Assembly: GCA_963755025.1 (NCBI GenBank)
Contig: CAVWIH010000033.1
Span: 32,001 to 96,000, forward strand
Source of the DNA: an uncultured Actinomycetes bacterium
GTDB lineage: Bacteria > Actinomycetota > Thermoleophilia > UBA2241
Direction of reading: 5' to 3'
DNA length: 64,000 nt
A program made the position numbers and the translations under genes. Under the pieces are notes generated by a model, which searched no databases, was not told where the DNA came from, and saw only the letters and a program-made list of their open reading frames with translations. Shown here in pieces: positions 1-64,000 of the stretch (positions within the stretch are counted from its first letter, which is position 1; every line of letters starts with the position of its first letter).

Positions 1-1023
1 GTGCTGCACGGAGCCCTCGAGTTCAACCAGTGGGTGATCTACCTGTTCGACCCCGACGAGCTGCTCTTCAACGTGGCCAAGGCGTTCGGCGGCACGCCCG
101 AGATCGATGAGCACTACGCCGCGACGCCGATCCCGGCCCGCGTGATGAACGGGCTGATCGCCTCGGCGCGCACCATCTCGCAGTCGCACTTCGTCGACCA
201 CCTGCTGCACACCTGGACCGACGAAGAGAACTACTTCCTGCCCGGCGAAGAGCTCGTCGGCGAGCGTCCCGAGGGCGAGTGGAACCAGTTCGATTCGCTG
301 TTCGTGCCCATGCTCGGCCAGAAAGGCCAGCTGATCGGCTACATCGAGGCCTACGACCCGCTCGACCGGCAACGGCCGAGCGACGACGTCGTGCGCCTGA
401 TCGAGGTCTTCGCCAGCAAGGCGGCCAGCAACATCGAGCTGCAGCGCGCCTACGGCGAGCTCGAGCAGCAGTCGCGCACCGACGGCCTCACCGGCCTCTA
501 CAACCACCGCTTCTTTCAGGAGCGCCTGGCGGCCGAGGTCGCCCGCGCGCAGCGCTTCGAGAAGCCGCTCACGCTGCTCATGATCGACGTCGACAACTTC
601 AAGGAGTTCAACGACGCCTTCGGCCACCCGCAGGGCGACCGGCTGCTCAAGGCCCTGGCCGACCTGCTGCTCGCCCAGACGCGCACCAACGTCGACTTCG
701 TGGCGCGCTACGGGGGAGAGGAGTTCGTCGTGCTGCTGCTCGAGACCGGCGTCGGCGACGCCGCGATCGCCGCCGAGCGGTTGCAGGACCTGGTCGAGGG
801 CCACCGCCCCGGCATAGAGGTGGCCGAGGCCATCCGCGCGGCGACCCAGGCGCAGACCTTCGACGCGCCGGGCGGCGCCGCCGGCGGCGTGACCGTGAGC
901 GTCGGCGTCGCCACGTTCCCCGACCACGCCTCGACCGGCGACCAGCTCGTCGCCAACGCCGACAAGGCGCTCTACCTGGCCAAGCGCCTCGGCAAGAACC
1001 GCAGCTGCGTGTATCACCCCTAG
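1..1023 (+). CDS. GAF-like + GGDEF diguanylate cyclase (probably 5'-truncated by the window)
   Basis: DGLTGLYNHR, MIDVDNFKEFNDAFGHPQGD, RYGGEEF, ADKALYLAKRLGKNR motifs. Confidence 0.92.
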   Translation: MLHGALEFNQWVIYLFDPDELLFNVAKAFGGTPEIDEHYAATPIPARVMNGLIASARTISQSHFVDHLLHTWTDEENYFLPGEELVGERPEGEWNQFDSLFVPMLGQKGQLIGYIEAYDPLDRQRPSDDVVRLIEVFASKAASNIELQRAYGELEQQSRTDGLTGLYNHRFFQERLAAEVARAQRFEKPLTLLMIDVDNFKEFNDAFGHPQGDRLLKALADLLLAQTRTNVDFVARYGGEEFVVLLLETGVGDAAIAAERLQDLVEGHRPGIEVAEAIRAATQAQTFDAPGGAAGGVTVSVGVATFPDHASTGDQLVANADKALYLAKRLGKNRSCVYHP

Positions 1024-1179
1024 GACCACCCCTGAGCCGCGCGCCCCATTCGCGGCCCGCGTCGCCCTCCTGGTGCCGCCGGGCGCCACGTTCGGGCGCC
1101 GTTCGACCTGCGTATGCTTGTGGCGTGAGCCTGGACAGGGCGCGCCGCGAGGGGTGCGTCGCGATCGGGGAGGTCAGTC

Positions 1180-2383
1180 ATGCACGCAAGCCTGAGCCGC
1201 ACAAGAGGCGTTGCTGCCGCGGGCGCCGTTGTCGGCGTCGCCGCGGTCGTCGCGGCGCTCGTGGTCGTGGCGCTGGCGGTGGGCGTCCCGCGCGCCGCGG
1301 CGGCCGGCGCGACGTCTGTCTCGGCGGCCGCGCCCGACGCCGCCGTGCCGACGGCCGGCAGCATCGTCGTGGTGCGCCGCATCGCCGGTCATGATTCGCT
1401 GTGGAGCGTCGATCCCGTCAGCACGACCGCCACGCAGCTCGTGGACCTGCCGTTCAGGGCGGCGCGCGCCGAGCGCTCGCCCGGCACCGCGCGGATCGCC
1501 TACCTGCCCATGACCGCGGGCCCGCGGGTGTACGTCTACGACACCGGCACCGGCGTGCTGCACGCCTGGTCGCTGGCCGCGCGCGGCGTGGAGGCCGTCG
1601 ACTCGGTCGCCTGGATCTCGTCGACCAGGCTCCTGGTCGCCGGCAAGCCGACGCACGGCTACGCGCTGCTACCCGTTCGCCGACCGCCTCTACACGGTGA
1701 ACGCCGTGACCGGCGCCGTGAAGAGGTTCGGGTCGCTGCTGGGCACTGAGCCCACGGTGGCGCCCGGCGCGGCGCTGGCCTTCGTGCGCCTGAGCGACGG
1801 CGGCCCCATCGCGGGCGCTTCGCCACTGCGCTGGGTCGTCGAGCGTCTCTACCGGCTCGCTCACGGCGCCGCCGCGAAGCCCCGCCTGATCGGCTCTGTG
1901 AAGTACGCCGACGGCTTCGACATCCGCGTGTTTCGCGACCCACGTCTGTCGAGCAGCGGCGCGTACCTGATCACCTCGACCACCGGCTCCGACATCTCGG
2001 TGCGCTACTCGGTGCGCTCGGCCACGACCGGCAAGGCGCTGCGCACGGTCGACACCACCCTCGCCGGACGCGACGCGACCGCCTGGAGCAACCTGACCCA
2101 GCAGGTGGCGTTCTGGGGCATGCCCGAAGCCGAGCCGGGCACGACCACCCGGTTGGCCATCTTCGACGCCACGACCAGGGTGCTGCGCGGCTCCGCCGAG
2201 CACCCGCAGGTCGCGGTCACCGGCCTTGCCTGGTCGTACGACGACGCCCTGCTCGCCTACAGCCTGCGCGGCCTGCAGGCCGCCGACGACGTCGCCGAGC
2301 TCTGGACAACCGACCCCGCGACGTTCGGCGCGCAGACCGATCTCGGCCCCGGTAGCTTCCCGGTGTTCATGCCCGGCTCGTGA
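1180..2383 (+). CDS. Secreted TolB/beta-propeller-like protein, split by a frameshift near 1670
   Basis: Signal-peptide-like N-terminus in ORF 1180..1749 continues in ORF 1697..2383; repeated blade-like motifs (AWISST, AWSNLT, AWSYDD). Confidence 0.55.
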
Positions 2384-2432
2384 GGGACGCCCAGGTCGCG
2401 CCGCCGGCGGCGGCAGGTGCGCTCGACCGTAT

Positions 2433-2461
2433 TGCCTGCTCACTCGCTGCGCAGTAGGGTC
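2433..2461 (+). promoter_or_regulatory. Putative sigma70-type promoter of the solute-binding protein gene
   Basis: TTGCCT-N17-TAGGGT, followed by a long GC hairpin (gggcgctgccccg/cggggcggcgccc) in the leader. Confidence 0.4.
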
Positions 2462-2526
2462 GGAAGTGACCAGAGGGCGCTGCCCCGTTCGGGCACGGGG
2501 CGGCGCCCCGACATAGAGGGGGGTCC

Positions 2527-4375
2527 ATGAAGCAGAAGCCGTTTGGCGGTGCGCGACGGGCCGTTGTCCTGGCGATCGTCGCAGTGCTCTCGGTCGGGCT
2601 GGTCTGGGGCCTGGCGACGGCCTTCGCGGCGAGCGCCTCGCCGACGCCGGGCGCCGGCCACGTCACCCTGAGGATCGGCTGGACCGAGGAGCCCGACAAC
2701 CTCAACCCGTTCATCGGCTACCAGAACGAGACCTACGAGATCTGGGCGCTGAACTACGACCTGCTGTTCGGCTACGGCGACCGCAACCAGCCCACGCTCG
2801 ACCTGGCGAGCCAGTTCCCGACCAAGGCCAACGGCGGCATCTCGGCCGACGGCCTGACCTGGACGATCAAGATCCGCTCGGGCGTCAAGTGGCAGGACGG
2901 CCAGCCGCTCACCGCCGCCGACGTCGCCTTCACGTTCAACTACATCGTCAAGAACCAGATGGCGAACTTCACGAACTCGACCTTCGGCATTAAGAGCGCC
3001 ACGGCGCTCGACCCGACGACCGTGCGATCGTCTGCTCCCACCCCAAGGCCGACCTCGAGAGCATGTGGGTGCCGATCATTCCCCAGCACATCTGGGAGCA
3101 CGTCTCGCCGAGCGTGGCGCAGAGCAGTTACGCGGTCAAGCTGCCGCTGGTGGGCAGCGGACCCTTCACAACCGTGCAGTTCAAGAAGGGCAGCTACATC
3201 CACCTGGTGCGCAACCCGGACTACTGGGGCCCCAAGCCGGCCATCACCGACATCTACTTCTTGGTCTACCAGGACGCCGACACCATGGTCACCGACCTGA
3301 AGTCGGGCAACATCGACGCCGCCTGGGGCGCTGCCGCAGGCGCAGTTCTCGGCGCTCAAGTCGGACCCGTCGTTCAAGGCGGTGCCGTACTCCTACTACA
3401 ACTGGAACTACGTCGAGTTCAACTCGTACGACAAGTCCAGCTCGCTGGGCAACCCGGTGCTGCGCGACCCCAGGTTCCGCAACGCCTTGAACTACGCGCG
3501 TCAACAAGCAGCGCCTCTCGACGCTCGCCTACGAGGGCTACGCGCAGCCCGCCACCACGATCATCCCGCCGAACGTCTGGAAGGACCCCGACTACCACTG
3601 GCAGCCGCCCGCCGACCAGGCGTACTCGTTCGACCTCGCCAAGGCGAGCAGCCTGCTCACCCAGGCCGGCTACAAGCTGAGCTCGAAGGGCGTGCGGCTC
3701 GACCTGCACGGCAAGCCCATCAAGCTGCGCCTGTACACCTCGACCGACAGCTCGTCCGAGCAGAGCGAGGCCAAGCTGATCACCGGCTGGCTCGACAGCC
3801 TGGGGCTGAAGATCACCCTCTCGGTGGTCGACCCGGGCACGCTGCAGTCCGACATCTACAACTCGCACGGCAAGGCCTGGGCCCCCGACTTCGACCTCGT
3901 GGTGTGGAACTGGACGGGCTACTTCGACCCCGGCCAGACCCTCGTGTGCTTCACCACGCCGCAGATCGGCAGCCTCGACGAGCCGTACTGGTCGAACGCC
4001 CAGTACGACGCGTTGAACACCCAGCAGGCTTCGATCATCGACCCGCAGGCGCGCCAGAAGCCGATCTGGCAGATGCAGCAGCTCATGTACCAGCAGACGC
4101 CCTGGATCGTGCTCACCTATCCCGACTACCTCGAGGCCTACAACACCTCCAGGTGGACCGGCTGGCAGCAGATGTTCGGCGGTAGCGGGCCGGCCTTCAA
4201 CACCGAAGGCTTCCTCGGTTCGTACCTGAACCTGCGGCCGCGGGCCGCCGCGGCCGGCGGGGGCTCGAGCAGCACGGCGCTGGTCGCGGTCGTCGCGGCG
4301 GCAGCGGCGCTGATCGTGATCGTCGCCGTGGTGCTGCTTCGCCGCCGCGGCCGTCCGCAGGTCGAAGAGGACTAG
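2527..4375 (+). CDS. Family 5 (OppA/DppA-like) ABC solute-binding protein with C-terminal TM anchor; several frameshifts
   Basis: EPDNLNPF, GVKWQDGQPLTAADVAFTF, VGSGPF, RNPDYWG spread over ORFs 2527, 3063, 3382 and 3692; ends ALVAVVAAAAALIVIVAVVLLRRR. Confidence 0.88.
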
Positions 4376-4393
4376 CGCGGCGCGGCGGCGTCG

Positions 4394-5107
4394 TCAGTCG
4401 GGCGTGATGGCGCGCGTGGCGCGCGAGGGCACGGCGTAAAAGAGCTCGATCGCGATGAGCACGGCCACGCTGGCCTTGGCGCTCGCAAAGGCCAGGCCAA
4501 AGGCCAGGGCAAAGGCGACGGGGCCAAAGGCGAACTGTCTGGTGACGGCGCGGATGTGGGCATCGGTGATGCCGGCGGTCACCAGGCGCCGGCCGCGCGA
4601 GGCGTAGAGCCAGAGCCCGACGAAGGCGACCGACACGAACAGCAGCGCCCCGCTGTAGACGAGAGCGCCGACGCGCTCGCTGGGGTGTCCGAGGTTGTCG
4701 GCCAGCAGGGTCGTCGTGAACGGCGTGGTCGTGATGCCGAGCAGCAGCAGGCCGTTCAGCAGCAGGAAGGTGTGGTCGACGCGGGCGATCACGTTGAACA
4801 CGCCGTGGTGGTTCGACCACATGATGAGGATCGACAAGAAGCTGATGACGAAGGCCACGTCGGTCGGCCAGTGGCCGAGCAGCTGATGCCAGAGGGCGGC
4901 CTCGCTTGCGTGCGTGGCCGGCACGTGCAGGGTGAGGACGAGCAGCGTGGCCGCGATGGCGAAGACGCTGTCCGAGAACGTCTCGACGCGGCTGGTCTCG
5001 TTGACCTCGAACGACGCGCGCCGGCCGTTGCCTGCTCCCGCCGAGGCCGCCGCAGGCTCGGTGGCGCGCGACTCGGGCACCGGGGTGTCGTCGGGGGGGC
5101 GCAGCAT
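4394..5107 (-). CDS. TMEM175-family potassium channel
   Basis: RVETFSDSVFAIAATLL signature, W-x-NHH motif, about 6 TM segments. Confidence 0.9.
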   Translation of the reverse strand: MLRPPDDTPVPESRATEPAAASAGAGNGRRASFEVNETSRVETFSDSVFAIAATLLVLTLHVPATHASEAALWHQLLGHWPTDVAFVISFLSILIMWSNHHGVFNVIARVDHTFLLLNGLLLLGITTTPFTTTLLADNLGHPSERVGALVYSGALLFVSVAFVGLWLYASRGRRLVTAGITDAHIRAVTRQFAFGPVAFALAFGLAFASAKASVAVLIAIELFYAVPSRATRAITPD

Positions 5108-5258
5108 TACCCCAGAATCCTACCCGACGCCGCCGCGATCGGTGTCATACTGAGGCACGAAAGGCCGCATCGGCCGGCGGCCACCGCGCGGTCGCCGGAA
5201 CCAGAGCCAGGAACGCCGCCATCCGCCCGCTCGTGCGCGCGGGGCAAGGGGGACACAG

Positions 5259-6605
5259 ATGTCCGACACAGCCAGGTGCCCGTCGTGCGGCGGCGCCCTC
5301 GCCCCGACGGCCGCGGCATGCCCCGCTTGCGGCTTTGTGGTGCGCGGCGCGATGTCGCGCCGCGCCGCGGCTCCGGGCGCGGCGCTCAGCAGCCTCTTCT
5401 CTTCGTCGGACGGCGCGGTCGACGGCGCGGGCGACGGCGGCGCGGTGGGCTGGGCGCCCTCGGCGCCCAGCCCACCGCGCCGCGTGAGCGCGCCGTCGGC
5501 GGTCTCGGCGCCGCCCGGGCAGGTCTCGGTCGACGTGCTTGCGACCCGCTGGTCGGGGCGTTTCACCACGCGCACGACGCACAGCGCCACGACGACCGCC
5601 GCGCTCGGCGTGCCGGTCGCCGACACGTCGCCCGGGCGCCCGCGGGTCACCCCGGGCGGGGCCAGCGCCGGCCGTCACGGCGGCTCCGCCGCTACGGTCG
5701 GCGCCTCGTCGCGCACCGCCGCGCAGGTCTCCGGCGCCGGCACGCCTGCCGGCGCCTCGCGAACGGCCGTCGGGGCGACGCCCACGGCGCGCGCCGTGCC
5801 CGAGCCCCTCACCGTGGCGGCGGCGCGAGCGCGCGAGCGGGGGCGCGAGCTGCGCCGCGTGCTCAACGGTCGTCCCATGTCGGGCGGCGGTCCGGCGGGC
5901 GGGTTCGATCAGGTCCTCGGGTCAGACTTCCATACCGATTCGGCGATCTCCGGCGCCGATCCGCGCGACCGCGGGCCGGTCATGCCCCCTCCACGGGTAC
6001 CCCACCCGGGCGCCGCGCCGCTCGGGGTCGCTGCACCGGCCGGATCAGCGCCGTCGTCGGGGTCGCCGTGGTGGCACGACACGATCGCCGCGCCGGCGGC
6101 GGCGGTGCCGCCGCCGCCGTGGGCGGCGCGGCGGCGCGCCAAGGCGCCGCGCGGCCTGCGGCTCGCCACGATCGTCCTGGCGCTGGTGATCGTCGCCGTC
6201 GGGCTTGTCGTCTCCCACAACGGCGTGACGCCGTCGACCAGCGGCGGCGGCACGACGAGCGACACTCAGGCGGCGACGTTCGGCGCACCGACCGCGGCGC
6301 AGCTCACCGTGGTGCGGGCGCGCCTCGCCGCGCTCGCCGCCGTCGTGGCTGCGCCAGAGAGGCAGGTCGACGCGGCGCGGCCCGCGGCGGCCGCGCGGGC
6401 CCACACGCTGTGGGTGCGCCTCATCACCTGGCGCGACGCCGCCAGCCTCGACTCGCACCAGACGCGCGTGCTCGACAACGCCATCGCCTACGCCGGCACG
6501 TTGAGCCGCTGGCTCAAAGCGCCCCACAGCGGCGCGCGCCACGCCGCCGCCGTCAAGGCGTGGCGGCGCTGGACCCGCGACGACCCCGGCCTGATCGACC
6601 CATGA
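5259..6605 (+). CDS. Hypothetical membrane protein with N-terminal double zinc ribbon
   Basis: CPSC...CPAC at the N-terminus, long Pro/Ala linker, one TM segment (LATIVLALVIVAVGLVV), helical C-terminal domain. Confidence 0.55.
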   Translation: MSDTARCPSCGGALAPTAAACPACGFVVRGAMSRRAAAPGAALSSLFSSSDGAVDGAGDGGAVGWAPSAPSPPRRVSAPSAVSAPPGQVSVDVLATRWSGRFTTRTTHSATTTAALGVPVADTSPGRPRVTPGGASAGRHGGSAATVGASSRTAAQVSGAGTPAGASRTAVGATPTARAVPEPLTVAAARARERGRELRRVLNGRPMSGGGPAGGFDQVLGSDFHTDSAISGADPRDRGPVMPPPRVPHPGAAPLGVAAPAGSAPSSGSPWWHDTIAAPAAAVPPPPWAARRRAKAPRGLRLATIVLALVIVAVGLVVSHNGVTPSTSGGGTTSDTQAATFGAPTAAQLTVVRARLAALAAVVAAPERQVDAARPAAAARAHTLWVRLITWRDAASLDSHQTRVLDNAIAYAGTLSRWLKAPHSGARHAAAVKAWRRWTRDDPGLIDP

Positions 6606-6615
6606 GACGCGGCGC

Positions 6616-7440
6616 GTGACCGGGCAGCCACGACCCGGCGCGGCGCGGCCGGCGCGCAGCCGTGCGGCGGCCACCTCCGAGGGCGGCCGTGCGGCGGCCA
6701 CCTCCGCCGAGGGCGGCCGTGCGGCTGCGGTCCTCGCCGAGATCGCGGCGCTTGGCAGCGAGGCCGATCGCGCCGGCATGGCGCGCTACGGCATCAAGGT
6801 CGACGACGCTTACGGCGTGTCGGTCACCGTGCTGCGACGCCTGGCAAAGGACCTCGGCCACGATCACGAGCTCGCCCTCGAGCTGTGGCGCACCGGCAAC
6901 CACGAAGCTCGCCTGCTGGCCGCCTTCGTCGACGAACCAGACAAGGTCGACGTGCGACAGATGGAGAGCTGGGCGGCCGACTTCGATTCGTGGGACGTCT
7001 GCGACGAGGTGACGACCGATCTCTTCGACCGCACGCCCTTCGCCTGGACGCAGGCGGTCGCCTGGGCGGGCCGGCCCGCGGAGTTCGTCAAGCGCGCCGG
7101 CTTCGCCCTCATGGCCGGCCTCGCCGTGCACGACAAGGCGGCTGGCGACGAGGCCTTCGTGGAGCTCTTGGAGCTCGTCGAGCGCGAAGCCTTCGACGAG
7201 CGCAACTTCGTGAAGAAGGCGGTCAACTGGGCGCTGCGCAACATCGGCAAGCGCAGCCTCGAGCTCAACCGCGAAGCGCTGGCGTGCGCTCGGCGCTTGC
7301 GCGCCGCCGCCGACGAGCGCGCCGGCGGCTCGCGCGGCGGCGACCCGGCGACCCGCGCCGCGCGCTGGGTGGCCACCGACGCCCTGCGCGAGCTGCAGTC
7401 GCCCAAGACGCAGGAGCGCTTACGTCGCCGAGGCGCTTGA
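6616..7440 (+). CDS. alkD: AlkD-family DNA alkylation repair glycosylase
   Basis: GMARYGI, LWRTGNHEARLLA, DFDSWDVCD, DERNFVKKAVNWALRNIGKR. Confidence 0.9.
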   Translation: MTGQPRPGAARPARSRAAATSEGGRAAATSAEGGRAAAVLAEIAALGSEADRAGMARYGIKVDDAYGVSVTVLRRLAKDLGHDHELALELWRTGNHEARLLAAFVDEPDKVDVRQMESWAADFDSWDVCDEVTTDLFDRTPFAWTQAVAWAGRPAEFVKRAGFALMAGLAVHDKAAGDEAFVELLELVEREAFDERNFVKKAVNWALRNIGKRSLELNREALACARRLRAAADERAGGSRGGDPATRAARWVATDALRELQSPKTQERLRRRGA

Positions 7441-7620
7441 CCGTCCGGGGCGCCCGAAAGGGCCGGGGCGCTCCGGACCTGCCGCGGCGCCAGCGCCGTC
7501 GGGGCGCGACCTTACCTTGACCGCAGGCGTAAGCTGTTCAGGGTGACGTACCGCGCAGAGGGCCGTCCGGGCCGGCACGCGGTCCGGCGGTCGACAGGGA
7601 ACACCGCGACAGGCGGTCCG

Positions 7621-10287
7621 ATGCCCGAAGACACAGCCACCCCGGTAGCGAACGAACAGCGGCACCCGCGTCTGCTGCAGGTGATGCGCTGGTTCCAGCG
7701 TCACCACCTGCCCATCCTCATCCTTGCGGCCGCCCTCATGGCCGCCGTGCTCGCCTTCGACCTGCTCACGCCGTCCGACTGGGTCGCCGGCGGTTTCTAC
7801 CTCATCCCGCTGGCGCTGATCGCCCTGACCCTGCGGCGCTACGCGATCGTCGTGGCGGGCGCGATCGCCGTCTGCCTGAGCTTCGGCGTGATGGTCGCGC
7901 AGCACGCGCTTCGCCAGTCCGCTGCACCTGATCTATCTCTATCTCCTGATCGTCTCCTGCGGCCGGCCTTGTCGTGGTCTCACGACCTGCTGGCGCAGCT
8001 CGACGAGGTCTCGAGCCGGGCGCTTGCCCGGGCGCGGCTCGCTCAGGCCGAGGCCGACATCGTGGGGCGCTCGAGCCGCCGCGGAGAGCCGCGCGAGCTG
8101 GTCGAGAACGCCGTGCGGCGCATCGGCGACGAGCTCGAGGCCGTCGTGGGCGTCGCCTTCGTGGTGCGCGACGGGCAGTGGTGCGGCGCAGCGGCGTTCG
8201 GCTCGGCCGCCGACCCGCAGGCGCTGTGCTATCCGTACGACGCGCTCGTCCTGTTGCGCCACGCGCTCGAGCATAACGAGGTGCTCCCGGTGCCCGACGT
8301 GGGCGCCTGGTTCGCCGAGCGCGGCCTGACGCCGCCGGCGTACCTGCGCGACTTCGAGCTGCAGTGCGTGCTCGTGGTGCCGCTGCGGGCCTTCGAGCTC
8401 GGCGTGGGGGCCATGGTCTTCAGCCGGCCGGCGGGCGCCCCGACGTTCTCCGCCGAGCAGGTGCGCTTTGCCGGCAGCGTCGGCGGCCACATCGCCGTCG
8501 CCGTCGAGAACGCCCGGCTCATGTCCGAGCTCGACGCCCGGCAGCGAGACCTGTCGCTGGTCGTCGAGTCGAGCCTCGACTTTGCCTCGAGTCTAGAGAC
8601 GCATACCGTGATCGAGGCGGTCGTCGAACGCCTGGTCGCGCTGCTCGACGTGAGCGCCTGCGACATCCACGTGCTCGAGCCGGGAGCCGACGCGGTGCGC
8701 ACGGTGGTGAGCTACGACCGCGAGCGCTTCGACTTTGGCGACGTCATCGGCCGGCTCTGGCCGCTGGCCGACTACCCCGCGACCGGGCGCGTCGTCGAGA
8801 CCGGTCGCCCGGTCGCCATCATGAGCGTCGCCGACCCGTCGCTGAACGAGCAGGAACGCCAGCTGCTGCTCAGGAACGGCAAGACCAGCCAGCTCGGGGT
8901 GCCGCTCAAGGTGCGCGACCGCGTGATCGGCGTGGTCGAGCTCTTCGACGACAAGCCCTCGCGGGCCTACTCGCCGGAAGACGTCGAGCTGGTCGAAGCG
9001 ATCTGTCAGTTCGCGGCGCTCGCCCTCGACAACGCCAACCTCTACGAGTCGCAGCGCGATTCCGCGGAGCGCCTCGAGCGCCTCGCGTCGCAGCTCGCCA
9101 CGCTGCAGCAGGTCTCGCTCAAGATCGCCCACCTGCGCGACGAGTCGAGCGTGGTGCGCGAGGTGCTCGAGTCGGGCGCCGAGCTGCTCGACGCCGACGT
9201 CGCGGCGTACGCGGTGCGCGACGGCGAGGTCGTCGTGGTCAAGGCCTTCCACGACCGCCACGGCTTCTCGGCGCCCGACGCCACGGCGGCCGAGAGCGTC
9301 GTGGCGGTGCTGCGCAGCGGGCTGCCCGAGATCGGCGCCACCGAGATCGGCGACGGCGTCGGGCAGCAGGCGCTGGCCGATCACGCCTTCGTCTATGGAC
9401 GGGCGTTGATCGTGCCGGTCCGCCGCCAGCGCGCCGACGCGCTCACCGCGGTCGTCTTTCAGCGCTCGCGCGAGAGCGCGCTGCACGACGGCTTCGACGA
9501 CGACGACGGCCGCCTGGCGACCACGCTCGCCGCGCAGCTCGCGCTCACGCTGCGCAACGTGCGCGCCTTTCAGCGCGAGCACGAGATCGCCGAGACCTTC
9601 CAGCAGGCGCTGCTTGTCGAGCCGCCGCTGCTGGCCGGCGCCGAGATCGGCGTGAAGTACCGGGCGGCGGCGCGCGCGGCGCGCGTGGGCGGTGACTTCT
9701 ATGACATCCTGCAGCTCGCTCCCGGGCGCGTGCTCATCGCCGTGGGCGACGTCTGCGGCCGCGGGCTGCAGGCCGCCGTCGAGACCGCGCTGGTGCGCTA
9801 CACGCTGCGCGCCTACGCGCAGGAGAGCTCGCCCGGCGAGGCGCTCTCGCGCTTGAACTCTGCGCTGCTCGCCCAAGACCCCAATCTGCCGTTCGCCACG
9901 GTGGTGCTGGTCTCGCTCGACGTCGGCCGCCGCTACCTCGAATACGCGGTCGCCGGCCATCAGCGGCCCATCGTGCTGGCCGGCGGGCGGCGCTTCGCCA
10001 TCGCCCAGGAGGGCGGCTTTCCGATCAGCCTGTTCGACGGCGAGACCTACCCCACGCACCGCTGCGTGCTGCCCGAAGACGCGACCATCGTGCTCTACAC
10101 CGACGGACTGACCGAGGCGCGCAGCGACGGCCGCATGCTGGGCGAGCAGGGTCTGCGCGAGGCCCTCGAGCAGCACCTCGACGAGCCCGCCCAACGGCTC
10201 GCCGAGTCGCTCATGGACCACGCGGCGCGCTACGCCGGCGGCGGCGCCGACGACGACATGGCCGTCGTCGTCGTCAAGCTGCCCTGA
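7621..10287 (+). CDS. Membrane-anchored multi-GAF + PP2C (SpoIIE/RsbU-like) phosphatase
   Basis: N-terminal TMs, three GAF-like segments, VGGDFYD, GDVCGRG, YTDGLTEA, DDMA; possible frameshifted stretch near 7920-7990. Confidence 0.88.
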   Translation: MPEDTATPVANEQRHPRLLQVMRWFQRHHLPILILAAALMAAVLAFDLLTPSDWVAGGFYLIPLALIALTLRRYAIVVAGAIAVCLSFGVMVAQHALRQSAAPDLSLSPDRLLRPALSWSHDLLAQLDEVSSRALARARLAQAEADIVGRSSRRGEPRELVENAVRRIGDELEAVVGVAFVVRDGQWCGAAAFGSAADPQALCYPYDALVLLRHALEHNEVLPVPDVGAWFAERGLTPPAYLRDFELQCVLVVPLRAFELGVGAMVFSRPAGAPTFSAEQVRFAGSVGGHIAVAVENARLMSELDARQRDLSLVVESSLDFASSLETHTVIEAVVERLVALLDVSACDIHVLEPGADAVRTVVSYDRERFDFGDVIGRLWPLADYPATGRVVETGRPVAIMSVADPSLNEQERQLLLRNGKTSQLGVPLKVRDRVIGVVELFDDKPSRAYSPEDVELVEAICQFAALALDNANLYESQRDSAERLERLASQLATLQQVSLKIAHLRDESSVVREVLESGAELLDADVAAYAVRDGEVVVVKAFHDRHGFSAPDATAAESVVAVLRSGLPEIGATEIGDGVGQQALADHAFVYGRALIVPVRRQRADALTAVVFQRSRESALHDGFDDDDGRLATTLAAQLALTLRNVRAFQREHEIAETFQQALLVEPPLLAGAEIGVKYRAAARAARVGGDFYDILQLAPGRVLIAVGDVCGRGLQAAVETALVRYTLRAYAQESSPGEALSRLNSALLAQDPNLPFATVVLVSLDVGRRYLEYAVAGHQRPIVLAGGRRFAIAQEGGFPISLFDGETYPTHRCVLPEDATIVLYTDGLTEARSDGRMLGEQGLREALEQHLDEPAQRLAESLMDHAARYAGGGADDDMAVVVVKLP

Positions 10288-10320
10288 CGGACTCGACAGG
10301 GGGGGCGGGCGGTGGCGGCG

Positions 10321-10391
10321 CGGCTGCCGGCGACCAGCGGCGACGGTTCGCCGCCGTCGGCTGCCGGCGGCTACGGGCGACGGCTCGCCGA
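10321..10391. repeat. Imperfect 2x tandem repeat with small hairpins between convergent genes
   Basis: cggctgccggcg-N6-ggcgacggYtcgccg occurs twice. Confidence 0.55.
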
Positions 10392-10397
10392 AGGGCC

Positions 10398-11549
10398 TTA
10401 AACGCCGACGCCGTCGTGGGCGGCGCGCGGCGGCGTCTGGCCGGTCTGCATGAAGAGCCCGATGCTCATGCCGTCGATGAATCCCAAAAAGCGGCCGTCC
10501 TGCACGACGGCGAGCTGCTCGGTCGCGGTCGTGGCCAGGCGGTGCAGGGCCGTCGCGGCCGACTCGTCGGGCGAGATCGTCTGCAGGTGGGCGGCGCCCG
10601 TCATCGCGTCCTGCACCTGATCGACGCCCCAGGCGCTCTGCTCGACGCGCTGCAGGTCTGACAGGCAGATCATGCCTTCGAGGGCGCCGTAGTCGTCCTG
10701 CACCGGCAGGCAGCGCGCGCCGAGCGGGGCGAAGTAGTCGTTGGCCGCCTTACGTAGCGTGATGTCGCCGGGGATCCAGGTGGGCGGCAGCGACATGAGC
10801 TCACCCACCCGAACGCCGGTGAGCGTGCTCTCGGCACGACTCTGCCGGCCGGCGACCTGTGAAGCCTGCAGCACGAAGAAGCCGATGAGGGCGAACCAGA
10901 GCGGCCCGATGTAGCCGCTGAAAGCGGCGCCGAACCCGAACACGGAGTACAGGCCGTAGGCGATCATCAGGGCGCCGATCACAAGACCGGCGCGAGCGGC
11001 CCAGCGCGTGGCCTTGAGGACGTCGCGGGTGATGCCCCACAGCGCGGCGTGGAGCACCTTGCTGCCGTCGAGCGGGAACCCCGGCACCATGTTGAAGACC
11101 GCCAGCACGAGGTTGATGAACCCGAGGTAGATGAGCACCGCATGGGCGATGCTCGAACCGACGATGGCGTGGCCGGCGTACCAGCAGACGAGGCCGATGG
11201 CGAGGCTCGACGCGGGCCCGATGCCGGCCAGCAGGGCTTCGCGCCCCGGGCTCGTCGCCTCAGACTCGATCGTCGAGACCCCGCCGAGCATCCACAGCGT
11301 GATGCCCCGCACGGGTATGCCCTGGGCGCGGGCCACGAACGAGTGCGCGAGCTCGTGGACGAGCACAGAGACGAAGAACAACAGGGCCGCGACCACCGAG
11401 ACGACCCAGAGCGTAGCGGTCGACCAGCCCTCGAGCTGGAACCACTGGGTGCCCACTGTCCAGGTCACGAGGGCGAAGATGAGCAGCCAGCTCGGCGTGA
11501 TGGAGATGTCGATGCCGAACAGCCGCGCTACCTTGAAGCCTGACCCCAT
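10398..11549 (-). CDS. Site-2 protease (M50) with tandem CBS domains
   Basis: HELAH, FNMVPGFPLDG, C-terminal CBS pair; RBS gaggagga before ATG 11549. Confidence 0.92.
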   Translation of the reverse strand: MGSGFKVARLFGIDISITPSWLLIFALVTWTVGTQWFQLEGWSTATLWVVSVVAALLFFVSVLVHELAHSFVARAQGIPVRGITLWMLGGVSTIESEATSPGREALLAGIGPASSLAIGLVCWYAGHAIVGSSIAHAVLIYLGFINLVLAVFNMVPGFPLDGSKVLHAALWGITRDVLKATRWAARAGLVIGALMIAYGLYSVFGFGAAFSGYIGPLWFALIGFFVLQASQVAGRQSRAESTLTGVRVGELMSLPPTWIPGDITLRKAANDYFAPLGARCLPVQDDYGALEGMICLSDLQRVEQSAWGVDQVQDAMTGAAHLQTISPDESAATALHRLATTATEQLAVVQDGRFLGFIDGMSIGLFMQTGQTPPRAAHDGVGV

Positions 11550-11713
11550 GCTCCTCCTCGGTCGGAACCCTCTGACGATCTCGTTTCGCAAGCTTTTGGT
11601 GGTTTGTTCCCCCCGGGTGCGAGGGGCGAACGGCCAGGCCGACGACCGACTCCGCCGGCGCGCGGCCGGGCCGACGATCGACTCCGTCGGCGTCGCTCAG
11701 GCATGCCTGGCGC

Positions 11714-12994
11714 CTAGTCGGCGAGCTCGACGACGGTGTCGAGGCCGTCGGCTACGGCCAGCACGCGGGCCGCGGGGCCGCGCGCGCGGCGCGCGGCGGC
11801 GACGGCTTCGTCGATCGTGCGGAAGGCGAGCAGCCCCATGCCCTCGATGAGGGCGCGGTCGCCGTCGCCCACCAGCGCGACGTGGTAGCTCGTCATGAGT
11901 TTGGCCATCATGTAGGCGCGCTGCCCGCCGGGCCCGAGGGGCTCGACGCGGCCGCGCGCCACCAGGTCGAGCGGCCGTTCGGCGGCCAGCAGCGCGCCGA
12001 AGTTGAGCTCGCTGGGGCCGTCGCCCACGCCGAGGGCGAGGTCGGCGCAGCAGGCGATCAGGCCGCCCGCGGCGATCGCCGGACGGGCGGCCATGCCCAC
12101 GTACGTGGCCGCCCGCGACGCCTGGTAGAGGCTGCGGTCCTTGGGCGCCGGGACGCCGGCGACGACCAGGTCGAAGGGCTGTTCGTGGCGCCGCACCCAG
12201 GCGGCGCCCCGGCCACGCGCCAGGCGTGCCTGGGCGCCGGCCGGGTCGCCGCCTGCTACCGCGGCGACCGCGCCTTGATCGTTCACCACGACGTTCAGCG
12301 CGTAGCGCAGCGTGGTGAACGCCGCGATCTCGCGCAGCGCCTGCTGAAAGGGGTTGCCCTCGAGCCGGCACAGGCTCACGGCGGGCTGGTCGAGGAATGC
12401 CGGGTGGTGGGTCCAGGCGATGGTCTGCTGCCCGGCGCAGCCGATCGCCACGGCCTTCACGCCGCCCGAGAAGCCGGCGTAGAGATGCGGCTCGACGATG
12501 CCCAGCGCGACCACCAGAGCGGCGCGCGCCACGACGTCGTTCATGAAGATCTCGCCGCCGCCAGAGGTGACGCCGAGCGGCACGCTGGTCTGGCTCAGGC
12601 CCTGGGCGTCGACCACACGCAGGCGGGCGCCCAGGGCGGGCCCGACGAGGGCCGCCTTCTCGGCGGCCGTGGTCGTGCGGTGCAGGCCACAGCCCACCAC
12701 GACGGTGATCTGATCGTCGCTCACGCCGGCCGCCGCGAGGCGCTCGAGCACGGGCGGCAGGAGCGCCGCCACCGGGCAGCCGCGGCTGGCGTCGGGCACG
12801 ACCACGGCGACGCTGCCGGCGCCGCGCGCGAGGGCGGAGAGCGGCGGCGCGTCGGGCGGCGCGTCGAGCGCCTCGGCGACGGCCGCCGGCAGATCGGGGA
12901 GAGCGGGCAGGCCGGAGGGCGCCTCAAAGCTGCAGGCCGCCTCGACCGGCAGGCAGCGCCGCCCCGAGAACACATACGGCGCCGGCGCGGTCAT
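11714..12994 (-). CDS. larA: LarA-family nickel-pincer racemase/epimerase
   Basis: PDASR, GCGLHR, EPHLYAGFSGGVK, LYQASRAA; ATG 12994 overlaps the upstream stop. Confidence 0.85.
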   Translation of the reverse strand: MTAPAPYVFSGRRCLPVEAACSFEAPSGLPALPDLPAAVAEALDAPPDAPPLSALARGAGSVAVVVPDASRGCPVAALLPPVLERLAAAGVSDDQITVVVGCGLHRTTTAAEKAALVGPALGARLRVVDAQGLSQTSVPLGVTSGGGEIFMNDVVARAALVVALGIVEPHLYAGFSGGVKAVAIGCAGQQTIAWTHHPAFLDQPAVSLCRLEGNPFQQALREIAAFTTLRYALNVVVNDQGAVAAVAGGDPAGAQARLARGRGAAWVRRHEQPFDLVVAGVPAPKDRSLYQASRAATYVGMAARPAIAAGGLIACCADLALGVGDGPSELNFGALLAAERPLDLVARGRVEPLGPGGQRAYMMAKLMTSYHVALVGDGDRALIEGMGLLAFRTIDEAVAAARRARGPAARVLAVADGLDTVVELAD

Positions 12995-13359
12995 GCGGCC
13001 GTCTCGCTGCCGCTCCGCCCGGCCGGCGCTCCACCGTTGCCGCCGCCCGGCGTGCTCGCCGCCGCGCCGTCGCCGTCGGGCTCGCCCGACGACGCGCCGT
13101 CGCGGGCCGAACCGGCGCGGGCCGCGCCGTCGCCGGCGCCGGCCGGCGGCCGGCGCTCGCGCGCCGGCGGGCAGACGAAGAAGAGCACGAGCGTGGCGAG
13201 CGCGCCCAGCGGCGGAAAGACGATGGCCGCGAGAAACCCGTAGACGAGCCAGTCGACCACGCGGCGCCCGGTGCGGCGGGCCGTGCGGTAGCCCACGTAC
13301 AGGCAGACCGGGAGCTGCACGGCGAACAGCGCTTGAACGACGGTCACGGGAAGGTGCAT
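12991..13359 (-). CDS. Small membrane protein
   Basis: Two to three hydrophobic segments; tightly spaced between pafBC and larA. Confidence 0.6.
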   Translation of the reverse strand: MHLPVTVVQALFAVQLPVCLYVGYRTARRTGRRVVDWLVYGFLAAIVFPPLGALATLVLFFVCPPARERRPPAGAGDGAARAGSARDGASSGEPDGDGAAASTPGGGNGGAPAGRSGSETAA

Positions 13360-13362
13360 CGG

Positions 13363-15602
13363 CTAAGCGTACCGTTCGAGGAGCCGTGCGACGACACTGC
13401 GCAGGGCGGCTGCGGCCGCCGGCGGGTCGAGCGGCAGCGCCTCGCCACCGAAGCGCAGCATCTCGTGGATGAGCCAGCGTTCGTCCAGGTAGGGCAGCAG
13501 GGCGAGGCACTCGCCGCCGGGCAGCGCCAGCGTGGGCTCGCGTTCGGCGGCCCAGCGCGCGACCGCGGCGGCATACCACACTGCGGCGCGGCGCGGCGCG
13601 TAGCGCTCGGAGCTGCGCACGCCCTCGCGCCGGTAGAGCTCGATCTCGACGTCGGCGCGCGGCGCGAATCGCTCGTCGCGCAGCAGGGCGCGCTTGGTCG
13701 TGGCCAGGCGGAAGGTGCGGGTGCCCTGCGAACGGCGGCACCAGGCGACGTAGTACCACTCGCCCCGCGTGCGCACCAGCAGGTAGGGCTCGACGGTGCG
13801 GCTCGTGGTCGTGCCGCTGCCTTCCGACCAGTACTCGATGTCGAGCAGGCGGTGCTGGCCGATGGCGGCGTTCACCGCATCGAGGATGGGCTCGGCGGTG
13901 GCCAGACGCTCGCCGGCGGCCACCGCCGGCGGCGCCGCGCGCCGCGCGCCGCGCAGCTTCTGCGCAGCGCTGTGCAGCGCCGCGCCGTGCGCGGTGGGGA
14001 GCTGGCCGCCGAGGATCTCGACGGCCAGCAGCAGCGTGTCGACCTGCAGCGGCGACAGGCGCGCCGGCCGCGCGAAGGCCGAGCTCGCCACGTCGCAGGT
14101 GACGACCAGCGACGATCCCTTGATCTCGGCCCACACGAGCGTGCCCTCGCCGCCGAAGTTGACGAGGTTCAGCAGCCTGATGTCGGCCTTGAGCTGGGCG
14201 CGCCTGGTGTCGAGCGCGGCGCAGACCCGCGAGACCGGCACCGGCGTCTCCTCGGCGCCGCCGTTCGCCTGGCAGACGCCATGCAGGTAGGTCATGAGCG
14301 TCGCGAGGCGGGTGAAGCGGTCGGCTTCGACCTGCCAGTCGGGATCGCCCGGGGGCTCGCTGAGCGCGGCCGTCGTGACCGCGGCGCGACGCGCGCGGGC
14401 GGCCGCGGCCGCGCTCGCGCGCCGCGGGCGTGGGGGGCGCGCGTCGGCTGGGCGCGCGCGTGGCGCGTGGGCTCGCAAGGTGGTCGCCGCCGAGCAGCTC
14501 GACCGCCCGCGCCGCCTCGAGCGGAGGAGCGTCGAGACGGTCGGCGAGCTTGCGCAGCTGGGCGCCGAGGCGCTCGCGCAACTCGGGCGGCTCGAGCAGC
14601 TCAGCCGCCTCGCCCATAGAGAGCACCCAGGCCACGAGCTGCTGCGCCGAGTTGTACGGGGTCGCATACAGGATGTCGGCCTTGCCGCCGGCGTCGGCGT
14701 CGGCGTCGGCGTCTGGGTCGGCCTGCCGGCGCGATCGTGCCACAGCGCGAGAAGTGCGCTTCGACCCACCAGGCCATGTCGGCGGCCACGCGCACGGTGG
14801 CGCTGCCCACCGGCTCGCCGAGCTGCCAGGCGGGACGGTCGAGGTAGTCGTCGAGGGTGAAGTCGGCCGGCGGCGAGAAGTCGTGTGGGGCACGGGTGGC
14901 GAAGGTCACCCGCGAGCGCAGGCGCGACAGGCGGAAGGTGCGGATGGCGCGCCGCAGGTGGCACCAGGCGATCAGGTACCACTCGTCGCCGACGAGCAGC
15001 AGGCCGTAGGGGTCGACCGTGCGCAGGAGCTCCTCGTCGCGGCCGATCGAGTAGTAGACAAAGGACACCGTCTTGCCGGCGGCGACCGCCTGCTGCAGCT
15101 TGGGCAGCGCCGTCGCGGCGCGCCGCGCCTCGCGTTCGGGCAGCACGCTGACCGGCGTCGCGGCGGCGGGGGAGAGCAGCTCGGGGCGGCCGTGGGTGAG
15201 GCTCAGCAGCGCCAGGCGCAGCGGCTCGCTGTAGGCGAAGCGGTGTTCGAGCACGAACAGGCAGGCAGCCAGCGCCGAAAGCTCGTCGGGGGTGAACTCG
15301 ATGGCCGGCAGGTAGTAGGCCGACGCCGGCAGCGCGTAGACCTCGGTCTCGCCCTCGACCTCGGTGTCGCCGACGATGCCGATGCCCAGGCCGGCGAGCT
15401 CGGCGCGGTCTTCGTAGAAGCGCCGCTTGAAGGCGTCGTCGCTCATCAGCGCGTAGCCCTCGACGCGCTCGCGGATCTCTACGGCAGTGGCCGGCCGGCC
15501 CGGCCGCGACAACAGGAAGGCCACGAGCGACAGCCGGCGGATGAGCTTGTCGGCGTCTTTCGAGAACCCCTCTTCGCGCGGCGGTCCGGGCGCTTTGGTC
15601 AC
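13363..15602 (-). CDS. Double HTH-WYL-WCX regulator (fused PafB-PafC), with frameshifts near 14730 and 14400
   Basis: N-half: KLIRRLSLVAFL, FKRRFYEDRAEL, RTVDPYGL..WYL..RTFRLSR; C-half: RFTRLATL, LKADIRLLN, RTVEPY..WYY..RTFRL; no clear separate start for the second half. Confidence 0.8.
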
Positions 15603-15611
15603 GTGGCCTCC

Positions 15612-16115
15612 TTAGCGTTCGTCGGGGCGCAGCGCGCGCGCCAGGACCTTGCGGTACTCGTCGTCGAACCCGTGGGCGGCAAAGAAGCCGCTCACGCCGT
15701 GGCGCAGCTCGCCGTCGGGACCGACCGCCACCCTGCAGGCCATGCAGCCCTGGTGCGCCGCCCAGGCCGCCGCGGCCTCGACGAGCGCCGCGCCGACGCC
15801 GCGGCGGCGCTCGGCCGGCGGCACGTAGAGCTCGCCGATCTCGGCCACGCGCAGGTGCTCGACGCTCGCCGACCAGCTCACGGTGACGACGCCGGCGGCC
15901 GGGCCGCTCGGGTCGTCGGGCGCGCCGCCCGCATCGTCGCGCAGCGCCAGCAGCACCGCGCCGCGCGGGTCGGCGAGCAGCGCAGCCAGGCCGGCGCGCT
16001 GCCGTTCGGCCGGCGCGGCGAGCCCCTCTTCGGCGAAGTAGCGACGCAGGAGGTCGCTTGCGACCTCCTGCGTCGCGTCGTCGGCCTTGCGTATGGTGAG
16101 TCCGCTGTCAGTCAT
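15612..16115 (-). CDS. GNAT acetyltransferase
   Basis: ELYVPPAERRRGVGAALV acetyl-CoA-binding motif A. Confidence 0.85.
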   Translation of the reverse strand: MTDSGLTIRKADDATQEVASDLLRRYFAEEGLAAPAERQRAGLAALLADPRGAVLLALRDDAGGAPDDPSGPAAGVVTVSWSASVEHLRVAEIGELYVPPAERRRGVGAALVEAAAAWAAHQGCMACRVAVGPDGELRHGVSGFFAAHGFDDEYRKVLARALRPDER

Positions 16116-16154
16116 GATCGGTGGTCGCGGCGCTGCGCCGCGGCGCAGCGCGGC

Positions 16155-17612
16155 TCAGACGGTCTGCTTTTCGGCCGCGGCGATGATCGCGTCGAACTCG
16201 CGGCCGAGGTCGTCGGGAAAGCCGATCGGCTCGGCGGCGAGGATCTCGCGCACCTTGGCCTGGGCCTTGTCGATGGTGCTGGGGGAGCCGGCGGACTTCC
16301 AGCCCTCGTAGGTGCCGGTCTCGCCGAGCTTGGCCTGCCAGAGCTCGCGCACGTGGGCGCGGGTGTGGTTGTCGAACAGGTAGTTGCCGTTGAAACCCAT
16401 CTTGACGATGAGGTCGCGGGCGATGGTCTCGTCGCTCACCTCGACGCCCCGCAGGATGCGCTTGATCATGCCGAGGATCTCGTCGTCGACCACCATGTTC
16501 TCGAGGCAGAGGATGCGCGAGCCGTCGAGCAGGCCGGTGCCGAAGGTCACGTCGGCGCCGTTGGCGTAGGCCATGAACATGGCGATCGTGTTCTCGTAGG
16601 CGCTCTGGATGCCCGGCTCTTTGGCCGTGGTGGCGCCGGCGCCGTACCAGGCCGGCACGCCGTAGAAGTCGGCCATGTGGCCCTGGACCGAGCGAATGAG
16701 GATGGCCTCGGGCGAGTTGCTGGCGTAAGCGCCGCTGTTCATGTACATCGCCGTGGGGCCGCCGCCGTGAATGACCGGCGCGCCGGGGTGAGCGAGTTGC
16801 ACGAGGGTGGCGCCGCTCACGAACTCGGCGTTGTTGACCACGGCCGAACCGGCGATGGTGATCGGGCCGGTGGCGCCGAGGATGGGCATGGGGTAGAAGC
16901 TCACCGGTATGCCGGCCTCGGCCAGCGTGAGCGCCAGGTCCATGCCGAAGCGCTCCTGGTGGAGCGGGCTCACGGTGCAGATGATGGCCGTGAAGGTGGG
17001 CCGTGCACGCAGCTCGTCGCGGCCGCCGGCCAGCGCGCTCGCCATCTCGATCAGGCTGCGCGCCTCCCAGTCCTCTTTGATCGACACCACGATGCTGTGC
17101 TTGGCCGAGTTGCGCACGCAGGCGTCGAACTCGTGCAGCACCCGGCTCTGCACGGGGCAGTCCTGGGCGCTGACCACGGCCGAGGTGGCCGAGACGTTGT
17201 CGAGCGCCTGCACGACGCGGGCGCAGTTTTCGAGGTCTTCTTTGCGCGACGAGCGCACCTCGCCGGTGACCGGGTCGCGGTACGACAGGCCGCAGCCGTC
17301 GGAGGAGATGTAGACGTGCTCGCCGTCGAGCGGCAGGTCGTACTCGGTGGTGCGTCCGCCCAGCGTGAAGGCGTGGGGCACGGTGGCGAGCGCCTTCTCG
17401 ACGACCTCGCCCGGGATCTTGGCGACGGTGGTCTCGCGGTCGACCGTGGCGCCGTGCTCTTCGAGCACGTCGAGGGCGTTCTGCGAGTGGAACATGACAC
17501 CGATGTTCTCGATGACGTCGAGGGTCGACTCGTGGATCTGCCTGATCTCGTCTGCGCCGAGCAGCTCGAGCTTGACTCGCTTGCCTACGTAGCAGCCGTC
17601 TGCGTGAGTCAT
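16155..17612 (-). CDS. Non-pyrrolysine MttB-family (trimethylamine methyltransferase superfamily) protein
   Basis: IHESTLDVIENIG, CTVSPL, GATGPITIAG, KEPGIQSAYE, GTGLLDG; no in-frame TAG. Confidence 0.92.
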   Translation of the reverse strand: MTHADGCYVGKRVKLELLGADEIRQIHESTLDVIENIGVMFHSQNALDVLEEHGATVDRETTVAKIPGEVVEKALATVPHAFTLGGRTTEYDLPLDGEHVYISSDGCGLSYRDPVTGEVRSSRKEDLENCARVVQALDNVSATSAVVSAQDCPVQSRVLHEFDACVRNSAKHSIVVSIKEDWEARSLIEMASALAGGRDELRARPTFTAIICTVSPLHQERFGMDLALTLAEAGIPVSFYPMPILGATGPITIAGSAVVNNAEFVSGATLVQLAHPGAPVIHGGGPTAMYMNSGAYASNSPEAILIRSVQGHMADFYGVPAWYGAGATTAKEPGIQSAYENTIAMFMAYANGADVTFGTGLLDGSRILCLENMVVDDEILGMIKRILRGVEVSDETIARDLIVKMGFNGNYLFDNHTRAHVRELWQAKLGETGTYEGWKSAGSPSTIDKAQAKVREILAAEPIGFPDDLGREFDAIIAAAEKQTV

Positions 17613-17796
17613 GTGGGTGTCCTTTCGCGAACAGGGGATGCGACGCGCGCCCGCCGGGGGCGAGCGCGTGGCATCACGACAGCGTAGGTGGACCTACGCG
17701 GCCGGGTGGTCTCGCGCTGAAGACTTGAGGCGGTTTCGTTTCACGCCACCACTCCTGGCTGTCGTGGGTGAGCCTTGGGCAACGTCGAGCGCCAGT

Positions 17797-19242
17797 CTAG
17801 CACTCGGCTGCGGCGATGATGTCGTCGAACTCGCGGCCCAGGTCGGCGGGGAACGGGGGCGCGTCGGCGGCCAGCAGCTCGTCGACCCTGGCCTGGGCGC
17901 GCGCGCTGGTGCTCGGCGCGCCGGCCGCCTGCCAGCCCTCGTAGGTGCCGGTCTCGCCGAGCTTGGCCTGCCAGAGCTCGCGCACGTGGGCGCGGGTGTG
18001 GTTGTCGAACAGGTAGCCGCCCTTGAAGCCGAGCTTGCCGATCAGCTCGACGGCGAGGTGCTCGCGGTCGACCGTGACGCCGCGCAGCAGGCGGCTCACC
18101 ATGCCGAAGACCTCATCGGCCACGACGAGCTCTTCGAGCGACATCTGGGTGACCGAGTCGAGCAGGCCCGCGCCGAACAGAAAGTCGGCGCCGGCGAACA
18201 GTTCGAGCATCATGCCGAGGGTGTTCTCGTAGGCCGCCTGGGCGCCGGGCTCCTTGTCTTTGGTGCCGCCCCAGCCCAGGCCGGCCGGCAGGCCGTAGAA
18301 GCGCGCCATCTGCGCCTGCACGGCGCGCAGCAGCAGGGCCTCGGGGACGTTGGCGAAGTAGGCGCCGGTGCGCATGTACAGCGCGGTCGGCCCGCCCGCG
18401 TGGATGAGCCGGGCGCCGGGGTGGGCGAGCTGGATGGCGGTGATCGCGCCGAGGATCTCGGCGTTATTGACGACCGCCGTGCCGGCCGGCGTGACGGGCG
18501 CCGTGGCGCCCAGGATGGGCATGGGGTAGAGCATCATGGGAATGCCGGCGTCGGCCAGCGTGAAGGCGAGGTCCATGCCGAAGCGCTCCTGGTGGAGCGG
18601 GCTCACGGTGCACAGGATGACCGAGAAGGTGGGGCGCTCGTAGAGCTCGGCGGCGCCCCCGGCCACGGCCTCGGCCATGCGGATGAGGTCGCGTGCCTCG
18701 GTCTCGTCTTTGACCGAGACCACGATGGCGTGCTTTTCGGAGGCGCGCATGCAGGCGTCGAACTCGTGCAGCACGCGCGTCTCGACGGGGCAGTCCTGGG
18801 CCGACACCAGGGCCGAGGTGGCGGAGATGTTGTCGAGGCCCTGGACGACCTTGGCGGCGGCGCTCACGTCGGTCTTGGTCGAGGCGCGCACCGTGCCGTC
18901 GTGCTCGCGCACGAACGTGGCGCAGCCGTCGGAGGTGATGTAGGCGTGCTGCCTGTCGAGCGGCAGGTCGTAGGCAGGCGTGCGGCCGCCGAGCGTGAAG
19001 CCGTGGGGCAGCGTGGCGAGGGCGCGCTCGACCAACTCGGGCGGCAGCTTGGCCACGGTGGTCTCGTAGTCGACCTGCGCGCCGGCTTCGGCGAGCACGT
19101 CGAGGGCGTGCCGCGAGTAGTAGACGCAGCCCACCTCGCTCAAGATGTCGAGCGAGGTCTCGTGGATGCGGCGTACCTCGTCGGGCGAGACGATCTCGAG
19201 CGGCCGGCGAGTGCCTACGCGGCGGGTCTCGGCGTGGGTCAC
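17797..19242 (-). CDS. Second non-pyrrolysine MttB-family methyltransferase
   Basis: IHETSLDILSEVG, CTVSPL, GATAPVTPAG, KEPGAQAAYE; GTG start preceded by aggagg. Confidence 0.92.
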   Translation of the reverse strand: MTHAETRRVGTRRPLEIVSPDEVRRIHETSLDILSEVGCVYYSRHALDVLAEAGAQVDYETTVAKLPPELVERALATLPHGFTLGGRTPAYDLPLDRQHAYITSDGCATFVREHDGTVRASTKTDVSAAAKVVQGLDNISATSALVSAQDCPVETRVLHEFDACMRASEKHAIVVSVKDETEARDLIRMAEAVAGGAAELYERPTFSVILCTVSPLHQERFGMDLAFTLADAGIPMMLYPMPILGATAPVTPAGTAVVNNAEILGAITAIQLAHPGARLIHAGGPTALYMRTGAYFANVPEALLLRAVQAQMARFYGLPAGLGWGGTKDKEPGAQAAYENTLGMMLELFAGADFLFGAGLLDSVTQMSLEELVVADEVFGMVSRLLRGVTVDREHLAVELIGKLGFKGGYLFDNHTRAHVRELWQAKLGETGTYEGWQAAGAPSTSARAQARVDELLAADAPPFPADLGREFDDIIAAAEC

Positions 19243-19250
19243 GGGGCCTC

Positions 19251-20333
19251 CTAAAGGTCGGTGGCGGTCGCCGGCGAGTCGCCGGCGGCGATGAAGCGTT
19301 GCGTGACGTACGGCGACGTGACGGCGCGTACCAGCGCGTCGTAGTCGCAGGCGAACTCGACGATCGTGCCCGGGCGCAGCTCGCGTGGCGTGATGAGCAC
19401 GCCGACGTCGCTCGTCATGCCGGCCAGCCAGGCGCCGTCGATCAGGGGGCGCAGGCCCTGCGGCTCGCAGTCGCGGCGCCCGAGCGCCACGAGGGTGTGC
19501 CAGGCGGGCTCGTCGGGCAGCGCGGTGTCGGGCACGTGGCCGAAGGCGTCGAGCCCGGCGGCCCCGGGCGGCGCCGGGGGCTTGAAGATCGATTCGAGCA
19601 CGGTCGCGCTGAGGATGGGGTCGACGCGGTCGAGTCCGTCGAGCGGCGAGTTCGACACGAAGTCGTAGCCGTACAGCGGTCCGCCGCCGGCGCGGATCTC
19701 GGTGCGGAAGCGCGGCTTGAAGCCGTCGAGGTGCTGCAGGCAGCAGGAGCCGCCCAGCGAAAGCACGGGCGTGTCGATCGCGGCCGCCTCGGCGACGGCG
19801 GCGAGCACCCGTTCGGCGCGGCGGAACATCGCCAGGCTGGGGAGCTGGCCCGACAGGCAGGCGAAGTTGACCGAGATGCCGGAAAGCACGGTGCCGGGCA
19901 GGCCGGCGAGCCGGCGGGCGGCCTCGCCGGCCAGGCCGGGCAGCACGCCTTCGCGGCGGTCGCCGAGGTCGACGGTGAGCAGCAGTTCGATGGGCAGGCC
20001 GGGCGCGCGGACGCCCAGGGCGGCGGCCGTGGACGGGTCGCACAGCAGGACGCGATCGGCGACCTGGGCGGCCGCCGGTACGTCGCGGGGCTCGGGCGCG
20101 CGCAACAGGGTGAGCGGCGCCAGCGCGTGCGCGGCGAGGCGCACGAGGGCGGGCAGGCGGGAGTCGGCGAGGCCGGCTGCGCCGGCCTCGAGCATGGTGC
20201 GCCCGACCGACGGCTCGCCGTCGATGGCTTTGGTCACGCCGACGAGCTCGATGCCGGCGAGCAGCAGTCGTTCGGCGAGGGTGCGCGTGGCACGGTCGAT
20301 GGCGTCGAGATCGAGGGTGAGCTGGGGCTGCAT
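19251..20333 (-). CDS. Fold-type III PLP racemase, ornithine racemase (Orr)/YhfX-like
   Basis: GVTKA (PLP lysine), LADSRL, DLGDRREG, NFACLSG, SLGGS, DAFG, GMTSD. Confidence 0.82.
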   Translation of the reverse strand: MQPQLTLDLDAIDRATRTLAERLLLAGIELVGVTKAIDGEPSVGRTMLEAGAAGLADSRLPALVRLAAHALAPLTLLRAPEPRDVPAAAQVADRVLLCDPSTAAALGVRAPGLPIELLLTVDLGDRREGVLPGLAGEAARRLAGLPGTVLSGISVNFACLSGQLPSLAMFRRAERVLAAVAEAAAIDTPVLSLGGSCCLQHLDGFKPRFRTEIRAGGGPLYGYDFVSNSPLDGLDRVDPILSATVLESIFKPPAPPGAAGLDAFGHVPDTALPDEPAWHTLVALGRRDCEPQGLRPLIDGAWLAGMTSDVGVLITPRELRPGTIVEFACDYDALVRAVTSPYVTQRFIAAGDSPATATDL

Positions 20334-20552
20334 GGCGACCTGTGGTGTCGGCGTTGGCCTGCCCGGACGGCAGGGGGACCCACCTGCTTCTAGTAGTCGT
20401 GAAACGTGTCGCCGAAGGTGGCGGCGCAGCGCTTTCGCGAGATGGATGTCGGGCGTGTACGCAAAAGTCGAACGCTCGGTCGGTGGCCGCGCGGGGACAG
20501 TATAATCGGGCGGCAGGGTTGCGCCAACTGAGGCACGGACGGTGAGGCAGGC

Positions 20553-22010
20553 ATGGGCGATCTCGGCGGCGACATCACGGTGCGCGACGGCCACCTTACC
20601 CTCGACGGAGTCGACCTGGTCGAGCTCGCCCGGCGGGCGCCGACGCCGTTCTTCGTCTACTCGCCGCGGCGCATCCGCTGGAACGTGAGCAGCCTGGTCA
20701 ACGCCTTCACCCGGCGCCACCTCGACACCGAGATCTACTTCGCCAGCAAGGCCTGCTCGAACCTGTGGTTCCTGGGCGAGGTGCGGCGCACCGGCATCAA
20801 CGTCGAGGTCAACTCGGGCGGCGAGCTCTGGAAGGCGCGGCGCGCCGGCTTTGCCCCCCGGCAGATCATCTTCAACGGCGTCGCCAAGACGCGCGACGAG
20901 ATCGGCGCCGCGCTGGTCGCCGGCGTCGCCGGCCTCACGGTCGACTCGCTCTACGAGCTCGAGCGCATCGGCGAGGTGGCCGCCGCGCTCGACTGCGCCG
21001 CGCCGGTCGACTTGCGCATCGACCTGAACGTGCCGACGCTGACCCACCCCGGCCTGGTGACCGCCCACGGCGGCAAGTTCGGCATCGACTTAGACGACGC
21101 GCCCGACGCCTTTGCCTACGCGGCCGCTAGCAAGGCGCTCGACCTGCGCGGCCTGCACGTGCACGTGGGCTCGCAGATCACCGGCGCCGAGCCCTACCGG
21201 GCGGCCCTCGGCAAGGCGCTCGACCTGGTCGACGAGCTCGCCGCGGGCGGCATCCGCCTGGAGCGCCTGAACGCGGGGGGCGGCTTCGCCATCCCGTATC
21301 GCGACCAGTCCGTGTGCGAGTCGTCGGATTACTTCTGCGCGCCGCTCACGATCGACGACTACGCCGAAGCCATCTGCGAGACCCTCGAGCGGCGCGCTCC
21401 CGGGCTCAAGCTGCTGCTCGAGCCAGGCCGCTTCATCGCCGGGAACACGGCCCTGCTCGTGACGACCATCGAGAACGCCAAGGTCAAGGGCCTGCGCGAC
21501 CCCGCGGGCATCCGCGTGGGCGAAGAGCGCTGGCTCACGGTCGACGCCGGCTTCAACACCCTGCTCGAGCACACCAACTACCGCTGGTACTACCGCGCCG
21601 TGGTGGCCAGCCGCGCCGACGAAGACGCGGACACGCCGTTCCGCCTGGCGGGGCCGCTGTGCGACGGCGGCGACGTGTTCGCCGGCGACGACGACACGCC
21701 CTACCGGCGCTTTCCGGCGGCGAGCGCGCCCGGCGACGTGGTCGCGTTCTTCGACGCCGGCGCCTACACGCTCGAGCTCATGACCCCCTACAACGCCCGG
21801 CCCACGGCCGCCGCCTACGCCGCCGAGCGCGGCGAGGCCCGTCCGATCCGCCTGGCCGAGGGCCTCGAGGGACTGGTGTCGGCCGACGTCGCTCCCGGCG
21901 TCGCAGCAGACCGCTCGAGCGCTCCTGCGGCCGCGCCCCGCTCGAGCGCTCCCGCCGCGGCGCCCGCAACGCGTGCAACGCGCGGCGCGAAGGCCGACGA
22001 CTGCGGGTAG
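20553..22010 (+). CDS. LysA-family PLP decarboxylase, most like D-ornithine/D-lysine decarboxylase (DokD)
   Basis: FASKACS, DSLYELE, THPGLVTA, HVHVGSQ, EPGR, LAGPLCDGGD, DAGAYT; TATAAT at 20501. Confidence 0.8.
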   Translation: MGDLGGDITVRDGHLTLDGVDLVELARRAPTPFFVYSPRRIRWNVSSLVNAFTRRHLDTEIYFASKACSNLWFLGEVRRTGINVEVNSGGELWKARRAGFAPRQIIFNGVAKTRDEIGAALVAGVAGLTVDSLYELERIGEVAAALDCAAPVDLRIDLNVPTLTHPGLVTAHGGKFGIDLDDAPDAFAYAAASKALDLRGLHVHVGSQITGAEPYRAALGKALDLVDELAAGGIRLERLNAGGGFAIPYRDQSVCESSDYFCAPLTIDDYAEAICETLERRAPGLKLLLEPGRFIAGNTALLVTTIENAKVKGLRDPAGIRVGEERWLTVDAGFNTLLEHTNYRWYYRAVVASRADEDADTPFRLAGPLCDGGDVFAGDDDTPYRRFPAASAPGDVVAFFDAGAYTLELMTPYNARPTAAAYAAERGEARPIRLAEGLEGLVSADVAPGVAADRSSAPAAAPRSSAPAAAPATRATRGAKADDCG

Positions 22011-22130
22011 CGCGCGTAACGCGCGGTGCGAAGGCCGACGACTGCGGGTAGCGTGCGTAATGCGCGGTGCGAAGGCCGACGACTGCACGTAGCGCCGGCC
22101 GCCAAGTCCGACGACTGCGGGTAGCGCGCG
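21977..22130 (+). repeat. 41-bp tandem repeat, 3 copies plus a degenerate 4th
   Basis: Core gcgaaggccgacgactgcgggtagcg; aggccgac at 21991, 22032 and 22073, variant at 22105. Confidence 0.9.
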
Positions 22131-22153
22131 CGGCGACTGGTCGGAACGGCGGC

Positions 22154-23254
22154 CTACAGCGCGGCGGCGAGCTGCGCGTCGAGGCCGGCCGTGACGGCGA
22201 ACTTGAGCGCGAGGTCGCAGAAGGCGCGCGTGTTGGGCAGCGCGCGACGGTGCAGCTGGGCGGGCTGGGCGAACGCAGCCACCGGCATGATGACCTCGAC
22301 GCCGGCCGCCCGGCAGGCCGACACGACCTCGTCGCGGCGCGCGCGCGACGGCGCCAGGGCGATCGTCCACTGCCAGTTGGGCTCTCCGCCCTCGCCCACG
22401 TCGAGCACCGCCAGGCCGGCGGCGTGCAGCCGCCGGCTCACCGTCGAGGCGAGCTCGCGGCGGCGAGCGACGGCCTCGGTGAGCCCGGCGAGCACGCGCG
22501 CTCCGGCCGATGCCGCAGCTTCGTCGATGCGGTAGCCGTTGACCATGCCGTCGGCACAGTCGTGCGAGAAGCATTCGTCGTCGGTGGCGATGACGGTCGA
22601 GCGCAGCGCGATCAGGTGGCGTTCGAGGTTCTCAGCGGCGGTCGAGATGAGGCCGCCCGCCGACGGCGAGCCGCCGAAGGCGAAGGTCGCGAGCTTGCCG
22701 GTCGAGCCCACCGGGTGGCCCCCGACTGTGGCGCCCAGCGCCGCGCGGCAGTCTTCGATCAGGGCGATGCCGCGGTCGTCGGCGACGCGGCGCAGATCGT
22801 CGGTGGGGGAGGGGTACCCGGCTTCGTGGACGGTGAGCAGTGCCCGCGTACGCGGACCGATGAGGCGGTTGGCGTCGGCGGCTTCGAGGAACGGCCGGTG
22901 AGGCGCCTCGATGTCGGCGAAGATGGGGCGGCCGCCGGCGAGGATGACGAGGTTGGCGATCGCCGACGACGAGACGGCCGGCATGATGACTTCGCCGCCG
23001 TCGCCCACGTCGATCGCGAGCAAGGCGAGGTGCAGGGCGGCCGAACCTCCGGCGACCGGCACGACGCGCCGTTCGAGGAGGGCCTCGGCGGCCTTCTGCA
23101 GGCGTACCGCCGCGGCTCCCTGGGTGAGCCAGCCGGACTTAAGGGCGCCCGCTGTAAGGTCGGCGCTCTCGCGCTCGCTGTCGCCGGTCACGGTCCGCTT
23201 GCGTGGGAACCTGACCACCTTGTCGTCGCTCGATTCCACCTGCTTGCCCCTCAT
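22154..23254 (-). CDS. DegT/DnrJ/EryC1/StrS-like protein lacking the catalytic lysine loop
   Basis: SGWLTQG, GGSAALHLAL, PIFADI, IEDC; the SF-x3-K loop reads TFAFGGSPSAGG. Confidence 0.78.
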   Translation of the reverse strand: MRGKQVESSDDKVVRFPRKRTVTGDSERESADLTAGALKSGWLTQGAAAVRLQKAAEALLERRVVPVAGGSAALHLALLAIDVGDGGEVIMPAVSSSAIANLVILAGGRPIFADIEAPHRPFLEAADANRLIGPRTRALLTVHEAGYPSPTDDLRRVADDRGIALIEDCRAALGATVGGHPVGSTGKLATFAFGGSPSAGGLISTAAENLERHLIALRSTVIATDDECFSHDCADGMVNGYRIDEAAASAGARVLAGLTEAVARRRELASTVSRRLHAAGLAVLDVGEGGEPNWQWTIALAPSRARRDEVVSACRAAGVEVIMPVAAFAQPAQLHRRALPNTRAFCDLALKFAVTAGLDAQLAAAL

Positions 23255-23528
23255 CTGTCGCTACCGCATGACACCGCAAGAGCTGCGTACCCGTTCTCGC
23301 TGGAAACAAGGCGTGTGGCGGCGGGCGGCGGCGGGGCGGCGGCGGGCGGCGGACGGGGGTCGTAGCGCCGCGACGCGAGGCGGGGGACGGGCGGTCCGCG
23401 GGAGCGTGGAACCGCGACGCGCGGCGGGCGGCGGCGGGCCGGGGACCGGCCCGCCGCCGCCCGCCGCGAGCACCGGTCGGCTGCAGGATGCCGCGCGCAT
23501 GCTCTGGCGTGAGTCGCGACGCGGATGG

Positions 23529-24695
23529 TCAGATGACGACCGTGGCCCGCGTATGGGCGAAGCGGTAGCGGCAGGAGGAGCTGCCCAGCTTCCAGTAGAC
23601 GTGGTAGTGGTCGGTGGTGTGGGCGTCGACCACCCGTTGCCCGGCGCTGTTGGTGCCGACGAGCTCGGCCACGTGGTCCCAGGTGCCGTCGCCGGTCCAG
23701 TCGTAGTAGATGAAGTCGCCGGTCGTGAGGTCGCTGACCGACGACACGAAGTCGGTGTATTTGAGGTTCCAGGCGCCCTGCTGGTTGGTGACCGCGATCC
23801 AGGCGTGGCTGTAGGTGTCGTTGCCCGGCGCGCTGCTGCCGTTCTTGTCGTACCACCAGCCCGAGGCGTAGGTGCTGCCGAACTGCGGGTAGCCGCCGGC
23901 GTACATGACCTGCGAGCCGAAGTTCGCGCAGTCGGCGCTGAAGCTCGTGTAGGTGGGGTTGTAGGAGAGCGCGTAGCGGTCGGCGTAGGCCTTGGCGGCG
24001 GCGCGGTCGTAGCTGAGCTGGGCCACGTAGCCGGGCGCCGCGTCGACGGCCGTGGGCGCCGGCGCGACCGTGGGTACGTTACGCACGCGTTGTTCGAGGC
24101 GGCTCGCCGCCGCCGCGACGGCCTTTGCCGGCGCACCGGCGGCTTCGAGCAGGCGCGGCGTGAGGTCGGACGTGTAGCGGTCGGCGGTGACCAGCCAGCG
24201 GCCGTGACGGTGCACGAGGGTGAGCACGTGATCGAGGCCCTCGCCGTCTGAGTCGGTGCGGCCGGCGCGGCTTGTCCAGGTGTCGAGGGTGACGGCGCGA
24301 GCGCCGACCGTGGCGACGCCGGTCGTGGGCGAGACGTGCACGGCGCTCAGCGTGATGTGGCAGGCGACCGCCGTGGTGGTGTGGCCCAGTGCGGCGGCCA
24401 GACGGCGCGCGCCGACCGCCAGGGTAGCCTCGCGGCGCGCGAGCGCCGTGCCCGGCGCGCAACGCGCGGCGAGGCTTCGGGCCTGGGCGGGGCCGAGCAC
24501 GGCGTGGGCGCGCGCCTGCAGGTAGGCGGCGGCCGCCGCCGCGGGCCCGGCGGCGGCGCGGGCCGCGGCGGCACGCGGGCCGTGGAGCGCCGCCGCGACC
24601 GGGGCGCGGTGTGCGGCGGCCAGCGGCGGCGCCGCGGCGAGTGGGACGACGAGCAGCGCAAGCAGCGCCGTTCGCGGGTGCGGGAGGTGGAGCAT
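23529..24695 (-). CDS. Secreted Amidase_6-domain (YhbB-like) putative cell-wall hydrolase
   Basis: Signal peptide; YDRAAAKAYA, DCANFGSQ..AGG, GDFIYYDW, DH, DAHT. Confidence 0.85.
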   Translation of the reverse strand: MLHLPHPRTALLALLVVPLAAAPPLAAAHRAPVAAALHGPRAAAARAAAGPAAAAAAYLQARAHAVLGPAQARSLAARCAPGTALARREATLAVGARRLAAALGHTTTAVACHITLSAVHVSPTTGVATVGARAVTLDTWTSRAGRTDSDGEGLDHVLTLVHRHGRWLVTADRYTSDLTPRLLEAAGAPAKAVAAAASRLEQRVRNVPTVAPAPTAVDAAPGYVAQLSYDRAAAKAYADRYALSYNPTYTSFSADCANFGSQVMYAGGYPQFGSTYASGWWYDKNGSSAPGNDTYSHAWIAVTNQQGAWNLKYTDFVSSVSDLTTGDFIYYDWTGDGTWDHVAELVGTNSAGQRVVDAHTTDHYHVYWKLGSSSCRYRFAHTRATVVI

Positions 24696-24717
24696 GGCGA
24701 CCCCCTTTCGGGTCGGT

Positions 24718-25359
24718 TTACGGGCTTGTGCGGACCGCCTTGACCAGCCAGTCCCCCGCGCTCCGGTCTCGCGCCAGAGTGAAGTACAGCGTCGTCGGGC
24801 CGCCCGGCAGCGGGCAGCCCCGCCGCACCGTGAGGCGCACGGTCGCGGCGAGGGTGACGACGTCGGCGCGAGAGTCTCCCCAGACTCGCGCCGAGATGAA
24901 GTCGATACGACGGATGGTGTGCAGGCTGCGCCACGGCCAGTCGCGCCTGCCGGCGAGCAGCCGGTGGGCGGCCGCCAGGCGGCGCTTGCTGACGAGGCGG
25001 CTGAACTGCGCGACGGTGCAGGCCGCTTCGAGGCCCCTGGTGCCGACGCTCTCGGCAGCCTGCGTGCCGCCGGCCGGTGCGCCCTGCACCGGTGCGCCGC
25101 CGGCCGACGCGCCTTGCACCGGCGTGCCCTGCGCTTGCGCGTCTTGCACCGGCGCGTCGCCGGCCGACGCGCCGGGGAGCGGCGAGCCCGAGGCCGCAGG
25201 CCTCGGGCTCGCCGCTACGGCGGTGGGCCCTGCCGGCGCCGAGGGGCCGAGTGCCGTCCGCCCGCAGGCCGCCCAGACCCCCACGACCGCGAGCACCGCG
25301 GCGCCGGCGACCAGCCAGCGGGCGGCGGCGACGAGCAGGCGATGGGAGCGCAGGTCCAT
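24718..25359 (-). CDS. Exported protein with C-terminal NTF2-like (DUF4829-like) domain
   Basis: Hydrophobic N-terminus, PVQ repeats, C-terminal TTLYFTLAR..WLV. Confidence 0.5.
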   Translation of the reverse strand: MDLRSHRLLVAAARWLVAGAAVLAVVGVWAACGRTALGPSAPAGPTAVAASPRPAASGSPLPGASAGDAPVQDAQAQGTPVQGASAGGAPVQGAPAGGTQAAESVGTRGLEAACTVAQFSRLVSKRRLAAAHRLLAGRRDWPWRSLHTIRRIDFISARVWGDSRADVVTLAATVRLTVRRGCPLPGGPTTLYFTLARDRSAGDWLVKAVRTSP

Positions 25360-25473
25360 GCCGTCGATGCTGCGCCCGTGCCGCGAGAGCGACAAGGATG
25401 ACGACCGGCTCTTCGCGGTGACGTTCGCGAGGGGAGCGACGATGGCCACGTTCGGGCCGCGACCCGCGCGGGT

Positions 25474-25507
25474 ATTGTTGACAAGACTTATCGAGTTCCT
25501 GTACGAA
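25474..25507 (+). promoter_or_regulatory. Promoter with overlapping IscR/Rrf2-like operator
   Basis: ATTGTTGACAAGACTTATCGAGTTC (TTGACA at 25478), an AT-rich patch resembling IscR type-1 boxes, directly before the Rrf2 gene. Confidence 0.6.
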
Positions 25508-25517
25508 TCGACCGTCG

Positions 25518-25961
25518 ATGAATATCTCCGCCAAAAGCAAGTACGCCGTGCGCGCCTTGGTCGAGCTCGCCGAACGCAGCCAGTCGCAGCCCGAGCGCCT
25601 CGTGCGGCTGACCGACGTGGCCGGCGCGCGCGGCATCCCGCTGCAGTTCCTCGAGCAGCTCTTCGCGGCGCTGCGCCGCGCGGGGATCGTCAACAGCCGG
25701 CGCGGCGCCAGCGGCGGGTTCCTGCTCGCCCGGCCGGCGGCCAAGATCACCGTCCTCGAGGTGGTCGAGGTGCTCGACGGCCTGGTGTCGCCGGCGGTGT
25801 GCACCCAGGGCGAGTGCCAGCGCATCGAAGAGTGCGGCCCCGCGGCCGTGTGGCTCGAAGCCAAGGAGGCCCTCGAGCAGGTGTTGCGCCAGACCACGAT
25901 CGCCGATCTCGTCGAGCGCGAGCGCCTGCGCGTGCCGCACGAGGCCATGTACTACATCTAG
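25518..25961 (+). CDS. Rrf2-family regulator (IscR/CymR-like) with three Cys
   Basis: YAVRAL, FLEQLF, SRRGASGGF, CTQGECQRIEEC. Confidence 0.92.
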   Translation: MNISAKSKYAVRALVELAERSQSQPERLVRLTDVAGARGIPLQFLEQLFAALRRAGIVNSRRGASGGFLLARPAAKITVLEVVEVLDGLVSPAVCTQGECQRIEECGPAAVWLEAKEALEQVLRQTTIADLVERERLRVPHEAMYYI

Positions 25962-25973
25962 CCGGAGGACCGC

Positions 25974-26927
25974 GTGAACATCGCAGACGACATCACCACC
26001 CTGATCGGCGGCACCCCGCTCGTGCGCCTGCGGGCGCTCTCGGAGCGCAGCGGCGCGAACATCGTGGGCAAGCTCGAGTCGTTCAACCCGGGCGGCAGCG
26101 TCAAGGACCGCATAGGCCTGGCCATGGTCGACGCCGCCGAGCAGGCCGGCACCATCGCGCCGGGACGCACCACCCTGGTCGAGCCGACCAGCGGCAACAC
26201 CGGCATCGCCCTGGCCCTCATGGCCGCGGCGCGCGGCTACCGGCTCGTCCTCACCATGCCCGACACATTCAGCATCGAGCGGCGCAACCTGCTGCGCGCC
26301 TACGGCGCCGAGCTCGTGCTCACGCCCGGTGCCGAGGGCATGCGCGGCGCCATCGCCCGCGCCGGAGAGCTCGTGGCCGCGGCCGACGACGCCTTCATGC
26401 CGCAGCAGTTCGAAAACCCGGCCAACCCGGCCATCCATCGCGCCACCACCGCCGAAGAGATTTGGCGCGACACCGACGGCGCGGTCGACGCGTTCGTGGC
26501 CGGCGTGGGCACCGGCGGCACTCTCACGGGCGTGGGCCAGGTGCTCAAGGAGCGCAAGCCCGGGGTCAAGGTCTACGCGGTCGAGCCGGCCAAGTCGCCG
26601 GTGCTGTCGGGCGGTCAGCCCGGGCCGCACCGCATCCAAGGCATCGGCGCCGGCTTTATCCCCGCCGTCCTCGACGTCGACGTCTACGACGAGATCATCA
26701 AGGTGCCGGGCGACAAGGCCATGGAGACGGCCCGCGCCCTGGCGTCGGGCGAGGGCATCCTGGTGGGCATCTCGGCCGGCGCCAACGCCTTCGCCGCCGC
26801 CGAGATCGGCGCGCGCCCCGAGTACCGCGGCAAGCTCATCGTCACCGTGCTGTGCGACACCGGCGAACGCTACCTCTCGACGCCCCTGTTCGCCGATCAG
26901 GGCGCGCCGGCCATGACGGGCGGCTGA
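25974..26927 (+). CDS. cysK: Cysteine synthase A
   Basis: [34 protein letters not shown]. Confidence 0.97.
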
Positions 26928-27823
26928 TGGGCGACGTCGCACACGACGGCCCCGCCGGCGCGGCGCCGCTCACCGCCGGCGCGGCGCCGCCCGCCGCCGT
27001 GGGCCCGTTGCTCGACTCGCTCGAAGCCCAGCTCAAGCCGCTGGGGCGCGTCTGCGTGGCGTTCTCGGGCGGGGTCGACTCGAGCGTGGTGCTGGCGGTC
27101 GCCGCGCGTGTGCTGGGCGCCGCCCAGGTGCTGGCGTTCACGGCGGTCTCCGAGACCTACCGCGACGACGAGCTCACCGCCGCGCGCGCCCTGGCCAAGG
27201 GGCTCGGCGTGCGTCACGTCACGTGGCGCACGCGCGAGCTCGACGACCAGCGCTTCGTCGACAACAGCCGCGAGCGCTGCTACTACTGCAAGGCGACGCT
27301 GCTCGAGGCCATGACGAAGGCCGCCTCAGAGGCCGGCGTCGGCGCCCTGATCGACGGCGCCAACCGCGACGACCTGGGCGACGAGCGTCCCGGTATGCGC
27401 GCCTCAGCCGAGCGCGGTGTACGCCACCCGCTGATCGACGCCGGCCTCGGCAAAGACGAGGTGCGCGCCCTCGCCCGGGCGCTCGATCTGCCCGTCTGGA
27501 GCAAGCCGGCCGAGGCCTGCCTGGCATCGCGCATCGCTTACGACGAGCCGGTGACCGCCGACAAGCTGCGCCAGGTGGCCGCCGCCGAAGACGTGCTGCG
27601 CGAGCTCGGCCTGGGCCCCGTACTGCGCGTGCGCTACCATGGCGACGTCGCCCGCATCGAGCTCGCCGCCGACGCCGTGTCGCGCGCCGCCGAGCCCGCC
27701 GTGCGCGACGCCATCGTGGCCCGCCTGCGCGCCCTGGGCTTCACCTTTGTCACCCTTGACCTGCAGGGTTTTCGCTCCGGAAGCATGAACGAAGCACCCG
27801 CGATTCCGAAAGGAGCGGCCTAA
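26927..27823 (+). CDS. larE: LarE-family PP-loop sulfur transferase
   Basis: AFSGGVDS, RCYYCK, DGANRDD, RPG, ACLASR, GFRSGSMN. Confidence 0.92.
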   Translation: MGDVAHDGPAGAAPLTAGAAPPAAVGPLLDSLEAQLKPLGRVCVAFSGGVDSSVVLAVAARVLGAAQVLAFTAVSETYRDDELTAARALAKGLGVRHVTWRTRELDDQRFVDNSRERCYYCKATLLEAMTKAASEAGVGALIDGANRDDLGDERPGMRASAERGVRHPLIDAGLGKDEVRALARALDLPVWSKPAEACLASRIAYDEPVTADKLRQVAAAEDVLRELGLGPVLRVRYHGDVARIELAADAVSRAAEPAVRDAIVARLRALGFTFVTLDLQGFRSGSMNEAPAIPKGAA

Positions 27824-28627
27824 GTGAACCGCACCATGGGCACCGCCGCCGACCTAGCCGAGGGCGCCTGGTGCGCCGCGCGCAAGGCCAGGCCGCGCCA
27901 TTTCGTCGAGCGCATGCGCCGCGACGTGCAGGCGGTCAAGGACCGCGACCCGGCGGCCACCAGCACCTTCGAGATCGTCACCTCGTACTCCGGCCTGCAC
28001 GCCCTCTGGATGCACCGCCTCGCCCACCCGCTGTACCGCTGCGGCATGCCGGTCGTGCCGCGCTGGATCAGCCAGTTCAACCGTTTCGTGACCGGCATCG
28101 AGATCCACCCCGGGGCGACGATCGGCGAGGGCTTCTTCGTCGACCACGGCTCGGGCGTGGTGATCGGCGAGACCGCCGAGATCGGCGACAACGTCACGAT
28201 CTACCAGGGCGTGACCCTGGGCGGCACCGGCAAGGAGCACGGCAAGCGCCACCCCACCCTGGGCGACAACATCGTGGTGGGCTCGGGCGCCAGCGTGCTC
28301 GGCTCCATCCACATCGGCGACAACGCCAAGGTGGGTTCGGGCAGCGTGGTCGTGCACGACGTGCCGGCCAACGCCACGGTGGTCGGCAACCCGGGCCACC
28401 CGGTGATCGTCGACGGCCAGCGCGTGGGCATCCCCGACATCGACTACACGCACCTGCCCGACCCTGTGGCCGAGGCCCTCAAGTGCGTGGTCGACCGCAT
28501 CATCGCCCTCGAGCAGGAGCTCGACGAGGTCAACCCCGAGCGCAAGGCCTTGCGCCGCGACCGCATAGTGCGCAACCAGGAGAAGCTCGACCGCCTGCTG
28601 CACTTCAGCGAGGGTGGCGGCATCTGA
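27824..28627 (+). CDS. cysE: Serine O-acetyltransferase
   Basis: RDPAA, TGIEIHPGA, GVTLGGTGKEHGKRHPT. Confidence 0.97.
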   Translation: MNRTMGTAADLAEGAWCAARKARPRHFVERMRRDVQAVKDRDPAATSTFEIVTSYSGLHALWMHRLAHPLYRCGMPVVPRWISQFNRFVTGIEIHPGATIGEGFFVDHGSGVVIGETAEIGDNVTIYQGVTLGGTGKEHGKRHPTLGDNIVVGSGASVLGSIHIGDNAKVGSGSVVVHDVPANATVVGNPGHPVIVDGQRVGIPDIDYTHLPDPVAEALKCVVDRIIALEQELDEVNPERKALRRDRIVRNQEKLDRLLHFSEGGGI

Positions 28628-28708
28628 GCGCGCAGGCCGGTCCGGCCCGGTTTGCGGGTATGCTACTATCGGCCGTCAATCAGCACACAGGGAGAGTGAT
28701 CTGCAGCC

Positions 28709-29017
28709 GTGAGTCACGTCCGACGTCTCGTTCTTGACGTTCTCAAACCGCACATGCCCACCATGCTCAACCTGGCCGACAAGCTCGGCGACCTCGAAGG
28801 CATCGCCGGCGTCGACATCACCCTGTTCGAGATCGACAACAAGGTCGAGAACATCAAGATCACCCTCGAAGGCAACGACATCGACTACCAGGAAGTCGCC
28901 GAGGTCATCCAGGACTCCGGGGGCAGCATCCACTCCATCGACAAGGTGTCGACCGGCCGCCAGCTCATCGACGAAGCCGAGACCCCGCAGGATGCCAGCG
29001 CCCGCTGGATGCGGTGA
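28709..29017 (+). CDS. DUF211-family protein
   Basis: RRLVLDVLKPH...GGSIHSID, characteristic of DUF211. Confidence 0.8.
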   Translation: MSHVRRLVLDVLKPHMPTMLNLADKLGDLEGIAGVDITLFEIDNKVENIKITLEGNDIDYQEVAEVIQDSGGSIHSIDKVSTGRQLIDEAETPQDASARWMR

Positions 29018-29039
29018 CCGTCAGCCACCGGCCTAGCAC

Positions 29040-29663
29040 ATGAGCCCCGCGACCGCCCCCGGCGCCACGGGCTGGCTGCGCGACAAGATCGCGACCCTGC
29101 GCCACTACCACCGCGTCGCCGAGGTCGGCGAGATCGCCCGGCGCTACTTCGCCATGAACGCCTTCGACGGCGTGCTCACCACCCTGGGCGTGCTCGTGGG
29201 CAGCTACATCGGCCGCGTGCACTCGGCCCACCAGGTCATCGCCGTCGGGCTGGGCGCGGCCGTCGCCATGGGCATCTCCGGTTTTTACGGCTCCTATCTG
29301 ATCGAGCGCGCCGAGCGCGACCGCTCGCTGCGCGAGCTCGAAGACGTCACCCTGTCGAGCCTCGAAGACTCCGACATCGCGGCCGCCTCGACCTACGCCA
29401 CCATCGTCATCGCCTGCGTCGACGGCATCTCGCCGTTCGTGGCCGCGGCGCTCGTGCTGCTGCCCTTCTTCTTCGGCTCTGTCGTCAGCCTGAACGCCGC
29501 GTACGTGAGCGGCGTGGTCATCGCCTTCGTCGAGCTCTTCGCGCTCGGTCTCTTCTTGGGTCGCGTGTCGCGCCAGCGCCTGATCTGGTCGGGCATGAAG
29601 CTCGCCGTGGCCGGCGTGCTGTGCCTCGCCCTGAGCGCGCTGCTCGACTGGGGCCTGCGATGA
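29040..29663 (+). CDS. VIT1/CCC1-like membrane protein (TIGR00267-like)
   Basis: RRYFAMNAFDGVLT, AMGISG, ERAER, about 5 TMs. Confidence 0.75.
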   Translation: MSPATAPGATGWLRDKIATLRHYHRVAEVGEIARRYFAMNAFDGVLTTLGVLVGSYIGRVHSAHQVIAVGLGAAVAMGISGFYGSYLIERAERDRSLRELEDVTLSSLEDSDIAAASTYATIVIACVDGISPFVAAALVLLPFFFGSVVSLNAAYVSGVVIAFVELFALGLFLGRVSRQRLIWSGMKLAVAGVLCLALSALLDWGLR

Positions 29664-29673
29664 GGCGGCCATC

Positions 29674-32094
29674 GTGAGCGGCGACGATCCCCAGGGCCGC
29701 CTGTCGGGCGAGGACGGCTCGGGCGCAGGCTCGGTGGCAGACGACGCCGCGAGCGCGGCGTCGGCCGCCGGCGAGCCGCGGTCGGCGGCCGCCGAGCTGC
29801 TGCTCGGCGGCCTGAACGAGCCGCAGCGCGAGGCCGTGACCCACTTCGAGGGGCCGCTGCTCATCCTCGCCGGCGCCGGCTCAGGCAAGACGCGCGTGCT
29901 CGCCCACCGCGTGGCCTACCTCATCCGCGTGCGCCGCGTGCGCCCCGACGAGGTGCTGGCCATCACCTTCACCAACAAGGCCGCCGCCGAGATGCGCGGC
30001 CGCATCGGCGCGCTGGTCGGTCCCATGGCGCGCGTCATGTGGATCTCGACCTTCCACTCGATGTGCGCCCGCATACTGCGCCGCGAGGCCGAGCGCCTGG
30101 GCTACAAATCGACCTTCTCGATCTACGACGCCGACGACGCCAAGCGCCTCGTCAAGCGCTGCCTCGCCGAGCTCGACTTAGACGACAAGCGCTTCACCCC
30201 CGACGCGCTGGCGCGCGCCATCTCCGACGCCAAGAACCGCCTGCAGGACCCTGCCGCCTTTCGCGAGATCACCGGCGGCTTCTTTCAGCGCGCCGCCGCC
30301 GACGTGTATGAGCTCTACGAGAAGAAGCTCATGGAGATGAGCGCCATGGACTTCGACGACCTGCTCATGAAGACGGTCAACCTGCTCGAGATCTATCCCG
30401 ACCGCCTGCAGCACTACCAGCGCACCTTCCGCTTCGTCATGGTCGACGAATACCAGGACACCAACCACGCCCAGTACCGCATCGCCAACCTGCTGGCCGG
30501 CGCCTCGGGCAACCTCGCCGTGGTGGGCGACGACGACCAGTCGATCTACTCGTGGCGCGGCGCCGACATTCGCAACATCCTCGAGTTCGAGCGCGATCAC
30601 CCCGACGCCAAGGTGATCCGCCTCGAGCAGAACTACCGCTCCACGACACGCATCCTCGACGTGGCCAACGCCGTGGTCTCGAACAACCGGCGGCGCAAGG
30701 GCAAGAACCTGTGGACGGCGCGCGGCACGGGCCGGCCGGCCCACGTCGTCGAGGTCGCCGACGAGCACGCCGAGGCGCGCTACATCGCCAGCGAGGTGCG
30801 CAAGCTCCTGGACGAGGGCGCGGTGAGCGAGGGCTCGGCGCAGGTCGGCCCGCTCGCGCCGCACGACATCGCCGTGCTCTACCGCACCAACGCCCAGTCG
30901 CGCGTGCTCGAGGAGGAGTTCGGACGCTACGCCATCGCCTACCAGGTCGTCGGCGGCACGCGCTTCTACGAGCGCGCCGAGGTCAAAGACGCGCTCGCCT
31001 ACCTGGCCATCGTCAACAACCCGGCCGACGAGCAGCGTCTGCTGCGCATCGTGAACACGCCGCGCCGCGGCCTGGGACCGACCGCCATCGGACGGCTGCA
31101 GACCGAGGCGCAGAGCCTGGGCGAGCCGCTGTGGAACGTGATCGAGCGCGCTGGCGACCTGCCCGGCCTGACCGCCGCGGCGGCCTCGTCGCTCACCCGC
31201 TTCGCCGCCGTGGTCGACACCTGGCGGGCCGAGGCGCCGACCATGACGTCGGTGGCCGCGCTCGTGCGCCGCGTGCTCGACGAGAGCGGCTACTCGGCCA
31301 TGCTCCAGGCTCAGGACACGCTCGAGTCGGAGGGTCGCATAGAGAACCTCGAGGAGCTCGTCGGTGTGGCCGCCGAATACGACCAGCGCGCCGAGAACCC
31401 GACCCTCGACGGCTTTTTGCAGGAGATCTCGCTCTACTCCGACATCGACACCATGGCCGACACGAGCGAGCTCATCACCTTCATGACGCTGCACAACGCC
31501 AAAGGGCTCGAGTTTCCGGTCGTCTTCATCACCGGCCTCGAAGAGGGCGTGTTCCCCCACCAGCGCTCGCTCGACGATCAGAACCTAGAAGAGGAGCGCC
31601 GCCTGGCGTACGTGGGCATCACGCGCGCCATGGACCGCCTCTACCTGCTCCACGCCCGCCAGCGCAACCTGTGGGGCGGCAGCCTGTACGGGCTGCCCTC
31701 GCGCTTCTTGACCGAGATCCCGGCCGACCTGGTCGAGGTCACGCGGGTCGCGGGGCCCTCGTATGGCGGCGGCGCCTGGCAGGGCGGCGGCCAGGGGGGC
31801 GGGCGCGGCGGCGGCCGGCGCGACTGGGACGACCGCTCGAACTGGCGCGAGCGCGACGACGACGTGCCGCTCGGTGGGGCCGGACCGCGCATCACCGGCC
31901 TTGAGAAGAAGGAGGGCGAGGCGACGGTCGAGTTGTTCTTCGCCCCGGGCGATCGCGTGCTGCACGCCACCCTGGGCGAGGGCACGGTGACGGCCGCCGA
32001 GCAGAGCGGCATCATCGTGGTGCGCTTTGAGAACGACGGCTCGGAGCGGCGCCTGATGGCGACGATCGCGCCGCTGCGCAAGCTCAGGGCGTAG
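29674..32094 (+). CDS. pcrA: PcrA/UvrD SF1 helicase
   Basis: AGAGSGKT, VDEYQD, GDDDQSIY, EQNYRS, EERRLAYVGITRA, C-terminal Tudor-like domain. Confidence 0.97.
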   Translation: MSGDDPQGRLSGEDGSGAGSVADDAASAASAAGEPRSAAAELLLGGLNEPQREAVTHFEGPLLILAGAGSGKTRVLAHRVAYLIRVRRVRPDEVLAITFTNKAAAEMRGRIGALVGPMARVMWISTFHSMCARILRREAERLGYKSTFSIYDADDAKRLVKRCLAELDLDDKRFTPDALARAISDAKNRLQDPAAFREITGGFFQRAAADVYELYEKKLMEMSAMDFDDLLMKTVNLLEIYPDRLQHYQRTFRFVMVDEYQDTNHAQYRIANLLAGASGNLAVVGDDDQSIYSWRGADIRNILEFERDHPDAKVIRLEQNYRSTTRILDVANAVVSNNRRRKGKNLWTARGTGRPAHVVEVADEHAEARYIASEVRKLLDEGAVSEGSAQVGPLAPHDIAVLYRTNAQSRVLEEEFGRYAIAYQVVGGTRFYERAEVKDALAYLAIVNNPADEQRLLRIVNTPRRGLGPTAIGRLQTEAQSLGEPLWNVIERAGDLPGLTAAAASSLTRFAAVVDTWRAEAPTMTSVAALVRRVLDESGYSAMLQAQDTLESEGRIENLEELVGVAAEYDQRAENPTLDGFLQEISLYSDIDTMADTSELITFMTLHNAKGLEFPVVFITGLEEGVFPHQRSLDDQNLEEERRLAYVGITRAMDRLYLLHARQRNLWGGSLYGLPSRFLTEIPADLVEVTRVAGPSYGGGAWQGGGQGGGRGGGRRDWDDRSNWRERDDDVPLGGAGPRITGLEKKEGEATVELFFAPGDRVLHATLGEGTVTAAEQSGIIVVRFENDGSERRLMATIAPLRKLRA

Positions 32095-32095
32095 C

Positions 32096-32644
32096 TCAGG
32101 GCCCAGTGCCGCTCTCGTAGACGAGCCACCTGTCGCCGACGCGGCGCAGGGTCATGAAGACCGTCGTGCGCCCGGCGCTCCAGGGCGACGACGCGCTGGG
32201 CGTGATGTCGACGGTCATGTCGAACTCGATGGTGGCCCCCGCGGGCGGCGCCGGGTCGGCCGTGGCGCCGCCCGACACCACCTTGACTCGCTTGATGCCC
32301 CAGAAGGCGGCGCCGTTGCCCGCACGCAGGGCGGCGGCGGCCGGGGAGTCGGGGGTGACGAGACGGAGAAGGGCGGCGTTGCGCCCGGCGTCGATCAGCC
32401 GCCAGTAGCGCGTGGCGGCCTGGAGGGCCGCCGCCGGCACCGGGCCATCGGTGATGGTGGCGCTGGGCGCGGGCGTCGCGCCGCCGCCGCCGGCCGAGGC
32501 TGCCGGTTTGGGTGAGGCGGCGCCGGGCGCGGACGACTGGCCGCCGGCCGGCGAGGAGACCGACGCGGCGGCGCAGCCGCCGCTCAACGCGGCGACGGCG
32601 ACGCAGCCGAGCAAGGCTGTGGCGAGCTGACTGCGGTGGGTCAC
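32096..32644 (-). CDS. Putative lipoprotein with NTF2-like (DUF4829-like) domain
   Basis: Lipobox-like ALSGGC; C-terminal TTVFMTLRR..WLVYESGTGP; GTG preceded by ggagg. Confidence 0.6.
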   Translation of the reverse strand: MTHRSQLATALLGCVAVAALSGGCAAASVSSPAGGQSSAPGAASPKPAASAGGGGATPAPSATITDGPVPAAALQAATRYWRLIDAGRNAALLRLVTPDSPAAAALRAGNGAAFWGIKRVKVVSGGATADPAPPAGATIEFDMTVDITPSASSPWSAGRTTVFMTLRRVGDRWLVYESGTGP

Positions 32645-32959
32645 GTGCTCCTCCGGACGTGGGCGAGCAAGCGGCCCAAGCTCATCACGGGCGTATCGGC
32701 TTGTAAAGGGTGACGTTCGACCGTCGCCACACGGCGTTCGAGGCCCGTCTGGGCCGGCACGCAGCGTCTCCGTGGAGCCCGCCGCGACGTCGCCGAGAGC
32801 CCGCCGCGGCCGGTCCGCGACGCCGTCGCGGCGGGCCGCGGTCGGTCCGTGACGGCGCCGCGAGCCGGCCGCGGCCCCGCCGTGCTCACCCCGGCGCAGC
32901 TGTGCGATTGTGTAAGGTATAGGACGGGGTATCACGGAAGTGGGAGCGGCTCCGTCTTA

Positions 32960-33007
32960 AACGAAAGAAAACGCACGATTGACCACACAATCGCGCAGGT
33001 CTACAAT
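32960..33007 (+). promoter_or_regulatory. Near-consensus sigma70 promoter with A-rich upstream element
   Basis: TTGACC(32979)-N17-TACAAT(33002), preceded by aaacgaaagaaaa. Confidence 0.8.
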
Positions 33008-33012
33008 GGGTC

Positions 33013-33330
33013 TTGTTCAGCACGCTTGGCGTCGCGCCCGTTGTAGCTCGAGGGGCGCTCGAGTGTGCGGGGAGCGGGCGCGAGTGGGTTGTCCTCGTGC
33101 GATGCGGAAGGTCCGCGGGCTTGAGCGAGCAGGAAGTCGACGCGTCCGCCGCCCCACGAACCTCGGCCCGTAACGGCCGAGAGAACGCGCACAGCAGAAC
33201 GCCGACTTTAAGGAGTCCGCGGCAAGACTCGCCCTCCCCCCGGGCGAGCCGAGCCCCCCTCGGGCCGCGGATGTAAACGAGGGTCGGGGCCGGAGGCAGT
33301 CTCTCTGCCGTCCGCCTCGGCCCTCGTTTG
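33013..33330 (+). ncRNA. Candidate ~315-nt structured RNA containing a 6C-like double C-loop module
   Basis: Several nested helices; two hairpins with C6 runs at 33228-33263; flanked by a promoter and a terminal hairpin; no credible ORF. Confidence 0.7.
33275..33329 (+). terminator. Long terminal hairpin
   Basis: aaacgaggg..ggcag tctct ctgcc..ccctcgttt. Confidence 0.65.
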
Positions 33331-33448
33331 AGTCTCTGGCCCCCTTCGTTTGCCGGCCCGTCCGACCGCGACAACGGGCGTCGCGCCTGCGGTAGAGTTG
33401 CGCCTTGGGCCTGCGCGGCCCACCGACGCCCACAAGGAGGGTCCGCTC

Positions 33449-34225
33449 ATGGCTGTAGAGGTCACACGCGACGGCGCCGTCGCCGTCGTTACGATCAGCC
33501 GTCCCGACGTGCTGAACGCCCTGAACAAGGCGACCGACAAGGAGTTGCTCGCGGTCGCCCACGAGCTCACCCGCGACGACACGGTGCGCGCGGTCGTGCT
33601 CACCGGGGCCGGCGACAAGGCCTTCGTGGCCGGCGCCGACATCGCCGAGTTTCGCGACATGACTCCCGAGGAGGCGCGTCAGCTGTCGTGGCTGGGGCGC
33701 AGGGTCGTGGCCGCCATCGAGGGCGCCCCGCAGCCCTGGATCGCCGCCATCAACGGCTTCGCCCTGGGCGGTGGCTGCGAGCTCGCCCTGGGCTGCGACA
33801 TCCGCCTGGCCGCCGACACGGCGCGCTTTGGCCAGCCCGAGGTCAACCTGGGCATCACCCCGGGCTACGGCGGCACCCAGCGCCTGCCGCGCGAGGTCGG
33901 CAACGGCTGGGCGAGCTACCTCTGCCTGAGCGGCCGCATGATCGATGCGACCCAGGCTGCGGCGATCGGGCTGGTGCAGGCGGTCTTCCCGGCCGCGGAG
34001 CTCATGGCCGAGGCCCTCAAGCTCGCCGGCGAGATCGCCGCCAAGCCGCCGATCGCGGTGCGCTACATCAAGACGCAGATCCACCACGCGTTGAACGTCG
34101 ACATCGAGTCCGGTCACGAGATCGAGCGCGACCTGTTCGCGCTCACCTTCGCCACCGCCGACCGCATCGAGGGCACCGAGGCCTTCCTCGAGAAGCGCAA
34201 GCCGCGGGGCTACGAGGGCAGGTAG
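33449..34225 (+). CDS. Enoyl-CoA hydratase (crotonase)
   Basis: AFVAGADI, NGFALGGGCEL, FGQPEVNLG, GGTQRL. Confidence 0.95.
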   Translation: MAVEVTRDGAVAVVTISRPDVLNALNKATDKELLAVAHELTRDDTVRAVVLTGAGDKAFVAGADIAEFRDMTPEEARQLSWLGRRVVAAIEGAPQPWIAAINGFALGGGCELALGCDIRLAADTARFGQPEVNLGITPGYGGTQRLPREVGNGWASYLCLSGRMIDATQAAAIGLVQAVFPAAELMAEALKLAGEIAAKPPIAVRYIKTQIHHALNVDIESGHEIERDLFALTFATADRIEGTEAFLEKRKPRGYEGR

Positions 34226-34261
34226 CGCGCGGCGGTACCGTACGGCGGGGAAGAGGGTGCC

Positions 34262-34606
34262 ATGCGCATCTGGGATCTCGACCCGGCCTGTCTGTGCCGC
34301 GCTCACATGCTCGGCGAGCACCGCGAGCTGCACGCCGTGTGGAGCATCCTGACCAAAAACAAGCGCGGCTACCGCGCGCACCCCGAGACCAGGCGCTGGG
34401 AAGGCAAGCTGGCGGCGCTGTACGGCCGCCACGAGGCGCTCGTCGCCGAGATGACCCGGCGCGGCTACCGCCACGCCTCGCCGCTCGACCCGGCGCTGGC
34501 CACCGGCGCCGCTGTACAGGACGTCTACGTCGACACGCCGGCGCGCCAGCGTGAGTTGCTGCGCGCCAAGGGGTGCGGCTGCCGTGTGGGGCGGCCGAGA
34601 CCTTAG
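34262..34606 (+). CDS. Pyrimidine-dimer glycosylase/T4 endonuclease V-like protein
   Basis: MRIW..P..LCRAHMLGEHRELH, HPET.RW, EM..RGY.H. Confidence 0.82.
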   Translation: MRIWDLDPACLCRAHMLGEHRELHAVWSILTKNKRGYRAHPETRRWEGKLAALYGRHEALVAEMTRRGYRHASPLDPALATGAAVQDVYVDTPARQRELLRAKGCGCRVGRPRP

Positions 34607-35526
34607 GTCTGGGTCGCCTCGAGCAGCGCGGTGAGCACTTCGAAGACGCCGGGCGTGGCCGCCACCCAGACGTCGGCGTCGTCTTTGACCTTGCGCGGCG
34701 TCTCGGGGGTGAGCGCGGCGACGGCGAGCGCGGTGCCGCCGCCCGCCCGCGCCCACTCGTGGACGGCGGCGAAGCCGGTGCAGTCGGTGAGGTCGTCGCC
34801 CAAAAAGATGGCCGTCTGGTACGGTCCGCCGCTCTCGTCGCCGCCCCCGGCGCTCTCGTTGCCGCCCCCGGCGCCGTCGTCGCCGCCGACTCCGGGCCCG
34901 GCCCCGGGGCCAGGCCCGGAGCGCAGGAGGCTCAGCACCGCCGTGCCCTTGTCGATCGCCACGGGCGGGCGCAGCTCGACCAGGAAGTGGCCGGTCGCCA
35001 CCGCCAGGCCAAGATCGCGCGCCGGCCGCAGCACCTCGGTCTCGAGCTCGGCCAGGGTCGCGTGGGGGTCGGCGGCCTGGCGGTAGTGCAGGTCGAGCAT
35101 GGGCCCCTTGTTCTCGACGACAAGGCCGAGTCGCGCCGCGTCGAGGCCGCGCACGCGGCGCGCCATGCGCTGCACCGCCTCGACGTAGGGCTCGGCGGCG
35201 GGGTCGCGCGAGACGGCGCCGTCGGGCGCCATGCGGTCGAAGCCGTGCAGGCCGACGTACGCCACGCCCTGGAGGCCCACCATGGCGGCGGCCTGGCGCA
35301 CGTCGCGGCCGGTGACGAAGGCCAGCAGGCCCAGGCGCGGCGCGAGCGCAGCGAGCGCCGCGCGAAACGGCTCGGGCACCACGGCCTGGTAGGGGTCGGA
35401 GACGATCGGGGAGACGGTGCCGTCGATGTCGCAGAACAGCGCGGTGGCCCGCGGCGCGGCCGCCACGGCGCGCAGCGTGGCGGCGAGGGCGTCGGCGCCG
35501 CGCAGGATCGGCTGGGGTTCGTCCAT
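34603..35526 (-). CDS. otsB: Trehalose-6-phosphate phosphatase (HAD)
   Basis: DIDGT, VTGR, GLHG, LHYR, ELRP..DKG, GDDLTD. Confidence 0.9.
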   Translation of the reverse strand: MDEPQPILRGADALAATLRAVAAAPRATALFCDIDGTVSPIVSDPYQAVVPEPFRAALAALAPRLGLLAFVTGRDVRQAAAMVGLQGVAYVGLHGFDRMAPDGAVSRDPAAEPYVEAVQRMARRVRGLDAARLGLVVENKGPMLDLHYRQAADPHATLAELETEVLRPARDLGLAVATGHFLVELRPPVAIDKGTAVLSLLRSGPGPGAGPGVGGDDGAGGGNESAGGGDESGGPYQTAIFLGDDLTDCTGFAAVHEWARAGGGTALAVAALTPETPRKVKDDADVWVAATPGVFEVLTALLEATQT

Positions 35527-35658
35527 AGCGTCGTTCAGCCTACCCGAAACGCCGCCGCGCGCGGCAGCCTCGCCGGCGCACGGTCAGGCCCAAGATTGTC
35601 ATGCCTTTCGGCCTTGGAGTAAGGTTGCCGAGTCGACGGCGAGTGGTCGGGGGATGAG

Positions 35659-36417
35659 ATGGCAGACACATCGGGGTCCGACGCCAACAAGCAGGCTGCG
35701 TCGGGCTCGGGCCGGCAAGCAGACGAGCGGGCTGAACGCAACCTGCCCGCCCAGGGCGCCGACCCCTATCTCAAATCGATGCTGCTCGGCCTGATCGAGG
35801 ACAGCTACCTGCACACCGGCAGCTTCACCCAGTTCGCCGCCGAGATCCTGCAGGTCATCGTGTACGCGGCCACCGTGCCGGTCGCCTTCACCGAGGGCTT
35901 CCTGCGCGCCTACCTGTCGATCGACCGCATCGAAGAGACCGCCGAGGGCCAGATCAAGATCACGCCCAAGGTGGGGGCCAGCGAAGAGGACTGGATCAGG
36001 GACGTCGACGCGATCACGGCGCAGGTCGACCCCAGCGCGGTGTTCAACCCGGTGGTGCGCTCCAAGCTCACCGCCGTGCACGACGCCTCGAGCAAGGTCA
36101 TGAAGTACGACCTGAACACGCTCACCTCCATGGACGATTCGCAGCTCATGGACGTCCTGCGCCAGATGCAGGCCGAGTCCGAGAAGCTCGAGGAGCGCGA
36201 GGAACCGGCGAGCACCGCCGATTCGTCGCGCGACTACATTCGCGCGCGGCTGAACACCATCCGCAAGAACGTGCGCGCCTTCCAGGCCCAGCAGCAGGCG
36301 GCGGCGGCGCCCGAGGCGCCGCAGGCGCCGCAGGCGCCTGCGGCGACCGACGAGAGTGACGACGACGACGGCCTGAGCGCGCTCGACGACCTGTCCGACG
36401 ACTCCCCGTTCGCCTGA
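35659..36417 (+). CDS. Hypothetical cytoplasmic protein with acidic tail
   Basis: Typical codon usage; upstream TTGTCA-N18-TAAGGT; ends DDLSDDSPFA. Confidence 0.7.
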   Translation: MADTSGSDANKQAASGSGRQADERAERNLPAQGADPYLKSMLLGLIEDSYLHTGSFTQFAAEILQVIVYAATVPVAFTEGFLRAYLSIDRIEETAEGQIKITPKVGASEEDWIRDVDAITAQVDPSAVFNPVVRSKLTAVHDASSKVMKYDLNTLTSMDDSQLMDVLRQMQAESEKLEEREEPASTADSSRDYIRARLNTIRKNVRAFQAQQQAAAAPEAPQAPQAPAATDESDDDDGLSALDDLSDDSPFA

Positions 36418-36489
36418 GGGCGGCGTCGCGGTCGGGCGGAGCGCCGGCGGCAGGACTTCGCCGCCGGCCGGGCAATCAGTCAGGGTGAG

Positions 36490-37404
36490 ATGACGAACTT
36501 CTCAGACAGACTCGCCGACAGCATCGTGAGCAGGCGCAGCGTGGTGTGCGTGGGCATCGACCCCGACCTCGCCAAGCTGCCCGACGACCTGCGCGCCTCG
36601 TATGCCGCGCGGGTCGGCGAGCTGGGCGACGCCGGCGCCGTGGCGGCCTGCTTCGCCGAGTTCGCGAGCGGCCTGATCGACGCCGTCGCCGACGTGGCCG
36701 CCGTGATCAAGCCCCAGGCCGCCTTCTTCGAGCAGTACGGCGCCCCCGGCTGGGATGCGCTGCGGCGCGTCGTGGCCTGCGCCCACGAGCACGACCTGCC
36801 GGTCATCCTCGACGCCAAGCGCGGCGACATAGGCTCCACGTCGGCCGCCTACGCCGCCGCGGTGTTCGGCGGCGCGCCCGGCCTCGCCGGCGCGTCGCTG
36901 CCCGGCCTCGCGGCCGACGCGGTCACCGTCAATCCGTACCTCGGCGACGACGCCCTGGCGCCGTTCCTCGAGCGCTGCGACCAGGGCAAGGGCGTGTTCG
37001 TGCTGGCCCGCACCAGCAACCCGGGCGCGGCGAGCCTGCAGGAGCACGACAGCGACGGCCGACCCCTGTACCTGCACGTCACCGACATGATCGCCCGCCT
37101 CGGCGCGGCGCACGTGGGCGCGCACGGGTACAGCGACGTGGGAGCGGTGGCCGGCGCCACCGCTCCCACGTCGCTCGCCGCCGTGCGCGCCGCCCTGCCG
37201 CACGCCTTTCTGCTGGTGCCCGGCTTCGGCGCCCAGGGCGCCGGCCCCGAGGCGCTCGCGGGCCTTGCGTCGGGCGACGCGCGGGGCTACGTGGTCAACG
37301 CATCACGATCCATCATCTACGCCTGGCGGGAACGCGGCGGCGACTACCGGAGCGCCGCTGCCGCCGCGGCTGCCGAGATGCGCGACGCGATCGGGGGCTT
37401 CTGA
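36490..37404 (+). CDS. pyrF: Orotidine-5'-phosphate decarboxylase
   Basis: CVGIDP, KPQAAFFE, DAKRGDIGST, RTSNPG, VPGFGAQG, NASRSI. Confidence 0.96.
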   Translation: MTNFSDRLADSIVSRRSVVCVGIDPDLAKLPDDLRASYAARVGELGDAGAVAACFAEFASGLIDAVADVAAVIKPQAAFFEQYGAPGWDALRRVVACAHEHDLPVILDAKRGDIGSTSAAYAAAVFGGAPGLAGASLPGLAADAVTVNPYLGDDALAPFLERCDQGKGVFVLARTSNPGAASLQEHDSDGRPLYLHVTDMIARLGAAHVGAHGYSDVGAVAGATAPTSLAAVRAALPHAFLLVPGFGAQGAGPEALAGLASGDARGYVVNASRSIIYAWRERGGDYRSAAAAAAAEMRDAIGGF

Positions 37405-38078
37405 TGGACGACGACAAGACTCGGCGCAGCCTGCCCGGCGACGATCCCGGGGCGACCGGCCCGCTCTGGCCGCCCGTCGACGACGACCTGCTCGACTCCG
37501 ACGAAGAGCTCGCCCGTACGCGCGGCGCCCGCTCCGGTCGGCGCGGCGCGGCCGGGTCTGGCGCCGATCGTCCCGGCAGCGCGCCCGACCTCGACTCGAC
37601 GGTCGTGCTGCCCCAGGGCGGGCCGGGCCGCCGTCAGGGCGCCGACCCCACGAGAGTCGCCGCCGACGGCGCCCGCGACTGGCTCGACGCGCCGCTGCCG
37701 GCGGCCGCCGCGCCGGCGCGCGTGCGCGCCGGACGGCCGCGCTCGCGCCGCTCCGGCCTGTCGTGGCCGCGCATCGTCGCCCCGGTCGTGCTGCTGGCGG
37801 CGATCATCACGGTGGTCACGCTGGGCGTGAACTCAGGCGTGCTCGGCCATAAGGCGACGCCGGCGCCCAGCCACCCGCTCACCTCGAGCTCGACGTCGTC
37901 GTCGCACGTCAAGGGCAAGTCGAAGTACGTGTACTACCGCGTCAAGCAGGGCGACAGCATGTCGACGATCGCCGCCAAGTACAACATCACGCTCGGCGCG
38001 CTGCTGGCCCTCAACCCCAAAGCCAGCACGAGCACGCTCTCGATCGGCCAGAAGCTGAAGGTGCCGAGACTGAAGTAG
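37404..38078 (+). CDS. Single-pass membrane protein with C-terminal LysM
   Basis: TM segment, then YRVKQGDSMSTIAAKYNIT..LNP..LSIGQKLKVP. Confidence 0.88.
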   Translation: MDDDKTRRSLPGDDPGATGPLWPPVDDDLLDSDEELARTRGARSGRRGAAGSGADRPGSAPDLDSTVVLPQGGPGRRQGADPTRVAADGARDWLDAPLPAAAAPARVRAGRPRSRRSGLSWPRIVAPVVLLAAIITVVTLGVNSGVLGHKATPAPSHPLTSSSTSSSHVKGKSKYVYYRVKQGDSMSTIAAKYNITLGALLALNPKASTSTLSIGQKLKVPRLK

Positions 38079-38264
38079 GTCCCGCACGGCGCGGCCGCCT
38101 CGGCCGCACGGCTCATCCCCGGCGCCGTTGGCATGTCCGGGCGGCCTCGTGCTCCTGGGAGCCCGACGCCGCCGCGCGCCGCCCCCTGTCACCCCGTCCG
38201 ACCGCTACGCGCGGCCTCTTTGTCGCCCCCCGTCCGACCGCCACCCGCCGCGCTTTGGAGCGCC

Positions 38265-38350
38265 GTGGGAGACCGTGGGAAAAAGATGTTGCGCGGTGGG
38301 GAGGATTATCGGAAAAGTGTTGCATGGTGGGGAGGAGTGGGGTAGAGTGG
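38265..38350 (+). promoter_or_regulatory. dcw promoter with MraZ-binding GTGG(G) repeats
   Basis: GTGG at 38265, 38275, 38296, 38327, 38337 and 38347 (10-bp phasing); TTGCAT(38320)-N17-TAGAGT(38343). Confidence 0.82.
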
Positions 38351-38355
38351 CGACC

Positions 38356-38796
38356 ATGCAGCGCTCGGTGCTTTTGGGGGAATTCGATTTCACGCTCGAC
38401 GCCAAGAATCGCGTCGCGATCCCCGCACGCCTGCGGGCCGCCTTTGCCGAAGGCGTCTTTCTCACCCGGGGCTTCGATCGCTGCCTGGCCGCCTATCCGC
38501 CCGAACAGTGGGACGCCTTCGTCGCCGAGCAGACCCAAGACCTGCCGGCGATGAGCGAGAAGGGCAGAGAGGTCAGGCGCTTCATCTTCGCCGCGGGCAC
38601 CAGCGACGTGCTCGACCGTCAGGGGCGCATCACAGTCCCGGCGAACCTGCTTTCGTTCGCCGCGGTCTCGAAAGAGGTCACCATCATCGGCGCCGGTGAC
38701 CACATCGAGATCTGGGACCGTGAGGCGTGGGCGAAGTATCGCAAGCAGATGGAGGAGGGGGCCGATGCTGCCGCAGACCAACTTTCACGTCAGTGA
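38356..38796 (+). CDS. mraZ: MraZ regulator
   Basis: LDAKNRVAIPA, LDRQGRI, GAGDHIEIWD. Confidence 0.95.
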   Translation: MQRSVLLGEFDFTLDAKNRVAIPARLRAAFAEGVFLTRGFDRCLAAYPPEQWDAFVAEQTQDLPAMSEKGREVRRFIFAAGTSDVLDRQGRITVPANLLSFAAVSKEVTIIGAGDHIEIWDREAWAKYRKQMEEGADAAADQLSRQ

Positions 38797-38803
38797 GTAC
38801 GAG

Positions 38804-39736
38804 ATGGCCCTGGCTCACACGCCGGTCCTCCTCGATGAGCTCGTAGACCTGCTCAAGCCGGCTGCCGGCGAGACCGCGTTCGACGCCACGTTCGGCGCGG
38901 GCGGCCACGCCGCCGCCGTCGCTGCGCGCCTCGGCGCCGACGGCCTGCTGATCGCCTGCGACCGCGACCCCAGCGTCGCCGAGTACTTCCGCGACCTCGC
39001 CCGCGAGGCGCCGTGCCGCACCGAGCTCTTCCACGGCAACTTCGCCGAGGTGCTGGCCGAGCGCCCCGACGCCTCGGTCGACATCGTCTACATGGACCTC
39101 GGCGTCTCGTCGATGCAGCTCGACCGCCGCGAGCGCGGCTTCTCGTATGCCTGGGACGCGCCGCTCGACATGCGCATGGACCCGTCGCAGGGCGTCACCG
39201 CCGCCGACCTCGTCAACACGCTCTCGGTCGACGAGCTCACCGACGTCTTCCGCCGCTACGGCGAGGAGCGCTACGCGCACGACATCGCGCGGCGCATCGA
39301 ACGCCAGCGCGCCAAGCAGCCCTTCGAGACGACCGGGCAGCTCGTCGACGTGATCAAGTGCGCCATCCCCACGCCGGCCCGCTTCGCCGCCGGCAACCCG
39401 GCGCGCCGCGTGTTTCAGGCGCTGCGCATCGTGGTCAACAACGAGCTCGAGTCGCTGGCTCGCGGCCTCGAAGAGGCCTATCGCGTGCTGCGACCCGGCG
39501 GCCGCATGGCGGCGATCTCGTTCCACTCGCTCGAAGACCGCACCGTCAAGGAGTTCTTCAAGGGCCACGCGGCCGGCTGCATCTGCCCGCCCGGCCTGCC
39601 GATCTGCGTCTGCGGCCACGAGCCGACCATGCGCGTCCTCACCAGGAGGCCGGTGACCCCGCGCGAGCGCGAGATCGAAAGCAACCGCGCGCGCAAGGCG
39701 GCCAAGCTGCGCGCGGCGGTCAAGCTGGGGGTCTGA
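38804..39736 (+). CDS. rsmH: 16S rRNA m4C1402 methyltransferase
   Basis: HTPVLL, DATFGAGGHA, DLGVSSMQLD, FHSLEDR. Confidence 0.97.
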   Translation: MALAHTPVLLDELVDLLKPAAGETAFDATFGAGGHAAAVAARLGADGLLIACDRDPSVAEYFRDLAREAPCRTELFHGNFAEVLAERPDASVDIVYMDLGVSSMQLDRRERGFSYAWDAPLDMRMDPSQGVTAADLVNTLSVDELTDVFRRYGEERYAHDIARRIERQRAKQPFETTGQLVDVIKCAIPTPARFAAGNPARRVFQALRIVVNNELESLARGLEEAYRVLRPGGRMAAISFHSLEDRTVKEFFKGHAAGCICPPGLPICVCGHEPTMRVLTRRPVTPREREIESNRARKAAKLRAAVKLGV

Positions 39737-39739
39737 GGC

Positions 39740-40161
39740 ATGGCCGCCGCGGGCGCGCTCGGCGCGAACACTCCCGGCGCCCGAACGCGAGACCCAGGCG
39801 CGCCCTGTCGCCGCCCCGCAACGCCGCCCGGGCGCCGCCCGGCGGCCGCGCGCCGACCGCGGTCCCTCAGCGGCGGCTCTCGTGTTCGGCGTGCTGCTCG
39901 CCATGCTCTGCGGTGGGGCGCGTGGCGCTCAGCTTCGCCGTCGTGCAGAAGAACCCTCGAGACCGACACCGTCGCCGCCAAGTACCACTCGCTGGCCGCC
40001 CAGAACCAGCAGCTCGCCGAGACCGCGGCCAACGCTGTCGTCGGCGCTGGCCGTCCGCAACACGGCCATCGACCGGTACCATCTGATCGTCTCGCCCGAC
40101 GTGCAGTTCATCACCGTGCACTGCCGCGCCACGCCGGAAGACGCAGCCACTGATCGGCGAT
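39740..40161 (+). CDS. FtsL-like cell division protein (frameshifted)
   Basis: Lies between rsmH and ftsI; TM and coiled-coil fragments (LAAQNQQLAE) in different frames. Confidence 0.55.
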
Positions 40162-40204
40162 AGTTCGTGCCGAGCGCGCGGCAACCTCGACTTCGTCGAG
40201 CGTA

Positions 40205-41967
40205 GTGCCCACGGGGCTCGCCAGGGGGAGGCTCGGGCACACGCGGACCGCGCGACGGCGCCGGCCGGCGGCCGTCACGGCGCCGGCCCCGCACCGGCCC
40301 GGCCAAGCGTGCGCCGCACGCTCGACGGGCGCATGCGTCTGTTGCGCGTCGTCTTTCGTGGTCGCCTTCCTGGCGATCGGCGGCAAGGCGGTCGCCCTCA
40401 CCACCGGCGACGGCCAGCTGGCGGCCATCGCCCGCGACCAGCAGGTGCGCACGGTCGTGCTGCCGGCCCACCGTGGCGCCATCCTCGACCGCAACGGCGT
40501 GGCCAGCTTGCCGTCGCCCAGGCCGCCAAGACCGTCTACGCCACGCCCTACATGCTGAACGACCCGCGGACGGCCGCCAAGCGCCTCGCCGCGGTGCTCC
40601 AGCTCAAGTGGCGCCGCGTCTACCGCGCCATCGACGATCCGCAAGAGCGGCTTCGCCTACGTCGACCGCCAGGCCGACGCCGGCTGCTCGCCGACAAGGC
40701 CGACCGCGCTCGGCCTGCCGGGCGTCGCCAGCTACGCCGAAGAGAAGCGCGTCTACCCCCTGAACACGGCGGCCGCCCAGGTCGTGGGCTACGCCGGCAC
40801 CGACGGCCAGGGGCTGGCCGGCATCGAGTACAGTCGACAAGCCGCCCTGGCCGGCACGCGCCGGCCACCAGGTCGTCGTGCAAGACCCCGAAGGCCAGGC
40901 GCTGCAGGTCATCCAGTCGGTGCAGCCCAAGTCGGGCCACGACGTCCGCCTCACGATCGACAACGGCATCCAGCTCATGGCCGACCACGTGCTGGCCACC
41001 ACGGTGCGGGAGTTCCACGCCAAGGGTGGTACGGCGATCGTCGAGAACCCCAGGACCGGCGAGATCTACGCCATCTCCAACGTGCCGCTGGTGAACGCCA
41101 ATCGCTTCGGGGCGTCGCCGGCCCAGCAGGGCAACAAGGCCGTCATCTACAGCTACGAGCCCGGCTCGACCTTCAAGATGGTCACGGTCGCCGGCGCGCT
41201 GTCCGACGGCGTCGTGAACTCGAGCGTCGTTCCTGCTGCCGCCCGCCCTGCGGGTCGGCGACCGCGTCATCCACGACGCCGAGGTAGCGCGGCACGGAGC
41301 GCATGACCGTGGCCGAGATCCTCGCCAAGTCGAGCAACATCGGCGCCGTCACGATCGGCGAGAACGGCTCGGCAAGCAGCGCCTGCTCGACTGGATCGGG
41401 CGCTTCGGCTTCGGCAAGCTCACCGGCATCGACTTTCCCGGCGAGGTGCAGGGCTTCGTGCTGCCCGGCGACAAGTGGTGGTCGTCGACGATCGGCAACG
41501 TGCCCATGGGCCAGGGCATCTCGGTCACGCCCATCCAGATGGTGGCCGCCTACGGGGCCATCGCCAACGGCGGCGTCATGATGACGCCCTACCTCACGGC
41601 CCAGGTCGGCGACCACGTCGTCAAGCACAAGGCGGGCCGCCGCATCGTGAGCGCCGCGGTCGCCGCCGAACTGCGCGCCATGCTGTCCGACGTGGTCGCC
41701 GACGGCACCGGCACGCTCGCCAAGATCCCCGGCTACACCGTCGCCGGCAAGACCGGCACCGCGCAGAAGGCCCTGCCCAACGGCGGCGGCTACTCCACGA
41801 CCAACTACGTCGCCTCGTTCATCGGCATGGTGCCCGCCCGCGATCCGCAGCTCGTGGTCGCGGTGGTGGTCGATCAGCCGCACCCCTACTGGGGCGGCAC
41901 GGTGGCCGCACCCGCCTTCTCGCAGATCGCGGGCTACGCCCTGCAGCGTCTCGAGATCGCTCCGTGA
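40205..41967 (+). CDS. ftsI: Class B PBP FtsI (multiple frameshifts)
   Basis: AHRGAILDRNG, YEPGSTFK, SSN, GQGISVTP, GKTGTAQK across consecutive ORFs. Confidence 0.92.
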
Positions 41968-41998
41968 GGGCGCCTGGTTTCTGGTATCATCGGCCCGC

Positions 41999-43541
41999 AT
42001 GAACCTAGCCGCTCTCGCCTTCGGCCTTGACCCAGGTCGCATCGACGGCGATCCCGACGTCGAGATCGGATCGCTCGCATGCAACACCCGCGACGTCGTC
42101 GCCGGCTCCCTCTTTTTCTGCATCCCCGGGCTGAAGGCCGACGGCCACGACTTCGCCCCCGAGGCGGTCGCGGCCGGCGCCGCGGCCCTCGTGTGCGAGC
42201 GCCCCCTGCCGCTGCCCGTCACCCAGCTCCTCGTGCCCGGCGCGCGGCGCGCCATGGCCCTGCTGTCGGCGCGCTTCTACGGCGAGCCCACCCGCGAGCT
42301 GCGGGTCGCCGCCGTCACCGGCACCAACGGCAAGACGACGACCGCTCACCTGCTGGCCGCCATCCTCGACGCCGCCGGCCTGCGGCCGGCGCTGCTGGGC
42401 ACCGTGGTCAACCGCATCGCCGGCGTCGAGCGCCCCGCCAAGCTGACCACGCCCGAGTCGATCGAGCTGCAGCGCCTCTTTCGCGAGATGGTCGACGGCG
42501 GCGACCTGTCGTGCGTCATGGAGGCTTCGTCGCACGCCCTCGCCCTCGAGCGCACCGCCGGCATCGAGTTCGCCTCGGTCGATCTTCACCAACCTCTCGC
42601 GCGACCACCTCGACTTTCACCCCACGCTCGACCACTACTTCGCCGCCAAGCGCTCGCTCTTTCTGCCCGGCGAGCAGCGCCGCCCGCGGGCGAGCGCGAT
42701 CGTCAACGCAGGCGACGAGCACGGCCGCCTGCTGATCGACGACTGCCGCGCGCCCTACGGCGACGACCTGTGGACCTTCGCGCTGGCCGGCGACGAGCTC
42801 GACGACACGGGCGAGGTCGACTGCCTGGCGGTCGACCTCGAGCTCTCCGCCGAGCGCTCCTCCTTCACGCTGGTCTCGCCGCGCCTCGGCCTGCGCGAGC
42901 CGCTCGCCATAGGCACGCCGGCGCGCTTCAACGTGGCCAACGCCATGGCCGCGGCCACGGCGGCGCTGGCCATGGGCCTGCCGGTCGCGACGGTGCGCGC
43001 GGGGCTCGCCGGCTCGGCCGGCGTGCCGGGGCGCGTCGAGCCCGTGCGCGCCGGTCAGCCCTTCAGCGTGCTGGTCGACTACTCCCACACGCCCGACTCG
43101 CTGGCCAACGTGCTGCGTGCGGTGCGCGCCGTCACCGGCGGCCGCCTGCTCACCGTGTTCGGCTGCGGCGGCGACCGCGACCGCGGCAAGCGCCCGCTCA
43201 TGGGAGCGGTCGCCGCCGACCTCGCCGACTTCGCCGTGCTCACCTCCGACAACCCGCGCAGCGAAGACCCCCTGGCGATCATCGCCGAGGTGGTCGCCGG
43301 CATCCCGCCCGAGCAGCGCGACCACGTCGTGGTCGAACCCGACCGGCGCGCCGCCATCCGCCTGGCGCTGCACGCGGCGCGCCCCGGCGACGGCCTGGTG
43401 ATCGCCGGCAAGGGCCACGAGCCCTACCAGATCCTGGGCGCCGAGACGATCCACTTCGACGACCGCGAGGTCGCCGCCGACGAGCTCGCGCGGCTCGGCT
43501 TCGCCGGCCCCGCGCCGGCCGACGCGAGCGACGCCTCGTGA
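41999..43541 (+). CDS. murE: MurE ligase (frameshift near 42580)
   Basis: TGTNGKTT, TTPES, MEASSH, DYSHTPD, GCGGDRD, DNPR, AGKGHE. Confidence 0.95.
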
Positions 43542-44923
43542 TCCCCCTTACCCTCGAAGCGGTCACGGCCGCCTGCCGCGGCGTGCTCGAAGCCGGCGAC
43601 TCGCAGGCGCTGGCCACCGGCGTGGCCATCGACAGCCGGCAGGTCAAGCCCGGCGACCTGTTCGTGGCGCTGCACGGCGAGGCCTTCGACGGCGGCGACT
43701 TCGCCGCCGAGGCGCTCGGCGCCGGCGCGGTCGCCGTGGTGGTCTCGGCGCGCACGGCGGCCACCCTGCGCGCCGGCGCGCCGCGCATCGTGGTCGACGA
43801 CGGCCAGCAGGCGCTCGGCGACATCGCCGCCGCGGTGCGGCGCCGTTCCGGCGCCGCGGTCGTGGCGATCACCGGCAGCGTCGGCAAGACCTCGACCAAA
43901 GACGTGCTCGCCGCCCTGCTCGCGCCGGTGGCGCGCGTGGTGGCGACCAGCGGCAACTTCAACAACGAGATCGGCGTGCCGCTCACCGTGTTCGAGCTCG
44001 AGCCGAGCACCGAGGTGCTCGTCTGCGAGCTCGCCATGCGCGGCCCCGGCCAGATCGCCCAGCTCGCCGCCATCGTGCGCCCCGACGTGGGCGTCATCAC
44101 CAACATCGCGCCGGTCCACCTTGAGCACGTGGGCAGCATCGAGGGCGTCGCCGCGGCCAAGGCCGAGATCATCGCCGAGGTGGGCAAGGGCGCCCTCGTG
44201 GTGCCCGCCGACGAAGCGCTGCTCGAGCCCCACCTGCGCTACCACACCGGCCGTCTCGTCACCTTCGGCGCCGAGGGCGCCAACGTCTGCGTCGCCGAAG
44301 CGCAGCCGCGCGGCTTCGGCACCCACGCCCTGATCGACGCCTTCGGGCGGCGCGCGGCCTTCGACTTTCCCTTCAGCGGCGGCCACTACCTGCAAGACGC
44401 GCTGGCCGCCATCGCCGCGTTCATCGCCCTGGGCTACACCCTCGAAGAGGCCAAGCCCGGAGCCGCCACCGTGGTGTTCTCGGAGCTGCGCGGCAAGCTC
44501 GAAGAGCTGCCCCGCGGCGGCCTGCTGCTGAACGACGCCTACAACGCCAACCCGCTGTCCATGAAGGCCGCCATCGACCACCTCTGCACGGTGGCCGGCG
44601 AGCGCCCCCGCGTGGCCGTGCTCGGCGACATGTTCGAGCTCGGCTCGGGCGCGTCGGGGTTCCACCGCGAGGTGGGGCGCTACGCCGCCGCCAAGGGCGT
44701 GCGCGTGCTGGCGGTCGGCGTGCTCTCGCGCGACTACCTCACCGCCCCGGGCGGCACGTGGTACCCCACGGTCGAGGAGTGTCTCGCGGCGCTGCCCCAG
44801 GCGATCGCTCCCGGCAGCGCGATCCTCGTCAAGGCGTCGCGCGCCATGCGCCTCGAACGGGTCGCCGAGGCGATCCTTGCCCCGCCGGCTCCGGCCGCGC
44901 CGGCCGGATGCGCCGGCTGCTGA
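43538..44923 (+). CDS. murF: MurF ligase
   Basis: TGSVGKTSTK, NFNNEIGVP, NDAYNANP, GDMFELG, KASR. Confidence 0.95.
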   Translation: MIPLTLEAVTAACRGVLEAGDSQALATGVAIDSRQVKPGDLFVALHGEAFDGGDFAAEALGAGAVAVVVSARTAATLRAGAPRIVVDDGQQALGDIAAAVRRRSGAAVVAITGSVGKTSTKDVLAALLAPVARVVATSGNFNNEIGVPLTVFELEPSTEVLVCELAMRGPGQIAQLAAIVRPDVGVITNIAPVHLEHVGSIEGVAAAKAEIIAEVGKGALVVPADEALLEPHLRYHTGRLVTFGAEGANVCVAEAQPRGFGTHALIDAFGRRAAFDFPFSGGHYLQDALAAIAAFIALGYTLEEAKPGAATVVFSELRGKLEELPRGGLLLNDAYNANPLSMKAAIDHLCTVAGERPRVAVLGDMFELGSGASGFHREVGRYAAAKGVRVLAVGVLSRDYLTAPGGTWYPTVEECLAALPQAIAPGSAILVKASRAMRLERVAEAILAPPAPAAPAGCAGC

Positions 44924-44944
44924 TACCGACGGCGAGGAGCGCTG

Positions 44945-45931
44945 ATGTTCACCGCCCTGGCCGCCGGCATCACCTCGATGGTCGTCATCCTCATCGTCGG
45001 GCCCTGGTTCATCGAGTGGCTGCGCCGCAACGAGTTCGGCCAGACGATCCGCGAAGAGGGCCCCGAGGGTCACAAGACCAAGGCCGGCACGCCGACCATG
45101 GGCGGCGTGCTCATCTGGCTGGCGGTGCTCGTGCCGTTCTTCATCTTCAGCCAGCTCTCGGTGGCCTCGTTCTCGGTGCTCGTGATCGCCCTGGGCTGCG
45201 CCCTGATCGGCTTCGCCGACGACTGGATGAAGATCATCAAGGGCCGCTCGCTGGGGCTCTCGGCGCGCTGGAAGATGCTCCTGCAGCTCATCCTGGGGCT
45301 GCTCGCCGGCTTTATCGCGCTGCACTTCGCCGGCTTAACGACGAGCGTCTCGATCCCCTTCTCGCACTCCCAGTGGCACGTGGGCACGATCGGTTTCTAC
45401 ATCCTGGTCTTCCTCGTGATCTCCGCAGCCAGCAACACCGTCAACCTGACCGACGGCCTCGACGGCCTGGCCGCGGGCAGCGTCGCCATCGTGCTCGTGG
45501 CCTACGCCGGCATCGCCTTCATCATCGGCCGCCACCTGCCCGACCCCGGGCTGCTCGACCTCTCGGTGCTCTCCACCTGCATCGTGGGCGCCTGCCTCGG
45601 CTTTTTGTGGTTCAACACGTTCCCCGCCGACGTGATGATGGGCGACACCGGCTCGCTGGGCCTGGGCGGCGCCATCGCCGGCATGGCGATCCTCACGCGC
45701 ACCGAACTGCTGCTCATCGTCATCGCCGGGCTGTTCGTGCTCGAGGGGCTGTCGGTCATCTTGCAGGTGGCGTCGTTCAAGCTCACGGGCAAGCGCATCT
45801 TCCTGATGGCACCGCTGCACCACCATTTCGAGCTGCTCAACTGGTCGGAGACCAAGGTGATCGTGCGCTTCTGGATCGTGGCGGCGATCTTCGCCGGCCT
45901 CGGCTTTGCGATCTACTACGCGACCTTCTGA
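44945..45931 (+). CDS. mraY: Phospho-MurNAc-pentapeptide transferase
   Basis: KAGTPTMGG, NLTDGLDGLA, MGDTGSL, APLHHHFE. Confidence 0.98.
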   Translation: MFTALAAGITSMVVILIVGPWFIEWLRRNEFGQTIREEGPEGHKTKAGTPTMGGVLIWLAVLVPFFIFSQLSVASFSVLVIALGCALIGFADDWMKIIKGRSLGLSARWKMLLQLILGLLAGFIALHFAGLTTSVSIPFSHSQWHVGTIGFYILVFLVISAASNTVNLTDGLDGLAAGSVAIVLVAYAGIAFIIGRHLPDPGLLDLSVLSTCIVGACLGFLWFNTFPADVMMGDTGSLGLGGAIAGMAILTRTELLLIVIAGLFVLEGLSVILQVASFKLTGKRIFLMAPLHHHFELLNWSETKVIVRFWIVAAIFAGLGFAIYYATF

Positions 45932-45989
45932 CGACCCTCACCTTCGCCTCGAGCGTGCGCGCGTCGTCGCCCTTTTGCCTGCACGCGGA

Positions 45990-46256
45990 GTAGCGGAACA
46001 GTCGGCCGGAGCCGGGTTCGAGTAGCGCTTCAGGGTGACCCTCAAGCACGAGTCGAGGGTGGCTCAGGGAGAGGTCGAGACCCAACGGTGCAGGGTTCGG
46101 CGTCGCGCGCCTGAACCCCCCTCTAACAGCGGCTGGCGTAGGCGCAGCCGCAGGGCCGTCGCCGGCCCGGGCGCAAGGCAGCCGCAAGGCAGCCGCCGGC
46201 CCGGGCGCAAGGCGGGCGGATGGTCGCCCAGGCAGTGCGACGGCACGAGCCGCTGC
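45990..46256 (+). other. Structured intergenic element between mraY and murD (candidate RNA)
   Basis: End-to-end pairing gtagcgg/ccgctgc, several internal hairpins including a GCAA tetraloop, and a 20-bp direct repeat. Confidence 0.5.
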
Positions 46257-46270
46257 AGGAAGGAAGGAAC

Positions 46271-47698
46271 GTGACCGTACCCATCGCCGATCTGCGCTCG
46301 CTGGCCGTACTTGGGCTCGGCCGTTCCGGCCGCGCCGCCGCGCTGCTGGCGCGGCGCGCGCTGCCCGACGCCGCCGTGGCGGCGATCGACGCGAAGCCCG
46401 AGGCCGATCTGGGGACGGCGCCGGCCGAGCTGCGCGCCGCCGGCGCTCACCTGCTGCTCGGCGACGAAGCCGCGCTGCCCGAGGGCGTCGAGCTGCTCGT
46501 CAAGAGCCCCGGCGTGCCGACGAGCTCGCTGGTCGTGATCGCTGCGCTCGAGCGCGGCGTGCCGATCTGGAGCGAGGTCGAGTTCGCCGCGCGCTTTCTC
46601 ACGAACCGCTGGATCGCCATCACCGGCACCAACGGCAAGACCACGACGACCGAGCTCACCGGGCAGATCCTGCGCGACGCGGGGCGCCCGGTCGAGGTGG
46701 CCGGCAACGTCGGCCGGGCGCTCGCCGGCCTGCCCGGCGTGATCGCCCCCGACGCGGTCGTGGTGGCCGAGCTCTCGAGCTTTCAGCTGGAGCACATCGA
46801 ACGCTTCCGGCCCGACGTGGCCGTGCTGCTCAACCTGACCGAGGACCACATCGACCGCCACGGCAGCTACGCCAGCTACATCGACGCCAAGCTGCGCGTC
46901 TTCGAGAACCAGACGCCCGCCGACCTCGCCCTGGTGAACCTCGACGACCCCGACACCGCCGGCATCGCCGCGTCGCTGCCCGGCCGCGGGCGGCGCGGCG
47001 GCTTCTCGCTGGGCGCGCCGGTCGTACCGGTCGGCGCCGCCTTCGCCGCGCTCGCCGGCGTCGCCGACGGCACGCTGTGGCTGCAGGCCGGCGAGGGGCG
47101 CGTCGAACTGTGCCCGGTCGCCGCGCTCGCCCTGAAGGGCGACCACAACGTGGCCAACTCGCTGGCCGCGGCGGCCGCCGCTGCCGCGCTCGGCGTGCCC
47201 GCCGCGAGCATCGCCGCCACCCTGCAGACCTTTCCCGGCGTCGCCCACCGCCTGCAGGTCGTGGGCGAGGTCGGCGGCGTCACCTGGGTGAACGACTCCA
47301 AGGCGACCAACGTCGACGCCGCCGTCAAGGCGCTCACGGCTTACTCCGGCCCGGTCCACATGATCCTCGGCGGCTCGCTCAAGGGCGCCTCGTTCGACCC
47401 GCTGGCCGCGGCCACCGAGGGGCGCGTCAAAGAGGCCATCCTGATCGGCGCCGCGGCCGCCCCGCTGCGCGAGGCCTTCGAGCGTCGCCGCGCCGTGGTG
47501 GGGGAGAGGGCCACGCCCTTCGTCGAGCTGCCCGACCTCGAGGCCGCCGTGGCGCACGCCGCCGCGGTCGCCGTGCCGGGCGACGTCGTGCTGCTCAGCC
47601 CGGCCTGCGCGAGCTTCGACCACTACCGCAACTTCGAGCACCGCGGCGAGCACTTCGCGGCGCTCGTCGCGGCCCTCCGGGAGCGCACCGCGACATGA
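46271..47698 (+). CDS. murD: MurD ligase
   Basis: KSPG, TGTNGKTT, ELSSFQL, NDSKATN, SPACASFD. Confidence 0.97.
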   Translation: MTVPIADLRSLAVLGLGRSGRAAALLARRALPDAAVAAIDAKPEADLGTAPAELRAAGAHLLLGDEAALPEGVELLVKSPGVPTSSLVVIAALERGVPIWSEVEFAARFLTNRWIAITGTNGKTTTTELTGQILRDAGRPVEVAGNVGRALAGLPGVIAPDAVVVAELSSFQLEHIERFRPDVAVLLNLTEDHIDRHGSYASYIDAKLRVFENQTPADLALVNLDDPDTAGIAASLPGRGRRGGFSLGAPVVPVGAAFAALAGVADGTLWLQAGEGRVELCPVAALALKGDHNVANSLAAAAAAAALGVPAASIAATLQTFPGVAHRLQVVGEVGGVTWVNDSKATNVDAAVKALTAYSGPVHMILGGSLKGASFDPLAAATEGRVKEAILIGAAAAPLREAFERRRAVVGERATPFVELPDLEAAVAHAAAVAVPGDVVLLSPACASFDHYRNFEHRGEHFAALVAALRERTAT

Positions 47699-49301
47699 GC
47701 GGCCGCGTGCCCGGGACAAGCAACGAGCCCCAAAGCCCGCACTGGCTCGAGCCGGCGCCCGAGCGCCGCCGCGCCGCCGGGTCGTCTGAGCGCCGCGCCG
47801 CGCCGCGCGACCAGGCGAGCGAACGCGCTGCCTCGCGCGCAACCTCCGCCGAGCGCCGCGCCACGACCGACTCGGCTCGCGAGCGCCGCGCCGCGACCGA
47901 CTCCGCCGCCGAACGCCGCAGCGCCGAGCGCCGCAGCGCCGCGGCTGAGACGCCGGCTGAGCGCCGCGCCGCCGAGCGCCGCGCCGCCGAGCGCCGCGCC
48001 GGGCAGCGCCGCGCCTCCGCGACCGAAGAGCGCTCGCGCTCGGCGCGCGAACCGGCCGATGCGGGGCGCGCCGTCGCCGCCGCCGAGCGGCGCAGCGCAG
48101 CTCGCCGCCGCGCCGCCGTTCCGGGCCTCACCGACCGCGCCGTGCTGCTCACCACGACCTGCCTGCTGCTGCTCTTCGGCCTCGTCATGGCCTACAGCGC
48201 CTCGACCGCCAAGGCCTACTTCGCGTACGGCTCGAGCTGGTACCTGATCGAACGCCAGGCGTTCTTCGCCGTGCTGGGCGTGATCGCCATGATCGTGCTC
48301 GCGCGCGTCGACTACGTGGTCTGGCGGCGCGTCGCCACGCCGCTCTGGGTCTTCGCCCTGCTCAGCCTGCTCGTCGTGCTCGTGCCGGGCATCGGCACCG
48401 AGGTCAACGGCGCGCGCCGCTGGATCATCGTGGCCGGCTTCTCGTACTCGCCGAGCGAGCTCGCCAAGCTCGCCTGCGTCATGCTCGTCGCCGGCCTCGT
48501 CATCAAGCGTCCGGGCGAGATCGCTCACCGCCGGCGGCTTCGTGCGCACCCTCGCTCTGGGCATAGGGCCGGCGGCGGTGCTGATCATGGCCGAACCCGA
48601 CATGGGCACCACCATCATCCTGGTGCTGGCCGTGGTCGCGGTCGTCGTGGCGGCCGGGGCCCGCGTGCGCCACCTGGTCACGGCTCGGCTCGCTGGCGGT
48701 GGCCGCGATCGCCCTCGCCATCGTGGTCGAGCCCTACCGCATGCAGCGCCTGACCTCGTTCGTGAACCCCTGGAAGGACCCGCGCGGCGCCGGCATGCAG
48801 ACCGTGCAGTCGCTCATCTCGATCGCCTCGGGCCACCTGTTCGGCGTGGGTCTGGGCAACTCCATCCAGAAGTTCGGCTTTCTGCCGGAACAGACCACCG
48901 ACTCCATCACAGGTATCATCGGCGAGGAGCTCGGCCTGGTCGGGCTGCTCGTGCTGATCGCCCTGTACGTGGCGCTCGTGTGGACCATCTTCCGCATAGC
49001 GCTGCGCAGCCAGGAGCCCTACGGCAAGCTGCTCGCCGCCGGCATCGGCAGCGCCATCGGCGTGCAGGCCGCCGTCAACATCGGCGCCGCGCTCGGCGTG
49101 CTGCCGCTCACCGGCGTGCCCCTGCCGCTCGTCTCGTTCGGGGGCACCAGTCTCGTCGTCGTCTTAGCGGGCGTCGGCATCGTGGCCAACATCGCAAGCA
49201 ACCGCAGGAGTTACATCGTTGCCAGCACTGAACGACATTCGCGTCCTCGTGGCGGCGGGAGGGACGGGGGGGCATCTCACCCCGGCTCTCGCGGTCGCTG
49301 A
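47695..49301 (+). CDS. ftsW: FtsW with long ERR-repeat N-terminus (frameshifted)
   Basis: NGARRWI, PSELAK, EPDMGT, GEELG, LPLTGVPLPLVSFGG. Confidence 0.93.
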
Positions 49302-50334
49302 CGAGCTCACCGCGCGGGGCGCTCTCGTCACGTTCGTCACCACCCCGTCGCAGCTCGAGCGCGTCGCCGCGCGCTTTCCGGCCTACGCGCTCGCGATGCG
49401 CGGCTTCGAGCGCCGCCTGCTGGCCCGCGAGAACGCCCTCACGCTGTGGCGCCTGGCGGCTGCCGCGCCGCGCTCGTGGGGCATCGTCACGGCGGCGCGG
49501 CCGCAGGTCGCGGTGGGCGGCGGCGGTTACCTGAGCGGACCTGTCGTGGCGGCGGCCGCCCTGCGCCGCGTGCCGTCCCTCGCCATCGAGAGCGACGCCC
49601 ACCTGGGCGTCACCAACCGCCTGCTCTCCGCGGTCGTCTCGCGCGTCTGCCTGAGCTTTCCCATAGAAGGGCGCGAGCCGCCCCGCTTCGTGCTCACCGG
49701 ACGGCCCCTGTCGGCCGCGCAGCTCGACGCCGACGCCGCATCGGGCCGCGCCGCCTTTGGCCTTCGCCCTGCGCAGCCGGTGGTCCTTGTCTTCGGCGGC
49801 AGCCAGGGCGCGCAGAGCCTGAACCGCGCCTGCCTCGAGGCCTTCGGCACGGGGCCGCTCGCGCTGCAGGTGCTGCACGTCTGCGGGCCGCGCCACTTCG
49901 ACGAGATGACGGCGGCGCTCGCCGCGCGCGGCGCCGACGTTGAGCACTACCGTCTGCTGCCCTACACTGACGATCTGGCGCACGCCATGGCCGCGGCCGA
50001 CCTGGTCGTCGGTCGCGCCGGCGGTTCGGTCGCCGAGATCGCGGCCCTTGGGCGGCCCGCCGTCCTGGTCCCCTATCCCTTCGCCACCGCCGATCACCAG
50101 AGCAAGAACGCGGCCTTCATGGCCGCCGCGGGAGCCGCCGTCGTGGTCGCCGACGCCGACTTGAGCGGAGCGCTGCTGGGCCGCCTGGTCGGCGAGCTGC
50201 TGGGCGACGCCACCCGTCTGGCCCGCATGGCGGCCGCCAGCCGGGCGGCCGGTCGTCCCGACGCCACGCAGCGCGTCGCCGACCAGGTCGAGGCGCTGCT
50301 GGCCGGCCCCGAACGAGCGAGGAGTCGAGCGTGA
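49219..50334 (+). CDS. murG: MurG glycosyltransferase
   Basis: GGTGGH, GGSQGA, HQSKNA. Confidence 0.96.
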   Translation: MPALNDIRVLVAAGGTGGHLTPALAVADELTARGALVTFVTTPSQLERVAARFPAYALAMRGFERRLLARENALTLWRLAAAAPRSWGIVTAARPQVAVGGGGYLSGPVVAAAALRRVPSLAIESDAHLGVTNRLLSAVVSRVCLSFPIEGREPPRFVLTGRPLSAAQLDADAASGRAAFGLRPAQPVVLVFGGSQGAQSLNRACLEAFGTGPLALQVLHVCGPRHFDEMTAALAARGADVEHYRLLPYTDDLAHAMAAADLVVGRAGGSVAEIAALGRPAVLVPYPFATADHQSKNAAFMAAAGAAVVVADADLSGALLGRLVGELLGDATRLARMAAASRAAGRPDATQRVADQVEALLAGPERARSRA

Positions 50335-51830
50335 AGCACGACACAGGCATACCCCAGCCGGTCCACCTGATCGGCGTCGGAGGGGCCGGCATGAGCGGCA
50401 TCGCCGTCGTGCTCTCCAAGCTCGGGGTCGCCGTCACCGGCTCCGACCTCAAGGTCTCGCGCTACACGCGCCACCTGGCCGAGGCGGGGGTGCCGGTCTG
50501 CATAGGGCACGACGCCGCCCAGGTCGGCGGCGCGGCGCTCGTGGTGATCTCCTCGGCCATCCCGGCGGGCAATCCCGAGCTGCAAGAGGCGCGCCGCCGC
50601 GGCCTGCCCGTGCTGCAGCGCGCCGAGATGCTGGCCCGCATCATGGCCACGCGCCGCGGCGTGGCGGTGGCCGGTACCCACGGCAAGACGACGACCTCGT
50701 CGATGATCACCCACGCCATGCTGCGCTGCGACCGCAAACCCACGTTCCTCGTGGGCGGCGACCTGAACGACGTCGGCTCCAACGCCGACGTGGGCGACGG
50801 CGAGTGGCTCGTGGCCGAGGCCGACGAGAGCGACGGCAGCCTGCTCTTCCTGCGCCCCGAGGTCGGCGTGGTCACCAACGTCGAGCTCGACCACCACGCC
50901 AACTACCGCTGCCTGGCCGACGTGCGCGACGTCTTTCGGCGCTTCGTCGCCCTGCTGCCGCCCGGCGGCCGCCTGGTGGTGGCGCGCGACGCGAGCACCG
51001 AGTTCCTCGACGGCGAGACCGAAGCCCAGGTCGTGCGCTACGGCCTGGACGGCGAGGCCGGCGACTCCGCGTCGGCTCGGGCGCCCGGCCCCGGCCCCGG
51101 CCGCCGGTCCGTCGCGCGTGCCGCGGCGAGCCGCGACGGCGACGGGCCCGACCTCACGGCGCTCATCGAGCGGGTCGACGACCGCGGCAGCGTGTTCGAG
51201 GTGCGCGAGGGCGGCGAGCGCCTCGGTCGCGTCGAGCTGCGCGTGCCCGGCGAGCACAACGTGCTGAACGCCCTGGGCGCTCTGGGCGCGCTCGCCCACG
51301 CCGGCGTCACCTTCGACGAGGCGGCGCCGCAGCTGGCCACCTTCAGCGGCGCCGCGCGCCGCTTTCAGGAGGTCGGGCGCCGCGACGGCATCGTGGTGAT
51401 CGACGACTACGCGCATCACCCCACCGAGGTGGCGGCCACGCTCAAGGCGGCGCGCAGCGGCTCGTACCGGCGGGTCATCGCCGTCTTTCAGCCCCACCTG
51501 TTCTCACGCACGCGCTACCTGCAGCGCGAGTTCGGCCGGGCGCTGACCATGGCCGACGAGGCCATCGTCACCGACATCTTCCCGGCGCGCGAAGAGCCCG
51601 AGCCCGGCGTGACGGGCAAGCTCGTCGTCGACGCCTACCTTGTAGAGCGTCCCGGCGGGCCGGTCTACTACCTGCCGCGCCTCGCCGACGCGGTGCGCCA
51701 CCTCCAGGCCCGGGTGCACCCCGGCGACCTGGTCCTCACGATCGGCGCCGGCGACGTGGTGCACGTCGGCGAGCGGCTGCTGGCGGGCCTCGCCGGCGCG
51801 CCGCCCGGAGACGCCGGCGCCGCGCGATGA
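50331..51830 (+). CDS. murC: MurC ligase
   Basis: GVGGAGMS, GTHGKTTT, EADESDG, DDYAHHPTE. Confidence 0.97.
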   Translation: MKHDTGIPQPVHLIGVGGAGMSGIAVVLSKLGVAVTGSDLKVSRYTRHLAEAGVPVCIGHDAAQVGGAALVVISSAIPAGNPELQEARRRGLPVLQRAEMLARIMATRRGVAVAGTHGKTTTSSMITHAMLRCDRKPTFLVGGDLNDVGSNADVGDGEWLVAEADESDGSLLFLRPEVGVVTNVELDHHANYRCLADVRDVFRRFVALLPPGGRLVVARDASTEFLDGETEAQVVRYGLDGEAGDSASARAPGPGPGRRSVARAAASRDGDGPDLTALIERVDDRGSVFEVREGGERLGRVELRVPGEHNVLNALGALGALAHAGVTFDEAAPQLATFSGAARRFQEVGRRDGIVVIDDYAHHPTEVAATLKAARSGSYRRVIAVFQPHLFSRTRYLQREFGRALTMADEAIVTDIFPAREEPEPGVTGKLVVDAYLVERPGGPVYYLPRLADAVRHLQARVHPGDLVLTIGAGDVVHVGERLLAGLAGAPPGDAGAAR

Positions 51831-53017
51831 GCGAGAGCGGCGCACGCCGGCGGCACCCCGTCCTGACCGCTGTGCTGGTCGTGCTCATCGTCGCCGTGCC
51901 GCTGGGCGTCTTCGTCTGGGGGCGCACGTCGGGCACGTTCCGCGTGCGCCACATCGTCTTGAGCGGCGCCCGCCCGGCGCACGACAAGGCCCTCGACGGG
52001 GCCCTGCGGCGCAGCTTCCTGGGCTCGAACCTCTTCCTCGTCACCACCGGCCGCGTGCGCGCCGCGCTCTCGGGCTTTCCGTTCGTGGCCCGCGTGTCGG
52101 TCAATCGCGACTTTCCCGGCACGCTGCGCGTGCACATGAGCGAGTACGTGCCGGCCGCCCTGCTGTCGAGCGGCGGCAACTGGTACGTCGTCTCCAAAGA
52201 GGGCAGGGTGCTGGCCGTGGCCGTCGCCGCCCAGCCCAAGGGCGCGGCGGCGCCGCGCGCCGGCGCCTCGCCGACCACGGGCACGTCGCCCACCACGACC
52301 GCGAGCGGCTCGCCCAGCACGACCACGAGCGGCTCGCCCAGCTCCACGACGAGCGGTTCGCCGTCGACGAGCACGAGCACGCAGCCCTCAGCGAACTCGA
52401 GCACCGCGCCCACGACCAGCGCCTCGACCGGCGCCGACGCCAGCGGCTCGAACGGCACGGCGTCGCCCTCGCCCTCGTCGACCGCCATCCCGCGCCCGGC
52501 CGCCGACGTCAAGCTGCCGCGGGGCACGCGGCGCCTGCCGGCGATCGTCTCCGCGACGCCGCTCACCGTCGGGCGCCACGGTCGCCGACCCCCACGTGCG
52601 CGCCGCGCTGCTCGTGCTCGGCGCCTTGCCGACGGCGCTGCGGCGTCAGGTCCTGGGCGCCGCCGCGACCGACGCCAGCATCCGTATCTACACGTCCGGC
52701 GGCCTCACCGTCGAGTTCGGCGGGACCGCCGGACTGACCGCCAAGATGATCGCCCTCAAGGCCGTGCTGGGGCGCTACAGCGCGCGCGGCGTGGCCTGCA
52801 CGTTCGTCGACGTCTCGGTGCCCGACCGACCCCTGGCGGCGCCCGTACTGTCGAGCGGCGCCACGCAGTCGGTCGGCGGCGGTGCCACGCAGTCGGGCGG
52901 CGGCGCGACGCAGTCCGGCGGCACGACCCAGTCCGGCGGGGGCACAACGCCGACCCCGGGCGCTTCGCCGGCACGACCTCGCCCTCGCCGTCGGGCGGCT
53001 CGACAAGTACTCCCTGA
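51827..53017 (+). CDS. ftsQ: FtsQ/DivIB with Ser/Thr-rich insert and tail (frameshifted)
   Basis: TM, POTRA-like VNRDFPGTLRVH, C-terminal VDVSVPDRP; directly upstream of ftsZ. Confidence 0.82.
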   Translation: MSESGARRRHPVLTAVLVVLIVAVPLGVFVWGRTSGTFRVRHIVLSGARPAHDKALDGALRRSFLGSNLFLVTTGRVRAALSGFPFVARVSVNRDFPGTLRVHMSEYVPAALLSSGGNWYVVSKEGRVLAVAVAAQPKGAAAPRAGASPTTGTSPTTTASGSPSTTTSGSPSSTTSGSPSTSTSTQPSANSSTAPTTSASTGADASGSNGTASPSPSSTAIPRPAADVKLPRGTRRLPAIVSATPLTVGRHGRRPPRARRAARARRLADGAAASGPGRRRDRRQHPYLHVRRPHRRVRRDRRTDRQDDRPQGRAGALQRARRGLHVRRRLGARPTPGGARTVERRHAVGRRRCHAVGRRRDAVRRHDPVRRGHNADPGRFAGTTSPSPSGGSTSTP

Positions 53018-53034
53018 GAGAGGCTCCGAAGTGT

Positions 53035-53235
53035 TTGACACTCCGCGCAAGCGGCCCATATGCTACGAAGGTGGCTCGGTCTCAGTTTGGCGTTCAGGGT
53101 TTGTGAGCAAGCAAAATCCCAGCAAACGAGGCGTTTCTTGAGCTATGCTCCACACGTTTTCAACAAGTCTCAGGGGCCGCTCCATGGTGGTCGCCGGCAA
53201 GACATAAGCCTCGACTTCAACAGGAGGGTTAGGGC
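53035..53235 (+). promoter_or_regulatory. ftsZ promoter/leader with possible regulator site
   Basis: TTGACA(53035)-N18-TATGCT; gacataagcctcgacttcaacaggagggttaggg just before the ATG. Confidence 0.55.
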
Positions 53236-53238
53236 CAC

Positions 53239-54332
53239 ATGATCGAGTCTTCAGGCAACTACCTGGCGGTCATCAAGGTCGTCGGAATCGGCGGCGGCGG
53301 CATCAACGCCGTCAATCGCATGGTCGAAGCGGGCTCAAGGGCGTCGAGTTCATCGCGATCAACACCGACGCGCAGGCCTTGCTGATGAGCGACGCCGACG
53401 TCAAGCTCGACATCGGCCGCGAGCTCACCAGGGGCCTCGGCGCCGGCGCCAACCCGGACGTCGGCTGCAGGCCGCCGCCGAGGAGCACGCGAGGAGATCG
53501 AGGAGGCGCTCAAGGGCGCCGACATGGTCTTCGTCACCGCGGGCGAGGGCGGCGGCACCGGCACCGGCGCGGCGCCCGTGGTCGCCGAGCTCGCCAGCGA
53601 GCTCGGCGCGCTGACCGTCGGCGTGGTGACGCGGCCCGTTCGGGTTCGAGGGCAAGCGCCGCGCCCGGCAGGCCGAAGACGGGCATCCGCGAGCTGCGCG
53701 AGAAGGTCGACACGCTGATCGTCATCCCCAACGACCGGCTGCTGCAGGTCGTCGAGCGGCGCACGTCGATCCTCGACGCCTTCAAGGCCGCCGACGACGT
53801 GCTGCGCCAGGGCGTGCAGGGCATCACCGACCTGATCACCATCCCCGGCCTGATCAACCTCGACTTCGCCGACGTGCGCACGGTCATGTACGACGCCGGC
53901 TCGGCGCTGATGGGCATCGGCGTGGCCGGCGGCGAGAACCGCGCCGTCGAGGCCGCCAAGGTGGCGATCAGCTCGCCGCTGCTCGAAGCCAGCGTCGACG
54001 GCGCCATGGGCGTCCTGCTGTACATCACGGGCGGCGCCGACCTCGGCCTGTTCGAGATCAACGAGGCCGCCGAGATCGTCTCGAGCGCCGCCGACGCCGA
54101 CGCCAACATCATCTTCGGCGCCGTCATCGACGACGCGCTCGGCGACGAGGTGCGCGTCACGGTCATCGCCACCGGCTTCGACGGTCCGCGCAGCGCCGAG
54201 TCGCGGCCCGTACAGAAGGCGCAGACGCCCGCGCCGGCGCCGGCGGCAGGCGTCTTCGGCGCCGAGCCGCGGCCGTCGTTCGAGATCAGCGACGACGTGC
54301 TCGACATTCCCAGCTTCCTCAAGGACCACTAA
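53239..54332 (+). CDS. ftsZ: FtsZ (frameshifted)
   Basis: [26 protein letters not shown]-terminal LDIPSFLK. Confidence 0.97.
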
Positions 54333-54433
54333 GGGGTGCGCGCCGCGGTCGCGGCCGGTCGCAGTTCGTCGAGTTCCCAGCAAAAGCTATAGTTTGCAGG
54401 TAAACTGCCGATATGGTCTGCTGCGGGCGCCGA

Positions 54434-54462
54434 TTGCAATCACCAACCCCTTTCTCTATGCT
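54434..54462 (+). promoter_or_regulatory. Putative secDF promoter
   Basis: TTGCAA-N17-TATGCT. Confidence 0.55.
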
Positions 54463-54506
54463 GTAGCGCTTGACGGGCCCGTCTCGGGCTCGATCGATCG
54501 GATCCC

Positions 54507-56162
54507 ATGAAACATCGCAAGCAACGAAATATTCTCATCCTGCTCATCGTCGCGGCCCTGGTCGTGGTGTCGGGCTTCTACATCTTTCCGTTCGGCAAGA
54601 AGACGCACCTCGGGCTCGACCTCCAGGGCGGCCTCGAGATCGTCTACAAGGCGGCGCTGCTGAACGGCGACAAGCCGTCGCGCGCCCAGCTCGACCAGAC
54701 GATCAGCATCATCAACCGCCGCGTCAACGGCCTCGGCGTGAGCCGAGGCGGCGGTGCAGATCCAGGGTACCGACCAGATCTCCGTGGCGCTGCCCGGCAT
54801 CAAGAACGTCGACCAGGCCGTGCGCACCGTCGGCCAGACCGCCCAGCTGCAGTTCTTCAACGACGCCAAGCAGCGCGTGTCCGGCCCCGCCGACAGCCTC
54901 GCCGCGGCCGTAAAGACGGCCAAGACCTCGCCGCTGGTCGCCGCTGACCGGCCGGCCGACAGGCCGAGCTCCCCAAGCTGGCCAAGGGTCGAGACGTCGA
55001 CCGAAGCTACCTGACGGTGATCGCGCAGAAGGGCATGTACGGCAACAACACCGCGCCGCTCTACTTCATCTACACCCTGCCGCCGGCCATGACCGGCAGC
55101 GCCATCCACAACTCGACCCAGCGTTACGACCAGCGCAACCGCCCCGACGTGCTCATCAACTTCACGAGCGCGGGCGGCAAGCAGTTCGGTAACGTCACAC
55201 GCGAGCTGGCCACCACCGGCCAGATCACGGGCGTGTCGCAGACCTTCGCCATCGTGCTCGACAACCAGATGGAGTCCGACCCGTCGGTCGACTACACCGA
55301 GTACCCCGACGGCATCCAGGGCACGAGCGCCGAGATCACCGGCAGCTTCACCATCGGGCAGGCCAAAGACCTCGCCCTGGTGATCAACACCGGCGCCCTG
55401 CCCGTGCAGCTCAACCAGATCGAAAGCCAGGAAGTCTCGGCCACCCTGGGCAAGGACTCGTTGCACGAAGCGCTCATCGCCGGCATCGTCGGCCTTGGCC
55501 TCATCCTGCTCTACATGCTCATCTACTACCGCTTCCTGGGCCTCGTGGCCGACATCGCGCTGGTCATCTACGGCATCCTGCTGCTCGGCCTGTTCAACGC
55601 CGTGCACGTCACGCTCACGCTGCCGGGCATCGCCGGCATGATCCTCACGATCGGCGTGGCCGCCGACGCCAACGTGGTCATCTTCGAACGCATCAAAGAA
55701 GAGGTGCGCCACGGCCGCACGGTACGCTCGGCGGTCAACTCGGGCTACGCCCGCGGCTTTCGCACCATCCTCGACGCCAACGTCCTGACCCTGCTCACGG
55801 CGGCGGTGATCTTCGAGTTCGCGACGGCGCAGCCCAAGGGATTCGCCTTCACCCTCATGCTCGGTGTGCTGGTCAGCATGTTCACCGCCGTGGTCGCCAC
55901 GCGCGCCATGCTGGGCCTGCTGTCCGACTTCACCTTCTTCAACCGCGCCGAGTTCATGGGTGTGCACGCCTCCGACATCGAGGCAGCCGTCGACGACGGC
56001 GGCACCGGGCGCCGCTCACGGCCGCGGCCGGCCACCGGCAACGGCCGCCCCGGCGCCGTGCTGCGCGCCGGCGACACCGCCGGCATCACGCGCGGCGGCG
56101 ACACGCCGAGCCGCCCGGCCGCCAAGCGCCGCCCGTCGACCGCCCGAAAGAAGAAGAAATAG
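54507..56162 (+). CDS. secD: SecD (frameshifted)
   Basis: LGLDLQGG, RVNGLGVS, GALPV, ADANVVIFERIKEE. Confidence 0.95.
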
Positions 56163-56164
56163 CC

Positions 56165-57124
56165 ATGGCCTGGTTTCGCAAGATCTACTCGTTCGACTAC
56201 ATGGGCCACAAGTACTGGTGGTTCGCGCTTTCGGGCACGGTCATCTGCCTCGGCCTGCTCAGCATGTTCATCCGCGGCGGCGGCAACCCCATCAAGGGCT
56301 TCAACTACGGCCTCGAGTTCAAGTCGGGCTCGCGCGTCGCGGTGACCTTCGTCAAGCCGGCGACCACCTCGCAGGTGCGCGGCGTGGTCGACGCCCAGGG
56401 CTACACCGACGCCGTCATCCAGCAGGTCAAGTCGAGCACCGGGTCGAGCTTTCAGATCTCGACCGCGACGCTGTCGGCCGACCAGCAGCTCGCCCTCAAG
56501 AACGCGCTCGACAAGAGCTTCACCATCGCGCCGACCTCCAACGGCGGCACCGACTGGAACATCAACACGGTGGGCGCCTCGTTCAGCCGCGAGGTCATCA
56601 CCTCGTCGTACAAGGCCATCGGCATAGCGCTCGTCCTCATCCTCATCTACATCTCCATCCGCTTCTCGTGGAAGTTCGCGGTGGGCGCCATCGCCGCCGA
56701 GTTCCACGACCTGCTGGTCGTGATCGGCATCTACTCGCTCACCGGGCGGGTGGTGACCACCGACACCATCGCGGCGGTGCTGACCATCCTCGGCTACTCG
56801 CTCTACGACACCGTCATCGTCTTCGACCGCGTGCGCGAGAACGCGCCCAAGATGTCGCGCGCGCCGTACGGCGACATGGTCAACCGCTCCATCTGGGAGA
56901 CGCTCACCAGGTCCATCAACACGACCCTGATGACCCTCATCCCGGTGGTCTGCCTGCTGCTGTTCGGCGGCTCCACCCTTAAAGACTTCGCCTTCGCGCT
57001 GCTGGTCGGCGTGGCCTCGGGCGCCTACTCGTCGATCTTCGTGGCCAGCCCCGTGCTCACGCTGCTCAAGGAGCGCGAGCCCCTGTACCGCAAGCTCGCG
57101 CTCAAGGCCGGCGAGATCACCTGA
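56165..57124 (+). CDS. secF: SecF
   Basis: GLEFKSG, GYSLYDTVIVFDRVREN, GAYSSIFVASP. Confidence 0.96.
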   Translation: MAWFRKIYSFDYMGHKYWWFALSGTVICLGLLSMFIRGGGNPIKGFNYGLEFKSGSRVAVTFVKPATTSQVRGVVDAQGYTDAVIQQVKSSTGSSFQISTATLSADQQLALKNALDKSFTIAPTSNGGTDWNINTVGASFSREVITSSYKAIGIALVLILIYISIRFSWKFAVGAIAAEFHDLLVVIGIYSLTGRVVTTDTIAAVLTILGYSLYDTVIVFDRVRENAPKMSRAPYGDMVNRSIWETLTRSINTTLMTLIPVVCLLLFGGSTLKDFAFALLVGVASGAYSSIFVASPVLTLLKEREPLYRKLALKAGEIT

Positions 57125-57373
57125 CGAGCGTCGCCGTCGGGGGCCGGTCGAGGTCGGCTGGCGGCTGCTGCGGGCGGCCGTCTCCGACCGGGTATTCGGG
57201 CAAAAGCCAGGCCCGGCGCCCCGCCCCGCGGAGCTCGCCAGAACCCTTCCGGGGGTCGGTCAGCCTCAAGTCGTCTCAGCCTGTCCCGACCGTCGAGGTC
57301 GAGCTCGTGGGGGCCTCAGTTCAGCCTCGTGCAGAGAATGAGGTCGCGCGTGTAGGGAACGGCAATCCGCGCC

Positions 57374-57402
57374 TTTACAACGCCTCCCGGCCACCATACG
57401 CT
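57374..57402 (+). promoter_or_regulatory. Putative promoter for the STAS gene
   Basis: TTTACA-N17-TACGCT. Confidence 0.45.
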
Positions 57403-57547
57403 CGGTGCCGACAACGTGATCGACCGGTGGTCGCCTGACTCGCCGGTAGCTGGCGATCGCCGCACCACCAGCCATCTTCAGTTTCGTCTTCGCCGCACCC
57501 GAGCCGTCGGGCGTGGCGGCCAGGTGATCGACCGCAGGGGGGACCAC

Positions 57548-58048
57548 GTGAGCGCTCAAGCCAAGGACCGCCCCGAAACGGCCGGCCATGCGGTCACGCT
57601 CAAGGGTGGCGGGGGAGGGCTGCGGCTGAGCTTCGTGGGCGCCGGCGAGGTGCCGGTCCTGGCCCTGAGCGGCGAGTTCGACCTCGACAACGTGCCCGAG
57701 ATCGAGCGCTTTCTGCGGCGCCACCTGGGGCCCTTCTTCTTCAAGACCCGCGACCTGGTGCTCGACCTCGCCCTGGTCGAGATGGTCGACTCGGCCTTTG
57801 TGGGGCTTGTGGTGTCGCTCGTCGTGCGGCTGCACGAGCACCGCAGAGAGCTGCTCATCACGCGGCCGGCGGGCTACGTGCGGCGCACCATCGCGCTGGT
57901 GGGCCTGCCCAACGTGGTGCCGGTCTACGAGACTCTCGACGCCGCCATAGGGGCGTTGGCCATGGGTACGCCGCTCATCCCGCCGCCCTTCGACCTGGCG
58001 CCGTGCGCGCCGGTCATGCGCCCGGTGCGGGCGTCGGCGCGCTCGTAG
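57548..58048 (+). CDS. STAS-domain anti-sigma-factor antagonist-like protein
   Basis: LSGEFDL, LVLDL..V..VDSAFVG. Confidence 0.82.
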   Translation: MSAQAKDRPETAGHAVTLKGGGGGLRLSFVGAGEVPVLALSGEFDLDNVPEIERFLRRHLGPFFFKTRDLVLDLALVEMVDSAFVGLVVSLVVRLHEHRRELLITRPAGYVRRTIALVGLPNVVPVYETLDAAIGALAMGTPLIPPPFDLAPCAPVMRPVRASARS

Positions 58049-58109
58049 CGCAGCACCACCACGGGGCCGTGGGGCCCCCGGCGTCGCGCACCCTGCGCGG
58101 GGAACGTCC

Positions 58110-58496
58110 TTAGCTTGCCCTGCGGGCCAGCGTTTCGCTGAGCTCGGTCTGGCGAGCCGCTACCGCCCGGGCCTGGAAGGCCTTCATGCGGCAGGCGTCG
58201 CTGCAATACTTCTTGGCGGGGTTGCTCGTGACGAACTCACGGCTGCACGGCTCGAAGCTGCAGTACCGCGTCATCTCCTCGCGCGGACGCTGCTTGCGGC
58301 TGGGCCGCTTGAGCTCGTCTTTCCAACCGCCGCTATGCAGGGCGCAGATGTTGGACGGATTGTAAGTGGACAGGCGTGTCTCGCAGCCAGACACGGAGCA
58401 GACGCGCCCGCCGCCGTATTGTTTGCTCTTGCTCATGTCGTCGACCTGCACGGAAAGCCGGCGTCCCCTGAGCCCTCTGGTGGTGCGATACTCCAT
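58110..58496 (-). CDS. Small double zinc-finger protein
   Basis: CSVSGC..CALH and CSFEPC..KYCSDACRMKA. Confidence 0.72.
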   Translation of the reverse strand: MEYRTTRGLRGRRLSVQVDDMSKSKQYGGGRVCSVSGCETRLSTYNPSNICALHSGGWKDELKRPSRKQRPREEMTRYCSFEPCSREFVTSNPAKKYCSDACRMKAFQARAVAARQTELSETLARRAS

Positions 58497-58544
58497 GCCG
58501 AACACCCCTTGTCTCGAGCCGGCCTGACCGCCGGCGTCGGCTTG

Positions 58545-58904
58545 CTAGACGGTCGCGCTTTCGAGGGCCTTTTCGCGAGTGGGATAGATGCCGAAGATCC
58601 GGTCGAGTCCCGTGATCTCGAAGATCCGCGTGATGTTCTCGTCGTGGCAGACGATGTCGAGGGTGCCGTTCTGCGGCCGCACGCGCTTGGCGCCACTCAC
58701 CAGGACGCCGAGCGCCGTGGAGTCGATGAAGGTGACGCCGGCCAGATCGACGACGATGTGTTTGGCGCCTTCGTCGATGCTCTGGATCATGACCTCTTTG
58801 AACTGGGGCGCCGAGTAGATGTCGACTTCGCCCTGAAGTGCGACCACGGCTACGTCATCGCCAACGCGTACCAGTTCGACGCCGAATTGTGGCCTGTCGT
58901 CCAT
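58545..58904 (-). CDS. Anti-anti-sigma factor (RsbV/BldG-like)
   Basis: GEVDIYSAP, DLAGVTFIDSTALG, IFEITGL. Confidence 0.93.
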   Translation of the reverse strand: MDDRPQFGVELVRVGDDVAVVALQGEVDIYSAPQFKEVMIQSIDEGAKHIVVDLAGVTFIDSTALGVLVSGAKRVRPQNGTLDIVCHDENITRIFEITGLDRIFGIYPTREKALESATV

Positions 58905-59211
58905 TCACTCCCCTTTTCGCCCCCGGTATGCCTGCCTCGGCGAGGGCTCCGGCCGGGCTCTTGCCCGGCACACCCGCCGATGTGTGGGTTATGGCCACGG
59001 GATTTCCCTCCTAAACGCCCGTACGCAGGAATGTGTGGGCGATCTCTGGCGCGCGAGCGTCCGGGCGCGTGAGTGTCGGGGAGCGAGCGGCAGCGCGATC
59101 CGCCTGAACGGAGCGTGCGTTGCCCGACGACGGCGGCCGGGTAGAGTGGCCTGACGGCGCCCCGCGGGGGGGAGCCCGTGGCACGGCCACAACTGCGGCT
59201 TGGGGGGACAC

Positions 59212-59676
59212 ATGGGTCTTGCGGCGATCGTGTCGGCGCTCACCACCAAAGCGCCATCCGGAGCGGTGCTGGCGCTGGTGGTCAGCCTGGTAGCCGCCGC
59301 CATGCTCACCGCCGGCTGGCGCCTTGCGGTGGCCCGGCGCTACACGGCGCACCGTGTCGTGCAGACCGCGGCGGTCGCGCTCAGCAGCGCGATCATCGTC
59401 ACCTGGATGATCAGGTCGTTCGTGCGCTATGTCGCGCCCCAGATCCCGGCCAGGCTGAGTCAGCGCGCCTACGCGGTGGCCACCGTGCACGCCGCTGTGG
59501 GCGTGGTCGCCCTCGTGCTCGGCCTGTACGTCGTTCTCGGCGCCTTCAAGGTCCTGCCGGCGCGCCTGAGCTTCACGCGCTTCAAGCCCGTCATGCGCAG
59601 CTCGTACGCGCTCTACCTGCTCGGCGCGCTCACCGGCGTGGTGCTCTACGCCGTGGCCTACGCCGGCCTGGGCTAG
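59212..59676 (+). CDS. 4-TM membrane protein (DUF420-like)
   Basis: Four hydrophobic helices with intramembrane His (AHR, VHA). Confidence 0.55.
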   Translation: MGLAAIVSALTTKAPSGAVLALVVSLVAAAMLTAGWRLAVARRYTAHRVVQTAAVALSSAIIVTWMIRSFVRYVAPQIPARLSQRAYAVATVHAAVGVVALVLGLYVVLGAFKVLPARLSFTRFKPVMRSSYALYLLGALTGVVLYAVAYAGLG

Positions 59677-59714
59677 CCGCGGCGATCCGCGGCCGGGCGA
59701 TCTGCGACCGGGCG

Positions 59715-61149
59715 ATGGACGGGCTCGTCGGGCAGCTCCGTTACGACCGGCGCCTGCTGGCGCTCAGCGTCGCGTTGCAGCTCGCGCTCGGCCTGGTGCT
59801 CGGCCACTCCTACGACACGCGTCTCTTCATGGCGACCGGCTTTCTCGCCGGCACCGGCCGCGACCCGTACGCGGCGCTCGACCTCGTGCGCGTGTTCCAC
59901 CACGCCGGCTTCAGCCACATCACCTCGGTGGGGTATCCGCCGCCCTGGCCGCTGCTCGCCGGCCTGATCTACCGCGTGAGCTACGCGCCGACCCACGACC
60001 TGCTGCTCTACAATCTGGCCCTCAAGCTGCCGGTGATCGCCGCCAACGTCGGTCTCGCCTACCTGGTCGCGGCCATCCTGCGCGAGCGCGGCGCCTCGTC
60101 GGCCGTCGCCCGGCACGCCTGGGCGCTGCTGCTCCTGAACCCCTTCCTCGTGTACGTGGGGGCGGCCTGGGGCGAGATCGACGCCATCGTCGCCCTGCTC
60201 GCCCTGGCGGCCCTGTGGCTGCTCTACCGCGGTCGCGGTGACCTGTCGGCCGTGCTGCTGGCCCTGGCCTTCTGCGTGAAACCCATCGCCCTGCCGCTCC
60301 TGCCCGCCGCCCTGCTCTACCTGGCGTCGCGCTCGCTGCCGCGGGCGCTGCGTTACGCCGGCGTGTGGCTGGGCGCCGCGCTCCTGTTGTACGTCGCGCC
60401 GTTCTTTGCCTTCGGCTGGGACCGGACGCCGTTCACCCAGAGCCTGAACGTCCACTTCGTGCACCAGGGGGCGCTCTCGTTCATGACAGTCGTCAGGCTC
60501 TTTCGCGACCCCCTGCTCATGCAGGGCCGGTGGTGGTTGCTGGGCCTGGCCTGGGCGCCGGCCCTGGTGCTCGGCGTCGTCGTGCTCTGGGCGCGGCGCG
60601 GTCGGCCGGCGCCCGACGGCGCGGCGCAGTTCGCGCCCGACGGCGGCGCGCCGCCGGCGCGCCGCGCGGGCGGCGTCACCTCGCCGGCGCGCCGCGCGGG
60701 CAGCGTCACCCCGCCGCCGCCCGCATGATGACTTCGACGAGCTGCTCACGATGGCCACGGGGCTCACCCTGCTCGTCTTCCTGACGCGCACCTGGGTCGC
60801 CGAGCCCAACATCGTGCTGATCGTCCCCCTGGTGGCTCTGCTGACCGCCACGGGCGCCCTCGACCGCCGCGCCCTGACGGCCGTCTGGGCCCTGCCCCTG
60901 GCGTTCACGGTGTTCAACGCCTCGCCGCTGCAGCTGCTGTGGGTCTCGGCGCCGGGCCTCATGGCGCGGCTGCTGGCCGACGTCGGCCGCTACGGCCAGG
61001 CCACCCTGCTGGCGCGCGCCGCCCTGGTGGTCGCCTGGCAGGTCGCGGGCTGGTGGATCGTGGTCGTCTGCTTGCGGCGGCGCACCGTGGGCGCAGCCCG
61101 GCGCTCGAGCCCGCTCGGCGAGCGGCCGGTCGCGGAGGTGCGGTCGTGA
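59715..61149 (+). CDS. Polytopic GT-C glycosyltransferase (GT87/PIG-M-like), frameshift near 60725
   Basis: GH-YD loop, GYPPPW, KLPVI, LLNP, WGEID, VKP. Confidence 0.78.
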
Positions 61150-62126
61150 AGGTCGAGGTCGTGAAGGTCGAGGTCGCGTTGCCGGAGGGGCTCGCCCTTA
61201 CCATCGCCGACGGCGCCGCGGACGCTCCCGATGCCGGCGCCGATCGCCCCGACGGCATCCCGCTCGCCCACCGCTCCGCCCATGACGTCGGCGCTCACCC
61301 CTCCGCCCACCATGCCGGCGCTCACCGCTTCGCCCGCCGCGCCGCCGCCGCGCCGGCCTACCCGACGCGGCGCCTGCAGAAGGGGCTGCTGCTCAGCGCC
61401 GACGGCGCGCAGCTCGCCGAAGAGGGCGTGGGCTTTGGCGTGCCCATCCTCAAGCGCGGCCTCACCACCGTCTTTCCGGGCGGCGTCGCGCTGGCCGAGC
61501 GGCCGGTCGCCGGCGGCCGCGAGGTGATGGCCGTTTACGCCATGGACCTGGTCGAGCGGCTCGCCACCGCCGACGGCGCCGCCGTCGGCTCGCCGGCGTT
61601 GTACGTCGCCAAGAACTCGCTGGCGGTGCTCCACCGCCGCGCGCCCGTGCTGCGCGGCCCTCTGACCGCCGCCTCGAACGCCCTGCGTCGCTCGCTCGGC
61701 TGGGAGACGACCTTCACGGCCGAACCCTCGACTATGACCCTCAAGGCGACCTATACGATCCTTGAGGGTTGCGAAGGGGCGCGCGTCGGCGTGGCGGTCG
61801 AGCTCCCCGGCCTGCCCGACGACATCACCGAGGTGGTCCTCATGAACGAGCTCGGCGCGCGGCGCTTCGACCGCTACGTCGACAGCGACGGCGCCGACCT
61901 GCGGGGCCCGGCTATCGGCACCTGGGACCTGGTCACCGCCGACCAGGCGTCGTTCGTCTGCGACTCACAGCGCGCGGCGTTCTCGCTCGCGCAGGCGGCC
62001 GGCGCCACGCTGTACCGGGGCCGCGAGCTGATCGGTACGCGCCTGGCCTGGGCGGGCTTCGGCTACTCGCTGTCTCCGTCTCTGGGCGCTTTTGCCTACG
62101 AGCTCACGATCGCGCGGACCTCGTGA
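61146..62126 (+). CDS. Hypothetical protein coupled to the GT-C and radical SAM genes
   Basis: GTGA overlaps on both sides; EEGVGFGVPILK, YRGRE..RLAWAG. Confidence 0.68.
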   Translation: MKVEVVKVEVALPEGLALTIADGAADAPDAGADRPDGIPLAHRSAHDVGAHPSAHHAGAHRFARRAAAAPAYPTRRLQKGLLLSADGAQLAEEGVGFGVPILKRGLTTVFPGGVALAERPVAGGREVMAVYAMDLVERLATADGAAVGSPALYVAKNSLAVLHRRAPVLRGPLTAASNALRRSLGWETTFTAEPSTMTLKATYTILEGCEGARVGVAVELPGLPDDITEVVLMNELGARRFDRYVDSDGADLRGPAIGTWDLVTADQASFVCDSQRAAFSLAQAAGATLYRGRELIGTRLAWAGFGYSLSPSLGAFAYELTIARTS

Positions 62127-63540
62127 CGACAGTGCTCCTCATCTACCCGTTCTTCCTGGGGCGGCTCGACCGCTCGCGCTTTCGCTTTCCGCCGCTCGGG
62201 CCGGCCTACGTGGCCGCCGCGCTGCGCGCCGCCGGCCACGACGTCGACCTGCTCGACTGCACCTTCCTGAGCCGCGACGAGGCGCTCGGCCGGGCGCGGG
62301 CCTCGGGGGCGCGAGTCGTCGGCATCTACGCCATGGCTACGCTCGGCCCCGAGAGCCGCTGGTTCGCCGAGCGCCTGCGCGGGCGCTGCGACCTGCTGGT
62401 GGCCGGCGGCCCGCTGCCGACCTGCGAGCCCCTCGAGTTCGTGCAGCACTTCGACGCCGTCGTGCGCGGCGAGGGCGAGCAGGCCATGTGCGAGCTGGTT
62501 GCCGCCCACGAGGCGGGCGCCGACATCGGCGCCGTCGCCGGCGTCGTCACCCGAGCGACGGCGCCCGGCGCCGGCGCGGCGGGCCGGGCCGCCGCCGGTG
62601 GGCCGGCGCGTCCCGCGGTCGCCGCCGCCGCGGCGCCGTCGCGCCGCCCCGTCCCTTCGCCACCGACCTCGACGCGCTTGCCTTTCCGGCCCGCGACCTG
62701 CTGCCCAACGCGGCCTACATCGCCCACGGCCGCAAGAAGGACGGCCGCGCCGTCACCACGGTGATGAGCACGCGCGGCTGTCCCTTTGCCTGCGAGTTCT
62801 GCAGCAACGTGGTGTTCGGTCGCTCCTACCGCGAGCGCTCGCCGGGCAACGTGGTCGACGAGATCGAAGAGGCGCTCGCCCTGGGCTACGACCGCATCTC
62901 CTTTGCCGACGACGTCTTCACCCTCGACCGCCGCCGGGTGGCCGCCGTGTGCGACGAGATCGCGCGACGCGGCCTGCGCTTCACCTGGGAGTGCCTGGGG
63001 CGTGTCGACACGCTCGACGGCGAGACCGCACGGCGCATGCGGCAGGCCGGCTGCGACACCATCTTCTTCGGCATCGAGTCGGGCAACGACGCCGTGCTGC
63101 GCTTGATGGACAAGCAGATCACGACCGCCCAGGCGCGCGCCGCCGTCGAGGCCGCCCACGAGGCAGGGCTGCGGGTGGGCGCCTTCTTCATCGTCTACTA
63201 CCCCGGCGAGAGCGACGACACGGTGCTCGACACGCTGCGCTTCGCCGGCTCGCTGCCGCTCGACTACCTGGGCCTGACGATGCCCTACCCGCTGCCCGGC
63301 ACGGCGCTCACGGAGCGGCTCGCCGGCCGCACGCGGCGCGAGTGGCGCCAGCACGGCGGCCTGCTGACCGGCCACGCCCTCACCTTCGACGCCGACGTCT
63401 CGGCCACCAAGATGCGCGTCGCCATTCTCAAGGGGCACGTGCAGTTCGCGCTGCAGCGCCGGCTGGGGAAGAGGCTGGCGGCGCCGGCGCTGCGCGCCTT
63501 CGAGGTTCCTACCGACGCGCTCCTGCGGCGACTGCGCTGA
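62123..63540 (+). CDS. B12-binding-domain radical SAM protein (frameshift near 62645)
   Basis: PPLG..Y.AA, GGP.PT, GEGE, STRGCPFACEFC, F.DD.F, GIESG. Confidence 0.92.
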
Positions 63541-64000
63541 GCGCCGGCTCGAGGTCGAGACCGGGTTCCCGGCGGCGCCTGCGCCTGTTCTCGGCAAAGG
63601 CCGCGGTGGTCTCGGCGATGCGCCGCCGCAGCCAGTCGGCGTCGAACTGCGAGTGGTAGACGAAGGTCGTCTCGTTCTCTTCGTTCCAGTCGAGGCCGTC
63701 GTCGGGCCCGCCGAGGCGCCGGAAGAGCGTGGAGCCGGGCAGCGGGAAGGGCACGTTGAACGAGATCTCGTCGAGCGGCAGGGCCAGGGCCAGCGCGAAG
63801 GTCTGCTCGACCGCGGGGACGGTCTCGCCCGGGTAGCCCACGATGAAGAAGCCGGCCACCTCGATGCCGGCCTCGCGGTAGAGGCTCACGGCGCGGATGC
63901 CGTCGCCCACTGTTACCTGCTTGTTCATGAGGGCGAGCGTCGCCTGGCTGCCCGACTCGAGGCCCAGGTAGACGCGCCGGCAGCCGGCCTCCCGCATGAG
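63509..64000 (-). CDS. C-terminal part of a second, related radical SAM protein (truncated by the window)
   Basis: AGCRRVYLGLESGS, FFIVGYPGET, PFPLPGS. Confidence 0.85.
   Translation of the reverse strand, partial: LMREAGCRRVYLGLESGSQATLALMNKQVTVGDGIRAVSLYREAGIEVAGFFIVGYPGETVPAVEQTFALALALPLDEISFNVPFPLPGSTLFRRLGGPDDGLDWNEENETTFVYHSQFDADWLRRRIAETTAAFAENRRRRRREPGLDLEPALSAVAAGARR

Follow-up and report, generated by a model that had tools for sequence, protein, structure and literature searches.

An operon linking an OrnR-type racemase gene to two non-pyrrolysine mttB genes, and its possible role in the demethylation of methylated basic amino acids

The window analysed here is a stretch of 64,000 nucleotides (GCA_963755025.1 CAVWIH010000033.1:32001-96000). 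The host is an uncultured soil/peat actinobacterium, a methylotrophic, pyrrolysine-using member of the Thermoleophilia. A study of a thawing mire reports relatives of this lineage as the most active methylotrophic Actinobacteriota (PMC10805028). The following genes and sites lie at the locus:

20553..22010, plus strand: DokD-like Fold III PLP decarboxylase (485 aa; PF02784 159.2 bits, PF00278 53.2 bits)
20499..20527, minus strand: sigma-70-like promoter of the racemase operon (-35 TTGGCG 20527-20522, 17-nt spacer, -10 TATACT 20504-20499)
20390..20464, minus strand: leader ORF (putative TTG start, 24 codons, ending ...TFGDTFHDY-stop)
20358..20374, minus strand: predicted small hairpin (6-bp stem CCUGCC/GGCAGG, 5-nt loop; centroid fold)
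19251..20333, minus strand: OrnR/Orr-family Fold III PLP racemase, first enzyme gene of the operon (360 aa; PF01168 60.2 bits)
17797..19242, minus strand: MttB1 (GTG start, 481 aa; PF06253 296.2 bits)
16155..17612, minus strand: MttB2 (485 aa; PF06253 291.8 bits)
15612..16115, minus strand: GNAT acetyltransferase, end of the operon (PF00583 39.5 bits)

On the minus strand, the order is promoter, 24-codon leader ORF, racemase, MttB1, MttB2 and GNAT, and the decarboxylase gene on the plus strand is divergent from this operon. All the genes named in the original prediction are recovered by Pfam profile matches at or adjoining the range that it gave (16155..22010), the GNAT gene falling just outside. 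The 8-bp gap that it reported between the racemase and MttB1 genes agrees with the positions of the racemase stop codon (TAG, 19253-19251) and of the MttB1 start codon (GTG, 19242-19240); a GGAGG motif overlaps the stop codon. No terminator-like site was found on the operon strand between the racemase and GNAT genes. RNA-library contigs cover parts of all four genes, which indicates presence only. The locus itself encodes no transporter, corrinoid protein, MT2 enzyme or activator. Moreover, neither a corrinoid methyl-carrier protein nor an activator is encoded within the 64-kb window, as originally stated, and both RamA-type genes of the genome lie on other contigs. The sole B12-binding domain of the window (61769-62764) was rejected as a methyl carrier, being joined to a radical-SAM domain (62761-63540).

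The promoter is separated from the decarboxylase start codon by about 50 nt. It alone is promoter-like within 14400-22300, against 0.2 such sites expected from shuffled sequences. Its TATACT hexamer is retained in 47/48 orthologous spacers and is invariant across a 9-sequence alignment. In 45/49 leaders, there is an in-frame ORF whose end reads H-D-[YF]-stop. The 45 copies represent 40 distinct DNA sequences, with variation highest at third codon positions, and the two commonest 16-residue tails are encoded by 7 and 6 different DNA sequences. The ORF is missing at the MttB-less locus and stands directly before MttB1 where there is no racemase. It may encode a regulatory leader peptide or a small protein. 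The hairpin, downstream of the leader ORF and upstream of the racemase ribosome-binding site, is kept in close relatives; the full leader is no more stably folded than shuffled sequences (z = 0.04).

This arrangement recalls SpeFL, the arrest peptide that senses ornithine and is encoded ahead of speF, where a short conserved leader ORF and then a hairpin likewise precede an ornithine-type enzyme gene. Among the leader peptides studied here, a single subgroup has P-H-D-[RH]-R-R (P-H-D-R-R-R), reminiscent of the P-HIRR of SpeFL. However, the present peptides have 22-24 residues instead of 34, their basic patch, counted from the stop codon, is at about 12 residues instead of about 21, the register is different, and the Phe-rich effector domain of SpeFL is absent. 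They do not retain the HIRRXXH motif, nor does the subgroup of the window itself have the Arg pair. The likeness is a resemblance only; an identity as a SpeFL-type arrest peptide was rejected on the absence of the HIRRXXH motif.

The sole NCBIfam match of the racemase is the Orr model NF040742, at 125.7 bits, below the curated cut-off of 480; an Orr-like paralogue on contig C17 reaches 357.1 bits on the same model. Identity to Salmonella OrnR is 29%, and VTK35A, DRREG, N-F-A-C and R-A-G-G-G align with K36, R129, N161/C164 and R220-G222-G223 of that enzyme. The residues given for OrnR in PMC13397332, namely the PLP lysine, a catalytic cysteine replacing the alanine-racemase tyrosine and two PLP-site arginines, are therefore all present in the alignment. 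NFAC, which holds the catalytic Cys, occurs in 43/43 racemase orthologues. The racemase paralogue most similar to it shares 53% identity and lies together with a dimethylargininase/arginine-deiminase-like gene and an ABC transporter for polar amino acids. PLP racemases require a free alpha-amino group. Any N-methyl group on the substrate of the racemase must then be carried by the side chain.

The original prediction likened the decarboxylase to Salmonella DokD rather than to diaminopimelate (DAP) decarboxylase on the basis of four motifs. These motifs (DSLYELE, TH..LVTA, LAGPLCDGGD, DAGAYT.E..T.YN.RP) do align with Salmonella DOKDC, LAGPLCDGGD being identical in the two proteins, which share 38% identity overall. 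The best-scoring model is that of DokD (NF052544), although its 339.2 bits remain below the cut-off of 700; the lysA model TIGR01048 gives 304.1 bits, just above its cut-off of 297.9. Among solved structures, Salmonella DOKDC is the closest, with 286.6 bits as compared with 200.2 for the best DAP decarboxylase. CDGGD replaces the CES.D of 4/4 LysA sequences compared, and Glu339 in VDAGFNTLLEHTNY corresponds to Arg in 4 LysA sequences (NDL.RP.LY) and to Asp in Salmonella DokD. Phillips et al. reportedly found in 2019 that an Arg-to-Asp change at the distal site defines DOKDC with respect to DAP decarboxylase. Thus, the window decarboxylase has both DokD features, the acidic distal-site residue and CDGGD. 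Two checks proposed with the original prediction also came out in its favour: in a tree, the decarboxylase groups with DokD apart from LysA (split support 100/99), and a separate canonical lysA is present on contig C26 (462.6 bits, as compared with 304 for the window gene). The enzyme is predicted to be of the D-ornithine/D-lysine decarboxylase type, not LysA, and its acidic distal-site residue appears suited to a cationic side chain.

Full-length matches to PF06253 (cut-off 25 bits) place MttB1 and MttB2 in the MttB superfamily. The two are tandem paralogues with 64% identity (307/481), and their scores on TIGR02369 (382.5 and 423.8 bits, respectively) are both below the equivalog cut-off of 525 bits. 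The pyrrolysine position (Pyl334 of solved MttB) is occupied by Gly in MttB1 and by Ala in MttB2. Neither frame contains an internal stop, so that both proteins are non-Pyl. A pyrrolysine-dependent trimethylamine methyltransferase was rejected, with no in-frame TAG and with TIGR02369 scores below the cut-off. Each protein has its own conserved loop, P[AS]GLG[WY]GGTK.K in MttB1 and PAW[YF]GAGATTAK in MttB2, each kept in 38/43 orthologues. Both score alike on solved MtgB (~203-222 bits) and on solved trimethylamine methyltransferase (~198-221 bits).

According to PMC13080624, MtgB binds its substrate through Y97, R312, H348 and F356, and the characterised non-Pyl MttBs have acidic quaternary amines as substrates and retain an Arg (R312 in MtgB) for the acidic group. 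In a phmmer alignment with 2QNE, in which the H348 region is uncertain by 1-2 positions, the equivalents are Cys/Trp/Gly-or-Phe/Ser in MttB2 and Cys/Gly/Phe/Val in MttB1. With 0/4 binding residues kept, an MtgB-type glycine betaine methyltransferase was rejected. Gly or Trp at the R312 position would fit a carboxylate-bearing amino acid poorly unless the binding mode differs. It should, however, be noted that only 1/17 non-Pyl MttB paralogues of this genome keeps the R312-equivalent Arg; with 16/17 having lost it, the feature is not diagnostic. The GNAT has no specific NCBIfam family (best match AAC(6'), 32 bits against a cut-off of 305). Being found in 7/52 racemase-bearing loci, it is a lineage-restricted accessory gene.

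Of the 43 family genomes common to all three surveys, 38 possess the MttB1/MttB2 pair, and the orthologous racemase adjoins this pair in 36 of the 38. As for the remaining two, the slot is occupied in G080 by a racemase gene of 31% identity, and G134 has a racemase of another clade, divergent from the leader ORF-MttB1-MttB2 unit. MttB1 adjoins the racemase in 15/15 actinobacterial racemase loci. The co-localisation that the original prediction proposed to check is conserved: the racemase is beside the decarboxylase in 52 of the 80 decarboxylase loci kept, and MttB1 and MttB2 are present in 48 and 46 of those 52, though the whole region is syntenic. Family-wide, this synteny comprises LarA-like, a PafBC-like WYL pair, the cluster, Amidase_6, Rrf2, CysK, CysE and UvrD, so that the flanks are of housekeeping type. 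Since synteny extends over the entire block and the organisms are related, conserved adjacency must be partly inherited rather than selected, and is weak evidence alone. Moreover, dozens of MttB genes per genome raise the likelihood of chance adjacency. In 5 of the 38 genomes, all keeping racemase-MttB1-MttB2 and 93-100% complete, no DokD-like gene was found; the best score on the DokD model there is 127-164 bits, the level of the best Fold III decarboxylase match, as compared with 339 for the window gene. The core unit is racemase-MttB1-MttB2, and the decarboxylase is accessory. Conversely, one genome has the racemase and decarboxylase without MttB1/MttB2, which indicates that this pair can stand alone, as in Salmonella.

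A second racemase clade, 30-34% identical to the window racemase, sits in another MttB island. MttB genes occur within 6 kb of it in 7/7 Thermoleophilia loci holding it, RamA and a lysine-2,3-aminomutase-like gene in 6/7, and an SBP_bac_3-type polar-amino-acid binding-protein gene in 5/7. This gene content lends independent support to the idea of methylated basic amino acids. The MttB of the second island and the MttB1/MttB2 pair form mutually nearest clades (~40% identity), so that the two racemase associations may share one origin.

Machinery that could act in trans is encoded elsewhere in the genome: about 10 small corrinoid proteins, two RamA genes and, beside corrinoid genes on contig C34, candidate MT2-like genes. 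Contig C17, with its Orr-like racemase, carries an ornithine oxidative pathway in which Ord, OrtA and OraE exceed their curated cut-offs, and OrtB (whose gene call is truncated) and Or-4 are below theirs. The genome also has tRNA-Pyl, the PylS C-terminal domain, pyl genes on contig C10 and five other mttB genes in which a TAG codon occupies the site of pyrrolysine.

From these data, it can be suggested that the operon serves to remove methyl groups, in a corrinoid-dependent manner, from an ornithine/lysine-type amino acid with an N-methylated side chain, and that racemisation supplies D-specific sinks. We give this reading a probability of roughly 0.45, a little short of even. MttB1 and MttB2 would each move a methyl group from the nitrogen of the substrate to a corrinoid protein in the Co(I) state, encoded outside the locus, which RamA would keep active and an MT2 enzyme would unload. 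The two methyltransferases may differ in the methylation state that they accept, or each may take one of two related substrates. Either ahead of demethylation or following it, the OrnR-like racemase would interconvert the L and D forms, so that the carbon skeleton could enter D-specific sinks. One such sink would be the neighbouring DokD-like decarboxylase, yielding a diamine; the other would be the D-ornithine aminomutase pathway of the genome. The conserved promoter and the 24-codon leader ORF probably control the operon. In this scheme, we infer the substrate, the order of the steps, the stereochemistry and the regulation. The original prediction stands in its observations and is partly supported in its interpretation. 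Its methylated basic amino acids gain support from the second racemase/MttB island and from the racemase paralogue beside the dimethylargininase-like gene. It needs correction in that the decarboxylase, not found in 5/38 genomes, stands outside the core, and in that only 7/52 loci have the GNAT. Its stepwise demethylation, its substrate and its acetylation step we infer at most.

Alternatively, two unrelated modules may have come together in a syntenic block: a Salmonella-like OrnR-DokD pair, converting L-ornithine (or lysine) first to D-ornithine and from there to a diamine, and an MttB pair for an unrelated quaternary amine, with co-transcription as a by-product of insertion beside the racemase. 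We regard this as unlikely, though deserving serious weight. The 8-bp coupling of the racemase to MttB1 argues against it, as does the racemase accompanying the MttB pair in 36/38 genomes, with a non-orthologous one in or beside the slot in the remaining two. In its favour, one genome has racemase and decarboxylase without MttBs and five have racemase-MttB without decarboxylase; the flanks are syntenic family-wide, the OrnR-DOKDC operon is self-sufficient in enterobacteria, and MttB1/MttB2 lack the carboxylate-binding Arg described for known members. Nevertheless, the other racemase clade is also found among MttB genes in 7/7 loci, mostly accompanied by lysine-type enzymes and by a binding protein for polar amino acids; the MttB-less locus has no leader ORF, which is found directly before MttB1 where there is no racemase.

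That the MttB substrates are methylated diamines or polyamines, for instance trimethyl- or methyl-putrescine or -cadaverine, seems improbable. Racemisation and D-specific decarboxylation would then come first, with demethylation of a product without carboxylate, which would suit the Gly/Trp found where known members keep the acid-binding Arg; the promoter region shared by decarboxylase and operon and the acidic distal residue kept in the decarboxylase point the same way. However, the five genomes 93-100% complete keep racemase-MttB1-MttB2 with no DokD-like gene, and Arg loss is common to 16/17 paralogues.

Pyrrolysine is built from 3-methyl-D-ornithine. Racemase and decarboxylase could accordingly manage D-ornithine-type compounds of pyrrolysine metabolism instead of catabolising an external substrate, which would explain their place beside MttB genes, and tRNA-Pyl, the PylS C-terminal domain and the five TAG-bearing mttB genes provide a context for this. 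We consider it very improbable: MttB1 and MttB2 are themselves non-Pyl, the pyl genes are on a different contig, pylBCD are absent among the Pfam-scanned genes between 7543 and 32094, and the second racemase island has uptake and lysine-type catabolic genes. Least credible of all is a second diaminopimelate decarboxylase (LysA isozyme), favoured by the narrow pass on the lysA model and by close relatives named diaminopimelate decarboxylase in several public sources, but opposed by the canonical lysA, the Glu and CDGGD in place of the LysA Arg and CES.D, the preference for solved DOKDC over any DAP decarboxylase and the tree split.

Returning to demethylation of a methylated basic amino acid, a bolder version can be put forward tentatively, as rather doubtful on balance. 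The operon would then encode a corrinoid-dependent pathway, the first of its kind, for demethylating basic amino acids that carry methyl groups on the side chain, with a dedicated MttB pair obligatorily coupled to an OrnR-type racemase, a D-specific pathway or sinks, and a metabolite-sensing leader peptide as switch. Candidate substrates would be mono-, di- or trimethyl-ornithine from the trimethylornithine lipids of wetland planctomycetes, or protein methyl-lysines. If true, the MttB superfamily would gain a further class of substrates, and anoxic peat would have a new supply of methyl groups and of putrescine or cadaverine. Taken with the DokD-like gene beside it, the operon may point to an undescribed route for harvesting methyl groups from methylated basic amino acids.

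Several known systems can be compared with this locus. In clostridial oxidative ornithine degradation (Orr, OraSE, Ord, OrtAB), an Orr-type racemase likewise supplies D-ornithine to a D-specific B12-dependent enzyme. Here, the pathway of that type has its own Orr-like paralogue, on C17, with no MttB gene. The OrnR-DOKDC system of Salmonella enterica (STM2358 ornithine racemase, STM2360 D-ornithine/D-lysine decarboxylase) shows the same pairing of a Fold III racemase with a DokD-type decarboxylase, the racemases having a common Lys/Cys catalytic pair and the decarboxylases common CDGGD and acidic distal residues. However, the Salmonella pair is in one operon with two permeases, whereas the window genes are divergent; unlike OrnR, the window racemase leads into two MttB genes, and the window decarboxylase is dispensable in 5/38 related genomes. 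Of the combination for which the original prediction knew no description, the racemase-DokD pairing is thus already known from Salmonella. For the coupling of an MttB to an amino-acid racemase, no published account was found in a literature search that covered listings and passages of one paper. Known non-Pyl MttBs (MtgB, MtcB, MtpB, MtyB, MthB) belong to the same PF06253 family as MttB1 and MttB2 and, like them, have no pyrrolysine codon. They work with a corrinoid protein, MT2 and RamA; here, corrinoid proteins, MT2-like genes and RamA are present in the genome and not in the locus. Unlike them, MttB1 and MttB2 are always paired and coupled to an amino-acid racemase.

The cluster is a real, conserved and unusual arrangement of genes from known families. 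A reverse-strand operon carries a racemase, two non-Pyl MttB-superfamily methyltransferases (PF06253) and a GNAT gene, and diverges from a decarboxylase gene:

19251-20333, reverse strand: OrnR/Orr-like (ornithine racemase-like) PLP racemase
17797-19242, reverse strand: MttB1
16155-17612, reverse strand: MttB2
15612-16115, reverse strand: GNAT
20553-22010, forward strand: DokD-like decarboxylase

The window (G+C about 72%) is part of contig C33 of a 3.37-Mb assembly, 84% complete. Its relatives by protein similarity are MAGs labelled Thermoleophilia, Actinomycetota or Actinomycetes, with isolate names referring to bog, fen, palsa, soil and lake sediment. Only 8 bp separate the racemase stop from the GTG start of MttB1, and a GGAGG motif spans this stop. 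The stop is a TAG (19253-19251, reverse strand), and this organism translates a subset of its TAG codons as pyrrolysine; readthrough would add three further codons before a TGA that overlaps the MttB1 start (GTGA; junction at 19240-19253). On the 3' side of the GNAT gene, two tandem WYL/WCX/HTH_PafC regulator genes (PafB/PafC-like) and a LarA-like gene (lactate-racemase family) follow on the same strand (11714-15602), the first WYL gene starting 9 bp after the GNAT stop. At locus L071, the two WYL genes are apparently fused (725 aa).

MttB1 adjoins the racemase in 15 of 15 actinobacterial racemase loci; the decarboxylase accompanies them in 13, is absent within 8 kb in one, and one contig is too short to tell. 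Starting from the decarboxylase, 80 loci were kept from 108 found, and the racemase stands beside it in 52, together with MttB1 (48), MttB2 (46), WYL regulators (43), Amidase_6 (43), DegT (13) and GNAT (7). The co-localisation is thus conserved. Since the flanks of these 52 loci are also kept (CysE-like 40, CysK-like 40, Rrf2 39, LarA-like 31), the cluster sits in a conserved syntenic block and the adjacency is partly inherited with it. The Amidase_6 gene was considered as a lipid or acyl-ornithine deacylase; this was rejected for lack of support, as the protein carries a signal peptide along with a domain of cell-wall-hydrolase type and its gene forms part of the block.

With 250 other genomes of the class sampled, all MttB2 matches of at least 55% identity, among the matches listed, fall in the window's own family. 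Forty-three family genomes are common to the three surveys (MttB, racemase and decarboxylase), which were combined by hand. MttB1/2, racemase and decarboxylase occur together in 32 of them, including one (G080) with a 31%-identical racemase in the slot and two with the cluster split over contigs. Five genomes (G008, G038, G050, G098 and G110; 93-100% complete) have racemase, MttB1 and MttB2 without a DokD-like gene, their best DokD-model scores in a family search being only 127-164 bits; in G008 and G050, Amidase_6 and the decarboxylase are both gone from the block. In one genome (G134) the racemase accompanying the MttB pair comes from a different clade, one (G201) has racemase and decarboxylase without an MttB1/2 orthologue, and four have none of these genes. 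These five complete to near-complete genomes argue that the selected unit is the racemase plus the MttB pair, the decarboxylase being an optional branch. On this pattern, the obligatory partner of the MttB pair is the racemase and not the decarboxylase. The original prediction had put forward a pathway of racemisation, decarboxylation and demethylation, possibly with acetylation. The racemase-MttB adjacency in it is conserved; decarboxylation and acetylation are optional extras rather than core steps, the decarboxylase being missing in 5 of the 38 genomes with the MttB pair and GNAT present at only 7/52 loci.

The same prediction had likened the decarboxylase to DokD, the D-ornithine/D-lysine decarboxylase (DOKDC) of Salmonella, more than to DAP decarboxylase, and this resemblance is borne out. 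The top NCBIfam model is DokD (339.2 bits, under the cut-off of 700), and the lysA model gives 304.1 bits, barely above its cut-off of 297.9. Among solved proteins, Salmonella DOKDC is the best match (286.6 bits, versus 200.2 for the best solved DAP decarboxylase), and identity with the Salmonella gene (L115) is 38% (165/440). A tree of 24 rows (the window protein, seven orthologues, 11 paralogues, Salmonella DokD and four LysA sequences, the genome's own included), computed without an outgroup and with long branches flagged for the genome's own LysA and for DokD, splits the LysA sequences from all others with support 100/99. A separate canonical lysA is present on C26, as the second lysA-model match of the genome (462.6 bits). 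In the alignment, the four LysA rows show NDL.RP.LY with CES.D or CET.D, and all Thermoleophilia rows as well as DokD have Glu or Asp at the LysA Arg position, plus CDGGD. In the structural study of DOKDC, an Arg-to-acid change reportedly turns a DAP decarboxylase into a D-Orn/D-Lys decarboxylase. Judged by its sequence, the window enzyme is therefore classed as DokD-like and not as LysA.

A homologue search with the decarboxylase returned close metagenomic relatives only (57-89% identity), under mixed automatic names. Many Thermoleophilia genomes also carry members of two further DokD-like clades (L061 and L086-L108; 50-58% identity), both of which retain CDGGD and an acidic residue at the distal site and stand in unrelated, mainly housekeeping surroundings. 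The neighbourhoods of the paralogue clades (L091, L094, L106), taken as a possible functional clue, hold housekeeping or mixed genes and are uninformative. A single MAG (L073 1-5488) has a DokD-like paralogue (58% identity) and, 12 bp behind it, genes for a corrinoid protein, a distant MttB that shares 25% identity with MttB2, and an amino-acid permease. This operon was rejected as independent support because orthologues of its MttB occur without a decarboxylase at L120 and L121, so that the link is found in one case out of three.

The racemase is 29% identical to Salmonella OrnR, for which the published account gives Lys36 and Cys164 as catalytic residues and Arg129, Arg220 and Gly222-223 as the PLP site (PMC13397332). 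The motifs VTK35A, DRREG, NFAC and RAGGG of the window protein align with these positions, and NFAC is kept in 43 of 43 orthologues. Two paralogues are found in the genome, on C29 (53% identity) and C17 (33%). The former, the closest, is in an operon with an arginine-deiminase/dimethylargininase-superfamily gene that scores 98.5 bits on the dimethylargininase model (cut-off 340); this pair is divergent from a polar-amino-acid ABC transporter (G000:C29:43381-45522, corresponding to L109 7382-9523), and a counterpart of the racemase (48-54% identity) exists in only 3 of 60 other family genomes. The C17 paralogue reaches 357 bits on the Orr model, adjoins ornithine carbamoyltransferase and lies about 6 kb from an oxidative ornithine degradation set comprising Ord (435.9 bits), OrtA, OrtB (gene call truncated), OraE (1307 bits) and Or-4, OraS being outside the proteins scanned:

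G000:C17:88380-95276 and C17:101789-102905 (L128, L110): ornithine degradation set and Orr-like racemase region

Because this racemase and this set are found together on C17, D-ornithine should be an ordinary intermediate in the organism, with a predicted second sink in the genome.

MttB1 and MttB2 share 64% identity (307/481), and neither exceeds 36% identity with any other MttB paralogue in the genome. Each gives about 200-220 bits against solved MtgB (2QNE, 9YCE) and against a solved trimethylamine methyltransferase (7XCL). According to the MtgB article, the glycine-betaine site consists of Y97, R312, H348 and F356, R312 is found in every superfamily member with an assigned function, all of these acting on acidic substrates, and the characterised non-Pyl members use a handful of acidic quaternary amines (PMC13080624). 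At these four positions MttB2 has Cys, Trp, Gly-or-Phe and Ser, and MttB1 has Cys, Gly, Phe and Val; the residue aligned with Pyl334 of MttB is Ala in MttB2 and Gly in MttB1. The active-site loops of MttB1 and MttB2 are each kept in 38 of 43 orthologues. Loss of the Arg was rejected as a clue to a non-acidic substrate, as it is not distinctive. Among the genome's 22 long paralogues (5 Pyl, 17 non-Pyl), only one of the non-Pyl proteins retains it, and its loss is therefore typical of most of the organism's MttB repertoire, not of MttB1 and MttB2 alone. This repertoire is extremely expanded, with 34 MTTB profile matches in the 3.37-Mb genome (22 long genes plus fragments) and up to 66 first-look candidates in relatives.

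A second racemase-MttB association, which the window's genome lacks, occurs in other family genera. Its racemases, in G134, G201:C11 and G056:C3, form one clade (63-77% identical mutually); they show 46-47% identity with the Orr-like paralogue on C17 and 30-34% with the racemase of the window. All seven Thermoleophilia loci of this clade have between two and five matches to the MttB family no further than 6 kb away, and the four distant hits in other phyla have none. RamA and a lysine-2,3-aminomutase-like radical-SAM gene are found in 6/7 loci, an SBP_bac_3 polar-amino-acid binding-protein gene in 5/7, and an EamA transporter gene adjoins the island in G201 and in 5/7 loci:

L132 (G201:C11:276000-290000) and L134-L140: EamA - RamA - lysine-2,3-aminomutase-like radical SAM - MttB - racemase - MttBs - SBP_bac_3 - MttB

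The main MttB of this island belongs to the clade nearest to MttB1/2 (about 40% identity), so both associations may share one ancestor. The island's gene content points to lysine-type chemistry.

The claim that the window holds no corrinoid protein stands, as its sole B12-binding domain belongs to a radical-SAM gene and was rejected as a corrinoid carrier. There, B12-binding and radical-SAM domains lie in two overlapping frames (61769-63540, forward strand), which probably belong to a single B12-dependent radical-SAM gene that either contains a frame shift or was called with a wrong boundary. Elsewhere, the genome has 17 matches to the B12-binding domain, roughly ten of which fall in open reading frames 207-255 codons long. 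It further has two RamA-type activases (C39 and C8), and on C34 two weak matches to the URO-D family (MT2-like) are flanked by corrinoid genes. A related MAG has a complete MT2-corrinoid-corrinoid-MttB-ABC transporter set. The genome also encodes:

G000:C10:71096-71168: tRNA-Pyl (CUA)
G000:C10:75537-76259: PylS C-terminal domain (277.8 bits, cut-off 178.15)
G000:C24:14507-14604: tRNA-Sec
C14:383574, C14:392349, C16:23863, C21:4604 and C34:134667: five mttB with TAG exactly at the pyrrolysine position

Together, these would give an actinobacterium a dual expansion of the genetic code. That the lineage uses pyrrolysine is not new, since PMC10805028 has already described Actinobacteriota that express mttB and mtbB of the pyrrolysine type.

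Given a racemase family acting on basic amino acids, a decarboxylase type acting on D-Orn/D-Lys and N-demethylation by MttBs, the simplest substrate would be of the ornithine/lysine type, N-methylated on its side chain, as the original prediction had suggested for methylated lysine or ornithine. A PLP racemase requires a free alpha-amino group; its coupling to the MttB pair thus implies that the substrate should be an alpha-amino acid in which this group is free. With moderate confidence, we propose that the cluster carries out corrinoid-dependent demethylation of such a side-chain N-methylated amino acid, racemisation feeding D-specific sinks. Trimethylornithine lipids or protein-derived methyl-lysine would be plausible sources. 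The former, made by wetland planctomycetes, are described from boreal lakes, tundra soil and northern wetlands, in many cases where oxygen is low and methane is formed (PMC7828035). A literature search, mostly confined to result lists, found no paper that connects MttB to an amino-acid racemase, to trimethyllysine or to ornithine racemase. PMC10805028 reports that, in a thawing permafrost mire, no other actinobacterial group is as active in methylotrophy as this lineage; an unrecognised methyl-donor pool there would therefore bear on carbon flow to or away from methane. The paper also describes high methylotrophic activity for the genus Bog-752. For many other MttB homologues, among them about two dozen encoded here, no substrate has been assigned. 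Coupling to a racemase is a concrete chemical constraint, and the free alpha-amino group leads to a short list of candidate compounds. For the OrnR-DokD pair, which has no assigned role in Salmonella, the cluster suggests a physiological context; it also provides a candidate new leader-peptide regulator.

This leader lies between the promoter and the racemase:

20527-20499, reverse strand: the only sigma-70-like site in 14400-22300
20464-20390, reverse strand: leader ORF of 24 codons, ending HDY-stop

The promoter TATACT is kept in 47 of 48 orthologous spacers, and an equivalent ORF is found in 45 of 49 leaders. It is missing from the MttB-less locus L071 and, in G134, stands immediately 5' of MttB1. 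Across the 40 distinct DNA versions, summed entropies at codon positions 1, 2 and 3 are 8.5, 10.4 and 12.6, the third being the most variable, and the two commonest peptide tails are encoded by thirteen different DNA sequences, which fits a translated leader peptide. Compared with a 95%-identical relative (L011/L030), length and C-terminal half are kept and the mid-part reads RTRPTSIS versus RRAPDIIS, which looks like a compensated frame-shift pair. No Rfam riboswitch family matched 13000-26000 at E up to 1, bar a sub-threshold PYLIS_3 within MttB1; the longer leader of L045 gave no relevant Rfam match, and the window leader folds no better than shuffles (z = 0.04). The PYLIS_3 match (18168-18278, reverse strand; 29.1 bits, gathering 38, E 0.0088) begins in this non-Pyl gene at the codon aligned with the pyrrolysine position, and is probably due to homology of the coding sequence, not to a functional element. 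Small parts of the window are represented in three RNA-library runs: contigs of X19, a wetland metatranscriptome, are 90-95% alike over MttB2, MttB1 and the racemase, and those of X18 and X20 are identical over pieces of the decarboxylase, X20 also covering the racemase 5' end and the leader. Such contigs indicate presence in a library only, not transcription, strand, level, ends or co-transcription, and uncovered bins carry no evidence. The likeness of the leader peptide to SpeFL, the ornithine-sensing arrest peptide, is superficial, and homology was rejected because motif and register do not match those in the SpeFL report (10.1101/604074).

Follow-up and report, generated by a model that had tools for sequence, protein, structure and literature searches.

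The locus and its transcription unit

In the window, which is the whole 64,000-nt stretch of DNA that was analysed, a standalone gene for a structured non-coding RNA, equipped with a promoter and a terminator of its own, lies between a UvrD/PcrA helicase gene (assigned by Pfam) upstream and a crotonase (enoyl-CoA hydratase) gene downstream (Table 1). The crotonase gene begins at the ATG at 33449, has the same orientation as the RNA and adjoins it in 10/10 genomes of the genus. A lipoprotein-like gene, for which Pfam gave no match in the window copy, also separates uvrD from the RNA in all 10 other genus genomes. The neighbouring genes were compared by tblastn of defined proteins, as tblastx of the loci was swamped by G+C-rich noise.

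Table 1. Features of the RNA locus, in window coordinates
Feature	Position	Strand	Remarks
Lipoprotein-like gene	32096-32644	-	GGAGGAG Shine-Dalgarno; signal peptide with Cys
A-rich stretch, UP-element-like	32959..32975	+	upstream of the -35 box
Promoter TTGACC-N17-TACAAT	32979..33007	+	-35 at 32979-32984, -10 at 33002-33007
Predicted RNA, ~315 nt	33015..33329	+	both ends predicted
5' word GCACGCTTGG	33020..33029	+	nearly invariant in 18 sequences
Hairpin A	33031..33058	+	sequence variable, hairpin conserved
Central domain	33066..33158	+	P-a and P-b close a conserved core
Helix P-a, 5 bp	33066-70 / 33154-58	+	one pair changed on both sides
Helix P-b, 9 bp	33074-82 / 33141-49	+	paired in 18/18; changes only wobble-compatible
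Core, 58 nt	33083-33140	+	almost invariant
Hairpin C	33162..33182	+	variable, missing in 2/18 variants; two pairs changed on both sides
Twin C-loop module	33215..33272	+	9-bp enclosing stem and two hairpins
Enclosing stem of the module, GTCCGCGGC / GCCGCGGAT	33215-33223 / 33264-33272	+	invariant
Hairpin 1	33228-33248	+	loop UCCCCCC at 33235-33241; three stem pairs changed on both sides
Hairpin 2	33249-33263	+	C run at 33254-33259; loop kept
Terminator hairpin, long, G+C-rich, then TTT	33278..33329	+	hairpin 33278-33326
TAGAGT box, -10-like element of the crotonase gene	33393..33398	+	3' of the terminator, outside the RNA

The near-consensus promoter proposed in an earlier note on this DNA is well supported. 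It is the sole sigma-70-type site between 32000 and 34500 (unique in 2.5 kb; mean of 0.0 in 50 shuffles), and it is intact in 20/20 homologous sequences. The element AAACGAAA..AAA.GCACGA upstream of the -35 box is likewise conserved in 20/20. The predicted 5' end is an invariant G located 8 nt past the -10 box. The long hairpin that the same note saw at the end of the tract is present, and the TTT that follows it is taken as the predicted 3' end; in the 18-sequence alignment, a U tract is absent from the terminator in most relatives. The sequence GCGATTGTGT occurs at 32905-32914, about 70 nt 5' of the -35 box. The genus conserves it in part, and in this genome its exact reverse complement occupies 32985-32994, within the promoter spacer. 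The two could form an operator pair, but a reading of the alignment indicates that the inverted GCGATTGTG copy in the promoter spacer is not retained as a repeat in relatives.

Conservation extends over promoter, body and terminator together and ends sharply on either side. Among the 11 genome sequences, pairwise identity is 0.40 in the upstream flank, 0.81 in the promoter, 0.75 in the RNA body, 0.65 in the terminator and 0.28 in the downstream flank, in agreement with the earlier reading of the tract as a discrete structured RNA gene. The 323-nt tract folds at -177.4 kcal/mol, compared with -154.3 +/- 5.5 kcal/mol for 100 shuffles (z -4.17), none of which was equally stable. The tract is non-coding. 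The description of it as free of open reading frames was too strong, as frames of 87 and 64 aa on the plus strand and 162 aa on the minus strand are present, but none bears a coding signature: the open reading frames of the tract have no Pfam matches, the variable columns of the alignment show no codon periodicity (59/65/60), and indels of 1 and 2 nt are abundant in the alignment.

One RNA library contains pieces of the predicted RNA. Metatranscriptome run X1 has a 186-nt contig with complete identity to 33046-33231; another contig of the same run, 240 nt long, derives from a congener's copy, matching the window at 33070-33107 and 33211-33274; all its matching pieces and loose ends fall within the predicted RNA. 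Copies from at least two species are therefore represented in the X1 sample. These contigs demonstrate presence in the library and support transcription without proving it, as they give neither ends nor strand. Contigs of this organism are absent on 32600-34000 in runs X2 and X3, and in X1 outside 33046-33274, an absence of cover that is uninformative. Contig pieces on the crotonase gene were rejected as belonging to this organism; they come from other organisms, because they are short (31-59 nt), only 90-95% identical and have unlike flanks.

Distribution and comparative structure

The RNA gene appears to be confined to one uncultured actinobacterial genus, where it would be an innovation. 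The search for homologues that the earlier note proposed was productive: the region was recovered by DNA search from 10 of the 11 other genomes of the genus (74-89% identity), and 16 metagenome contigs were added to these. The sole genus genome without the RNA has a completeness of 56%, and both flanking genes are missing from it as well. The DNA search found the region in 0/29 genomes of other genera. Two models were also applied, R1 for the twin C-loop module and R2 for the 5' domain. Among the 77 non-genus genomes of the family, each of them matched a single genome, weakly (R1, 29.3 bits, E 0.0013; R2, 27.6 bits, E 0.037), and R2 matched 0/150 genomes of the phylum sample. The genome searches with R1 and R2 scored only 20-56 candidates per genome, so that weak relatives may be missed. 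On the syntenic loci of seven other genomes, the highest score of R2 with its filters off was 15.9 bits.

A pattern scan of metagenome contigs returned 56 stretches, of which 16 are true homologues (R2 112-163 bits), and the C-loop module is also found in 15 of these 16. The other 40 stretches were discarded, with R2 scores of no more than 17.2 bits and a resemblance, for the most part, to G+C-rich coding DNA. The corresponding scan of the genome collection gave 13 stretches; four proteobacterial ones among them are chance matches, because they lie inside open reading frames. Removal of duplicates left 20 distinct sequences, 18 of which were aligned with MAFFT, while two truncated ones (L101 and L110) were omitted. 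As the RNA is limited to one genus, all the evidence comes from close relatives. The twin C-loop module is single-copy in the genome.

The comparison yields an architecture of five parts, namely a 5' hairpin domain (P1 and hairpin A), the central domain, hairpin C, the twin C-loop module and the terminator. The CGCTT of GCACGCTTGG forms the 5' strand of helix P1, whose partner is at 33061-33065 and which is 94% paired, and GCGGRCGCG pairs with CGCGUCCGC in 18/18 sequences. The helices listed in the earlier note fared unevenly. The twin hairpins with C runs were confirmed, together with the 9-bp stem that encloses them. The pairings tcgcgcccg/cgggcgcga and aagtcg/cgactt are possible in this genome but, as read from the alignment, are not retained in most relatives, and the comparative data favour the GCGGRCGCG pairing in their place. 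The ctcggcc/ggccgag hairpin is real, although its sequence varies and it is absent in 2/18 variants. Both C-loops are retained in 18/18 sequences, loop 2 with 5-9 C. The predicted unpaired probability is 0.94 and 0.79 in the two loops, against a mean of 0.31 for the whole RNA, and 0.54 and 0.61 in the long invariant stretches of the core.

Covariation supports this architecture. The 80 proposed pairs are 89.7% paired in the 18 sequences, compared with 32-44% when the partners are slid. Thirteen pairs are changed on both sides in these sequences, and 28 cells are changed on both sides versus 12.4 +/- 3.0 after shuffling, a value reached by 0/500 shuffles. The covariation that the earlier note had suggested looking for thus stands above shuffles with 18 sequences, but not with the 11 genome sequences alone, for which 59/500 shuffles reach the observed value. 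The support is carried by hairpin A, in which three pairs are changed on both sides (GUCGC/GCGAU, GUCGG/CCGAU and GUCAC/GUGAU), by the terminator, with four such pairs among the 18 sequences, and by P-a, hairpin C and hairpin 1. Helix P-b, the helices of the core and the stem that encloses the twin hairpins hardly vary and are therefore uninformative. Because the sequences are closely related, covariation here is support and not proof.

For the core, the fit of a three-way junction appears to be equal to or better than that of a large internal loop. Read as a three-way junction, 98.3% of cells are paired, and the changes U77C and G91A keep their pair; read as an 11x11 internal loop, its helices are about 92% paired. 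The 11x11 open-bubble core was accordingly not preferred, and a 7-bp core hairpin, GCGAGUG/UACUCGY, was rejected with one pair broken in 6/18 sequences. An open promoter-like bubble in the core is not established, and the rod-like part of the molecule is the 93-nt central domain only.

Relation to 6C RNA and the proposed role of the C-loops

None of the 4227 families of Rfam 15 gives a gathering-level match in the window. The earlier note had pointed to the 6C, Ms1 and 6S models in particular, and with these, too, the locus stays below every family cut-off. The matches at E<=10 are chance hairpins: HCV_SL588 with 29.2 bits on the terminator, HOTTIP_1 and two microRNA models.

The RNA is not a member of 6C (RF01066), the family known as B11 or ncRv13660c in M. 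tuberculosis and scr3558 in S. coelicolor. In a 91-nt search, the 6C model gives the isolated module 17.6 bits (E 1.4; cut-off 47) with an alignment that covers one hairpin only, and in a 611-nt search it has no match at E<=10; true 6C genes, used as positive controls, score 89-92 bits. Conversely, R1 with its filters off found nothing at E<=1 in the true 6C genes of three genomes. The earlier description of a 6C-like module therefore holds for the adjacent C-loop hairpins but fails on the score, on the single aligned hairpin and on reciprocal detection. Like 6C, the RNA has two adjacent hairpins whose loops contain runs of six or more C, a high-G+C actinobacterial host, and loops that are predicted to be exposed and whose sequence is conserved while the stems vary; by analogy, its action is probably the same, namely pairing of the loops with G-rich mRNA sites. 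Unlike 6C, it has a 9-bp stem enclosing the hairpins and about 200 nt of conserved structure preceding them, and it is much longer (~315 nt, with a module of 58 nt, versus the 75-position family model). It is also limited to a single genus, and its neighbours are UvrD/PcrA, lipoprotein and crotonase genes instead of an Ms1 or CpaE/HAD neighbourhood. 6C is conserved one gene away from Ms1 according to the available part of PMC6582537, and our three control genomes agree with this linkage, with Ms1 and 6C about 1.1 kb apart on opposite strands.

Twin C-loops had been put forward as the hallmark of 6C. C-rich single-stranded stretches occur in 9/25 verified M. tuberculosis sRNAs, as given in the accessible text of PMC6486639, and twin C-loops are therefore a common device and not the hallmark of a single family. 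Elsewhere in the genome (G000:C9:1388-1444, plus strand), a short element resembling an sRNA was observed. It has C-rich motifs and a terminator hairpin with a C-loop, and it scores 39.3 bits with the 6C model (cut-off 47). It is the genome's best 6C-like candidate and is distinct from the RNA studied here. In the class sample, 0/101 genomes have a 6C match above the cut-off, a weak negative, as the same tool found 4/151 in the phylum sample.

With no match to any Rfam family, it is reasonable to regard the RNA as a new family, and the earlier suggestion of a new RNA class is acceptable in this sense. We consider it a candidate new family among the C-rich-loop sRNAs, a kind already known from high-G+C Gram-positives. 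It is well delimited, is represented by 18 distinct sequences and has a testable structure, and it could therefore seed a new RNA family. It also seems to be previously undescribed, judging from Rfam and from a literature search on regulatory RNAs in this deep uncultured Actinomycetota branch that returned nothing relevant, a thin basis for such a claim.

We tentatively favour a trans-acting regulatory RNA that would pair its C-loops with G-rich mRNA sites in the manner of 6C. Experiments in mycobacteria have demonstrated that 6C uses its C-rich loops to bind G-rich ribosome-binding sites, with no need for a chaperone (PMC6486639, available text). The RNA gene has a strong housekeeping-type promoter and is terminated by the long hairpin. 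By analogy with 6C, the covarying stems would hold out the invariant C-rich apical loops UCCCCCC and CCCCCC. These loops include an anti-Shine-Dalgarno-like CCUCC and may pair with G-rich, ribosome-binding-site-like stretches of putative target mRNAs, leading to repression. The conserved 5' two-thirds, comprising the 5' hairpin and the central domain, may serve a further purpose, for instance binding a protein or stabilising the RNA. The invariance of the loop sequence alongside a covarying hairpin 1 stem speaks for the pairing model. Against it, the C-loops would match nearly any strong Shine-Dalgarno sequence in a high-G+C genome, and about 200 nt of conserved 5' structure exceeds the need of a pairing sRNA and is left unaccounted for. 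If the pairing model is correct, a much larger RNA may have independently recruited the C-rich-loop pairing that was demonstrated for mycobacterial 6C. The practical impact would be modest unless the 5' domain binds polymerase or a ligand.

Alternative explanations

The 5' domain may instead carry another function, such as ligand or signal sensing, scaffolding or catalysis, with the C-loops serving for tertiary contacts. This is unlikely, though it accounts well for a core whose long invariant, partly unpaired stretches are typical of tertiary or ligand contacts, for a fold far more stable than its shuffles, and for the lack of a match among known families. Against it, a conserved expression platform is missing, the spacer to the next gene being variable in both length and sequence; restriction to a single genus is unusual for riboswitches or ribozymes; and complementarity between the loops and the core beyond GGG/CCC is not seen in the alignment.

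That the RNA acts by binding a protein, as Ms1 and 6S do, is more doubtful still. In such a role, the central domain would dock and titrate RNA polymerase or another abundant protein, and the C-loops would be secondary. The RNA resembles Ms1 (RF02566; MTS2823) in several respects: its length of about 300 nt, housekeeping-type promoter and hairpin terminator fit the Ms1 description in the available part of PMC4191392, its core is highly conserved, and the conserved word GCACGCUUGG is common to both. The most conserved part is also rod-shaped, with two helices closing a core in which long stretches are unpaired. The word GCACGCTTGG had already been noticed as recalling Ms1. It is indeed conserved in true Ms1, being exact in one of three Ms1 genes (position 231) and having one mismatch in the other two, and the corresponding word GCACGCUuGG is capitalised in the Rfam Ms1 consensus, as the 3' strand of the helix that adjoins the central junction. 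However, the shared word is a match of only 11 nt (blastn E 0.12) with nothing else aligning, and it occupies opposite ends of the two molecules, near the 3' end in Ms1 and in the 5' strand of P1 here. It may thus be treated as a lead and not as homology.

The other comparisons also weigh against polymerase binding. The Ms1 model is silent at the locus at E<=10 (cut-off 162 bits), and its best score in the whole genome, 13.5 bits, falls elsewhere, whereas true Ms1 genes of three genomes score 235-316 bits as positive controls. On Ms1 loci, R2 gives 15.4 bits, which is noise level (15.9 bits on unrelated loci). A whole-molecule rod with a central bubble, as in Ms1, is not established for this RNA, and an open bubble is no better a fit to its core than a three-way junction. 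Runs of 5 or more C are absent from the Ms1 sequences examined. Ms1 is adjoined by HAD hydrolase/SerB-type and CpaE-type genes, as stated in the consulted portion of PMC9130861, and a Pfam scan of nine neighbouring genes found neither type here. That paper lists 824 species with Ms1 candidates in its Supplementary Table 2, and the orders in its main-text Table 4 all belong to the class Actinomycetia. The RNA is not a member of Ms1.

The presence of a canonical 6S gene in this genome is a further argument against such a role. This gene lies on another contig (G000:C32:34344-34494, 75.9 bits), and the 6S model (RF00013, cut-off 46.4 bits) has no match in the window. As in 6S, a strongly expressed structured RNA would be combined here with a conserved, partly unpaired core; in contrast to 6S, the locus holds none of the genome's real 6S gene, which sits elsewhere. 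In the class sample, 23/25 relatives have a 6S match, 22 of them over the cut-off. The class of this host therefore carries canonical 6S, unlike the Actinobacteria that are described as an exception without 6S and for which Ms1 is proposed as the substitute (available text of PMC9130861). RNase P was also found elsewhere in the genome and not at the locus.

A composite of Ms1 and 6C, raised in the earlier note, proved to be unsupported speculation, with no Ms1 match, a differing neighbourhood and a bubble that is not established. We regard it as very unlikely that the 5' domain is a very distant relative of Ms1 or another RNA-polymerase-binding RNA that is joined to a 6C-type module, a reading in which the 5' domain would have the most conserved word of Ms1 in common with that RNA. 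Ms1 and 6C are separate neighbouring genes in mycobacteria and Streptomyces. If the composite did exist, one molecule would couple polymerase binding to mRNA pairing or, alternatively, would retain a linkage of Ms1 and 6C that was ancestral.

That the region holds no functional RNA and is a conserved DNA element or an insertion relic is highly improbable. The region does vary between genera, with both the lipoprotein gene and the RNA tract missing from genera g2, g3 and g5, and the element is known from one genus only; but promoter, body and terminator are conserved as a unit with stem-preserving changes, the element is single-copy, and it is present in an RNA library.

Least probable of all is a cis-acting leader or attenuator of the crotonase gene, a reading to which the shared orientation and the position directly 5' of that gene in 10/10 genus genomes, the possible read-through at terminators that lack a U tract in most relatives, and a single RNAalifold result in which the 5' region pairs with the terminator's 5' arm lend some weight, but which is opposed by the crotonase gene's own TAGAGT box, by an unconserved spacer of variable length between terminator and box, and by orthologous crotonase genes that lack the element. 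The possibility, named in the earlier note, that the tract is just the crotonase 5' UTR fails on the same grounds. TAGAGT is probably the -10 element of the crotonase gene. It is present in 18/18 genus sequences with enough downstream DNA, lying 39-45 nt ahead of the Shine-Dalgarno sequence and ATG and at +346 to +512 from the RNA start. Four sister genera that do not have the RNA carry the box too, about 50-60 nt ahead of the crotonase ATG. As the crotonase gene has its own older TAGAGT element, also in genera without the RNA, the RNA gene was evidently added in the genus. In genera g10, g11 and g6, the uvrD-crotonase gap contains a distant homologue of the lipoprotein and leaves about 200-300 nt before the crotonase gene, in which there is no such RNA. 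In sister genera g2, g3 and g5, the end of uvrD is about 100 nt from the crotonase ATG, with a (GA)TAGAGT box between them. TAGAGT is thus seen ahead of the crotonase gene across at least five genera.
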